The position numbers and the translations under genes are program-made. From positions 682,001 through 746,000 of the forward strand of contig JAYWIR010000031.1 in NCBI GenBank assembly GCA_036172245.1: a stretch of DNA of 64,000 bases. Reading direction: 5' to 3'. The stretch is from Raillietiella orientalis. Taxonomy: Eukaryota. The notes beneath the pieces were generated by a model. The model had not been told where the DNA came from, did not search any database, and worked only from the letters and a program-made list of their open reading frames with translations. Shown here in pieces: positions 1-64,000 of this stretch; position 1 is the first letter of the stretch, and every line of letters begins with the position of its first letter.

Positions 1-1699
1 GAGATGTCCGAACACAACAAGCAGCAGATTGAGTGAGAGTAAGGGTGAGAGAATTGTAAGTTTTCAGACCCAAAGGAACGAGAAAGAGCTGTAAATAAGT
101 CGGCACAGAAAAACAAGAAAATGCTTCCTTCTGGAAAAGCTATGGAGCCATCAGAGTCAGCGGCCACTGTAGGAATGATCATTTGAAAGGATCCCAGCCC
201 AAGTGGGCCACACTTACAATGACACAGCTCAGTTCGTGTTCAAGCACGAAGTCGTCAGAGAGGCACATCACCTCAGGTCGTTGCCTGAGGTGACGCACGT
301 GAATTTGGATTCTACAGATCTGTCAAAGCCAACCGCTCGAGCATGTAATAGAAAGTTCAGCATCTCACAAAACTCCAGTAGAGTACCTCTGCCTCGGCAT
401 TGCTATCAAGTAGAGAGGGGAGAAAAGCAGAACTAAACTTCAAAGGGAATATTGTTCCAGTTTTTCTTATTTATGGTGTTTTTCCTTCTTCAAAAATGTC
501 AGCGCGAAAGGAGGAAAAGCCATCACCCTCAAAAGGAACGCTTGCAGAAACTTCGTTACACAGTATTGGCATCCTGTTACTTTCCTTAATCTTCCTTACA
601 CGAAGAAAACAATCCCTAGGGATAAAATACTTCGGGCTGTAAATATTGTTTATTTTGATGAAAAGGGACTGATGTTAGGAAAGGCAGCGAAACTGACCAA
701 GATTTATGGAGAGAAGAAATGGGTTTCTGAGAAAGCCCACTTATGTTTCCCTAACTGTTTTCTAATCCTATAAAGTCTGTGAAGTGAAAGTTAAGAAACA
801 GAGAATTGTTTATGACATCAGATGGACCAATTCTGCAGGCGCAACTGCTTGACGTCTCATTGTGTAATTCGGCTGAAACAGAGGGTTTCACTTTTAGACT
901 CCGCGGACAAGCAAAGTAGACCTGGAAAATTCGAATCCATGTGCTAATTATGAAGCCGAGGAAGATGAAATCTTGTTTTAAAAATTTGCATTTCAAAGCA
1001 TCAATGTAACCGAAGGACATCTACAAAAAAAGGAATTATGCAGCACGAACCTGCGCTTAGACTTATTTATGTACTGAGCATCATGTTGCTGCTTCATCAG
1101 CCCTACTACCTTCCCACTGTTTCACGATGCAACATCTGAAATGCCGAGTCATCCCCGTCATTGATAGCCATGTGTCTTCCGCATCCAGCGCGGATCGCTG
1201 GCAGCGGATCCTACACCACCAGAAAGGTCAGGTGTGTTGTAAGCCGGAAGTGAATCCTCATTTGGGCCTGAAGCCATGGCAGCTTCTCGTTTTCGCTGCC
1301 CCTCGTGGGTTTAACACCAAGCAAACTTGGATCCATTTCGTCCTCGTTACGGGTTCAATTTATGGAGAGTACACTCTCGCTTTTCTCCATTTCCGTGTAT
1401 TCGATGAGTGAGTGTTTTGAATCCGAAATTTTTCGCTCTGCGATCATATGCACTTGGTCCACGTTGAAGAAGTCTCCCTGAATCCATCCCTGGACAAAAT
1501 TTTTTTTGAAATCGTGGCAGCACCTTGAGGCAGCCTCAAGGATCCCGCTTCCGGGATCATTATTCTGGAAGGGTTTCCGCGTAAAACTGGTGGAGCACCT
1601 ACAACTGTGCGTGTGATGGGAGCTCACAGCAAATAGGCGAGCCCCTGCCATATTATCAGTTCCTTTTCTTGGCTACTAATGAGATTGTTATCTTCGTAA

Positions 1700-2150
1700 C
1701 TATTGAATGGCTTTCTTTCCATTGTATTTTCCAAAGAAAAAGTAATCAGTACAGTCTTCTGAGAGAGAGATCGATTGCTGGGAAATGAAATTTGCTATAA
1801 CTCTGTTACTGAAGTCTTCTTCGCTTTTTTTTAAAAATAAACAGAACGCTAAGAAGCGTACAAGAATCCTTTGACATTTGTGCTTTTCGCAGCTTTGATT
1901 TCCTTTTGAATAGGTCAGCGCTGCTGGGATTTTAGGTTGAGGATAGCCGAGGAGGTGGAACATCTTGAGCTTCTTTGTTCGAGCACATCGGATAAATATG
2001 CCAGTTTAACCTTCGAGCTTTTTTAACCAGAAAAAAGAATTCTTAGACTGCTCCTGGTCTGCTTGCTTCTTAAAGAGGAAAAGCTGCTTCGCCTTGAGAT
2101 TCGAACGCATGGAACAGTACTTCTATAGGAAACCGAGATTTGTTAATTTC
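1700..2150 (-). mobile_element. hAT (Buster/ZBED5-type) transposase remnant
   Basis: Frameshifted minus-strand translation gives EVLFHAFESQGE...KVKLAYLSDV...ILNLKSQ, resembling the KVLxRxFEL...KLAYLSDIF...LNLxLQ block; many stops. Confidence 0.4.
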
Positions 2151-2599
2151 TACAAGAGTTTCAAGCATGAGTTCTTGTTAGAACACACAAACGATCACAA
2201 ACTTTACAGGACGATCTTTCTGTAAAAAATCAGCTGTTGTATCCAGTCGCAGATGTCCAATCACTAGCGCTCTGAATAACCCTATGGGAATTCGGTATTT
2301 TTCGATCTGTTCGATTATTTTCTTTCATTATTCTTCCAAAGTCACAGAATGGAAAACTATGGGAAGTTCGACGTATTCTCATCTTAACTTTGCAACAGAA
2401 AAGTGAAGTATGGTGGTTTCCCGGTTACGGAGTGGTTCCTAGGAACCACGAGTTACGTCACCTGCATTGCCTACCAAACTTCCCCCCTCAGGTTTCTTGA
2501 GAAGATTAGTACTGAACTTGAAGAGTCTGCTTAGACGCATCCGTCAACGTGGGGTGAATGGCAAATCCCCGAAACACCCATCCTTGAAACAAACATTTT

Positions 2600-3333
2600 A
2601 TTAATATCAGCTGTGAAGTTCGAATCTGAACACAAGCAATAAAAAACTGTTTTAAGCACTGGAGAGTCCAGACAAGAGCTGAAAACCCTGCATAGACACA
2701 GGAAGTGATGTGCCGTCTTCAGCATTGGTATGTACTTTTCTGGTACATGGCACATATCTTACTAGGAACAGATATTCGCAGCAGACTAGCCTCTGCTGCT
2801 GTACAAATGGTTTCCTTTGATCACATCATCTAGATTTTAGAAGAATTTTTTTAAAGCATATGGACGTATATATATGCTCCTGACAAATGTCTTTATCTTG
2901 TACACGCAGCATAAGTTAACACTATCCATGTTTGAGGTGGACACATACGCTTATTTTCTTATAATTCCCTTAGAAACGACAGTATACAAACTTCAATGTA
3001 TATCGGCTGACAGTTCTCGGTTTTTCATCTCTCTGAATGCCGAGAATAACATAATGTCCTAGTTGCGCCGTATATGAGCGATTTTATTGTACCACACCCA
3101 AACGAATTATTGGAATTATAGTTATAATTTTAAAATAAATAAAATATATTTGGGCAAAATGGAGACATTCTATGTAATGCGGTGTCAACAAACAATTATA
3201 ACAGTAACTTTCTGTAGCAGCACTTTCTGTAGTCAGTCGGTGCCTCGATGGAGCGCGCGAAGAAGCAGTCCGTCCAACTGCGACTGACGTCAACATGGAA
3301 CGTTTCAATCTGATGAGCTCCGCACCCAAAGGG
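2600..3333 (-). mobile_element. Degenerate, internally deleted piggyBac element
   Basis: Terminus ...AAAGGG followed by TTAA at 3334-3337 (TTAA-CCCTTT on minus). Minus-strand remnants YKKI.VHL..NMDSVNL..VYK and a Cys-rich tail HVPEK...CRVFS...KTVFYCLC. Confidence 0.55.
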
Positions 3334-3339
3334 TTAAAA

Positions 3340-3900
3340 AACCATCATGTCATCGAAAGTAAGATCATAGAATTGCATCAGTTCATTGGTTGCAGACAGG
3401 TTCCATTCTGTCTTACGCCTTCAATTCTATAGAAGTCTTTCAAAAGCTTTGAAGAACTGAAGGATGTCTTCGTATCTAAAGTATCTCACATGACGGAAAC
3501 CACGAAAACGACAACATCTACTCTGAAAACAACGACAACAGTTGCGGAGCAGTCAGCAGAGGTCCATGAAGTTGCGGCAACTCTTAGACTTTTTTGTAGT
3601 AAGGATTCTTTATCAATCCTCGGAACAGCCTCTCCACGACAAATGCAAACCAATTCATAACCTCTTCAGACAATGCACCTCTTAAGAATTTTGATTGCAA
3701 ACTAAAAAAAAAATCCTATGCGCCCCAAATGTGCTAAAAAATGTTTGAAGATTTTAGTCTTGTTCTTCTTTGCTCAGATGCCATTAAGTCTTGCTAAATG
3801 GATTGCTACAAACTACTTTGGCGACTTATTTTGGAATCGATGAAACATCCATGCAAAAAATTTGAGAACGCCGAAGCTTCTCTATTGGTCCAAGTCCGGG
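3340..3900 (+). mobile_element. Mutator-like/Kolobok-type transposase remnant (C-terminal half)
   Basis: SSEQPLHDKCKP (STDxxPxHxxCP), FEDFS..LLRC and DLFWNR motifs in colinear order with frameshifts. Confidence 0.35.
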
Positions 3901-5149
3901 AGTAGAAAGTTGTGATAAAAAATAGATTCGAAGATTAAGAAAAAAAAAATGGAAACCTGTACTCTAAAAGCTGCATCAATCCAAACAGTTATTCCTTGAA
4001 GTCGAGGCTGCACATAGGAAATCAAATTCTACGGAAATGAATTGGTGCACTGCTGAAAGTGCTTATGGAAATACTTCACATAGATCCTCAAACTCGTGAG
4101 ATATTTAGCATTGATGGGATGAACAAAGGGAGAGAATGAAACAGCTGAATGTAAATGACTTTGTTTTGCTCTTCTTCAAGTTATTTCGAGTTGAGCTCTG
4201 GCAAATGACTGGAATTCAAAGGGAACAAAAGTTGTATCGTCCTTTTGAAAGATGAACTGTCTTTCAATTCATAGCGAGCATTCAAAGAGAGCCTTAGGTG
4301 GGTGATTAGCGAACCTTTCTCCAATGATAACCAGTAATAAGAAATAATAGATCGGGTGGCAGCCACAGTTTCAGGCAAGAATACTTTTAGGAATGGAAGG
4401 AAGCAGCAAAATCTAGGAGGAATGCACTCTATCTAATGTATAACTGTTCTAGTTCTATTCTGAGGTGACCTATCCTCGATCGTCAAGCAAGAACGATGTT
4501 CTCTGCAAGCGAGAAAACGATGATTTCAGAATCACAGGCAAGCATCATCTTTCTGCTGATACTGATAGCAGACCGCATGATTTAAGGTTGTGAAAAAAAC
4601 GGGAAGAATGCATAAAAAAATAGCTCTCATTCTGTTCATTCTGTCATTCATCTACTCAAACTTTAAAATTGAATTGCATAATTATCACATAAAAATAACA
4701 AGCTTCCGTTGGATAGATTAATAAAAGCATTCATTTTTAAACTGAAAAAGGCATCCAGTCTTTCTACGGAATCACAACATAATTACTACTCCATACTCAC
4801 GCCGATTATGTTAAGAGGCTTCTGCGATGAGGATGCCATGTTTATCGCCATTGTGACCCTCGATCAGTATGATGCAAACGAAGAGTCCTGAAAGGATCAG
4901 AAGCCTTTCATCTGGAAGCAGGAAGAGAATCAAGCACTTACAACTTACTGTTGTCTTGTAACGGTTATTGCCAAGCCCACTGCTATACAGACGGTAATAG
5001 AGGGGAACTGCAATCAGATTCTTCTAAACGATACGGTTGCAGCTGGTGCAGGGAACTTTAATAGAGTTCTTGTAAAATCTTCTATTCTAGAAGCTACTAT
5101 GATTTTGTCTCAGTGGAGAAGGACTACATCTGTTTCTTTTGTTTTTCCG

Positions 5150-5980
5150 AAAAAATCTGTAAAGATCGAGTTGGCTTAGTGACGAAGTGCAGGAGGGATT
5201 CGGGGACAGACATGTGGTATATGAAGAAAATGCAGCAAGAGATCTCGAGATCGCATCAGCTATGAGATAACAGCAGTGCAAGAAGTTACACATCGTTCTT
5301 TTAAAACAGCAGTAACCGTGGAAATGGTTCGTACATGAGCACAAGTAATCAAGGCTGTTAAATTTACACAAGAAGCTTTAGTTGAACCCCGTCAGGAAGA
5401 AGTAGCTGCTGAGAGAGTGGAAAATCCATGGAGAAAAGATAGATATGAGGGACAGTTTCGTCTTTGGGGGAAATTCTGGATTCCAAAGAGTCCAAAGTCG
5501 GATTCCGGAAAAGATGGAAAGAGGAGAGGAATCACTGATTTATGATACCGGAATCAGGGAGTGGGGCAGAAAAGTGATCGAATGCAAAGCATCAAGTCGT
5601 GTTGGAAGGATTGCGTTTGTCTTTGTGCCCAGCCTGTGCCGTCGCCACACCACTGTGTGCTCGGGGGGAAAATTCTCAGTCGTCAGAGGAGCGAAGCACT
5701 GAAGAAAGCACGAAACGGCAAAAACGAGTCATACCAATGAGTCAAAATGCCGAAACCAAAATCCCACGGTCAAGTTCCAGGTTCGATTTAGTGGTGCTTA
5801 GGAGAATATCACCAGAGAATGACCACAAGTTATGGAACTCAAATTAAGAGAAATGAAACGAAAAGCTTGGTGCCTCTCAAGAACAGAAGGAATATCGGAG
5901 ACTGCGAGAGTGCTAGGAAGAATTGTGAGTGCAATTAAAATGACAATCCAGTGATATTGTAATAACCAAAGGGTTTGTAA
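5150..5980 (+). mobile_element. Mutator-like/Kolobok-type transposase remnant
   Basis: SYEI, LSLCPAC (LSKxCxxC) and MTTSYGTQIKRN (LTxYYGxAIRxN) motifs in the expected order. Confidence 0.35.
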
Positions 5981-6479
5981 AGAAAGAAAGAGAACCTTTC
6001 GCAATTTCCTTCTATGCTGAGATTGAAACATTCCTTACGTATCTTCAGATCGACAAGGAAGTCTAAAAGTCTAAAGCTCAGAAGTCTCGAATACTTGTTG
6101 GCTTCTATTATTTTGTTTGACTGGGAATCGGGGAAATACCGTGTTTGTCCTTTTGTCTATTCCAACTATTATTTGTTCAAAAGGATAGTGGTGATGTTTG
6201 CAGACAGCTGGAGACAAGACACGACTTCAGTGATTCTTCTAGCGGCAGTGCATCCTTCTGCTCTTTTAACTATGAATAACTCTTTCAATCTTTCGAAACT
6301 CCAGTCGGTCTTATTTCCCTGACCAGAACGAGGATTTCTTCCTTCGATTAGAAAAAGTTCTTCAGATTCTGATAACAGAATGTGATGCCCACGGGATCAA
6401 CAGAGCAGGGAGAGATGGTGTGAACTTATAAACTGTGGGTCCATGGGCACTTTGCTTCCGCGATAAGCCCTATTGGTGA

Positions 6480-6900
6480 AGCGAACCTCTATTGAATTTT
6501 CCATCGTGATTCCTGGTTCAATTTCAAGTTTGTAGAATCTTTTCCTTCTTCCTCATTTCTCCCTCCAATGCTGTTGCGAAACTTTATGCATCATTTCTAT
6601 TTCTCTTCTACTGATGCATCATCCGCAGTTGAGCCTGTTGTTCATTCTAGCTGGCCTCAGTTAGCCACAGGGCCAGCTTTGCTTCTCGTTAGATCTCTTT
6701 AGATTTGTAAAGCACCCAATTATGGATGAATACTACACTTCTGTCATGGAAAGGATATCTTTGCTAGTGAAGAAGCTTCATTAAAAATCATTTGCAGCTC
6801 TTTTAGCGGAGATTCACTTCACCATTATCCGCAGCTCTTCTTTGCAGCACACACTTCCATCATAGTGAATCTTAGAAAACCTTGGGGCAAAATCTGAAGC
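6480..6900 (-). mobile_element. Mutator-like/Kolobok-type transposase remnant (C-terminus)
   Basis: FCPK...WKCVLQRRAA (CPxG..SWCxxQRA) followed by KLEIEPG (LGIxPG). Confidence 0.4.
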
Positions 6901-8179
6901 TGAAATTCTACGTTTTGTTCTTTTTTTAATCGCTGACATCTCGCGACTCACATTTCCTCTCGATGTGGTTTTTTTCTCTTGCATCCATCTGTTAATAGGG
7001 AATCATCTTGAACTCCCAAATAATTGAAGGTTCATTCTTCAGATCTTAATTGGTACAAGTGCAGCTCTCACACTTTCAACGACTCGCCTTGAGTCGTTGT
7101 GCGTTTAGAAAGCCATCGCAAAATCCCAGCTAGAAGAGCTTTTCCGGTGCACTTCCATTCCGGCAAAGAAACGAAAGAGTGCTTCGACCGAATCACAAGA
7201 AAGCGCACTGCTTCACGTGTTCGTGCCTCTGATGAGTCATTACATAGGCTCTCTGGAATAATCTTGGAGTGCCACCAAGAGCCGACTGGTCGCAAGAATC
7301 ACCAGTGAATGCGAAGCACCTCAGACTACAAACATTCCACTTTCCATTAGCATGTCTTGGAGAACATGTTTCATGTTGTTCAGTTATCGCAGTTTCGAGG
7401 AGGAGATCCCAGTCATAAACCCAAAGATGATTCCAACATGCTACCTGAAGCTTCCAAAAGTGGCCATAAAGCAGTGATTTCAGCTATGAATTTTTTGGCC
7501 CCACAGCATGATCGTCCCACCACCAGCCAATTCCACTCATCTTTTAAATGTCGTGGATGGTTTTGGGTTACACCTTCGCTTCCTTACACCCTGCAGATGT
7601 TTTTCATTCAGAGGATAGCCAATTCGGAAGAAGATAAACATAAACTCACTTCATCCCTATCCAGTGATATATCAGAGAAAAATGTAAACAGCTTCTTAAA
7701 ATCTTCACTTGGCAATACAACTGCTGAAGATATGTTGAAGGAAGATCAGCTTTTTCAAAAACTGCAGATTTATGAAGAGCTATAGAGAATGGAATCTCTT
7801 CCATGAGTATTGGAATTCAATGTCCAGATGCGATTGAACCTTAGTCCCCCATGAGTTAATGCAGCTGACATCTCCTGATCCATGTCCAGTGCCAAATGCT
7901 GATTTCTGTCTTAAATCTACGGTTGTTTTAATTGCATCCTCCGACCAGTATCCTGTGCATATGAGTTCTTCAGTACCTTCTAGGAAATCGGTTCTGTAAC
8001 AAATCCAATTGTGTTGTGTAGTGATAAGCAATCAGTGCCTAAAATAAAAGGAGTAGTAAAAAAGGAATGGAAGAATCGAAAGCAGCAACAGCAGTTGTTT
8101 TTTTCCAGCCGTGGAAGCGGCACCAGCAGCATCCCTGCAGCTATCCAAGAGAGCTTTAGCGCAACTGCAGTCACAGTTG

Positions 8180-8299
8180 TAACTCTTGTAGACACCAGTT
8201 TCCTGATTTAGGTGCCAGCTCAAGGAGCAATTTGGGAAAATAAGTTCCTTCCATGATGCATAACAAACAAGGGGATCCAAAGTGCTCCAGAAATTGAGC
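8180..8299 (+). repeat. 120-bp direct repeat, copy 1 (copy 2 at 10085-10204)
   Basis: taactcttgtagacac...ccagaaattgagc occurs twice, about 90% identical without gaps. Confidence 0.9.
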
Positions 8300-8519
8300 A
8301 TGGCCAAAATCTTGCTTTGTATATGCAAGCAATGTTACAGCAGTACACCAGCAGTCCTGGAGTCAATCTGGCCCCTCAAATCTCCGGATATATGGCACCT
8401 TTATCCTCGAAAATGCCAAGAGGTTTCCGCAGCACCAGAGTTTCTTCTGGTTTTCCTATTTTCCTTCCATCCTCTTTTTGTGGTTCTCAAGGAGTGCTGA
8501 AAGAATCGTTTGCCTCCTC

Positions 8520-9362
8520 AGAGGGGGTTCTTTGATGCTGCCGACGCCACCCGAGGGTGTCTCGGAGCCTCCGTCATTCCCGCGGCCACGTGCATGAGAC
8601 AGGGGGAGCTCGCGGCGATCACCTGCGTGGCCCGGGAGACGGCAAGGAGGGACCTCATGAGTTGGAGATGGCACCCACTACCGCCCTCGAGTGCTCCCTC
8701 GATCTTCGAGGTCACCCGAGATTGCGTGCAACTCTTCGAGTTATAACTCTTCGACCACCCTATGAATCCAGGAAGGCTCCGGAGAAAGGAATCCGCTCCT
8801 CTCAGCTTGCCTCTCAGCTCTAAGGGAACCCTGAAAGTGGTGCTGTCTGCAGCGGGAACCCAGAAAGGATCCGCTCCTGGAATTTCTTCTCCGAAGAGAC
8901 CCCTCGGAAAGGATCCTCTGTTCCATCCTCTGAAGAGAATCCCGAAGGGGCGCTTCTCGTTTCCTCTGAAGAGCGCTTCCCGATGGGAACAGCGCCCTTC
9001 TTACACTCTTGAAGGGAAGCCACCGAAGAGGGTATCGACCAGCTTCACGCCACTCAGTAAAGAGTGTCCCTGAGGAGAGGAGACAGCTCCGTTTTCACCA
9101 TCGGACGGTAACCACGAAAGGTACCGTCTCCTCGATTCTTGGAAGAACTGCGGAGGGTCAACTTGCAATCCCACAAGACGGTCAACGGAGGCGTCCGGTT
9201 TTTCAGCTTCCACCAGTGCTGCCGCACCCGAATAGGCCAACCAGCGTCATCACTGCGTGGGAGGTTCGGAAACCACGACGTCTGGCGTCGATCCCCCACG
9301 TGGGGATATCGAACCCACAACGCTTGGTGCCACACGGGCGGATACCTCAGCCACACGGTCTC
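8520..9362 (-). mobile_element. 5' part of tRNA-headed Tx1-like retroelement
   Basis: Head with B-box-like GGGTTCGATATCC (~9304-9316), then the family 5' block (…QESRRR…GENG…LVDTL…) homologous to 43440-43958, 13850-14200, 38450-38935 and 63245-63545. Confidence 0.65.
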
Positions 9363-9449
9363 CAGTGACGGCGAGGATTTCTTCGTAGGATGGAATTTCT
9401 ACGATTCCGGTTCGCTGCAGATGAATGGTCTGCTTTCGTATTCCTGAAC

Positions 9450-9690
9450 TCAGCAACGGGGACCCACAAGTTTCGTGCCCAATCCCATGCGCGGTAGGTT
9501 ACTTTGGCAACACTGAGCCAGAAATTGCAAACCGTCCACGTGGAAGAATCGATAACTTTGCAGTCTGAATACAGTTTCCAGAATTGTCCGCAGTACATGG
9601 CAGTGCATGAAGTGGCGGAACTTGTGATTTTGTCGGGAAGTCATCCATCCATTGATAGGAGAGAAACAGCATTTCACGGTACATGATAAC
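9450..9690 (-). mobile_element. hAT (Ac/hobo-type) transposase remnant
   Basis: FSPINGWMTSRQNHKF..HCHV (xSxTxDxWTS) followed by WKL...TVCN...RAW (WxL...HTxxNI...EW). Confidence 0.45.
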
Positions 9691-10084
9691 CCCCGGCCAC
9701 CAGGAGACTCCTCCATAGTTTCATGAGGACATCGAGACGAAATTCAAGCAGATGGCAAAGTTTAGCTGGGAGATTTGACGATGCTTTCAGGCCGTTCGCT
9801 ATCTGGGGGAGGGGGGGAGACGTCGTCCCTGCGGGTTCCATTCGTCTCCGAATTGGAGGCGCACAAAGCGGCGGAGTTTTGAGCGGGGGCTCTTCCAGGT
9901 ACGTCTACGCGGAAGCAGCAGGAGATTCCAGCTCAAAAAAAAAACAAAAGAACAAAAGCGCCCTCTAGCTAATCGCATTAGGATGATTTTCTGGATCTCC
10001 GAAACCGTTCCTTTCTCCCAGTTAACTGTGAGCAGCGTAAATCACGGATATTTCCCAGACTCACAGCAGCAACTTCAGCCTTTC

Positions 10085-10204
10085 TAACTCTTGTAGACAC
10101 AAGTTTCCTGATTTAGGTGCCAGCTCAAGAACCAATTTCGGAAAATAAGTTCCCTATATGATGCATAACAAACAAGGAGATTCAAAGTGCTCCAGAAATT
10201 GAGC
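10085..10204 (+). repeat. 120-bp direct repeat, copy 2
   Basis: Matches 8180-8299. Confidence 0.9.
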
Positions 10205-11379
10205 TAGTGAATCACGGATTCCAGAATTTGGATGGTATTTAGCGTTGTTAGCGCTTGAGATTTCTCGGAAGGGAGGACGGGGGATCTAGCTTTCTCCTGA
10301 AAATCTTAACGGTGCTTGAGAACACCTTGCAACGAAGCCATAAACAAAGATCAAAAGTTGGCCTTCCCACCAGCGGGGCTGCAGAAAAAAACCGCGGAGA
10401 CGAAACATGCAAAAGCAGGAACAACCGTGCTCCGTTCTGCAGACTTCGGGATCGTTGCGAGTGTCTTCATATGGAAAATCCCGAGAGACAGTTCCAGCCG
10501 CATATCACAGCATCTTATGAATAGAACAGCTCAAGCAAAAGGGTGTTCAAACATGTAGGTTGGTTAGTAAGAACAGAAATTCCAAAAAAAAGGGGGTGAG
10601 GAAGGGAAGGAGAAGGAAATGAAGCATGGAACAGCCATTCATAAAAAAAAAAAAAAAAAGGACGCCTTCAAGGAAGAGTTATGAGTAGGCCAAGTTTTTC
10701 GAAGCAACGGACGCAAAACCATGCCGGTGTGGAACTTTGGAGTAGCGGAGGCCGTTGCGCATCCGAAATGGATTTTGTTGCTCCCAGTTTTCGCAGGAAA
10801 AAAGTCATCTTTAGGTTTATAGGAATCAACTTGATGGACCCCATCAACAACAGCGTCATCCACGATCAACCTATTTCTTCGAGCTTTGCCCACTCCTGAG
10901 TGCCGATCCTCTGATCTTCACCCTCGTAAAAGAGCAGTTAACCGAGGAAGAGACCTCCAAAGACATTTATTCTTCCAGACCTCGGCTTCGTCACTAATCC
11001 GATCGGGACATTTGTTCCTGTAAATAAAGCACAGTCGGGTTTTACCATCACCCTCATCTGGATTTCATGAGATGTAAAAGATTGTCGAGCCACAAATGAT
11101 CACTCTGGAATGAATCCACGGATCCACTATGATTGATGAGACTGCTTGATGGAACGTCTGATTTGCTTCGATTTCGCTTTATTTTATTTTATTCTTTTTG
11201 CCACGAGATGCACAATTGATGCGTTCCACTCATTGCTATGAGTTTTCGATGTCATCTCGCCTTTCGATCTTGGCTTCAGCACTCTTTCGAGGAAGATGAG
11301 GGGAAACTCCGCCTTCCTTATACCGCCACTGCAGTGCTACCCAGTGAAGAAGTGAATTTCGGCAGACGGTGGCAGCCTT

Positions 11380-12400
11380 GGCGTAGGGAAACGCATGCAC
11401 CTCCTGCCTCCCGCGAACTGGCTGCAGGAATCTGCTGGAGGTGCATGGAGAAGGTTCAACGGCACAAGCAAGACGGAGTTGGACTGTCTGCAGGCCGGCC
11501 AGGAACGCACGCCGGTCGCTGTGGGATCCTCAGTAACCCATGCAACATGCTCTGGGTTTTGTTCACCTCCATTGCCCCAGTTCTGTTGTCCTTCCTAATG
11601 GAAGCAGCTTTATCCCGGCGAGGTGGAAATTAACGTGCTGCATAGCAGCAAGGACTAAACCTCTGGGACATGGACAACTCGGGAGGTCACGAACGCTGCG
11701 ACCCCGAGTGTTCCACCCTAAGGACTTGCACTGGGGAGACCTGCTCGGCATCCCTCGGGAGGAGATGGAGTGTCCCTCAGCGAGCTGGAACAGTGGCACT
11801 CCTCTCCTCGAGTTCGCGTTGCTGGTGTTGCATGGGGAATCCCATGCAAAGCGTACCTTCACCACTGGACACGGGGGAGCGTGATCGCGGCAGGTGTTGG
11901 TAGAAGGAGACCTTCCTGCATCTGCTGTTGAACTGTGTTGCCTTCTGGCCCCATTGATATCGCCTCGCGGCGACCCTAGGAATTCCGGCGGGCGGCTCCA
12001 GGGACATCTGAAAACGTCTCTTCGTGCGTGACGCTCTGCCGAGCCTCCAGCCGCATCCCTAGCAGTTCTCTGATGCATCTGCAAATCATGACAGCCTGTA
12101 ACACAAAAAGAACAGACTGGAAGGGACGCCGCCTTCTTGAGGATCGCCAAGAGGTGGCCTACCTGGTCAACCTCCTGCAATCTCTCCAGCATCCTGAACA
12201 GGATGCAGAGGACGCCTGACACAGAACTGTGATTCCTTCCTGGACTTCTTCCTTCACCCCCACTCCACCACTTCCTCCCTGAGGAGAACCTTCCCGTCCT
12301 TTTTTCTGGTTTCGTTTTGTCTTCAGTTTTCTCTTCTCCCCCTATCCCTCCTACCAAAGTGGACCTCGCCAGTCTGCGTACCGGCATTCAACGGGCTCCA
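11380..12400 (+). mobile_element. L1/Tx1-like LINE 3' fragment (ORF2 C-terminal Cys domain and 3' UTR)
   Basis: LLVLHG.IP...RC..KETFLHLLLNC (degenerate CCHC-type motif), pyrimidine-rich tail; paralog at 54200-55292. Confidence 0.75.
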
Positions 12401-12759
12401 TGCGTTTCCTTTCTCGCACGTGCTAAAATCACGTGTTCTGCCACAGAAATGCCCTGGAAAACCTGCAGAAAAACCTTACATCAGCATTTGATGCTCAGAG
12501 CGCTGCTCTCCATTTCTTTTTCGGGAGCGTCGTGATTCCGACTTCACCTCTGCGTGGCCGAACAGCGACAACCAGAAGGACAGCACTACTTTATTAGATT
12601 TGCACTTGCATCTGGAACAGCTTCGCTCATGAGAAGAGCACGCATGCCTGCCAAGAAGACCATGTGCTCCATCTTGGTGGTTTGCAACGAGTTCATCAAC
12701 GACAAAGAGAAAGCGCGTGATTTCACCCTTTGATTGATTCATCAGAAATTACCGGTTGA

Positions 12760-13220
12760 AACTCTCCGCAGTATGAACAGACTTTCGCAACAGATTATAG
12801 ATTCACTACGGACCGTAGGTTCATTATGGATTAAAGATCCACAAATGCTTGGAAAAACTCAGCCAGTGACAGGCTGTCGGCGATCAGTACCACATGAAAT
12901 AAACGCGTTCCTGCATTTCCACATGTTCCATGGACAGAGAGGCATGTTCCGAGATACAGATCGAAATGCTTCAGCATCCACTGAACTGTGTGAACCACAT
13001 TGGCAGTTCCTAACGAGTATTCTCTTTGTCATGTTAAGAGGGAAAGACTGACCAACAGCAATTACGTTGAAATAAGACATCAGTCAGATCAGCAGAACTG
13101 GCAATTTTAGTGGGGAGAGAAGAAGTTGATATGATGAATAAGTTAAGATGAGGATGCAAAGATGCATGAAACTGCACTCTGAAATGCTGAGGGAACCAGG
13201 GAATAGAAAATGAAGACCAA
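12760..13220 (+). mobile_element. Mutator-like/Kolobok-type transposase remnant
   Basis: FRDTDRNA (DGDS-like), LNCVNH (ECxNH), RERLT, LAIL...VDMM; inverted paralog at 13588-13830. Confidence 0.4.
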
Positions 13221-13587
13221 TTCAAGATATTTTATTGAAGAACGGAAGTGTCCACAAATTTCTTTCGAAGAATTCCACACTTGGTAAGTAGGGAATTTTT
13301 ATACAGAAATCATTTTAGATAAATAAAAAAAAAAAACACTGAGTGGAATTGCATTCTGAATTCCTGAATATTTGCAAGTAGAATGCATACGAGGATTACA
13401 CAAGATTAGCCTCGTCATCAATAGCACAATCTTATGTACATGATTTTCGTACAAAAGTACACAACAGGTATTGCGGTATGCAAAGATGAAAGATCTGCTT
13501 TTCCTTACCCAAGGCATCGACACCAGCTTAAGAATGAGGAAGCAGTGAGGTTTTCAAACTGTTCTTGTGCAGAAACAATTCATCCTG

Positions 13588-13830
13588 TATTCTTCTTCAT
13601 CAAATCTCCTTACTAAAATTGCCACTTCTACGGATCTCACTGATGTCTCATTTCAACTTAAGTGCTGTTGGTCAGCCTTTCCCACTCGCTAGGAACTGCT
13701 CATGTGGTTGACGCAGTTCAGTGGATCCTGAAACGTTTCGTACAATTCACCTTCTATGAGGTTTTCGTACGCCAATCACAGTTTTGTTCCACATTTGTAC
13801 CGGTAATCAGCAGCTGGTACAAATGTGAAA
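13588..13830 (-). mobile_element. Mutator-like/Kolobok-type remnant, inverted relative to 12760-13220
   Basis: LAYENLIEGELYETF..LNCVNH; 13588-13742 is the reverse-complement homolog of ~12960-13140. Confidence 0.45.
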
Positions 13831-13849
13831 GAACAAAACTGCAATTTCG

Positions 13850-15525
13850 AATTCGTCGTTTCCTTGACTGGACTCCGGAATTGGAAGCTAACCTTTCGAG
13901 GTCCTTCCAGGAATCAAGGAGACGGTTCCCTTGAGGGTTCCCCTCCAGTGGCGAAAATAGAGTATTCACTCCCCTCGGAGAGAGACCCTCCATCGCGTAC
14001 CTTGGGGCTGCTTGACACTCTAATTGGAGGAAGAGAGAGTTTTGGCTCTCCCGAGTGTTTAGAAGTGCTCTGTTTTCTTAGGAGTTCTCTTCAGAAGAGC
14101 ACCAACCAAGGGCGGTTCCCTTGCAGGTTCCTCCCAGAGAATAAATTCCAGGAGAGGATTCCTTCCAAGTTCACTTCGGAGAAGGAATTCTGGGAAGGCA
14201 AACACGGCCACTTGGTGCTGGAGCGGATGGAAATCCAGCTACAATGGAAGACAACAGCCATCGCAGCGAAGTACTGGAGATTTTCCCTGTACGCCTGCAC
14301 GGGCGTCTTCCTGCACGCCTCCTCGTCAGCCGTGCATCCCTTACGGAAGAACTTGCGTCCCACCCTTTCTGCCCCAGTCGGGAGGTCAGAAGATGCAGTC
14401 TCTTCCTCGGACGCAAAGGCACCTTGGCGAAGAGCGGCTTGGTGGCCTGTTTCCTTGTCAACTCTAGAGTCCAGATAGAAGAAACAGCCGGCACATGGAC
14501 GAAGGTGAAGAAGCCGAGCTCCGAGGAATGGAACCGCCTGAGACTCGGCATCCACGCCCGCTGCTAGCTGAAGAAGATCCTCAAGAATCCAAGCATGAGC
14601 GCGTGGACGGAGCAGGCCCCTCTCGCGACAGCAATGCCCTTCCTGAAGAGGGAAGGAGCTTGGGAGCAGTCAAACCCTGAGGTGAAAGTCTCCTGAGAGA
14701 TCGCAGGTAGGGAAAGCTGAGACCCCGAGTGCCCTTCCACGAGAACTGCAGTGCTGGGGCGAGCTGCTAGACATTCCTCGCGGAGACCTGCGGTGGCCAC
14801 CCAATGCTCAAGAACAGCAGCGTCCTTTTCCCAATGTGGAAGGAATCGGCAGCACTTCTGCTGTTGCACTGGGGTCTTCCCTGAAACGCACGCCGACAAC
14901 ACCGGGTGTTGTTGAGAAGGGCAAGCCCGGACTGTCTCAGGTGCAGGAAACGGGAGTCCCTCACGCACCTGCTTGCGGACTGTGCTGCCCTATGGCTCCT
15001 ATGGGAACGTTTCGGAGCAATCCTCCGGATCCCGGTTGGCACCCTCAGGGACATCTTACGGCTCCCCTTTGTGCAGGATCCTCTGCAGCCAGCCGCAGCC
15101 TCAGCAGCGCTTTGCTGCATCCGCGGGATTGTGGCGGCTTGGAGCGAAGCCAACGAAGGAAGAAACGCGAGGGACGCCGTCCAGTTCGCAGTTCGCTTTC
15201 TGCGGATAGCAGCATCCAGATGGTCCCACTTGGGACTAAATTGGCAGATAAATATAGCACCTAGCTGGCATCCTAAAAACGATGCAGACTCCTTTCAGTA
15301 GAGAGTGGTCCCTTGTCGATCCGCCCAAGGATTTTTATTTCATTTAATTTTTTGTTTTTTTCCCATCCCCCTCCGCTGTCGGGGGGAGCCCCGTCGGTCT
15401 GCGGACCGGCGACCTGGTAGGTCCATGGACAAACAGAGTGTGGTAGAGCCACGTGTCTCGCCACAATTTATGAGTTTCTTTTCAATTTCAAGAAACGCTC
15501 CCGGCGTGTCCGGGTGGGAATCGGA
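13850..15525 (+). mobile_element. Internally deleted Tx1-like element (5' block fused to ORF2 C-terminus and tail)
   Basis: Family 5' block 13850-14200, then LLHWGLP...CLRCRKRESLTHLLADC, T-rich tail and terminal CCCGG-N5-CCGGG at 15500-15514. Confidence 0.75.
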
Positions 15526-16539
15526 GACAACCAGGACGAAGGTTTCCTACGGAAAACCTTCATCCTGGTTGTCTCACCAAGAGTAAGAGAAAAACAGGCC
15601 CCTTTCTTCGTAGCTTTCCTGGATTCATAGGGTAGTCCCTAAGGGGCTACCCACAATAACTTTACGAGTTATGTGCACCATCGGATGGGTGAAAATCATT
15701 AAAGAGCTTCGTGTGCTCCTCTTAAGAAGGCGAACGGTTTTCAAGGAACCAAAAAAGCAAAGCTGGAAGGAAAACCAAGAAGGCAGAAGAACCCAAGAGG
15801 ATTTTGAACAAAAGGATGGATTGTAAGTTTAGGTCGTAGGCAGCAGCTGAAGGCGTAGCCAGCAGCGGAAGGAAAAATACGCGATCGGCTGGCATGAAGA
15901 GGAAACGTGAGAAGCGGAACATCAAAAGGCACATGAGTCCGAGTGGAGCTTTGTGGACGGTTTGAACGCTCACATAACGGTCGCAGTTTCCCACGGGAGA
16001 AAGAAAACGGTGGTCCCGCACTGCGAAGGATCACGTCTTATCCCCGATGTGAAGGGAGAGGAAACAGAGGAGCTCAGACGAAACAGGTAGGGCTGAATGA
16101 AGGCACCCGGTGCATTGGTCCACAGAAGCGTCGCGGAACCTCTTTTTTTCTGCGACCCGGAAGTGCGGGAACGACCGGGTGCGCTGATCTACGAGGAAGG
16201 CGAGCAGCGAGAGCTTCTTCAAGGACTCCAGCCAAAGGAGCAGCTCTCAGAGGCTGCAGTGGCTTCCGCGAGATGGCTCTTCGAGCTCTCGCTGCGAGGA
16301 ACTCGGACTTGCCAGTCGACGTTCCGAGTTCCATCAAAGAGGAGACTCCGCGCACTTCCTGTAGGATAGGCGCAAGGGGAAACGCAAGATCAGCTAATTT
16401 ATCGGACGTGGTGGCGTCCAGTTAATTGAGCTGCAGATTCCCCCCGATATTGACTCATATTGGTCTCAGCTGGCGAATCCTCGATTCAGCCATGATTTTC
16501 GAAAATAAAAAAAAAAAAAAAGAAAAGAGCCTTTAAATA

Positions 16540-17060
16540 GGCGCATTTTGAAACCCTGCATCATCCTCATCATTGGTAAGCATTGAAGTCAATAGATTCG
16601 TAGAAACTTTGTTTTCATAGATCCGTGTAATGCTTACGTTTCGTTTCGATTGCTGTGCTGTTTCCAAGTTTTCCGCTTCCCTCATCCAACCCTCCAAGAC
16701 TCGTAAACGCTTGTAGTTTTTGCGTGTGGATTTCCGTTTCCGTGATTCGAAATGAAGCCACTCCGTTTCGAAATGGCTCACGGGCCACCACCCCGTGTTG
16801 CTTTACCACTTGCTACCACTTGTGTGGGCAGGCTTCGGAAGGGAGCAATCAATGGAACCAAAGCGTTTTCTCTGAGTGGAATGAAACGAACCGGGAAGCC
16901 TGCCACTTGGTATTCATCAGGAGGTCCTATGACTGCTCCTTTGGGTGAGGAAACATCATGCACTGTTGGGCCTTTTTCGGAGTTGCGCTGGAACTTGTAA
17001 TGGTGATTTCCTTTCAAGTTCTCCATTATTCTTTGCGGAAATATTACATAGATGGCGCAC
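16540..17060 (-). mobile_element. Mutator-like/Kolobok-type transposase remnant (C-terminus)
   Basis: PTVHDVSSPKG...EYQ and LIAPFRSL...GKAT motifs. Confidence 0.3.
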
Positions 17061-17747
17061 ATTCCAAACTGGTTTATTATTTTCTGTCGACTGTAGATGG
17101 CAGGAAAGCATTATGGAAGTATTTGGATCGTGCTTCCTGATGGAATTTCCTACATCAGGACGATGCTAGAAAAACGGGATTAAGAATGAACATTTCCGTG
17201 GATGATTTCTGGAGCAATTATGCTCGCACCACGTTATGTGGATCAGCATCTGCATCTAGCTCTACCGTGTTGGCTCTGGAAAATCAGATGGAAGCACACA
17301 AGCAGTTTGTAATAGCGACATCGATTAGATTAATTGGCTCAATTGCTCACATTAGGGACACGATTGGGTTCTTGGTATTATTTCCTTGATATTTTAATTG
17401 CAGACGCAACACTTCTCCGCAGATTCCCATTTATGTGATACAGAAGAACCACCCCAATAGAAAAGAACTGAGTTTTACGTGTATTCTTACAGCTTTAAGG
17501 ATTCGAAATATAAATTACCGTGACAAAGCACTTTAAATTATCAGGGAGCAAAAAATTTTAAATGCTGTTCATCTTCAGATGTCGAAATTGCACTCGTGCA
17601 TGATACTTAGAGAATTCTTTTACAAACTCATAGTCGAAAGGAAATTCTGAAAGAAGTATCTTAAACCAAACACTTCATCACTGGAATCATTTGCATCCTT
17701 TCAGCTTCACTGTGTGAACCATGCGATGATGGGCGCTTTGCAAATGA

Positions 17748-18420
17748 AGTAACCCTGAAGCGATAAAAATTTAGTTTGCTGGACTAGTCTTCACATGCAG
17801 CGGAAGACAGGTTTGAGAAATTAAACCCAAATTGGATAGGTTTTTTAACCAGAGGCAGCTAACAAGCTTTTTTAAAAGAGCAGCTTTGCAAATGACTGCA
17901 TCTGCAAATGCAGTCATCGTGATCGTTTCAACTATAACATCTCTTATCCTTCTGGAAGTCACACAGCTCCATCAGACACTGTTGCAAAGCAAAAAAGGCA
18001 CACCCCGAGAAAATGGTGTACAACAGAATCATCTCTAAGATAATGAACATGCGGTTTGTTGAAAAAAATAAAATAAAATAAAATAAAACAAAGAATAGCT
18101 ACAATGAGCCTCTTGATAGATCGTCCTCAGTTATTTTTTGTATTCCAACAAGCTATTTCAACATGATCTCCAAACATATTTGTGGGTTTTTTTTTATCAC
18201 TATTATTCCACTTGTGGCATTTTGCAATGCAAACCAACAAAATGGTTACACACTTTGGATACGAAGCATTTAAATCTAATAATCCTTTTCTAAAAGGGTC
18301 TGTTAGTTGCCTTTGATTAAAAACCTACCCAAATTGGGTTTGATTTCTCAAACTTGGCTTCCCCTGCATGTGGGGACTGACTACTCCTGCAAACTAAGTT
18401 TTTATTGCTTCAGGGTTACT
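17748..18420. mobile_element. MITE-like element with ~135-bp inverted arms
   Basis: 17748-17880 and 18285-18420 are reverse complements (agtaaccctgaag...cttcagggttact) around a non-coding spacer; no TSD resolved. Confidence 0.7.
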
Positions 18421-18499
18421 CATCTCAGTTTCAGCGACCGTTCTGAAGATGCGGATGTTGCGAGTAAAAAAAGACACAATAATAAATAATACAGCAGTA

Positions 18500-19300
18500 A
18501 TATACAGAAACCACGGAAAACTTCTTGCAGATCGCAAACAGATGCCAAAAGCAAACCAGATGAACTCTTCGTATAAAGACTTCACAGAAACCTCTTTGAC
18601 AGATAATCAGATTGACTCTTGAAACCAATTGATCTTCACAAGAATTAACTCCTGATTTCCTCTTGCTATGTAGAAGTGCAAAGTCTCCTTCAAGGCAATG
18701 CTTTGTAAGAAGGAGGGTAATTTTTCCATTTACCAATGAGCAATGCAATAAATCATATCAGCGTAATTCGGTTTTGCTGAAAACTTTCCATGTTTTCCGT
18801 CTTGTGTCGTAATAAATACCCTGATGGTGATAAATATGCTGATGCAGTTGTGCTGCTTGATTTTAAAGCGATGGAGGTCCAGAAATTTTGCCTTCCGTTG
18901 CCCCACGGGTGACAGGCGCCAAAACACATCTCCTTAAATGAATTACATAAAGTCATTGGAGTTTGAGCTGCATCCTTGATCCTGCATGAAGATGAAGTTT
19001 TCATCATCTTTAAGATACGTTGAAAAGCACTCTGGAATCAAAACGAAGGCAGCCAAGCATTTCCTTAGCGATCCCGACCAAATCACCAAGAAGAGTCAGC
19101 AAACAAATGGAAGAAACGTGATTTTTCAACCAACACCACCATTCTGGAGGTCCTCGTTTGCCGGAATTGGGTATGCAAAGAACATTGGCATTACCAAAGA
19201 CTTCTAGTTGTGTAACAGACCTGAGTGGAAGATCTGACGACTAACGTTCCTTCCCTGATGACAAAAAGTTGAGGATAGTGGTGCAGTTTATGAAAGTCAG
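18500..19300 (-). mobile_element. Mutator-like/Kolobok-type transposase remnant
   Basis: LLTKHCLEG...VNLIICQR (LLxxCLxG TQN NES..LIW) with weaker upstream motifs. Confidence 0.3.
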
Positions 19301-21149
19301 ATCATATCCGGAAGTGGGATTTTGAGAATTCCTCAGACGCGACTTCCTTGATGCCTCTCAAAGATGCGCAAATAATAGGGTGCAATTTCAGAATGTATCT
19401 TTTTGTTTTTTGTTTTTTTTAGATTATCCATGATAAAGGGTAGATGTGCAAGCTGTGTTTATTGTGAGAAATTGCTAAGTACTCCATTCGGTTCCAGCAA
19501 GAAGGATCAACTGCACTGAAGTAATTGCATAGTAGGTGGATGTTCTGGACATTCTGAGAAACATGCAAGTAAGAATCTCGCTTCATCGAAAATAAATCCC
19601 TAATTTTCTTTCATGTGGATGACCTCTTTCGATCTGTCTGGTTTTATATGGGAGGGGGGGGGGGGAAGAAAACACCTGGAAAATGCGAGGTCCGTATTTC
19701 CTGAAAGAAAAAAGTGGATGCGGAAGATGTCGTTTTCCTCAGAGAAAATAAAAATCAGAACCCAAATGCATCAGTTGGCTACCATTTGTATGCCTTCCCT
19801 TGTCGGACGAGGAGCGCTGAATGTTTTGCATTTTCTTGAACACGTAAGCACAAGAAGAAATGCATCAGCTGCTGGAAAATTCGCGTTCCAGCTCCAACGC
19901 ACTCTGATTTTCAATTCCATAGCTCATTTCTTTCGATAGAAACTTAATTGCTGATATCAACGCCGTTGATACGGATATGATTCTGCTTTAATATAGGAAA
20001 GAAAAAAATTCCGCGGGAAATACCATTCCTAATAGAACGAAAAACGCTCTGTTCGGAGAGAAACTAGCAGAGGATAAAAAAACCATGGCCGTCCAAGAAG
20101 GTTCCTTCGAAAAATGCAAATGAAGCTTTAAAGGTAGGAATACCACAAGCGCAGCGAATGGAAAAGAAAGTCCTCTAGTTGAACGTGGCTCAATACTAGC
20201 ATTCAGGGAAATGAGAACCGGAAAGCAGATGTAAATTTTATAAGCACATTTCATAATGATAAAGCTGTTCGAACCTTTTCGAAATTATCTCTATACATCG
20301 GCGTTTTCCATTAGTTTTGCGAGTTAGCAAATGTAGCTCAAGAAGATCATACATTTAGAACACATCGAGGCTGATTGTTTATGAAAGGCGAAAATTGAGC
20401 GGTTTTATTTATTGAGCCCCAACACAGAGGCAGTAAAGTCCAGGAGGGAAGCCAATTCTCATTTCATAGCTGTTTTGCTTCAGGGCAGTTAACACTGAAA
20501 AGAGCGGAAGGGTCAAGTGAGGTACTTTGCAGGAGGGAATGCCATCGAACCTTTCCGATTTATTCATCACGTTTGCTAATATACCGTACCGTACCATCCC
20601 TGACAACTACCACTTCTCTATAGGAAGCGGGCATGTATGAACGATTGCTGGGAACTCGAGCTCTACGGTTTCTTGGCACAAGCACCAGGGAAGGGATTTC
20701 CTATCAGTTCTGAAGACCTCATCCTCCAAGAAAAAAAGGGAAAAAAAAATTCAACTTTCCGGGAATCGAACGATTGTCACTTCATGAGAAAACTCCGAGT
20801 AGGGCTGTGAGATCTCTCAAGCCATCACCTATTCTGGTCTCTTTTTCAGCTTTTTTCTTGGCACGTTCCGTCTTTTTCTGATTCCAGGCCGACGGAAGTT
20901 TTGTTGTCATTGCTGCCTAATGATGGGAAGAGAGGAAAGCCTTGGCTTTTATTCTCCATGTGAATGAATCTCACATTGAACAGGCATACTGATGCTCCCG
21001 CCAAATGATGTGGATACTAGTGATTAGCAATATTTTTATTCAAAAAGAATTCCAAGTTAATAAAAGTAGCTATGGCTTAACTGCCGTTCTTGTCCTTTTA
21101 CTTAATTAAATACTTCAAACGCAAGTCAGGTGCAGAAGGGGAGGAAGAC

Positions 21150-21700
21150 GTATTGAAATCCGTATTCTTTGAAAGTTGACAGAGCTAATGAAATCGAACT
21201 TCTTGAGTTCAGGATGTCTGTAGAAAATCCAAGTTTGGTTTCAGAAGCTCTTAACAGCTGCTATGTTGAGCCTCGTACGTATAATTTGTGGTAGTACGTC
21301 ATCTCCAAAGAACCCTTATTAGTTTTCAAGATCTATTGCAGTCGTCATAGGTGGCAAGGAGGCAATTTAAGAGTGGTCGTCAGCTCTGATGGCGAAAATC
21401 CACCTGCAAGAAGCACAAATCCAAGAGGTCAACATACCCGAAGATAAGAAATTACCTTAAACTTGAACAAACCTCCGACGGTCTTCGATGGACGGCTCTT
21501 AAGCAGTGAAGAATAAACACCTATCTGTTGTCATCATAATTTTTCCAAAGTGAAATAAATCCAGATGAGAGTTTCGGATTGCAGCTCGCCGCTGGGTAAT
21601 GTTATCCAATGTGATCATAAGGAGACTTGGAATTGAAGCGACCTCGTGTTTATCGAAAGCCTTCTCCGTTATTGTATCGTTGGTTAACATAATCAATTAA
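21150..21700 (-). mobile_element. Mutator-like/Kolobok-type transposase remnant
   Basis: LDNITQRRAAIRNS and ISLALSTFKEYG (AVxxFNxG). Confidence 0.3.
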
Positions 21701-21879
21701 TTGCATGCTATCTTTATAAAGTTGCGAATATGCGAGTCGCACAGATAGAAAGTTTTCAGCAAAAGAATACAAGTAAAGAGGATCCTGAATGAGCGACAGT
21801 TAACTTCCTTGATTTTTGAATATTCTCTTTTTTTTCTGCTAGGCCACCTGATGATTGGGTTGCACAAAAAAAACGAAAT

Positions 21880-22420
21880 ATCCCACTTTCAGACGAAAGA
21901 TGCAGATTCCGATGAAGCAGCTTTTTTGCAAAAATGCTTTTCGAAATATCGCCCCTGGGAGTTTGCTGAAAAAAATTCTGTTTCCCAAGCTTTTCCGTAC
22001 AAGAGGAATCATTCAACTGGCTAACGAATGAAGTCGAAGACTACAGGAGGCAGGGAGTGTCGGGAGACATGATGTTTCGAGGGAAGCTCCAGAAGGAAAG
22101 ATGAACAAAACCGTACGCCATGGATGTACGAAAAACAAAGCAGCGGCAAAGAGATCCTGAACTATTTGAAGTTCAGTTCCAGCTCAAGAGCTCTGTAGCA
22201 GCGACACGCTGCAGAGCTCCACAAGGAACTACGAGGGAGTTGAAAAGTTCACTTTCCCAAGAAGCGATAAGTCATGCAGACAATCTATGCAGAACTGGGC
22301 GTAACTCAGGAAACCATGAGAAGAAGAGCGCTTGGTATAGATGGTGATGTAGAAACAATACAGATATGGTAAACCAAACCGAAACAAAGGTGTATTGAAA
22401 GTCTCCTTCAGTTCCACTGA
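21880..22420 (+). mobile_element. Mutator-like/Kolobok-type fragments
   Basis: SDEAAFLQKCF...NSV..FPYK, then CRTGRNSGNHE and GIDGD; order suggests two pieces. Confidence 0.3.
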
Positions 22421-23399
22421 ACAAGATGTTTTTTTTTTAGAAGAACAGGAGATTCCAGAGGTGTAGAGATTAATCAATATATCGACCAAATTAGAGGACA
22501 TATGTTTTGTAAAATAGTGTCAAAGCGTCATCTGGGAAGCTTTCTCAAGACATGGAACAGAGAGGGGGTCTCCAAGAATGATTGATGACGCCGAAAGGAT
22601 GGAAACTTAAGGCAGGTAGCAACGTGTTGCCATGCCTGTCTCCCTGACACCCACACGACTTATTAAGAGCAGTCATAACAGCTCTATGGTCAGTACATAT
22701 TATACTCTCACTAATGAATAGTTAAAGTAGATTTAAAAAATGCATTACAAACAGTGCTGATTGTAATCAATGCTGCTTACGATAATGTTAGTGATCCAAG
22801 CGATCAGCTCATCTCTTGTGCCCAGGTTCAAGACACACAGAAGAGGCTGACTTGAGGATGAATGACTGTGGCTAAGAGGCCAACAGTGAGGTTGACGCTT
22901 GATGCGGTCGGAAGAGGACGCGGAGGCGTAGATTCCTTGCCGAAAGCGGAGATTCGTTCTAATTAATTCCTTTCGAGACTCCTAAAGCTTGCAGATGTGT
23001 GACTGAAGAGAAGTCAATAATTTGGACCTACCGAACAACTGAGGGAGCACTTGCGCATGACAGATATTAAGCATAAGTGCACCGGCTTGCGAAAGAGTTT
23101 GCAAAAACAAGTCATTTCTCTATCAATCAAAAAAAGAAAATACACGCTTTTCAATTTTACTTCTGCTTTCTGTCCAGTATTTCTCGGGTTGAGACTCCTC
23201 CTCTGGAAAAAAAACTGGAACTGTGACATTGTGAGCTTACAGCAACTACACTACTGATACGGAACTAGAAAAATATTTTCTAATTACAAAAAGGAGATTT
23301 TTAAAGATGGACAGATAGTAGAGATTTGCAGAAAACTCTCCTGAGATGAGGGAAGAAAGACCTCGTTCGTCCTAAGAAAATGAGAAAACTGTTTTTAGA

Positions 23400-23780
23400 A
23401 GCTGAGGAAAATCAGTGGGCTCATTCCACATCTCGAATCAGTTCCATGGATCCGAGCTTCCCTGCTCGCTCTCACGAGACCATCGAACTCAACTGGAGCT
23501 GCTATGTTTCGGCTTTTCACGTTCTCCGGCGAATTCCTGGTCCTTCTTCGCTTGCATCCTTCCCGTGTTCTCCGTCGTGCACATGAGGGACCACCCTCAT
23601 GACCACATTCTTTGATCGTCCTTGCGCCGAATCCCATCTAAGCAAAGAGCTAACCGGCTTTCAGATTGCCTGCGAAGATGAGAGGAATAGGTGAGGCACG
23701 GAATACTATTTCTGTATAGACTGCCAATTGCCATGTTCGTCTCACCAACCCCACTTCGGCCACGAGAATGGAAACGATTT
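23400..23780 (-). mobile_element. Mutator-like/Kolobok-type transposase remnant (N-terminal part)
   Basis: GVGETNM...NIAAPVEFDG...RIHG (DIxVSFDGxWxxRG). Confidence 0.3.
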
Positions 23781-26700
23781 TGTGATCTCTGTAACTTTCC
23801 TCATCGTTTAAGCTTATTGTTTCTCTTTTTCAGCCAGAAGCTGTCATTGCGATGCAAGATTTCTTGGCTTCTGGTCCTTTGCCGGAGTTTCTTTTTGACT
23901 GCACGAATTTCATGCTCGGCTACACATCAAACGTGCCTTCCTTTGAGTGCCTTTTCACCTCCTCTAGTGACTCCCAAAACGACCCTTTTCAGTCTGAATA
24001 TTCAGCACAAAAACGTAAGTGATGGTGGTAATTGGCTCTTCTAATTCGTTCCAGCCAGCCAGTTCGATTAAATTTGAGTCCTCATGTAGCAATGGGGATT
24101 CGAATTTGGGTGCACTGGTACACCATGCACTCTCGGATCAACGACGTACTTGGTTGCCACGCTGTCACGTGATTGCTAGTAGTCAGTACGTCAGCGAAAC
24201 GAGGCTCAAGCGTACCTTGTCAGCCGATAGAATAAATAGAGTAGAAAATGACAAAGAATCGAACACTGCGAAGACTGAAAGCAGTGAGAACGTTTATCAT
24301 TGGATAGTGCAAGCAGATTCAATAAGGGTATTATAGAATTGGACATTTATGAGGGAGCCAGCGAGAAAGGTTTGCTTGAGAACCCAAGTGCCATCTAAAT
24401 ACGACAGCTAGATTTCAAATCCAATTCATCATTTTTTTTTTTTTTTTATGTTAGGGTGCAGTTGTGTGAGTTTTATGGGAAAGTCACGGGAAAAGATGCA
24501 TCGATGAAGCAAAGCTAGGAATGATTTTTATGATGACTTCTATATCGCATTTTGGGCAGCGTTTCCAGAGTGATGCGTGCGAATGGGAAGGTTGGAATCA
24601 AAGAGGCTGTAAACCTCGAATTGCCTCGAATTTTTTGTTTTTTGAAAAAAGCTTGCCTCGTCAAAGCTTGTCAAAGCTTCCCCAAAAAGACTTTCGAATT
24701 TCAGTGGAAAGCCTTTGTAGTTGCAGCAGTCAAAAGAGTCGGCTGCTTTCCCATGTTTATCTTTGAATCCTCTCCTACATCCTTTCGTCTGTTTGCCAAA
24801 AAATGCTGCTGATGTACAAGGGGAAAAAATGCAGCACCCTCCTATAAGAAGACCCACCCTGCTTCTGCGTGTGACTCGTTCAGTCACAAGAAGAACAAGG
24901 CGGTACCAAAATCAATCACTAGTTATCAATGATTGAAGATTATGCAGAAGATACTTCTGTCAGTTTAGCTCAAGTGATTTGTCGTGCAATGGATGGGTTC
25001 TGCGTTTCCCACCGTCTCTAAAAGCAGTTGTCATCCGATGAAAGAACAAGAAATATTGCAACCCTTAGGAACTCCTTTTAAAAAATCTACTTCATCATTA
25101 ATTTGCACTTTCATGTATTAATGTTAGAATTTCGTTGTAGGCGCCCATCTGAGGTTTCTGTTCCTTATCGCTTTCATGATTTGGAAGGATAATGCCTTTA
25201 GTTTTATCTGGTTTGACTAAAAGCGATTTCAGTTAATCGATCGCTTAATATTGAACGCTGAGGAACTTTTTTTGGTCGTCTCCTGGCAGTTATTTTATTG
25301 CTTTATTTTTTTCTTCTGACAGCCTTTAAGTTTCAAGTTTCGAAAGGACCTCCACCTAAGACGATTCGAAACCAAAGGCAAGGAATTTCCGCATTCCAAC
25401 CCTTGCCAGATGAAACGACGCATGCCCTTGCAGGACGATCCTCCGAAGGGATTGCATCTCCTCCCACTGTTCCACGCGCTCTTCAGCATCAAAGATTCGT
25501 ATTTGTGACCGTCCCGCGGTTCCAAATCACTTACCAAAGTCTCTCGGCCTATTGAGCCTCTTCCGCTGAGAATTCAAAATTAAACAGAATTGCACCTCTG
25601 CGGTCCAGCACGCTTTCAAAGAGGCGAGCAGTTTTAGCGGCGGCATGAAGAGCGTAGATTTATTTTTCTTTCTGGCATCGGCGTTGGGTAGCAACATATG
25701 GTGTGCATCCCGCGCTTGAATCCATGCTGTTGCTGGACGAATTCGTTGGTTCTTGATTCAGGGCTCATCAAATATCTATAAAGTTGCTTTTCAAATTTTC
25801 ATTCGCTGCAGAGGGAAGCAGGAACTCCACAAAGCATGTCATCAATTACTATCTCCTTAATCGCTAATCTCGAACCCTGCACCTCTACAAGCTGCAAAAT
25901 ATTTATAAGACTCAGCAGTCCATCATTCCATTCGAAATTCCTGCCATTAATACTTGGCACAGAGGAACACTTCATTTGAAGGGAGATTCAAGATAAACTT
26001 CTGTTGTCTGTCTTCGAGTCTAATGATCAGTTAAGAGTGATACACTCGCCTCCATATCGATCACTGCTCCATGCCCTTTTTCGAATCAGGAAAATTGTTT
26101 GAATCCCTTCCATGGCGTTCTTCTATTCGCTCATTTTCATGAAATTAGAGGACCTCAAAGAATGGTAGCAGTTCCATTTTGCTCTCAGCGGAATCATTTC
26201 ATATGCGCATGCCATTATTCTGTTTACCATGAGATGGTTAATTATATTTTCCCAAGAAGCGGAGGTTCCCCAAACGAGCTGTTCACATGTTAATCCGGGT
26301 TCGTATTATGAAACGGGAAAGATGGAAGAAGCAAAGTGGGGTATCTCTCCCTTCCTCCGGTTTTCGCACGTTTTCGTCCAAAGACTAGGCAAGAAAGAAT
26401 GGCGTTCGGAACCGAAATGCCTTCGGCGCAGCTTCCAGCTGAAATTATGCGTTGCGGTACGCTAGAGCCACGGTCTCGTGATCTTTCGCTGCTTCCATTG
26501 GTGACTTCAGGAACCCCGACTGGGTAGAAAGAAAGAAAAAAAAGAGATGAAACGATCCGATGAAAGAAAGATTTGATGTTTCACACAATCACCTTGCAGT
26601 GTTCCGGTAAATTAATACGGGAGCGGGACAAAAGAGCGGGAGCGATCAGCTTCTCAGTATCTTCTCACTATCTCGCAGCTTGATGCGGGCGAATGATCTG

Positions 26701-29299
26701 CCGAATCCGCAGGATAGAAATTCTGCATCGTCACGCAGAGGGACGAAGGGAGTGCAGGAGTGCAGATCTTGGATCCGACACGCAGACCACGTGATCAGGC
26801 CAGCTTCCGGTGTATCCCATATCGTTTGCCAATTGCTAACCTCATTATTGACAGACCCACAGCCTGCCTTATAAACACAGTTGCATGTACATAAAATGCC
26901 ACCTATCTCCTCAGATACGTGTTCTAGAAGGCTTCAGTAAGTGGTAACGCACAACGGTGTTCTCAAGAGTTATTCGAATGCGGAGGCAGTGAGCTGTCCA
27001 TTCGACCAGTCGTGAAATTGGAGCGACGGCGAATGTCCGGCCGTTTGGACACGTACGAACAACGCATGCAACAGGGCAAGTGGCGGGTCACGAAACGGGA
27101 GTTAGGGAACCGGAGTGAATTTGGAGCTAATTTTCAGGTGTCCCCATTCAGTTCGCTCATGGGACTGGATCACACAAACACTGCTAAGAGATTAGGCAGT
27201 CGCTCCGAAGGAAACTTTAGTCGCCACGTGCTCCTATCCTTCTAGGGATTTTAGAGAACCTAACAAGCCCAAACCTCTATTTTTTGCATCTCTGTTTCCT
27301 TTTGGCCCTTTCATCTTTCCACTTGACCTCCATGTACATAATAACATTATACAGGCTTTGTATGCAGTTTCAATTCTGAATTTTTCGCACCGAGTTCTCT
27401 GTATGGCTGTTTTCGTTGCTGCGTGTTTTAAAGAGTTCCATTTTTCTTTTTTTCTTTTTCTTTTTTCTCTATTAGTGCTAAGCGAAAAGCAGATGGAGGA
27501 ATACATTGTCTCTGCAGCTACGACATTCCTCCCGGAATGTTGTGCATCTCTCGTGATAAGGTTGCCTTAGGAGTGAAGTTTCCAAACTTATTTCCCCGAT
27601 GCAGGAAACGATGAATGATTTTTTGTTGATTTCTTATCAGAATCATCCCGAAGGATTTTGCTGAGATGCATGATTTACCATATGCAGAAGTTTCAGTGTT
27701 TATATGAGTTTCACGATGGTATACCACACACAAGTGGATCGAGTTGCTAAAAGCATATACCAATGGGAACTTAATCGAGAGTGTACAAGAGTTCCACGAA
27801 AAATGCTAATAGTATTTTCGCATATTGAAAGGGACTTATTACAGCATCTAATTGTCCCTTGCTAAAGAGAACACCTTTCTTTTTGGATGAAAATCATTTC
27901 TCCAACTATCTTCAGAAATGCTTCTTGCATCGATGGGGTTTGTGATCTCCGTGCTTCTTAGGTGGCATTACAGAAAGATTGCATGTTTTCCAGAGTCAAG
28001 TCACATGCAGTCCTATTGCAAGTGGAAACTCAACGCATCTTTAGAATATGAATAAGTGGATTCTCTATAAACAAAATGTTTGGAGGAAATGTAGTTCTCT
28101 CCACATTCTGCTCTTAAGAGTGTTGATCTTTCGAGTCGGGATGAAGAAGCTATCTTGTTAGAGTGCCTCGATTCTTCCTGTGTCTGTAGCTTTTTCACGT
28201 TTCTATCTTTTTTTCCTTCCTGGACTGCTGGTTACTGGAACTCCCCTTCCATTTTTTTCGATCCTTAGCAAGACCATATTCCATTTGGGGGAACCCGGTC
28301 CTGTTAAGCGCATTCGTTTCCCACCGTTTGGAAAATACGTCGGTGAGTTCAAGGAAGCAAAGGAAGGAGCTGCGTTTTCCCTACGTTGACCACTTTCTCG
28401 GCGTTCAGCGGACTTTGTGTGAAGAAACACGAAAAGTTAAAACGGATCCACGAAGGCGGACGAAAGCAATCGCCATAACAGTCTCTCCGAATTCTTAGCC
28501 GGTCGCATCTTTCTCTGTCAGATGGGTGAGCTGAAACCGATCCAGCAAGCTGGAACCTTCAGACGAATTGCAACCAGCATTTATGTTTCGCAGACAGTTT
28601 AGTAACGGCCTTTCGGATTTGCAACTTCGCAAGTCTTCTTGCATTGCCTTCTCTTCTGTAAATAAGGAAGTTTTAAAAAAAAAGAATCGCTTAATTGCTG
28701 TGAGTTTACGTTTCCTGCAAAATTCATCCATCGGTTCTCATAGGCAGAAAAATTCATCAGCATGAAATGCGCTGCTGTGATGAGTATAAAAAACTTCCGA
28801 ATCCGAGATCCGAAACGATTGGAATTGAAATTTGATTTTTCGGTTATCGAACTTGAAAAATGAGGGAGTCTCGAACAAACTTGCAAGTCAGCAAGTCCGT
28901 AGCATCGCCGGTCGATGAATGATTAACCCATAGTATTTCTCCTTCCCAAGGACTGCTTCCTTCGTAGGAATTACAATAAGAAGAGCATTAACTAAAAGAA
29001 ACGATAGTGCTCATACCAAAAAGGACCGTTCCTTCGTCCGCTCCCGTTGGAACTCGGTCCATTTTTTTCTTAATTCAAAGCCACGTTCCAAAAACTGCTG
29101 CTCTTCTCTTGCTCGACCAAAAGCAGGCGCTGCTATCGAACGTTCTCGAGCATAGCATAGCAAAAAAACTCTTAGAACTCTAAATGAACTCTCAATTGGG
29201 CACCTGGGCTTATGTGATATACCACGGGTACGGAAGTGACCGCAGCGGTAACTCCTGAGGATGTCTAGCGGGACGAGCATTTGTCTGTATCTGTCCTAC

Positions 29300-29520
29300 T
29301 GTCTTCTCCGTCTGCCTGTCTGATTCCAAGGAATCCATGTTGAAAGTAGCGTCGATGACTGCAAACTGCAAAGTATCAGACAAGTCTTGAAGTTGAGCCT
29401 GCCGGCTACCCGATTTCCCAGAAGAACTTGTTCCGAGGCTGTTGAAATCTGGAGAGAACAAAGGTTCCCGACTAAGACTAAAGGCATATCGCACGTGCAG
29501 ACTTACTCTTCTCCAGCACC
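29300..29520 (-). mobile_element. Mutator-like/Kolobok-type transposase remnant (C-terminus)
   Basis: DFNSL...LQFAVIDATFN (ESFNSL...AVxDAxxxFN). Confidence 0.4.
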
Positions 29521-30449
29521 TCACATTCCTCAAATTACTCTTCGATGGTCCCTATCTCACAGATGGGGACTAGTTTGAAACGCTGCCTAAAGCCAACCAA
29601 CCAACTACGCGGATGGGCGTCCTCTTCAGATTGTGCGATGTCAAGTCGATAGCCCCGCGCGTGCCACTTACTAGTAGCTGAGTTTTCGCTAATTACTTAC
29701 AGATGCCCTTAGGACCCTTTCTCATGACGTTCCATCGGACATTTCTCACCACGACTCCGAGGTAGCAGCCAAGAAGAACCGAATGTACTGTGACTTCGTC
29801 TTTGGATTCTGCTTAGCTCGGAAAGAACAGCTGAGACTCAGAGGCTACCTCATTCCAGAACTGTCTTTGCCATGCTGCACCTTTGAACCTGATCTAATAA
29901 TTTCTGACGTTTAAAAGAACACCATCTTTCAAGGGAACATTGTTTGCTACGTGTCGGAGGATCTCCGGACCAGTGCACCATTGAACTCTTTACCGGAAGT
30001 ACTTTGGATGACTAGATTGCTTCCTTGCTCCTGTACATGTGCTTTCTCTCAAAATAAATTAGTTCAATGCATCGAGGAGGAAGCAGATCTTCACGTTTTT
30101 TCTGGCTATTCTGATCCTACAAGTGCTTAGGAAGATTCAAAGCTGAAGAAAGGCAAAAGTGGACAGGCTATTCGTTTCGTCGCTAACGAAGTGCCTGAAT
30201 CATCACGAGAACTTTTCGTGGGATCTTCGGAAACCTGGAGAACAGCAAGGAACGTGTTCCAGGAGCCAGGCGAAGCGACCCAGGAAAGAGAGAGTATGTT
30301 CAAGCAACCATCACTCGCGAGGCATATACTGGAAGAACCAGTCGGGTAACCGGCGGTGATGGACATCTCCTAGGGAATGATAGCCTCCACCTAATGTCCA
30401 GATGGAAAGAATGGCCACATACATGAGGAGATGGTGGAAAAATCCATAC

Positions 30450-30710
30450 CGCCGCTTGTTTATATTCCACCCCCCACACCCATTAACAAGCATTGTAAAA
30501 ATCAATTGTGAATAATAATATGGCAGCAGGCTTGTGTTCCAGAAATCCAAGGGCAAGGTCATGGACTGCCTCCAGTAGAGAGCAGACTGCGGCAGTTGTC
30601 AAAATTATCTGCTCCAACGTGACATCAGCAGGATGGAATGCCCGTGGTTTCTTTAGATTGCAAAGATGAGACCAAGTACTCCTCCTCCTCTGGAACACCA
30701 AGAATACCAA
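30450..30710 (-). mobile_element. Non-LTR reverse transcriptase remnant
   Basis: RAFHPADVTLEQI...KPAAILLFTIDFYNA resembles QxGFRPxxSTxxQI...K...LDFxxAF. Confidence 0.4.
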
Positions 30711-33700
30711 GCATCGCCTCCTATACTTGAACCCATTATTTACCTATTGAACGTATAGTAGAAAACAGAACTTTGAGATCTGTGGGTGCGAACCTTTGCT
30801 CCAAAGCACAAGTCAGAGCTCTATCCCTGGATGAAGGCTCTCTTCGAACGCTTCGTTGCTTCCGCGCAGCTTGCTCAGAGGTGACTTGACACTTTTGCTA
30901 TCTCAGTTTGCCTCAGGCAAGATTGGTCTCATTCTCGATTCTTGACCGTTCCATCTATACTTTTAAAAGACACAACAAACTTGCCTGAGTTTCCTTGCAG
31001 AACGATATCATGGACCACCTGCTTTACCTTATCTTTTGCCACCGAGGTGATGACAGGCTTGTAAGAAAGTGATACTATCGGGCGATCGCCCTTGCAATTT
31101 TAGAGTTGCTCTTAATAAGTCGACTTGATACAAAATCAGACGGTGGTCAGGAGAATTTAGTATCATTATGCATTCATATTTATTATTTCATTAATCTTCC
31201 AGTTCACCCCTTAACAAGACTTTCCCCTCATCGAATCCAATTGCGGGATTTATCGTTACGGTGATGTCCCAGAAGAAAACTTCATTTTTTATTAGAATTC
31301 AGGAACACTGATCGCAAGATGCGAGTCCTCCAAAATTCCTAGTTATCTCTGAGGCTGTCAATCGGAAGAGAGATCGAAAATTGCAGGCGGATTCAGTACT
31401 AGAGCGCAAGTTTCGACGATGCTTTGAAAGGACCCTTTTTAAAAGATTGAGTGGACTCTGGCATAACCGAACTTGCAAGAAGAAGGCGATCGCGGATCCA
31501 GGAAAGTCGTGCCACATTAGACAGAAGATGCCTTTCGAGTGATTCGATCCCTGAAAGCGATCCTTAGAAACGGAAATTCCGGCGCTCGCCTCACCAGATC
31601 TTTTTGATCCAGACGTGTACTTGAGATCCCGAGAGACTGCTTCACCACAGATGAATTAGCCGCTAAGGCTTGTCAAGCGGATGCTTGCTCACGGATGATA
31701 ATAGGAGTTGCTAAGTGAAACCATGTTCTTCTCCAGGATGGCTCGTGTAAGAGCTGCTTTCTCATGTAATTCGCGCATCGAATTGCAATGTCACAGCGTA
31801 ATCAAGTGCAAGTTGTTGCATTAGTTCTCAGCATGGTCAATCTTTTTTTTTTTTTTCTTCCGCAGAATTCGAACGATTCATCAGCCACATGAGGCCACAG
31901 TGGAAACGTTTTCGAGTTTATTCCCGTAAACAACTTCGAGCTGCAAACTGCAGCTCCAACTCAGTATGAGGGTATTTCCAGGTACCTCTTTAAGGGTTCA
32001 AACGGACGAACGCGGACTAGGCTGAAGCTTCCTTAAGTCAGATGTCACTAGAAGGATCATATGGGAAAGTTCCTGCCCATTTCGTAGGAAAGTCATTGCT
32101 CTTCAGAACCGGAAGCTTGAGGAAAAATTCGCGCGATTCAGATTTTCTGGCGAAATCGCTCGATACTTTTGTCAGAATAACTTTCAGACTCCCCTGCTGT
32201 CGCGGTGATGGACACCAGAGGAAATGAGGCTGTAATTCTTTGAAAAATGAAGAATCTCGATTTTTAGAAAGAAGGGAGAGAAAGAGAAAGGATGTATTTG
32301 CATGACTTTCGTAAGAGATTCTCTTGCGAGAAAATTAACAGTCGCTATCAGTTATGATAGAGATGTTGGAGGCATGAGAGACTGAAAGATGATCTAGAAT
32401 GTGCTTTACCTTCCAGTTGGGCAGGAATAATCCTTGTAGGGCCAAGAATGCCCCCCCCCCCCCTTTAGAAAAAAAAAACCATCATTTTTCAGACATCATT
32501 GCAAACAGTCAAAAGAAACCCATCTCCTCCCAGACCGCCAGCACGCGAACGCGTAGATGTCCGTTGTATGTTCAGTAGGCGCAAGACAAACAACCAGTGC
32601 CACTGAGTCTGTAGAAGGTATTTTATCTAGTGCCTCTCCACGAGAAATCTCCATTCAGAAACTAAAACTGGTGCTTCTTGACCATTTCTTTGGCAATTGC
32701 TATTGAACTGATAGATGTCGAACTAGTGGACGTCTGCATGACAGTTGTCAGCACAGGAGGGATTCCTCTGGTCGTACACAAGATACGTCTGCGGATGTCA
32801 AAAACTATCGTACCCAGGTTGTTCTAAAAGTGTGGCGTCGTTCTTAGTGAGATGAAATTCCTCTGGTAGCCCTATTTTCTTGCTTAAGGCATGAAGGATC
32901 CACTCCTTGTGAGAAAGCAAATGAACAACCAAGAAGATCGGAAGAATTTGTAAAGCAAAGCATCTCTCGATTTCATAATTTTCTGGAAAGAAAGAACCTT
33001 TGAATGAAGATGTTATGCTATTTAATTAAAAGTTCATGAGTATTTCTCCACCCTACTTTTTCCCGCAAAAGTAATCGTATTGGCGGAATTTCAGACCTTG
33101 GATTAACTGATTTTTGTGTGAGAACGACAGTATGGTTCAAAAACCGAAATCGAAATTTGTGCTTCCTTGATTTGCTCCAAGATTTGAAGTCAGGATTTCA
33201 TAAGCAGCAGGTGGACCAGAAATCTAAAAAGAAATGCCACGATGGACTGCGCATAAGGGAAGAGTTTTCTCAGAAAGCATAAAAGCGTTTAAAGAAAAAA
33301 AAAAAGAACGGGGCACTGCATTCATTCCGTAGGGTGTTCCGAAATAAAAAAAAAAAAAAAAAAAAAAAGAGTAATGTTCAAAATAATTCTAAAAAATGCT
33401 AAATTTGTGGGATCTGTGCCTTTCGCTCGATATGCACGCACATTCCGTTTTCAGTCAACGCATATCATGGAGCTAACTCAAGCCATCATCCGACTGGAGG
33501 CAAGAGTTATGCACATTTAATTGGTCCTCGAAAGCAGCAAATCCAGCTTCCACCTGAACTTCCGTGCTTCGTTTGCATCCAAGATCTGTTGTTCCGTGCT
33601 CCAGCCGCTAGTTTTCGCTCTTTTGATATCCAGAGCTGGTGATGGACAATTTGAGCTTACGCACATCGAGTCGATCGACATCTGCAGGAACACGACTGCT

Positions 33701-36339
33701 CATTTACTCTTCATTTAAATCAAAGTGCCGCAAGATCAGCGTCGTTCTTCACATTAGATGCGAATTATACCAATGAATTATACCAAGCTTATGACTAACT
33801 GATTCCGAACGGGTACATTTGATGAGATCTCACTAGTGCTCCGATAGAACTGGGAAGATGCTTCAAACCAGCTTTGTTTCCCCGCATTTCCGCGCATCGA
33901 AAATTCTTCCTGATTTCATAGGGAACTGTGCATTCCGTAGGTCGCACCATGCTCTCGCGCTTGCTTTCCTTCATTCTAAGATTCTGCTATCGATCTGAGT
34001 TCCTTCCTCGGCTCAGCCGCAGCAATTGATAAAATACTTAATGAGCAGTATCGAGAAGCAAGCCCTGTTTGCTTTCTTTAAAATCCTCCATCCACCAGGA
34101 TGAATTTTTCCTTTCTCGACTGGCATTCTCTGAAGCTGATAGCACGTCCGGCACTCACGTGAAATTTGCCCAGATGAGAATGGATGGTGGATAATTGAGT
34201 TTTAATTCTCCTTCTCGTCGGAATACGTTTTCTCATCTCGGCTTGGGACTCGCTTGTCTCAAAAAAAAAAAAATTCAGTTAGTTAGCAGCTTAACTTCCT
34301 TACCTTCATTACGCGTAGAGGATTAGATATTGCATTAGCTAGACACTGAACTTCAGAGCTGTGCATTCCTTCAAAACACGGACTTGCTCTCAAGAAGTTC
34401 TGCGAGTCGAGAAACATCCGAAGCTTTTCTCAAAATTGGCACGCGGTACTTCATCGCAGGAGCGGATTCTCTTGAATGCACAGAATGTTTGACAGTTCAG
34501 CCGTTTCAGAAGTGGCACGTGAAGGAACCTCAACCTTGGGAATCGAGCACCATAGGTTGAACGTATACCTCGGCAGTTTCGATTCCCGGAAGTCCGAAAT
34601 GGAAGATGCCATGCTGGCCTATGGGACTTTGGGAGAACGGGACAGAAAAAGTGCAACGCCACGTGCCTTTTATCTGAGACGCGGCTATTAACATGTACTC
34701 ATAAAAATCAATGAAATTTATATAAAGGTGTTGCAGAAAGACGTAGAGCGAAATTTTCGAAAACACCTTTCCATGTGACTGAATTGTTTCATTTTTTGTT
34801 TATTTTTTTGGTTATGCGGTGGAGTTGGCGGGGCTGCAGACCATCCAGCCGTTTTCCTTAGCCAGGGTGGCCACATTTCTTAGCTACGAGTTTTGCACAT
34901 GCAATTTTTCTCAAATTCGTATAACAATCGTGGTACTTTTGTCTCCAGAAGCTGGACATTTTTCTTGCTCACATTTCCAAATCCATCTTTCCAGCGTTCC
35001 AGTATCTTCGAAAAGAATGTGAAACATTGGGTGTGGGGCAACAGACAAATGAAATTTAAATAAAATGGAGTAATTCCGTGAAAATACTCACACAGTTCTT
35101 GGAAAGTTGCGAATCTCAGTGTTCCGTGGAGGACTCTTTGGGTAGAAGCATTTGTGTAAATGGTACTTTGGAAATCAGGAAGGCTTCATTGGCCCTTCAA
35201 AGGTGTAAGGAGAAAATTGCGAGCTCTCCAAATGACTCTGTTGTTAAAACTCTACTGTTCCATAAGGAACAACTCGGAAATCGGAAGGAAACAATTGTGC
35301 AAAATATCGGGATTGCCATAAACAAGAGCAAACCAGCTAAGAGTTCATATTTGGGGTGTCTGGTTTCATGATTTTGCTCTGGAATCGAAAGGCATCCCTC
35401 TTTGAGGACTGTTTGCTCAACAGATCAACCTGTAATTTGAGGATTCGTCTTGCAAAGTTTGCCGGTCGATTCGTATCTTGCTGTCGCGTCTTTGATTTTG
35501 CTCCAGCTGAATACCCATGTCGGAAATTCTCTTCAACACCCCAACTTGAGCTGCAGATGTTGCACTAGAATTTTTTGACTTTACGTCTAGCGATATCTTG
35601 GTAATTCACAAGATTCAGCTTGATGCTCAGTTCCTTTTTGTGTGTTTTTCCGGCCGCAGCAGCAACACTGTGTTGTACCGTCGTCGGCTCATCCCCGATG
35701 TCTTCGGCTCAACTCCAGGTCGATGGATAGCCTCCGGAGCTTCCTCGCAGCTCGGGGAGACATCACTTGTTCGAGGGCTGGACTGACAGCCCTTCGGGAC
35801 ATTCCTCAGCTGCCGCCAACCTCGCCCGTCGTCCTTGGCTCCGCTCTCGCCTCACCTGGAAACATTAATTCCATATTAAGTTCCTTAACATAGAATTAGT
35901 TGAACTGAATGCTCTTCGGAGAGAGTGATGGACGCATTGCCGCTTGCGAGTAAAAGTTTTCAGGGTCTCCTACATCCTGAAGTGCATTATCTAAGAGCTT
36001 TGATCAATCACTAGAGGATAGAGGGTAAAGAATCTGGTTGCCACTATGGTGTGTTGCTTTCAAAGACACATGTTAATTTCAGATTGCACGTCAACGTGAT
36101 TTCAGAAATTCCCACAGTGAATGGAGATCATTTTCAGAAGTGTAAATTCACGCAGAAACGGGAGGTCTTAAGCCAGCTTTATCGTAAAGATTCCCTTTCC
36201 ATCTCTAGCCTCATACTGCTGTTTTATAATTGTGTCTTAGTAAGCGTAGCTATTCAACTGCTGCTTCAGCTCTCCCCTTCCATCAAAAATTTTTGCATCC
36301 TGTCGTCCAGCCGTTGACCCAATCGATGCGTCCAATAAA

Positions 36340-37215
36340 TGCCTCGACTGTGACTGATACAGGCTACAACCATTAGCTCCATCATCTTCCAGCAGATCTG
36401 GGAATGCTAAGATCTCGAAGGACTCCATCACTTTTGGGGTCCCGTGCTCCAAGCGATCCTACAGCTATGGCATGAACTTTCAATTGGAAACCTCTCTGTG
36501 CTAGTTGGGAGGCAATCTCTTGATATTTTTCTTCTTCTTCTTGTAATCTTGCATTATAAAAAGCCTCCTCTCTGTTTTCAAAAGAGCATATGACGTCTAT
36601 AATTGTCATTCTGTTTCCTTTTGACAAGACGAGGCGTGGTCTAAGTGTCAATTCAATGTCCAGTGCACGTTGGTTGTTCGCGACTACGTTCCATCCACTG
36701 CAGTTGATGCAACCTCGTTCTTCAGTTGTTTCACTCTTGCATCATGCCTAACTGTGTAGATGGTCGAATGCCTCATGCAATGATTCCATATGTATGTCAG
36801 AGTTTCTTCCCATGATAAACAGCTACGGCATGAACGTTCCTCTTCCCTCCGGCGTGGTACTCCTCGAATGGGAATTATGTTTAGTCTTGATATAATCTCT
36901 TGAATCTATGAAGTAACCAGAAACTCGATGGAGCCCACAGCACTTCATGGCTTTCCCTTGGTCAGGATGGCTTGTTCACTCTGGGCAGCTCTAATGGTAG
37001 AGGCTAGCTTATTTCTCATGATAGCGTCGAACACCGTCTCCCCAATGCGTATTCTCGGGACACCCCCATCAAACTCCCATGTGGCACCTATCCCTCTGGA
37101 GGCTTGTCTGCCTATCAACCGGATACTTCTGATATCTCCGCTTGCCTTGGATGAGAATAAGGTCCAATCAGAAATGGTGAAGGAGAAAAGTGAAGTCAGC
37201 ATACGGAATCTGTGA
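36340..37215 (-). mobile_element. NeSL/Utopia-type RLE LINE, C-terminal fragment (CCHC finger and restriction-like endonuclease)
   Basis: NIIPIRG...CRSCLSWEETLTHIWNHC...RHD, then LRPRLVL..IIDVICSFENREEAFYNAR...KY...VGSLGARDP. Confidence 0.85.
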
Positions 37216-38449
37216 GAGGCCGATTCCGAAATTCAAACCGAAATGAATGCAAATAGACTCTCGGACAAACAGAGTTCCTCTTGGATAGAACAAAATGGGC
37301 GGAGTTTTTCCAAAGGGTGGTGCGGCCAAGCGCTTTCGAACCTAAGCGCGCTTTACCACGGAAGGAATCTTAGCACACCGAATAGATGATCTGCAATCCT
37401 TCTACGAGAAGAGACTCTCATTGAGGCAGCGAGCCATAATAATAGCTATAAGAATGACAGTAAGATACTTGCAGCGAAAATGCTGCATGTATCTTCTGGA
37501 ATGAGATTTCACGAACTTCATACTCAACCTGCTTGTTTCTAATCCAATTCCGTAGAAAAGAGCCACTGCCTGATTCGGAGATCAGAGCTCGCGTTTATCA
37601 GTTTCAGCATCCACGTGAATGTTCAGGCGGTGCTTTGATTGCAACTCGGACCTTTACTTCCCCAGTTTCTGTCTTTAAGAGGTCTCTTGGACTAAATGAC
37701 TTTCTTCTCAGAAGTCTGAAGCTTTTGTCCAAATCAGAGTGAATACCGACTAGCTAAATTCTGACTTTGGAGGATTAAGGGGATGCTGGGACTTCCTATG
37801 AGGGGATCCAAGTAACCAGTCATGTTTTGGTGCGATTTCTCAAACTACATGGGCTTCACTGCAAGATTTCTCCCCTAACAGCAGCAGCATCGATAGTCGT
37901 CGACTTCAGCAAACTCACATCAACCCTGAAATGGAATGCTTCGTCTTCAAACCTGCATCCTGAGAAGAAACGCATCTTTTTCTGCCGTAAACATTTCTTG
38001 CTCTTGTGTTACTGAACTGGGCATAGTTTCTTAGATGATTGGAGGGAGCTTTGACAGAGACAGTCTCGATTCCCCCGTGCAGCCCTCTCCCAGTAAATCC
38101 AACAGTGATCTTGAAGACACATCTAAAAAAAAAATCTCACTCAGGACCTGTCGGTACAGAATAAACAGGATGTTCTCAACCGCGACGCAGAGAAGGCACT
38201 TTCATCCAGATACTTTCATTCATTTCCCGTAACAATTTTGCTACGGTTTCAGGTTAGCACCGTCGTTCCTTCCAATGAACTCGAAGGCGCAGTTTCTAAA
38301 GGAGAATTCTGCAGGCGATGTTAACCACCAGCACTTCTGATGATTTGAAGAGCATGTCCAGAAAATATACTGGATGTGCATCCTGGTTTTCTTTTTTCTT
38401 TTATTTCCTGGTCCGCTGAGTGCTTAAAGAACCTCATGAGCCTCCAGGC

Positions 38450-38935
38450 TAACGGCGGTTCTTTAGCCACCAGAATGTCCGTGTCCACTGTCCTTTTCCG
38501 TTACTCTTGAGAGGGAATCCTAGACCCAGTTTGTCTCTCGAGGAATCCTCGAAGTGAACCTCTTCCCTATCCTCTCCGGAGAGACCATTCCTTATTTCTT
38601 TTCCATAGGGAAACTGGAAAGAATCCTCTCGGGGAATTTCTTCCCCGGAGGAAGCCCGCAAGGGAACCGTTCCATGTTGGTTCTCCTCCGAAGGGAAACC
38701 CAAAGGGACGCTTCCCAATCTCTGAAGGGTCGCACCCCGAATGGAGCAGTGCACTTCACACTCTGGAGAGGTCCCGACCAGCTCCCTGGTACCCGATGGA
38801 GAATCTTAACCCCTAGGGGAGGGACGCTTCCCTTTTCACAACCGGAGGGGAACCTCGGAGGGAACTGCCTCCTTAATCCTTTGAAGAACCCAGAGGATCA
38901 ACTTCAAATCCACGCCAGTCGTTGGAGGCATCTGC
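38450..38935 (-). mobile_element. Tx1-like family 5' block fragment
   Basis: GFPSEE...VPL..SSGEEIPREDSF, homologous to 13850-14200 and 43440-43800. Confidence 0.6.
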
Positions 38936-39499
38936 GACACCTGAACCCAGCAGCAGAAGAACGCACTTCACTTGGAACTTGGACAATTTCGCCCCGGCTC
39001 ACGGACTCAATGCTGGCATCGCTTCTGGTTGTGAATGTAAGCTGGTATCTGACCATCTTGAAACCTCTGACTTATGAAATAAGCATGCAAAGAAGGATGC
39101 ATCCTCTTAGTTAGGAAAGACTCGAGAGTCCTCCTGGAAGCAAAGTGGCATCTTCGAGCCACGCAGATCTCCGGAAAATTGCGTGACTCGAAGGTGAGCT
39201 TCATGGGAAAACTGAGTAGAGTGCTCATCCTTGTCTCTCCTCGTCAATCCTATCCTTCTTTCCTTGTAAGGCACAAGCGGCGTGCTTCCCTTTGGAGACT
39301 CAGACCTCAGCCGCCTCGTGAAATCATCAGTAGGAAAATCTCATGCAATTTCCGCTTCTGACTCTCTTTCTGCAACGCTGGTGAAATCCAGAAACCTCCG
39401 AACTTCCCCGTTTACTGACCGGAATTGGAAGTTCACTCTCCGGGCTCCCCTCCAGGAGCCGCGGTCTCATCAACTGCAAGATCCCTACATACTTGGGAT

Positions 39500-39998
39500 G
39501 GGGTAACTTGTTAATTTGCAACTTACGTCCAGTCAGACAAGTGGTAGCCGGTTCTGAGCTTGCACTATCTGTTGTATCTTCCGAGAAGAAACCTGCCGGG
39601 AACCGGCAGGCAGGCCAGTGGGTTTGCCTCTCCAGCACAGGGGAAGGGGAGACAAACAAAAAGAAAAAAATAAAATAAAACATACACTCAAAAAAACGGG
39701 GGGTTCGGGAAGGGATCACCGTGTGCTAGAGCACCCTCCAGCTGAATACCCTTGAGGAAGCTGCATCCTTGTAAGGATTCCGGCAAGTCCCTGTTTTATG
39801 GTTCCCAGATGGGGCCATCTTGTCGCTGCCCTCATGACGAGGATAGCAGAACAAATGGCGTCCCTGTCGTTCTGGCCTCCTTAGGCGCTCTTCCATGCAG
39901 CCACGATCCCACCTCGTGGGCAGCAGCATTCTGCTGCCCACGAGGCTGCTAGGGACGCGGCCGGCGTGAGGGCGTCGCGCAGGAAGAGGCGCTTTAAA
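39500..39998 (-). mobile_element. 3' half of the Tx1-like element split by the bacterial insert
   Basis: Colinear with the uninterrupted copy at ~47940-48313, up to aggaagaggcgctttaaa. Confidence 0.8.
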
Positions 39999-40015
39999 AT
40001 TTTATATGCAAACCT

Positions 40016-40231
40016 TTTGCATATAAAATTCCCTCTTCAGCTCTGAACTTAAGTGATGAGGGTTTTCTTGGGATAAAGACTGTTGATGACGATGGTTATG
40101 TAGTATTTATACCAGTAGAAATTGTTGATCATGAGAGCCATGGGACTTGGGTGGTAGCACATACCGAAGATAAACCTAGAAAATTGATAGTGCTAGACCA
40201 CTTATTTGTTAAACCTGGTGATAAGGTTTAG
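40016..40231 (+). pseudogene. RND efflux periplasmic adaptor (MFP) subunit, 3' fragment
   Basis: Start-less frame absent from the ORF track: FAYKIPSSALNLSDEGFLGIKTVDDDGYVVFIPVEIVDHESHGTWV...LFVKPGDKV*, typical of alphaproteobacterial MFP C-termini. Confidence 0.75.
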
Positions 40232-40455
40232 TTTGCGTAGACTTCGGTTGTCCAAGATGTAGCGGTTAAGCGGACCTACTCCAACAAGTACCTTAGCCAG
40301 TGTTTTCTGTACTGCATGGCAGTATGTAGGAGTTGCTGTATAGCTTTTTCAACATAGCAAAGATGTGCTCTTAAAGTGCAGTCGTGCAGCAGAACACAGG
40401 CAAAATTGCTATAGCTAACTTTATTGCGGTATTGTAATTTGGTTACATAATAGAC

Positions 40456-40490
40456 GATGTCATCCAAGTAGCCGACACTGGGATGACATC
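40456..40490. repeat. Wolbachia palindromic repeat
   Basis: gatgtcatccaagtagccgacactgggatgacatc hairpin, matching the TGTCATCCxAGT...ACTGGGATGACA repeat type. Confidence 0.8.
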
Positions 40491-40507
40491 CTTCTGGCAG
40501 GCTCAAA

Positions 40508-42047
40508 TTACAATATTCGTATAGCTGCAACCCGAGAGATACTTCCTCTTATCCATTGCATATATTGCACGGTGCTATCGACTTGGTCATTGTGATTTGC
40601 TTCTGGAAACATTAAAATCTCATACTCAGAATCATTGAGCCATATCGCCTGGTGCGGCAGAAAAACTTTTCCAGACTCTATAGTCGGGGCAATCTGGTAG
40701 AATCGAGCGAGTTTATCATCATGTGGTACTATTTCAACAACGTGCAAATCACTGCTTGTCTTCAGCTCTTGCACCAATTGCTGACCGCTTGTTTTGGCTT
40801 CGATTAAAATTGCGTGTGGTGCCCATCTTGCAGCCAGTGGCAGAACTTGCTCTTGAAGTTTTGGATACTCAAGCTTTGCACGATACACGTCGAGTAAATA
40901 GAATTTATTACCTACCTTTGCCCAGGTAGTGCCCACGCTAAAGTTGCTGGCGTTGCTGTTGAAACCGCAGTATCCCAGCTCTGGGTTACATGCGAGAGAT
41001 CATCAGGAAAATTTCTATAGCGCTTCAACCACTCTGGTTTGATTATACCACTTGAAAGCGGCAGAGGGTTTTGTTGATATTGAGCAGCAAAAGCATAACT
41101 CCCAAGTTCAGCCTTTATCGTCTCAACTCCTTCTCTTCCTCCATCTGTGGGATATCTTCTTCTCTTGAGTATAGCAGGTCCAGCACATGACGCTGGTTTA
41201 TTATGCACCCACCTAGTGTACCCATTTGCAGTTACTTGGACGACAGGAACAGGAGTTTTGATTGAACTTCCTTATTTTCAGAAATCATAGGTAAGCAAAT
41301 ATAGTGCCATATATTTTTTTGGCTTAGAGAGAAGGTGTCCGGTCAAGTCCTCCAGGTGGAGTCTGTTCATCACAGGAATAATTACTCCCTTTTTCCTGAG
41401 CCTGCTTACTAAAGTCCGGTCGAACCAGTTTGTAGCACGCTTTCTAAGCGTTTCGCTCAATGCTTGAGTGGAGCTCAGCGGATCATCCACAATGATGAAA
41501 TCACCGCCTTCACCGGTCAATGTCCCTCCAACAGATGTTGCAATTCTATATCCTCTCTGCACTGTTTGAAACTTATATTTATACCAACCTTTATTATTGG
41601 GAAGACAAATAGGACATATTACAAATTTCCTTATGCTCCCTAGTTATGCGCAAGGCAGCATCTTTTTAATTTGTCCTATTACCAGTGAAATTTGGTATTA
41701 GTATTTTGCTCTTTGGATAGTTCTACCTACGGAAATAACTCCTTATAGCAACTAGGCTGCATTATGCACCTTGTTTCGAGAGAGTGCTTTTCTCTAAGTC
41801 GCCGGGAATAGCTCGAGACTATTCTTCTCGCAGTTGGCGGATTTCCCAATATCCATGGGGGCCATGCAACCCTGAGGCACATGGACTTCATCGAGCGCGG
41901 AGGCACATTGAATATTACGCGCCTCACTTCACCGGCACTTGCCGCTTCTGGCCTGTCTGCCACGACTCTCATATATTGATGGTCGTTATACCCACCCTCC
42001 GGCATCACCGTTTTAAAGCATAACTCAATGAATTTCAAAAAGTTTAT
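40508..42047 (-). pseudogene. Phage/GTA-type terminase large subunit pseudogene
   Basis: NVPPRSMKS (Walker A region), GGTLTGEGGDFIIVDDP (Walker B region), AQYQQNP, QSWDTA, ILIEAKTSG, HNDQVDS; premature TAG at 41727-41729, several frameshifts and a MITE insertion. Confidence 0.9.
41582..41697. mobile_element. 116-bp MITE inside the terminase
   Basis: TACCAA...TTGGTA ends flanked by TTA on both sides; imperfect ~29-bp TIRs; removing it with one TTA restores EQNTKYKFQTVQRG. Confidence 0.8.
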
Positions 42048-42064
42048 ATTTTCCGTATTAGTCT

Positions 42065-42117
42065 CCTGCCACTCCAGTATCTCTTTTTCTTGCCATTCCG
42101 GTGCTTGACACTGGAAT
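42065..42117. repeat. Wolbachia palindromic repeat abutting the IS left end
   Basis: tgccattccggtgcttgacactggaat matches the TGTCATCCCAGTGCTTGACACTGGGAT repeat type. Confidence 0.7.
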
Positions 42118-42969
42118 GGGTTTGTTGCATGGCAACTAAAAAACCTAGCGGTTACTGACAAAATTCATTATAAAGTGGCCATTTAACTACTAAAGAAAAA
42201 ATATGCCACAGAAAATGTGAAAGTCAGTAATCGACAAGAATATAACAAATTTCTCCAGGAAAGAGGAAATACTTTTCACTGCATTAATCAGGCTATCGAA
42301 AATTGGTACGGCAGTAATCCAAAAATACAAGGTGGTAACTACATTTATAGAGATAAAGTCGTGATTTCAGTGCAAATAATCGCCAATCTCTTTAGAATTG
42401 GATTGAGACAAACAGCCGGATTTATACAAGGATATTTGCAGCAAATAGGAAAAAATTTGGCAGTCATTAGCTATTCACAAGCTTCAAGGAGATCTAACAA
42501 ACTTAATATCAATGATTGTAGAGCTGACAAAAGCAACATGGAAGATATCGAAATTGCCATAGACAGCACAAGTATCAGCATTTATAACGACACTCCTGGC
42601 CACAGCAAGGAAAATAGCGAAGATAGAAAGTATCGCGGTTATGAGCAGGTAAGGAGGCTGAGTGTAATGTTGAACATAAATGATGAAAAAGTTATAGCTG
42701 CAAAATACAGTGACGGCGTCTACTCTGATCACTATGGAGCTTGCGATTTGCTTGAACTCTCAGCACACCATAAAAGCACTATATGCAGATAGGGCATACG
42801 ACAGGCACAAACTTTATAAATTGTGTAAGGAATATGATATCAAGACAAAAGTTCTACCAAAAAATGGTGCGGCAGAGCATCCGAAAACAGAGAGTATGTC
42901 TGACAGGAATGCTGCTATTAGGTTAATAAAGATATACGGCGAAGATGGTGTGAAAGAGTGGGAAAAGAG
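42118..42969 (+). mobile_element. IS5-family (IS903-group-like) insertion sequence, 3'-truncated, pseudogenised transposase
   Basis: Left end GGGTTTGTTGCAT; ATG at 42203 (MPQKM) then frameshift; YNKFLQERG, IGLRQT.GF, AIDST.I, YADRAYD; ends at EWEKR before the C-terminal catalytic region and right IR. Confidence 0.88.
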
Positions 42970-43086
42970 ACTCTAACCATAAGCCGATAGTGGATGGGCG
43001 CACTGTTTGCGCAAATTGCGCTGGAAACGCGATAAGGAGCTAAAGCTACTCCAATCTTATACGAAACATAGAATGACGCTGACGTG

Positions 43087-43958
43087 CGTCTCTGGGGTTG
43101 CCTTCGGGGATCCGTAGGGTCGCGGCAAAGCGTATCCACATGGGACGGAGGGCAACACAATCCACGAGCAGGTGCAAGAAGGACTCTCTTTCTTCGCGCC
43201 TTCTGCAGCTGGAGCTCGCACTTCCCTGGGTCCAGTGGTGTTGGTAGGCGCTTGCAAGGGAGACCCCGGTGCAACAGCAGGGTCGCCTACCCCTGCCACT
43301 GTAGGTAAATGCTCCAGCAAGCTGGGGACCACTGTACTCCCTCCGGAGGAATTTCTAACAGCTCTCCCCAGTCCTCTTAGTAAATCACTCGGGATCGTGG
43401 TGTCCACCAGCTCCCGAGTTGTCCATGGGTTACGCTTGGTAGGGAACCTTCACCCTGGTTGTTTCTGGAGGGACTCCCAGTTTGTAGGGCTTCTCCTGAA
43501 TTTCTTCTTTGTTAGGAACCTGCGAAGGAATCTCTCTCCTTGTTCCCTCCTCTCCTGAAGAGAACCTCGAAGGGATACTTTCCAACTTCTCCGAAGGGAG
43601 TCGCGCGCTTCTTAGAACTCGGGGAAGGAGGCTACCCCCGAAAAGAGGATATCAACCAGTTTCGTGATACGCGATGGACGGTTCCATTTTCGCAACCGGA
43701 GGGAGGAACTCCGAAGGGTTCCTTGATGTTCTGAAGGGGACCCCGGAAGGTGGTCTTCCAATCCCGGCCAGCCAATGGCGCATCCGATAGTTCCTGGAAT
43801 CCTTCAGCGCCACACCCGAGTAGGCCAACCAGCGCCATCCTGCGGGGAGAAATTGAAACGGAGGACGTATCCCCCATTTCTCGGTGTCATCCTTCCCCGG
43901 ACGGGATTCGAACCTGCAGGGCTTGGAGCCGCGCGCAGAAACCGCAGCCACGTGGCCT
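43087..43958 (-). mobile_element. 5' half of the split element: tRNA-like head, 5' block, ORF2 C-terminal piece
   Basis: Perfect B-box GGTTCGAATCC (43904-43914, minus) and A-box-like TGGCTGCGGT; 43087-43430 aligns with 48314 onward and with 11669 onward. Confidence 0.8.
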
Positions 43959-45089
43959 GGGAACTCCGTTCCCAGATGGTTTGTTCTTTTTTGAAGATGA
44001 ACGTCCTGGAGCAACCGGGTGATAAAGAGCCACACGCCTCTAACGCGGGCATTCATTCAGCAAATCACATTGCTAATGCACGGAATGCACAGAGTCTCTG
44101 TTCCATTAAGAGGGAGTGAAGACAGAGATCTTTGCGGAAAGAATAAAATGAGCCGGACGAGCAGAGACTCTCAGTGGTCGCTCCCTAGCGTGTGAGTGCC
44201 GCTCATGAACAAACGGCGCGATCGCAGACAAGATGAATGCAGAAACCATTCCATTCGTCATTAATTGCTCGAATTATGTAAGATGCTTCCTGATCTCGAT
44301 CTGCTGGATTCCCAATCGTCCGGGATGAAAAAGCATCCCTGCTTTTCCATTTTTCTCTCCCCCCATGCACGTCAGCTTGGAAGGAATTTATAGGCGCTGC
44401 AGCATGACGGTTCGCAATGGCAACCACGCTACTGAGGTCCCCACTGAGGTTTCCGTCTTTGCTATGAGGAATCATCCTGAGAGGCATCCCACGTGGGCCC
44501 GGTGCAAAAGTGATTCCTAGGCAGCCGGGAAGATTCTCAGATTCTATGGAATAAGGGATTTGAATCGCAGGGATACTTGAATCTACAAGGGGAGGTGCGG
44601 TCGAGGACAGGACGATTTTGTGGGCCGCTCACTCGAGGGTTCCTTGGGCTCACGTCGAAGAGGAACCAAGCACGGCCCTTCTCCTCACCCTTTGAGGATG
44701 CAATCACTGCGGAAAGGAAGCTGCACAACGCTCATTATCCATCCGAGCCCGGGGTAACGCAGCCGGAACGTCTATTTAATTAAACAAATAATTACGCAAT
44801 AAATTCACTTTAGGAAGGCACGCAGTGTGTTCGGCTGCTGCCATGCCAAGGGCACAGCGGTCAGGAGATATGATGGGCGGAAGGCTAATAAATGCGTACA
44901 GTGCTGCGGCATTGTGCTTACTCCTCCACTTCCAGCTAGGACCAGCGAGCTCCATTAACGAAAATGCAGTGATCACGCGTCGTGGCCTCAGTGGGTCATG
45001 ATTCAGCCGTTTGCACGCAGCTGATGCACGTGGTGGGTAGCCGCTCGTGGTGCTCTGCGTTCGGACCAAGGAGGAAGTGCAGTCGCCGC

Positions 45090-46015
45090 CGCCACCGGTC
45101 CCGCGCCGCCTTGCTTTTGTGGTGGTGGCACTTCGTCGCTTTGCCTACAGGCTGCGAAGGTAAGGACCTTCGCAGCCTGCTCGCCCAACCCTTGCAGGAA
45201 TGTAGGGATCTGCGTCCGGGAGTCCGAGAACGACTGCTTCTGCAGATGCACCTCGATGTTTGTCGGAGAGTATTGCGAACACCTGAACCCTTGCTATAGA
45301 CCCAAGTGCCAAAACGGAGGGACATGCGACGTCCTCTTGCCCCCGAGTTCTCAGCCGCGATTCTCCTGCTCCTGCCTTCTGGGGTATGGAGCGTCTCTGT
45401 GTGGAATGTGGGTTCCCAGTGCCTGTGATTCAAGTCCCTGCCTGAACGGGGGCTCCTGAACACCGGTGGAAATCAGCATGTTCTTGTGCTCCCGCTCTAC
45501 CGTCTACCGAGGAGATTTCCGCGAGCTGCGCGACCTCTGCGCGTCCCACCCGTGCCGGAACGGAGCGACGTGCCATTCCTCCTGGAACAACTACACATGC
45601 ACGCGCACGAGTCAGTTCACTACAGATGCCGCAGGAGGACCCTCTCTTGCATATGCGTCAATTGCTGAACGGATTAGGACTGCGGAGGAAACGTCCACGA
45701 CTGCACCCGCGCCGCCTGCTTCAACGGAGCGACCTGCAAGGGCAGCTTCCACTGCTGGTGCGCTTCGGGGCTTTGCCATCCGGATGATGCCTGCGCCTCG
45801 AACCCTTACCAAGAGGGCACCACGTGCGGCCAAACCCCGCTGACGGGGGGCATCTATGCTCCCGCCTTGGAAGGTACAAGGGTGCTGATTGAGCCGAAGA
45901 CGCAGAAGAATGCATCGAAGGGTCGCTGTGCGAACACGACAGCGTCTGCGCGAACACTCCCTGGTCGTTCCTCTGCAATTGCAGCAGAGGTTTCACCGAT
46001 CTACTCTGCGAAATC
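45090..46015 (+). pseudogene. N: Intronless Notch 5' fragment (signal-peptide-like segment, EGF1-4 joined to EGF8-11)
   Basis: CSPNPCRN...FVGEYCEHLNPC..CQNGGTC...VPSACDSSPCLNGG...LCASHPCRNGATC, then CICVN...AACFNGATC...CHPDDACASNP...YKGAD...EC.EGSLCEH..VCANTP.SF.CNCSRGFT; matches arthropod Notch repeat order; stops, lost Cys, deletions. Confidence 0.88.
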
Positions 46016-46019
46016 GGCT

Positions 46020-46400
46020 TCGCTGGTTGCGCTGCCGGAGTTTCAGCAGATAACTAGAAAGTCTTTGCACCGCGGAAGAAGGGCAGAGCCGCACAGAGTT
46101 CCTGTCACTCCAAACGCGATGGCCTCCCGGTCGCGCTTGGAAGCACCAGCGCAGAAGTCTTCTAGAGCTGTTGCCCAGCAGGCTTCCACATCCTCTCTGG
46201 GTCCCTGGACACTCCAGAGACACATGCAGCAGGGATTTCCCGTTTCTCCCAACGAATTCAAAGCTGGGATGCCGCCTCTTCCGACCTCGTGGAACGATGC
46301 ATCCACTTATTATCCTCTTGGATTCCCTGCTCCGTCAATCAGCAAGCTTTTCCATCGGATAGCAAGACCAGAAGAGCAGCAGGACGAGGACTTCAGCTGA
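46020..46400 (+). mobile_element. L1/Tx1-type reverse transcriptase remnant
   Basis: RKSLHR (KAFDR-like), QQGFPVSPNEFKAGMPPL (QGxPLSPxLFxxxMxPL) and WNDAST (YADD-like) in order. Confidence 0.5.
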
Positions 46401-47694
46401 ATCTCGGAGGCTCGCAACGGATTTGGCATTCGAAGTTTGGAGGCTGTCTCTGAGGGTTGAACGACCGAACGGTGCTCCTCCTCGGCACATCCCCATAGTG
46501 ATTTCGTGTTTTTCGTTTTCTTCTTCATTCCCATCTCAGTATGGCATCTACTTCTGAGGCTGGAGTCTGCGGGGCTTAGGGCTATATCCGTGGTGCATCT
46601 AATTCTGTCGCTGGGTGGTTCTTGCTCGGATCAATTTGCGTTGCTCGGGAAAAGACCTCGTTCAAAAATCTTTATGCGGTGGCTCCGTCCAATTGCCATT
46701 GCTGGAAGACTATCTTACTACTATCGTGTCTGGCAAGACAGTCCGCTTCACGCGCTGTATATACAGAATTTCCATTGATTTTCTGCGTACAGAATTGAAA
46801 TCATGTTTAAATCATTAAGGAGTAATTTTTCAGAGTCTTCGAGTCTGAAAGAAAGAGAGAAACAAGATTCTACTTGGTTTCCTTGTACTACTCGTAGGAT
46901 TGTGGTTCCATCACTATGCTGGAAAGATAGATGTGACCATCGGCCTGAAGAGTACGAGAAAGAAAGGGAATGAAATAGTTCAAGAATGGCATTAGAGATG
47001 AAACACGAACGACATGACATGGTGAACCACGTATCACATCAGACCACCTAAAGGATCGGTTGCTTACAATATTGAAGCATTGGAAGGCAATGCTTCTCTT
47101 GGCTTATTCTTTACCTCTGCTTATTGCCGCTTTTATCCCCTCTTAGAGCGGCCACACAAGCGTGGAAATTCTGAAAGCTACTCATGAGCAAAACTCCTCT
47201 TGATCTCTTCGTATCCCCAAATGGAGACGCCTCTAAGAAAAAAGAAACTCTGAGCGCTTTTCCAAGAGCTCTTCGACTTCACTTTCAGCTGACTTCCAGC
47301 TCTGCTGCCCAGAAGGGGTTTCAGTGGAAGGCGAAAGGTCTCTTCCTCGTAAATCAGGCTATCAACTCAGCAGGAGATTCTTTTAGAATACGGAAGGAAG
47401 CGCAGTCATGATGCATCGAAAATTTGGATTTTCCAAAGATTTCCGGGTGCCTGGAAAGCTCTCGCACTCAACCTACAAAATGCTGTGATCTGGTTCTCAC
47501 ATAATGTTTTTCTTTCTTACCCATCGTGGAACCGTTTAAAGCCAACATCGAATTCAATATTTCCAAAGCACATCCAGAAGATCCCTTCAGTGCACTTTTT
47601 TTTCCCCCTCTCCCGTGATTATTAAGTGCCATTTTCTCCATCTTTTTTTCACATCTTTTTCCAAAGAAACCAGCAGCCACACACCTGCGTTGGC

Positions 47695-47795
47695 GGTCGC
47701 GTGGCTACAGTCTCCGTGGGTGGTAACAAACGTTGCGGACTCGAATCCCACGCGGGGAAGGATCCATGCCGATAAAGGGATGCGTCGTGGATCTC
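47695..47795 (+). repeat. Isolated tRNA-like head of the Tx1-associated family
   Basis: ggtcgcgtggctac...ggactcgaatcccacgcggggaaggat aligns with the 43958 head. Confidence 0.6.
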
Positions 47796-47842
47796 TCTGC
47801 AAGAGTTCCCTCTGAAAGATAGCGCTGGTCGATCCTTACATT

Positions 47843-49030
47843 GGTTGACACCCGGTCACGCTGGGAAAGTTATTTATAAAATAAACATACATGTTTGTGG
47901 CAGGACGTTTGCTCCTGCCATCTTACTTATAACGACGAGACGGAACCTGCCGGGAACTGGCACGCAGGCCAGCGAGGTTCGCATCGGCAGCACTGGGGAA
48001 AAGCAGAGAAATAAAAATAAAAAATTAAAACAAAAAAACAGAAAATAGGTTGGGGGATTCGAGAAGGGATCACTGCGCGCTGAAGGTTGTCCTCTGCATC
48101 CCTATAAGGATGCCAGCAATTTCCTGTTTCAAGAATCCCAGATGAGGCCATCTTGACGTTCTCATGAAAAGATCAGCAAAATATTTGACGTCCATGTTGT
48201 CTTGACCTCGTCTAGCATTGCTCCACGCAGCCCCGGTTCCGCCGCGTAGGCGGCCAAGTGCTGCTGGGGATGAGGCCGGCGTGAGGGCGTCGCGAAGGAA
48301 GAGGCGTTTTCAAACGTCTCTGGCGTTGCTACCGGGGATCCAAAGGGTCGCGGCGAAGCCTTCCCAAAAAGACCGGAGGGCAACACAGTCCACTAGAAGG
48401 TGCGTAAGGGATTCTTTCTCCCTGTACCTTGCACAGATCCACACACACCCGTGTCCAATGATGCTGACCGACATTGCACGGGAGGCCCCAATGCAACAGC
48501 ATCAACGCCGACTCCTGCCACTTCAAGGGGAGGACACGGGTATTCATAAGCACCGGAGAGCACTGCAGGTCTTCCTCCGGAATACACAGCAGCACGCCCC
48601 AGCGCAAAAGTCCACGAGGTCGAGCCCTCGGAGTCGCAGCGTCGGTGAGCTGACCCGTCGTCCACTCGCCATGTCCTTTCCTCCTTCCGGAGTTTTCCAC
48701 AGTAACCTCCCTTCAAGTCGTAAGGCCGCTGCTACCCATATGCTCCCTAAGGGAGTGCAGCACGGTGGCGAGGGAGATTCTGCTTGTCCACGCACTCTGT
48801 TTGCGGGATCTTCCAGGATCTCCCGGAGCGTGCAGCTGTTGTTGGTGCGCGCGTACAGGAAACGTCGCAACTGTCCTTCCGCGCTTGGCTCCTGGATCCT
48901 CGCCCAAGTGCGAACGGTTCCCTGAAACCAGGTGCTATTGTACGCGGGGCAGCACGAAATCCATCCGTTTTTCCGGACCAGGGTGGTCACCTGCCGCAGG
49001 TGCAGTTCGCAGTGGATGAGGCTGGGAGAC
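47843..49030 (-). mobile_element. Tx1-like LINE 3' fragment (uninterrupted reference copy)
   Basis: LLHWGLPC...CAR..EKESLTHLLVDC...RWPHLG, T-rich tail, terminal hairpin motif at 47843-47875. Confidence 0.8.
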
Positions 49031-49044
49031 TCATCCACTGCGGA

Positions 49045-49600
49045 CTAATGATAACTATAGGTCATCGTACATGTGGTATGGTAGCTCCTGATTGCTTCCA
49101 TCTCCGAGTGCTTCTTACTACAGGATGGGCTGTAGTTCATTGCATCACCTCACAAGCCGCTTGTTTACAAGAGACGCACGTAGCCAATGCAATGAAACCT
49201 GAACGAAGCATCCTGCATAGACCTTAAGTCCCTGTGGATGAATCCTGCTTGATTGAAAAATTCCTTTCCGAAGTCCGCACCTGCAAGTCCAGTCTTTGAA
49301 TCTTCCAATAAAAAGATTAAAATTGAAAAAGCCCAAAGTGCTTGAATTGGAAATTATTTCTAAAAATTTCCTTCTAGAAAGTTCTCTGTGAAATGCAAGC
49401 TCCATCCTTTTTTCGTTTAGCTCATTGGTAACTCCAACGGACGGGATTGCACTTGATACAGAAATCTCTACAGGATTTCGCGATCTGTCGTGAGGCATTC
49501 CTAGTAGAAGGATGCTGTTAAGCAAGCACTGATTGTTCTCTGACACCATTCGATTCCAGGAAAGCCATTGTACAGAATTTGGCTTATCTGGAATGAGGAA
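49045..49600 (+). mobile_element. APE endonuclease remnant of a LINE ORF2
   Basis: MITIG...ACLQETH; later IGNSN (GDFN-like) and FSDT (SDH-like). Confidence 0.55.
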
Positions 49601-49799
49601 GTCGAAGATTATCCGTTGGCGAGACCCATGAAGACTGCAACTGATACTACGCTCTATGCTTGCATCTCTTGTGTGAGATAAACGCGTAAATCGAGGAGGA
49701 AGAAAAGCTTCCTTCCTAACCTTCCTAACCTTTAGATATTTCCTGCTTTCAGGAACGATTGAAACCATACAGAAAACAGGGAGGCATCTCAGAGGGAAT

Positions 49800-50403
49800 T
49801 TCGAAACCATTCAGGAACTGTGCCAGGTGCGGGGAGCATGAATCCCTCCCCCATTTGCTTGTGGATTGTATTGGTCTCCGGTCCCTCTGGGAACGCTTTG
49901 CCTCAACCCTAAAAACTCCCGGCGGCAACTCCAGGTACGCTTTGCGACCCCTCCTCCTACGCAACGCACCCTTCGGCCGGCAGCCTCACAGAATCCCGCG
50001 TAGACAGCAGAGAGCTGCTGTCTACGCGGGATTGTAGCTGCCTGGAGAGACAGGAATGCCATCCACTTCTGCGTCCACTTCATGAGTATGGCTACCTGGG
50101 AAACAACAGTCAGCAAGAATTTACCAGCATCCTCCAAAACATGCAGAGGACTGCCCCCAGCAGAACGTGATCCTTTCCCGCAACCCTCCGAAGTTTATTT
50201 ATTTTTATTCTGTTGCTTTTCTTTTTTTGTTTGTCCCCTCTCCTCTGCTGCCGCGGTGAGACTTGCCGGTCTGCGAACCAATAACATAGCAGATTAAATC
50301 TGAAAGAGATGTGGCTGGACTACCGGTCTGACCATAGAGATCGTAAATATTTTATTTTATCTTATATATGAAATAAGCGCCCCGGTGCACCCAGATGACA
50401 ATC
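49800..50403 (+). mobile_element. Tx1-like LINE 3' fragment
   Basis: CARCGEHESLPHLLVDC; tail and terminal motif at 50371-50403. Confidence 0.8.
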
Positions 50404-50657
50404 GAAACCGTTCAGGAAACTCATTACACAAAAAAAAGGGAATAAAGGTTGCTGAAGTTTAACATCTTGCTCTCGTTCTTCTACACTATCCAGGAAATCA
50501 GAGATCTCGTATTGGATTGGACGGAAGATGTTTCATCATCAGCTTCATAAAAATAGGAAGCGATGCTGGCCAGCTGATGAATTCTCGAAGCGAACTGCGA
50601 CTAACTCTCGAAACTAACTCTGCGACTCTCGAAACTAACAGCGACTGCAAGGAAGAA

Positions 50658-50800
50658 ATGGGAACCCTGGAACACTATGATAACGATGAAGAGGAACGCG
50701 ATGAGATTAAGAACTGGATCCTGGGATTCGCACAAACATCTCAGATCTTGGAGGAGAAGAAAGCCAAAACGAAGCTCCTTTACAGAAACGCCTCGAGCTG
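50658..50800 (+). mobile_element. Possible Gypsy-type gag N-terminal remnant
   Basis: MGTLEHYD..EE.DEIKNWI..F...QILEEKK...LL resembles GxLxxF..ExWxxY..R..F..NxI.DxKK..LL. Confidence 0.25.
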
Positions 50801-52699
50801 GCTGATCGTTGATGACTGCAAGATAAGCGAGGACAGAAGAGTCTGAGAAGAAGAATGAAGAAGAAGTCTGAGAGTGCGCTTCCGGATCACGTCTCGTCCC
50901 AGGAGGTCCCACCTCCCTTTTCCCAGGAAAGTAAGTGGAGGCCGCTGTCACGGCTGAAAGGAACCGTCCTGCAGAAGAGATGATGGACTGAAGCGAATTC
51001 TTTTCCCGGATGCCAGTTTCTTCATCCCTGATGCAGCTGCCTTGTTTTCTGTGTGTGGCTGAATCCTCATATTCTGCCACTAAATTCTGCGAGTTCCTCC
51101 CCTAGTACGAAGTCTCACAAATCACAAAAGTGGACATCACGCATGCACTAGCCAGACGAACCTGACGTCATTATCCCCTTCCCAAGATGGACACCCCTCT
51201 TCGACCACTCGGCATGCTGAGACGAACGTAGACTTCCCGAGAGTGTGATGGCCTCCAGGACGCTCCGAGAATGGGTCTTACTGGGAGAAGAGCAGAGGAA
51301 CTGCGTGGGAGAAGGGGGTTCCACAGAATGTTGGTAGGCGGGCGTCGCAGTAACGAGACCTCCATCTGGGAGGCGATCCCGACCAGCGCGACTTCTTTTC
51401 AACAACGTGTCAGATCTGTTCCAGTCCTGCCTTATTAACCTGCAGAAGCACGAGCTGCCCCTCTCCGTTAACCAAAGGTCTCTATTCAGCTGCATCGTAG
51501 GCGTGGATACCGACGCGAAGTTCTGGATCAACCTCCTGCCCGTCCTGCAGCCCATAAGGGAGCGCGGTGCTTTCTTGAATCCTTGGGTTGTCCCGGAGAG
51601 GTTCCGGATTCCGGAAGATGAAGACCCCTGTATCGAGTGCTGCGCAGACCGCCAGAGCTATTATCTCGAGAGGCGCTGCGAGAAGTAAGGTGTTCCAAGG
51701 TCTTCCTGCCATGATGCGAGACGCGTAGGGACTGCCATCCCCTGTAGCTGGTAGACCTGCTTGTGAATCCCCTGATCCGCCTGACCCAGTATCCCCCTCT
51801 GCTACAGAGATCGGGAACACCCTGGGGGAGCCGGAAACTCTATGAGAATCCAGCGCGCTGGTCCAGGAGGCCCACCTCGGGTCGAAGCAGGACCCAGAGG
51901 TTCACCACCACACCGGCTCGTTCGACATCCTGGAGACTAAGGACGAGGTTTCGGAGCGCCTCCTCCGCTGTGACTCGAACCAAGACTTCAGGGGTGCGCC
52001 GATGCCCAGGTTCGCGGCCAGAGAGAGGAGCCGCCTGAGTGAGGCCAGGTGGTCCTTCCGGCTGGACTGTCTCAACGCCTACCAGTTGACCAGAGGCCGC
52101 TCCTGGGTGACCTGTGGTCTTCTTGAACCACTTCGGCGCCATCTCGGCGGCCTTCATATTGCAACGCGACGGATGCTTGTTGCACGCGGATGCAGCTCGT
52201 CTCTCAGGCGTGGAAGGAGAACAGAGGGCGGCCTTCTACGGGGGAGCTGAGGTCCGTGGCATCCCTCAATACGCCCTCAGATGACGCCTCCGTGGGATCC
52301 CCCCGTCACGAGGAGGCCGAACGAAGGCGGATCCCCTCGCTGGGACTCTCACTGGCCAGGCAGCACCAGGACAGAGAACTAGCCGGGAGAGGGCACGCGA
52401 GGGACGCACTCCCCGCTAGCATCCCCTCCTTTGTCGGGAGACTACCTCCGAGCACCGTGGAACCTGAGAGATGATGGTCCGGCCGTTTCCCGGGAAACGG
52501 AACCGTCCCAGTCTGCTGGAAGGAGGCAGCAGCCGGTGGGCTCATCTCTCCGACGATCCGCGGCAGGCGGCGACCAGGTCAGGATGACAAAGAGCAGAGA
52601 AGAGGCCAAAAAAAAAAAAAACAGTATTTTTCATCAACCACACTGGTCTTTTAACTAGTGGTTTCCTCTTACTCGCTGCCCCATCCTACTGCTTCCTTA

Positions 52700-53905
52700 A
52701 ACAGTCCCCACTGCGAGACGACTTTCTCTGCATCTCGGAACGCAAATCCGGGAGCTTCCATACACGCACGCGGGACCCTACTTAGGGTTCAGGAATCGAC
52801 GTCTCAACCCTTCCCTGCAGCATCTTCTCTTCCTCACTTCTTCCCTACCGTTGTTTCCCCCTCATGTCAGCGTGACGACACCGTGCGCCTTTCGAACTTG
52901 CTCGATGACCCTACGCCATTTGCACAGTGGTCTAAATCACGTCTGACGGAATCCTGTGCCGCCAAGGTCCATCCGTCACCCACGTTATGGTAAATGGCAC
53001 CAAGAGTAGCACCAGTTGCCATCGGTTCTTGCCCAGAAACAGTTATGCACCTTCTTCTCCCCGTAACTTTACTCCGGGTGACCCGTTGAGACTCTGAACG
53101 ATGTCCACCTGAAAGCCTCCATGATGCTATTCATTCGGCCTTCCAGAGTGCCCGACTCACACCCTGCATCCCTTCATCCCTTCGGTTCAGAGCTTCCGTC
53201 GGCAGGTGCGGAAGCTCTGAGCTCGCCTCCGAAAGGACTGCCCGTTCCTCCCCCGTTCTTGGACACCTCCATACCACCCCCTCAGGCGGCGGCACGGAAT
53301 GCTGTGCCTCTCTCTTGCACTGGGGTCTCCCTTGGAACGAGCTCCAGCGTCACGTTACGGGAGGGAGCGCCTCCCCGGAATGTGTCAGCTACGGTGCAAT
53401 CGAATCGCTCTGGTGCTCTCTGCCGACTGCGTGGACGGCTGCTACGTCTCACTCCTCCTCGCAAGTGCATCTCTCGTCTGCCTCCCGCGACCTCAGCGTC
53501 TTGCTGCATCCGCGGCATCCTCCCTCGAACCACAGCAACCCCAACGGGAAGCCACCTACTCCGCTGCTTCCTCCACGAAGAAGGCTTGCAGGTGGTCCCA
53601 TCTGAAAACACAAGTCATCAGAGAGATCGCCTCCATCTTGCAGCAGCTTTAGGAAGGAAGCAGGAATCTCTGTGACCCCGCCCAGTGACCTCTATCATTT
53701 ATTTATTTGTGTGTCCTCCTGTCTTTCTCCTAAGCTCCTGAGAAAATGTTGCTAAGAAATTCTTTCGCGAACCCCCCCCAAATGAACCTCTTACGCTGCT
53801 TTGTTTGTTCTCCTTTTGAACCACAAGAAACTTGGTTCTCTGTATGCGTATCTTCCTTTTTATATATATATAAATAAACTCCCGGCCTAATCGGGCGAGA
53901 ACATC
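52700..53905 (+). mobile_element. Tx1-like LINE 3' fragment
   Basis: LLHWGLPWN...SPEC...ESL, RWSHL, tail and terminal cccggcctaatcggg at 53881-53895; left boundary uncertain. Confidence 0.65.
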
Positions 53906-54199
53906 TCTTCCTCCCGAACACATTAAAAGAATAGCGCCTGAAACTTGGGGATCTGTTGCACCGTCAGCAGTGTTCCCACAATCCAGTGAGCAAGATCTTC
54001 GTGCGAAATTCACGTCTGGTGTCCCGAAGGCTCCCGATCTGCCCATGTACTCGGCTACGAAACGGAGGAAATTCATCCCATGAACCCGGAGTGGTCTTCT
54101 GATTCCAAACTTCCAAGGAGTCTTCAAATGAGTGTGGCTTCATCCAAGCCCTTTTCCTGAATGTGGAGAAGGAGCATTAGGGAATTTCTTCTCTGCCAG

Positions 54200-55292
54200 A
54201 GCCGCTGTTGATCTCTTCCATCATCTTGAGTGAACTGCATTGCCTGGCTTCAGGAGTCGCTCGTCTCCGCATGGGGGAAGATCCACGGCGTGAGTGAGGC
54301 AGAGTACGCCTGCCTGCAGCGAGGCGTCAACGCTCGCAAGCCGCTAGGGGAGATCGTCCGCAACCGCAGAAGATGCTGCGGATCCCGTCTACCCTCCTTG
54401 CCCCAGTACTGCTCTTCCTCAGGGACGCAAGGGGTAGCGTCATCCCAGCGAGGTGGGAAGTAACGTGCTGCATAGCAGCAAAGACTAAACCTCTGGGACG
54501 TGGACAACTCGGGAGGTCACGAACGCTGCGACCCCGAGTGTTCCACCCTAAGGACTTGCACTGGGGAGACCTGCTCCGCATCCCTCGGGAGGAGATGGAG
54601 TGTCCCTCAGCGAGCTGGAACAGTGGCACTCTTCTCCTCGAGTTCGCGTTGCTGGTGTTGCATGGGGGAATCCCGTGCAAAGAGTACCTTCACCACTGGA
54701 CACGGGGGAGAGTGATCGCGGCAGGTGTTGGAAGAAGGAGACCCTCCTGCATCTGCTGTTGGACTGTGTTGCCCTCTGATCCCTTTGATATCGCCTCGCG
54801 GCGACCCTAGGAATCCCAACGGGCAGCTCCAGGACAACCTTAAAACGCCTCTTCGTGCGTGACGCTCTGCCGAGCCTACAGCCACATCTCTAGCAGTTGT
54901 CCTCTACGTCTGCGGAATCATGGCAGCTTGGAAAACAGGAAGAAGAGGACGAAATGGCATGGACGCCATCCACGTGGGCGGATCTTCCTGAGGACTGCCT
55001 GGAGATCCTCACCTGGGCACTATCCGGACGAAACTTGCCAGCATCCTGAACAGGATGCAGAAGACGTCTGGAAGCGTGCCGTGATCCCTCCCTCACTCCC
55101 CTCTTCACCCATGTATAAATCTTTTTTTCCTATTTTGTTTCCCCTTCCCCCACGCTTTCAAAACGGATCTAGCCGATCTGCGCGTCGCTCTTCGGCAGGT
55201 TCATTGCAAGTGGTGGAATCAAGGATTCTACCATACCAATGTGTTTTTATTGCTTCATATAAGAAATGCCCCAGCATAACCGGATGACAATC
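54200..55292 (+). mobile_element. Tx1-like LINE 3' fragment, paralog of 11380-12400
   Basis: LVLHGGIPCKEYLHHW...RC.KKETLLHLLLDC; terminal motif at 55261-55292. Confidence 0.8.
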
Positions 55293-56786
55293 ATTTTGAG
55301 CGTGTACATCCGAATCCCGTTGCTTGTGCTTCACTCAGGAGACATCGGAAAGAGCACGCTGCACCATCGTTGCAAGCGTGCCCTTTTCTGACCTCCATGC
55401 CTTCTACCGGAAACACGAGATCTGCCTTTCTGCGCTCTTCGACCACAACAAGGAAGGAGAAAATGTGCCGCCATCAATCAGATCCATTCTGTCTAGCTGT
55501 CGGAGAAAAGAAACCAAACAACTGCCAAGCGCTAGACCATGAAGGAACTGGTCATCCTGATCCATCAGAAGAACTTGCGTCCACGTGAACTCCCTCATTT
55601 CACTGGACAGCCAGTGTTTTCCCAGGTGGTTCGTCAATGCAACGTGCTTCATCCAGCTTGCGCTCCCGTTGGCATCAATTTTTTGCTCATACGTTTCCGT
55701 CTCACTTTGCTTCGGACCTGACAGCTCGTTTCGAATCCCGTGCTCCCGGGGACGAATTTGTCGTCCACGTATCAGTTGTGGTGGGGAACAGGCCACCATC
55801 GGTTTTTAAAATTGCTAGCCTCGCTTCCAACTCGTCGGCTGCTTTTTTTTTTTTCTTCTTTTGAGCAGCTGAACGAATTGGACAGTAGATGTCGCGAACG
55901 GATGGGTTTGCATTCGCTGAGGGAAAGTGAGGAGCCTATCAATCTTCCTTTAAGGAGATTACCGTGGTTGAAGGCTCATTAGAAACATTGCCATGCACAA
56001 CTCAGCATAATGGATTCGCGGGCTTGAAATGACGTTTTCAATCCCTCACGCAGCTTTAATGCGCAACGAGTTGGACTTTTCCGTGCCTGCTTCTCTGCAG
56101 GCACGGTTGGTGCCATGCTCTAAAACGCCCCAAAACGTATCCGCTTCTTGGACCTCGCCACGAAAGAAATGAAACCGCAGTCGGTGTCTTTGGCCGTTGG
56201 AAGTTCAGCTGGTTTCCTGAGCAATCTCGTTAGCAAAGGATTTCAGGGTTGCCACGTGGGTGTCTACGAGCCAGCTGTGGTCGAGTCATTCAGATAACGA
56301 GATTTCTCTTTCTTTCTTTTTTCTGTCTCTTTCAAATCAGACAGCATGATCAGCGCTTGAAGATGAACAAAGACTTTGTACGAAAAGTTCTACATCATGC
56401 AGAGGATGAGGATATGAGCACGAGATGCAGGAGACGGATTGTGGCGCGTGCACATCCATCCGAATGAGCATCCAGCTCCTTTGGCACTGAGGCAGACAAT
56501 TTTGCAGAGCACCATTGGAAAGTGGTCATAGGCAATTTGCGGATGCGGATTAGAGGACACAGTGAGAAATCAACGAAATGGACTGCTGCATATGAAATCA
56601 GTGGTGAAAATCCTCACGAAAGTTCACTGCGAACGAGAAATCAGAGGTTCTTCTTTCAGGGACGTTCCCAGACAAATCGAAGGAATCCATAAAGATCTCG
56701 CAAATTGAAATTCACTTAAAGACGAAGTAAGTGAAATTCATGAAAGTTCAAAATGAAGTGGACACAATGATCCGGAAGTTAGTGTA

Positions 56787-57689
56787 CGAGGCTCATCTCA
56801 AAACAAAGGGCCGATAGAATATAAAGAAGGAACGAATGAGAGAAACAAAAGTGTATTGGTGGTTCGAAGCCCGTACACCCCTACGTCATTTTTCTACGCA
56901 ATTTTTTTTTTTTTTCCAAACACTTTTGATATCGTGGAAAAAGTTTTTTTAGATCCTCTGCATGAAACCCCGCCATCTGGGAGTTCAGCAGCACTGCAGT
57001 TTTCGACTCCTCCCTTTCCTCGAATCGTTGAGCCACTTCTGGAGCTGCAGGAGGGAAGAGCGTGGTAGTTACTAAGCGGGACTGTAAGGTGGATGATCAA
57101 GAAGTTCCCATTTGAATTTCTGAATTGTCTGGAACGTGTGGACAGCGGTGAGTGGGACGAAAAGGGTGTGTGCCTTTGGTGGACTTTATGGAGCCTGGAA
57201 CAGCCACCATTTATCAATTCTCCTGTGAAACACTTTCAAAGCTGCGGCGTGCCATTCAGAACCGACGACGTGGAATGCTAAGATCAGGAATTGCTCTTCT
57301 CCACGACAACGCGCTCCTTGGCAACAACACATGCTGTCCGCACATCCCAGACAATTCAGAATTCAAATGGGAACTTTTTGATTACCCACTTTACAGTCCT
57401 GACCTCGCGCCCACCGACTACCACGTCTTCGTGCACCTCAAGAGGTGGCTCAACGATTCGAGGGGGAGAGTGAGGAGTGGAAAACTGCAGTGCTGCTGAA
57501 CTCCCGGATGGCGGGGTTTCATGCAGAGGATTCGAAAAATGTGATTCCAAGGTATCATAAGTGTTTGGAAAAAAATGGTGACTACGTAAAAAAATGATAT
57601 GGGGATGTATACGTTTGGAACCACTGATACATTTTTGTTTTTCTCCTTCCTTTACATCTGATCGGCCTCTACTTTTGAGAGGAGCCTCG
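56787..57689. mobile_element. 903-bp mariner-derived fold-back MITE
   Basis: TA at 56785-56786 and 57690-57691; TIR CGAGGCTC.TCTCAAAA; plus strand gives VDFMEPG...KLRRAIQNRRRG...LLHDNA...YSPDLAPTDYH...KCLEKNGDYV; 56787-57146 is an inverted copy of 57332-57689. Confidence 0.92.
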
Positions 57690-58949
57690 TATTTGATTAG
57701 TTATCATACAGATTTTGGGCAAGGTCGAAAATCTCGATGAATGATTCCGAAAGTGTTGCGATTGGTATCGACAACTCTGCCATGAGCTCTTTTCAGCAAT
57801 TGTGGTTCATTCTCGATCTTCTCATGCCTTCTTCGATTGCTTGGCCTGAGATTTCTCGAAATCTCGAGAGCATTTTTGAAAATTCCCCTCTGAAAGAAAT
57901 TTGCAGTGCTTCGTGTTTGGTTGGAAATTTTTTCGACTTCTCAAGAGCTAAAACGTCCTTGCCACCCAAACCTATCTGCCGTCTTCCACGGCAAAAGCCG
58001 CTCTTTCACTCTCCCTCTCGGATCAGTTGTCCTCCTATCGAAAAGGGGAAACACTGGGCGTTTGCTCATGAGTCACGGCAAAGTCAAATACGAGGTCCTG
58101 AATCAGAAAATGGGAGCTCCATCCATCACAGTAATTACAGGTCCGGATTGACGAAATTCATGACTTGGAATTAATGAGTGTATGATTCGTTAATTCATTC
58201 TTGAAATCCGGTTCCCGGTGTCATTCAGTTGAAATGCAGTTCCCGGATCTAAGGTCTGGTGAATTCCACCTGAGGACAGTGATGATAGAACGATGACGAT
58301 GGAATGCGGACGTGCTCGTAGAAGTGTGGTCGAGATGAACATCAGAGACCTCCAAAGAAAATCTTACAATCGACCCACCACGAAAACTCGAACACGCGCT
58401 ATGACTGTTTTCTGCTCGCATGCGCTTCTGAGAGCATCGGAAACCGGAAAAAGAAATTCTTTTTCGATAAATTGATGTAGAGTAAGCAGTTGGAAATAGA
58501 AGAAAGTCATGCAGAAATGAGAACGAAACCCTAGAACGAATTTCATTTTACAGCCAACTGATAGAGATCAAAACACAGGAAGAAAGCATTTTCGCCACAG
58601 ACATTCGTCCACAGTCAAAATAGATAAAAAATTCCTCAGGGAGAGAAAATTCAATAACCTTTTGTGGACATCCAGAGATTCCATTATTAATGAGACATGT
58701 TTTGCATTTTGCATGCCACTTCATCAGATACGAATGCTGCCTCAGAAATAAATAACAACAGTGTCTTACTGGATTCTCATCCACTTGTTCCGATGAAATC
58801 TTCAAGAACCATGATTTGCAGCCTCGTGTAAACATCGCTCCGACCACCTGAACACTCTGTTAAGTGGACTCTGATTTCCATTGATAGGTGTAAAGTTAAG
58901 CAGAGTCAAAAACAGAAACGAGTCAATCGGCGATCATCTTCGGCTAAGG

Positions 58950-59580
58950 TTTCAAAATTGGCTCAGACATTCCCTGTGGTCTCTTTCTTTCGAGAGAGTA
59001 ATCTTCGGTATTTGTCATCAAGTTGATGATAGGAATCGTTTCAGTGTTAATGCTCATCTTCAAATTGAGGAAGTCAAACAAAATAATGTCCATCGTCCAC
59101 TGAATTCTACAAGGTATGGTAGTACAGGTTCCTTGTCTCCGTTGAATGTTCACTCATGATATGATGTCTTTCCGCTGTACATGGCAAATCTCTTTTCCTT
59201 ATGATCTCAAATTTAACCCAGAGCTCCAGAAAGGTTCAGTGATCTTTATGCCACTCGTGAAATGTAGGTAACCTTGATTCTTCTGCATCTAGAGATCGAT
59301 GCGAACAGTCGATAACAAATTCTTCTTGAACAGTTCTGCCACTTTATAGGAGTCCCCACCAATCTCCGCTTATCGGTTTCTTGATTTGCACTTTATCAGC
59401 CCAGATTCAGGGCTAAATACATCCTGTCTGGTGCAGACACCCATTCTTCAGCCTTTGTACAGCAAAGACATGTATGTATCTAGGTTGCCGTATAAATGAG
59501 ATCATGTATGTATTGCGGAATGGTCATGCTATGGATTCGGAATGCGTCAGCCACCGAAGAGGACACCATCGAATGGTGAC
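58950..59580 (-). mobile_element. Mutator-like/Kolobok-type transposase remnant
   Basis: PFDG, KC...AELFKK and TNTED...PQG motifs in order. Confidence 0.3.
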
Positions 59581-60449
59581 TAATTAAATGACACAGACAA
59601 TCGCTCACAGACTCACGGACCTATGCTTGCCTAACTCGATGAGGCATCGCCTATCATAACTTCTTGTTATGCAAATGGGACAAGCGTTGTATGAACTAGT
59701 AAACTGAATGGATATCTCTCAGCTTATCCACAAATGCTGTAAGAGCAGCAGTGGATAAGGATAAGGAAAGAAATTAATACTTCTTTCTTTTTTTTTAAAA
59801 GAAAAAAAAAAGCTCCATCGCACTATGCTGTCTTCACTAATATTATCATCAACTCCAAAGCTAAGCATCCCAATACATTAACTTATTTCAATTGTTTACT
59901 ACTGATATCTGCCAAGTGTTCTTCTAGGAAGCAATAAAAGAACAAATAGATGTTTCCTGCAGAGAAACTTCAGGAGATATTTCCGGATAGCTGTTCTTCC
60001 CACTCAACTGGAAAATGACAGCAGACGAGTTTAGCAGCAATAGCCATCGGAGGGATAGAAAACATCAAGAGAAATATTTGTGGTCAGCATTTGGGGCAGT
60101 CGTATCCCATGGAAAAAGGTACTCCGGGCCACACTCCAAGTTTTTGATCGCAGAGACTGAAAAAGTGAGGCCATCCCGTGAAAATCTACTTGCTGCCAGG
60201 GATGCCTGGAGAGTTTCTCATGCATGGATGGTCACTCCTGATGGACTTTGGCGTGATGTGCAAGTTTAAATTGTCGGCGAGCAGATTAAAAATCACTAAA
60301 GCTAACGAGACGCCAAGGTGAGCAGGAATGTTTCAGGAGTGTGGGAATTCTAAATGCATCCATGTTTTCCTTGAAGAATTATAGAAGAAGAGTTCATCGA
60401 GCACACTGATGGAGGAAACTTTGAGAAATTCAGAGTCATGACGGCGACC

Positions 60450-60800
60450 CATTTTTATTTATAAAACACCGAGAAGGACTTGGAAAGAACACACAAAAAT
60501 GACCACCGGCGGTATTTTCAGATCGCCAGGCTGTCGGACTATTCGCTTCAAAAATCTGCAACTTTTCCTCGCAAAAGATGCAGGACATTGCTTCCAGCTG
60601 AACAGCAATGAAGTCCAACCCATATTTGTACCCATATTTGACTTACGTGGATTCACTTTGTAAAGAATATTACGAGCTCCACCTCTGTACAGAAAAAAGC
60701 GGTACTGTCAAAAAAATTGCTAATAATTCATGTACTACTTTTCCTCTGGAACCATTTGTCGGACTGAATGATAGTCAAAAGTCAATGCCAAAACACGTGG
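60450..60800 (-). mobile_element. piggyBac transposase remnant
   Basis: DKWFQRK and KYGYKYG (KPxKYGxK) motifs, followed by a GH-containing segment. Confidence 0.35.
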
Positions 60801-61939
60801 GACTCAACAAGCAGTTTCTAAATTCTGAGGACAACGATGAAATTATTGATGATGAAATTGCAAACTGTTTTTCGTTTCCCTTTAATCAAACTTTATATTT
60901 TAATAAAATCACTTGCTAATCTTCAAGGCGCGCACAACTTTATGGATTGCACTGTTCTTTGACTCTGCATCCCCCTTTTAAGTAGGACGATGACCACACT
61001 CTGCTTTTAGTATTATTAGTAGAATGCATTTCTTTTTCATGGATTATCTCTTCCTGGGAGGCAACTGGGAAAACAGAAACATTGAGAAAATATCACACTG
61101 GCATTTTAAGCGACATCATCTTTGTTCGCGTTCCATGAAGAGATCCTGCTTCACACTCTCTGTTCTCAGAGAAGAGAGATGTCTCTCTCAAAGGTGTTAA
61201 GCATTCAAGTTTGGTTTGATTCTATGAGATGCTCTGAGGATCGGAGAAACTTCGACGGACGAAGAAAATCAAAGTGAATCCTGAAGATTTGAAAAAGTTT
61301 CGGTTCCGGAAGCAAATCGCATTCCACATGCCGAGAAATGCCTGCCCTCCACGGTTGTGATCATAATTTCAGAGGGCTTTTCGTTTTTTGTTTTTTCTTT
61401 AATCCGAGGGCAAAACCTTTTGAAAGGGAGTAACTGATTATAGTTTACCTGCATTGACACTCATCGATCATCAATCAAAATTGTGAATTGTGACATCTAA
61501 CGTCCTAGGTGCCTTTCAACATTCTTGGGCAGCACTAAAGCTGAGATGTAACAAACCCATAATACAGAAGTTCAGAGTCCCGATTCTGGATGTTTTGCTC
61601 TTATGATGTCTAAGGATGAGTTTCGAGCTGTTATTTTTCAGATGTTCTTTTGATTCCTGGTCCTGAAAAGCGCATCATAAAAAGACCAAGGAGAGAACTT
61701 GAAGGACAGAACCATGAAATTATTCTTTGCCTCTCGAAGTGACTGTCCTTAACCCGCCATCTTTCTGGACCCAGACTTTTTGCTGCGCTGAAGCCAGAAA
61801 CACGTGTTTTCGAGGTTGAGATCGCTCACAAATCATTCACATAGGAATTCTTTTGTTATTTACATAACCGCTGCGAAATTTCATTGCACTCAGAGAACAT
61901 TCTCGACTTCCGCGGAAGCGGTTTTCTGTTTTCGAGCCA

Positions 61940-62140
61940 TCATTTTAAAAGCGCATCTGCAAAAGTGATTGAAACCGATTGGGAGTGGTTTGCAGCAAAC
62001 AGCTTTCCAGGTTCCTAAATGCACTCCATCTTGTCAGGAACTCAATGATTTTATCTGAAGCTGCATACATCACTTTATTATTCTTTTGCAGATCTTCCCC
62101 CTGGGGGCACACACGCATACAGAAGAAAATTCTGATCATT
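61940..62140 (-). mobile_element. Mutator-like/Kolobok-type transposase remnant
   Basis: CPQGED...LESCLLQTTPNRFQSL (CPxG...LLxRCLxGxTQNxNESL). Confidence 0.45.
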
Positions 62141-62619
62141 CAACATAAGACTTCTGAATAAGAAAGCAGACTCTCAGACAAGAAGCGAAATTCTTATAGA
62201 CGAGTCTGTACAAAAATGCTAAATGCTGATGCTGAAAATTGGTACATTGCATCTCATTAGGTACGAAGCGAATCGACACAAAATACGAACACGGATGAAG
62301 TTAATTGCTTTATTACGTGGATGCCTCCATCCTGAAAAATGGACACCAGCTGAGAATATCCAGATGAGGTGATGATGTAAAGCACATTAGCAGATTCATT
62401 CTTTTGAGCATCTATGAAATTTTCCGTAGAATGGAAGCAGAGGAAGGGAAATTACGAACACACGCACGAAACAGTCCTGATTTGAGCATCTGGTGTTTGC
62501 CCATCTTATGCCGTTTGCTAAAAAGGATGAAAGAAAAAACACGCAGTTTTGTTTCTCTTGTCAATTTGAGCATTCTGTTGGAACTTCTTTTCACACGAAA
62601 AGGTCAAGTTTCATATGTT

Positions 62620-62810
62620 TTGTGCCGTTTGTCTTGCGCTGGATGTCCACAAAAATCTGGTGTTCTAACGAAAAATCATAGAAGACGTCTAAAAACGTTC
62701 TTCCTTGTGAATACGATAGGAAGAACGTTTTTAGAATCTTCCTTTCATTTTCTCTTCCACCATAGGAACACCAGGCTTTTGTGGATATCCAGCGAAAGAG
62801 AAACGCGCCG
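62620..62810. repeat. ~190-bp imperfect palindrome with a perfect 18-bp core
   Basis: Core arms 62688-62705 and 62718-62735; outer arms cgctggatgtccacaaaa / ttttgtggatatccagcg. Confidence 0.85.
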
Positions 62811-63244
62811 ATGAAACAAAAGTTTGACGAACAAGGCCAGAGTTCTTCGAAGTAGATGTGCATTTAAAGGATCGATAAAAAACAGCCGCCCAGTGCAAAC
62901 CGATTTTCCTTTTTTTTTGTTTTAATTGCAAGTTTGATTGCAGCTTCCAAGAAAACGGGGCTGAAGGGTTTTCTGGCTTCAGAACCTGCAGAACAGTGCT
63001 CGAGCCATGTTTAAATAGATTGCTGAAGACTTGTTGAAATTATCCCAAGCTCATGCAGTGTCGTGCAAAATCGAGATATTCATAATAAATGATTAAGGAT
63101 GAAATCTCATTCACAGTTACCATGACACAACTGTGAATAGTTTCGATCCCTCCAGATTTCGTTCGCAGTCAGGGAATTCGACTGCTCATTTCGTCATACA
63201 ATGCTGTACGATCATGCTTTATTGGTTTCCTTTTTAATCATTTC

Positions 63245-63545
63245 GAATTTTCACAATTGGAGAGGAATGCCGAAGGGAACCCCCTCCTTGATTCCTGGAA
63301 GGACCCCGGAAGGTCAACTTCCAATCTCGGCCGGTCAACGGGGGCATGCGGTTTTTCCACCAGTGCCGTACACGAAGTCTACAAGACCAACCAGTGCCAT
63401 CTTGCGGGAGGAACTCGAAACCCACAATCGCACCCATTCCTCAGGAGTCGATCCTCCACGTCCACTTGGTAGATGGACTCCACCAGGCACTGCGGATTCG
63501 AAGCCGCAGCGCTTAGCACCACACGCCGAGACGGTGGCCGAGCCC
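63245..63545 (-). mobile_element. tRNA-like head and 5' block of the Tx1-associated family
   Basis: GGCTTCGAATCC B-box-like motif followed by the WKLTFRGPSRNQG block shared with 13880 and 43750. Confidence 0.65.
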
Positions 63546-64000
63546 CCGTTGCTAATCACCTTTCGTTCAAATTTTGCTAATCACCTTTTTTGTTAATTAA
63601 TTATTCCTGCTCGTGTCAAATGAGAAACTGCTTCATCCAAGAATAAATCAAAATCTATTTTTCAATTCTAATGCAGCCTAGGCTATACTTGGACAAATTG
63701 TGCCGCCTTATGGTTGGCTCTAACATTCAATATGGCTGCGATCTATATCGGACCCATAGATTGGGAGCATGCTCCCGGTGAAGAATATTTCTTAGAGACG
63801 AGACCAACTGATGAAGCTGCAGATGCTGTTTTCTCTTAAAGACGTCCCCACGCCTTCACACGCACAGAATAAAATGAAGATGATGAAGATTGCTCACACC
63901 AGGTAAAGAACGCAGCTGCGACTCATCTGCTGAGAATAAAAACCTTTCCACCCACTCACCGCCTTTCTAGAAGAACAGGAAACACATGGGCCTCTGTTTC

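Follow-up and report, generated by a model that had tools for sequence, protein, structure and literature searches.

The window analysed here, 64,000 nucleotides of Raillietiella orientalis DNA (contig JAYWIR010000031.1, positions 682,001 to 746,000), contains a copy of an old host repeat, copy A, that is interrupted by ~3.1 kb of bacterial DNA at window positions 40000–43086. This raises the question of how symbiont DNA came to lie within an animal repeat, and whether it truly resides in the host chromosome. We put a probability of about 0.85 on a nuclear Wolbachia transfer (nuwt), in which a 3.07-kb piece of the bacterial chromosome was captured at a double-strand break in the repeat. Transfers of phage and transposase pseudogenes from Wolbachia to its hosts are well documented and usually functionless. 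The insert is real but ordinary, one more nuwt of a well-known sort.

The insert is of bacterial origin, resembling Wolbachia at 82–95% nucleotide identity over almost all of its length. Comparison with five Wolbachia/Rickettsiales genomes by blastn covered ~40008–42970 at 73–95% nucleotide identity, while the right-end piece (42950–43086) was unmatched in these five genomes. A search of genome contigs confirmed 26 of 169 candidate stretches, all from Wolbachia or Rickettsiales records; a plasmid collection held nothing matching the insert, and in a phage collection the last 72 bp alone matched one WO record, the terminase being absent at the DNA level. At the protein level, the C-terminal terminase ORF gave 60 matches at E ≤ 0.001 (best 88% amino acid identity), the named ones all being Wolbachia, Rickettsiales metagenome-assembled genomes (MAGs) or spider-genome annotations, and the fragment of an RND adaptor gene gave 23 (best 89%), every named one Wolbachia or Rickettsiales. 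The assignment to Wolbachia made in the original prediction is supported by this identity and by the nesting of the terminase among Wolbachia copies. No Wolbachia-like DNA was found in positions 1–20000 and 43087–63000 of the window.

The native bacterial sequence opens with the 3′ end of a gene for an efflux RND transporter periplasmic adaptor (40016–40231, plus strand), ~72 codons with the native stop. The 5′ four-fifths are missing by comparison with the full genes of 390–391 codons in L039 (= G005:C14) and L040 (= G002:C66), to which the fragment is 92% and 87% identical at the nucleotide level. Intergenic DNA follows (40232–40507), carrying short multi-copy Wolbachia repeats (for example 40476–40527, and a hairpin at 40456–40490), with many matches of 45–80 nt at 86–94% in all five Wolbachia/Rickettsiales genomes. 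The largest feature is a broken pseudogene for a phage terminase large subunit of the Terminase_6C type (40508–42056, minus strand; Pfam PF17289; PHROG 38/5573/4758), which in tblastn covers residues 2–486 of the intact homologue P0002 in three frames. Next comes a frameshifted IS5-family insertion sequence (42118–42970, plus strand; PF13737, PF01609), whose DDE transposase scores 59.7 bits against PF13737 (cut-off 28.1) and is split into ORFs of 191 and 88 amino acids in different frames. These align to positions 2–177 and 176–243 of the 289 in NF033579 and, because the gene is split, fall below its whole-protein cut-off. The ends of this element are defined only by match ends that recur in several Wolbachia genomes, at 73–95% nucleotide identity; no intact IS5 reference occurs in the five genomes, where the longest open frame is 149 amino acids. 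The insert closes with an IS200/IS605 end fragment (42971–43086, minus strand) comprising the last ~13 tnpA codons and the element end, of which 43015–43086 shares 86% identity with 12415–12486 of phage WOVitA2 (HQ906663), a stretch overlapping the 3′ end of an ORF that matches NF033573. Beside that stretch of WOVitA2 lies a terminase of the lambda-gpA type, which we rejected as the type in the window because P0002 has no tblastn match in L044. All the genes are dead, as had been claimed, though only the adaptor and IS200 pieces are truncated and the terminase is represented at full length.

The terminase carries most of the information on decay. It is of the same type as the terminase of Wolbachia prophages, at 82–89% nucleotide and up to 88% amino acid identity, but is dead and lies in host DNA. 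Wolbachia genomes carry several copies of this gene (G003 has it in at least 8 places), and in a tree the window copy nests within the Wolbachia copies as sister to L014 with support of 0.994, on a branch 2.4 times as long (0.071 vs 0.029). Seven indels overall are private to it; among its private disruptions are five indels that shift the frame, a 6-nt deletion and a premature TAG. There is also a private 119-column insertion, a 119-bp short Wolbachia repeat at 41580–41698 (edges to ~3 nt), present in at least 30 copies spread over all five Wolbachia/Rickettsiales genomes; one contig from a public sequencing run (X3, see below) skips 41578–41698. The 47 private substitutions fall on the three codon positions in the ratio 21:13:13, against 36:31:66 for six Wolbachia copies pooled (Fisher p = 0.010), so that the excess at third positions is absent from changes on this copy's own branch (p = 0.01). 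Changes from AT to GC and from GC to AT number 29:15 in the window and 63:63 in the Wolbachia copies (p = 0.08). In decay, relaxed constraint and branch length alike, the insert behaves as DNA outside any living bacterial genome. Four of the six control copies are themselves broken, so some of the indels in the window may pre-date the transfer, and the short Wolbachia repeat within the gene suggests that the donor piece, which would have come from a prophage- and IS-rich region of the chromosome, was partly decayed already in the bacterium.

A second Wolbachia-derived piece lies 4.4 kb upstream of the insert (35364–36023; 69–82% nucleotide identity to G002–G005; ORFs of L045–L047). It consists of a peptide deformylase (def) fragment (35364–35556, minus strand) abutting fragments of DNA polymerase III epsilon (dnaQ; 35554–35636 and 35873–36023, plus strand), the latter parted by a GC-rich stretch of 236 bp that is not Wolbachia DNA. 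Judged by identity to living Wolbachia (69–82% vs 82–95%), this piece differs clearly in decay from the insert and is the older and more decayed of the two. Two fragments of differing decay within 8 kb might mark a site where symbiont DNA is captured repeatedly, a suggestion we offer tentatively.

The presence of this neighbour also bears on the most durable of the alternatives, namely that the host nucleus contains, at another place, an older and larger nuwt from which the insert was copied, during the repair of a break or by segmental duplication. Such an origin would suit an insert pieced together from chromosomal, phage and IS sequence with many disruptions already in place, and a survey covering 45 termite and 2 cockroach genomes describes transferred genes and pseudogenes as often duplicated (bioRxiv 10.1101/2025.03.16.643567). 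However, no second copy of the insert exists within the 64-kb window, and the internal boundaries all coincide with Wolbachia repeats or IS ends, so that an IS- and repeat-rich donor genome can account for the mosaic. We therefore regard secondary copying as unlikely, and direct transfer from the bacterium as the probable course.

Integration of the DNA in the host chromosome is indicated by the repeat that it splits. The left half of copy A (39582–39999, plus strand) aligns to 47936–48314 of copy B (E = 1e-45), and the right half (43087–43500, plus strand) to 48315–48720 of copy B and to three minus-strand copies, with E = 3e-19 for 43087–43300 against 48315–48522. Copy B (47936–48720, plus strand) is uninterrupted, running continuously through 48296–48323, and serves as a stand-in for the empty site; four more uninterrupted copies lie on the minus strand (49814–50250, 54501–55089, 14716–15126 and 11669–12140), so that five other copies within the window cross the junction point without a break. 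The left host motif stops at 39998/39999 and the right one restarts at 43087, leaving 8 + 9 host bases at the junction in copy A, against 17 in copy B and three of the minus-strand copies. Thus no host base was lost or duplicated, and by this count there is no target-site duplication at the insert. The near base-precise split that had been predicted at these positions is borne out and, as the insert sits inside an already existing repeat copy, so is the claim that the transfer came after copy A had formed.

The label of LINE or retroelement given to the host element is not supported, and we describe it as an unclassified old interspersed repeat. Its copies are 64–72% alike. None of 84 host ORFs (stop-to-stop, at least 110 amino acids, outside the insert) matches the Pfam families for reverse transcriptase, endonuclease or gag; ORFs crossing the repeat in two copies bear no real protein similarity to each other; and the whole window gave no Rfam match at gathering thresholds. 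An A-rich tract is present within the unit common to copies A and B, and neither a terminal poly-A tail nor a target-site duplication of the repeat was identified, all of which must be read against the low likeness of the copies. The window also holds a Notch-like EGF ORF (P0061), whose best match by identity, 54% over 56% of the query, is a spider Notch fragment; proteins of more than 2000 amino acids were left out of that search and all its matches are distant.

Sequencing runs bear on the same point. Three public runs (X1, X2 and X3) hold small shares of the sequence (0.05–0.08), as Logan contigs whose depth is not copy number. A 233-nt contig of X1 (record 1), which may be the source sample of the assembly, spans the left junction over 39874–40106 with 126 host and 107 insert bases and no differences, and X1 also holds 41830–41973 and 42139–42289 without differences. 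If X1 is that source, the left-junction contig is not independent of the assembly. On the right, no listed X1 record spans 43086/43087; that junction is seen in the assembly only, with indirect support from the way in which the two halves of the repeat continue each other exactly. No X1 record reads as an empty allele of copy A, those over the junction point differing at 3–5 of ~50 bases and representing paralogous repeat copies. X2 and X3 contain insert-internal parts only (40016–42970), 90–95% alike and with zero host flank, and so derive from related Wolbachia rather than from this locus.

An assembly chimera or contamination, in which Wolbachia sequence, as a read or as a contig, was wrongly joined to a host contig, might be suspected from the right junction, which lacks read-level support, and from the common co-isolation of Wolbachia DNA with arthropod samples. 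Such an artefact would have had to join two flanks that continue one repeat copy exactly, with no base lost, to agree without mismatch with the short-read contig at the left junction, and to involve Wolbachia genes with neutral-type decay and a long branch, close to an older nuwt itself interrupted by non-Wolbachia DNA. Because the paralogous copies serve as the empty site, we consider contamination very unlikely, even without population data; the argument from a built-in empty site, made in the original prediction, stands on five uninterrupted copies and exact flank continuity.

The left joint of the nuwt suggests how it may have been made. The first 16–18 bases of the insert (39998/40000–40015) are not colinear Wolbachia sequence; they form a junction filler (39998–40015), an 18-nt inverted copy of the adjoining native Wolbachia sequence. 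Its first two bases (39998–39999, AA) are equally assignable to the host, giving a 2-nt overlap. A perfect 15-nt palindrome lies exactly at the joint, with arms at 39998–40012 and 40016–40030 that are 100% complementary around a 3-nt centre, and 39998–40020 aligns to the minus strand of both L039 and L040 (95.7%). Reverse-complemented, the centre CCT reads AGG, which is the native Arg codon of L040; L039 has AGA, so the match at the centre holds for one of the two reference genomes only. At the corresponding site both genomes have an intact gene with a 5-nt inner stem only. Simple snap-back in cis from this native hairpin on one strand was rejected, since it would leave the 3-nt centre in its native orientation and the inverted one is observed; what is needed is either another template molecule or an end capped by a hairpin. 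By analogy, the filler matches a templated insertion typical of synthesis-dependent or alternative end joining and, as far as its sequence indicates, would fit several routes, including synthesis templated in trans and a hairpin-capped (fold-back) end. The right joint shows 0–5 nt of microhomology, a range that depends on the donor sequence; of the first 5 host bases, 4 are the same in WOVitA2.

Templated insertions have been described for SD-MMEJ, a synthesis-dependent form of microhomology-mediated end joining, in Drosophila, where joint insertions are copied from within ~30 nt of the break, as in the window, and lead to an inverted repeat of greater length that has short microhomology with the opposite end, to which the left joint may be likened (PMC5728401); two further papers on templated insertion offer comparisons (PMC4912351, PMC5068794). 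The orientation of the 3-nt centre differs in not arising from one-strand snap-back, and a role for the same enzymes would be by analogy. We suggest that a double-strand break in the old host repeat was repaired by capture of the Wolbachia piece into the animal germ-line genome. At the left end, 18 nt would have been copied inverted from Wolbachia DNA adjoining the break, then linked to the host end through 0–2 shared bases, by synthesis-dependent (alternative) end joining, while the right end would be a direct or short-microhomology (0–5 nt) join. The fragment would then have drifted neutrally, with no function. Insertion driven by IS5/IS200 transposition, or by a host retroelement reverse transcriptase switching template onto Wolbachia RNA, might be prompted by two insertion sequences in the fragment and a repeat as target, but is scarcely credible: the insert ends inside the RND adaptor gene and IS200 tnpA rather than at IS termini, which already contradicts it, target-site duplication is absent, the genes lie on both strands with intergenic DNA between them and no poly-A tail, and the window yielded no reverse transcriptase. 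With ends inside genes, no target-site duplication and no host base missing, capture at a break requires neither transposition nor an RNA step.

The insert is alike in kind to the nuwts of arthropods and nematodes, which are chromosomally integrated, have for the most part become pseudogenes, abound in phage and transposase genes, and evolve neutrally; to these the window adds a base-exact stand-in for the empty site, in the form of paralogous repeats, and a repair scar that can be read at one of the joints. It also resembles NUMTs, which are captured at chromosomal breaks without target duplication and where homology is slight or absent (PMC3798261). Unlike NUMTs, the donor is bacterial rather than mitochondrial, and the filler is inverted and templated instead of a blunt join.

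In conclusion, the insert is a clean, base-resolved case in which bacterial DNA has become fixed in the genome of an animal, and it records a past infection of the host lineage by a Wolbachia whose relatives include strains found as metagenome-assembled genomes (the Rickettsiales MAGs G001 and G005). At the left joint, as is rarely possible, the way in which symbiont DNA was stitched in can be read. If such fillers prove common at nuwt junctions genome-wide, this would mean that bacterial DNA enters the germ line by alternative end joining of the polymerase-theta type, rather than by classical end joining.

In pairwise alignments, 39582–39999 and 43087 to about 43500 are the two halves of a single copy (copy A) of a host repeat, whose uninterrupted counterpart, copy B, lies at 47936–48720. 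Reading the sequence bears out the original prediction at this site: the left host motif stops at 39998/39999, the right motif restarts at 43087, and the motif is unbroken in copy B at 48296–48323. Sensitive self-comparison and a five-way alignment revealed four further copies that are continuous across the insertion point, all on the minus strand (11669–12140, 14716–15126, 49814–50250 and 54501–55089). Copy A has 8 host bases to the left of the insert and 9 to the right where the other copies have 17, and thus no host base was lost or duplicated.

The description of this host element as a LINE or retroelement found no support. We collected stop-to-stop ORFs of at least 110 aa over the whole window (n = 89) and submitted the 84 outside the insert to Pfam. 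None of these 84 matched any transposon family, nor a reverse transcriptase, an endonuclease or gag; the sole matches were two weak EGF ones at 45025–45840. The ORFs spanning the repeat in two copies showed no real protein similarity, and Rfam gave no match anywhere in the window. The element is an unclassified interspersed repeat, and an old one, since its copies are just 64–72% alike. The relative dating, in which the repeat copy is older and the bacterial DNA came later, is independent of the LINE label and stands. The EGF ORFs resemble animal Notch-type proteins (best by identity, a spider Notch fragment, 54% over 56% of the query), marking the flanks as animal DNA. The GC-rich stretch at 45025–46400, about 2 kb from the insert, has Notch-like EGF-repeat ORFs (Pfam EGF) in several frames and may represent exons of a host EGF-repeat gene or a decayed copy of one.

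A search of public sequencing runs returned three runs with small shares of the sequence. When contigs were aligned to 39000–44100, one of 233 nt from run X1 covered 39874–40106 with 0 differences, crossing the joint with 126 host and 107 insert bases, and two more X1 contigs lay wholly inside the insert, also without differences. The reads support the left junction; as X1 may be the assembly's own source sample, this is not independent replication.

The assignment of the insert to Wolbachia is upheld by protein matches for its terminase and RND adaptor, by a genome scan and by blastn. A protein search with the C-terminal ORF of the terminase gave 60 matches at E ≤ 0.001 (top identity 88%), the named ones being Wolbachia, 'Rickettsiales bacterium' MAGs or spider-genome annotations, and the RND adaptor fragment gave 23 (best 89%). 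In a prokaryote scan with one genome per species, 26 of 169 candidate stretches were confirmed, all in Wolbachia/Rickettsiales records and often several per genome. Against the matched loci and five whole Wolbachia/Rickettsiales genomes (G001–G005), blastn resolves the insert into a mosaic: the 3′ end of an efflux RND periplasmic adaptor gene, ~72 codons with the native stop (40016–40231; 92% to G005:C14, 87% to G002:C66), an intergenic stretch carrying short repeats that are multi-copy in Wolbachia (40232–40507), a phage terminase large subunit gene on the minus strand (40508–42056; PF17289, PHROG 38), an IS5-family element (42118–42970; PF13737, with NF033579 divided between two ORFs) and the end of an IS200/IS605 element (42971–43086), recognised by an 86% match to the Wolbachia phage record WOVitA2 in a stretch that extends into the 3′ end of a tnpA ORF (NF033573). 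No Wolbachia-like DNA turned up in window positions 1–20000 and 43087–63000. In locus L039 (G005:C14) the RND adaptor gene is separated from the downstream segment by 927 bp (1240–2166) with most of a 227-codon ORF; these are missing from the window (at 40245/40242) and from G002, a presence/absence difference among Wolbachia strains.

The left joint is a perfect 15-nt palindrome, found by repeat search, with arms at 39998–40012 and 40016–40030 and 3 nt between them. Two Wolbachia genomes have a whole adaptor gene here, with just a 5-nt inner stem whose centre is an Arg codon (AGA in L039, AGG in L040). The centre of the window palindrome is CCT, the reverse complement of AGG, and 39998–40020 aligns at 95.7% with the minus strand in both genomes. 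Thus the native bases at the start of the colinear part recur as an inverted copy, the 18 nt of 39998–40015, and this filler shares its first two bases (AA) with the host. One-strand snap-back from the native 5-nt hairpin was rejected, as it predicts the native orientation of the centre. With the centre inverted, the scar requires either a hairpin-capped (fold-back) end or a second Wolbachia DNA molecule as the template. At the right joint, WOVitA2, the single available relative, has four of the first five host bases past the boundary, and a microhomology of 0–5 nt is possible. The ends of the insert fall within genes and there is neither a target duplication nor a poly-A tail, which argues against transposition or an RNA route. 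Copy A has a further private, perfect 15-nt palindrome with a 4-nt spacer at 39912–39945, 55 bp upstream of the junction, whose second arm is missing from copy B and from three more copies. This palindrome too resembles a templated inverted duplication, which may or may not stem from the same repair event as the insertion.

The original prediction held all the bacterial genes to be truncated or degraded. The terminase is broken but not truncated, since tblastn covers residues 2–486 of an intact 486-aa homologue, split over three frames; the IS5 transposase is indeed split, into ORFs of 191 and 88 aa in different frames. No intact copy of this IS5-family element was found in G001–G005, where the longest open frame is 149 aa; compared with those genomes, the 191-aa ORF is the longest seen. 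Aligned with six Wolbachia copies (frame reference, locus L003), the window terminase has a private 119-bp insertion, five private frameshifting indels (+1, −7, −8, −10, −1), a private 6-nt deletion and one private premature TAG. A short Wolbachia repeat (30 listed copies over all five genomes) makes up the 119-bp insertion, and a Wolbachia contig from run X3 omits exactly this stretch, so the gene was probably dead in the donor before transfer. Over 1280 usable columns the window copy has 47 private substitutions, compared with 16–31 per Wolbachia copy, and these are spread over codon positions as 21:13:13, against 36:31:66 for the six copies pooled (Fisher p = 0.010). The ratio of AT>GC to GC>AT changes is 29:15, where the six Wolbachia copies together give 63:63 (p = 0.08), a lean toward the GC-richer flanks. 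Four of the six comparison copies have their own frameshifts or stops, so the codon-position contrast is if anything conservative, and part of the damage in the window may likewise be older than the transfer. In a GTR tree built with FastTree from the window and 17 loci (9 of 26, with matches below 1000 nt, were omitted), the window terminase is sister to L014 (support 0.994), with a branch of 0.071 vs 0.029 for L014. Two short Wolbachia repeat families, of ~119 bp (41580–41698, inside the terminase gene) and ~50 bp (40476–40527, at its 3′ end), have tens of copies in all five genomes and resemble miniature elements of a mobile or palindromic kind.

A second Wolbachia-derived piece lies at 35364–36023, where a peptide deformylase fragment (minus strand) adjoins two DNA polymerase III epsilon gene fragments (plus strand). 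The epsilon fragments are contiguous in G002; in the window they are parted by a GC-rich, non-Wolbachia stretch of 236 bp that has no second copy within the window. At 69–82% nucleotide identity to Wolbachia, decay has clearly gone further in this piece than in the 3.1-kb insert, and the sequences speak for at least two transfer events in one 8-kb neighbourhood.

Transfers of Wolbachia DNA to host genomes are common. A preprint on 45 termite and two cockroach genomes gives Wolbachia as the main donor among an estimated 281 transfer events, yielding 289 genes and 2,494 pseudogenes, with phage and transposase genes prominent and duplication and neutral decay frequent (bioRxiv 10.1101/2025.03.16.643567). 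For numts, end joining is the accepted integration route (PMC3798261). Full-text searches of the open literature on Wolbachia lateral gene transfer with microhomology or end joining returned no study of junction scars of nuclear Wolbachia transfers, a weak sign that their base-level anatomy is little described there. In conclusion, the insert is a genuine fossil of Wolbachia DNA in the nuclear genome; it is of an ordinary kind and has no function. Worth keeping are the paralogous copies that serve as an exact 'empty site', the templated filler that stands inverted at the left joint and, close by, a second and older fragment.
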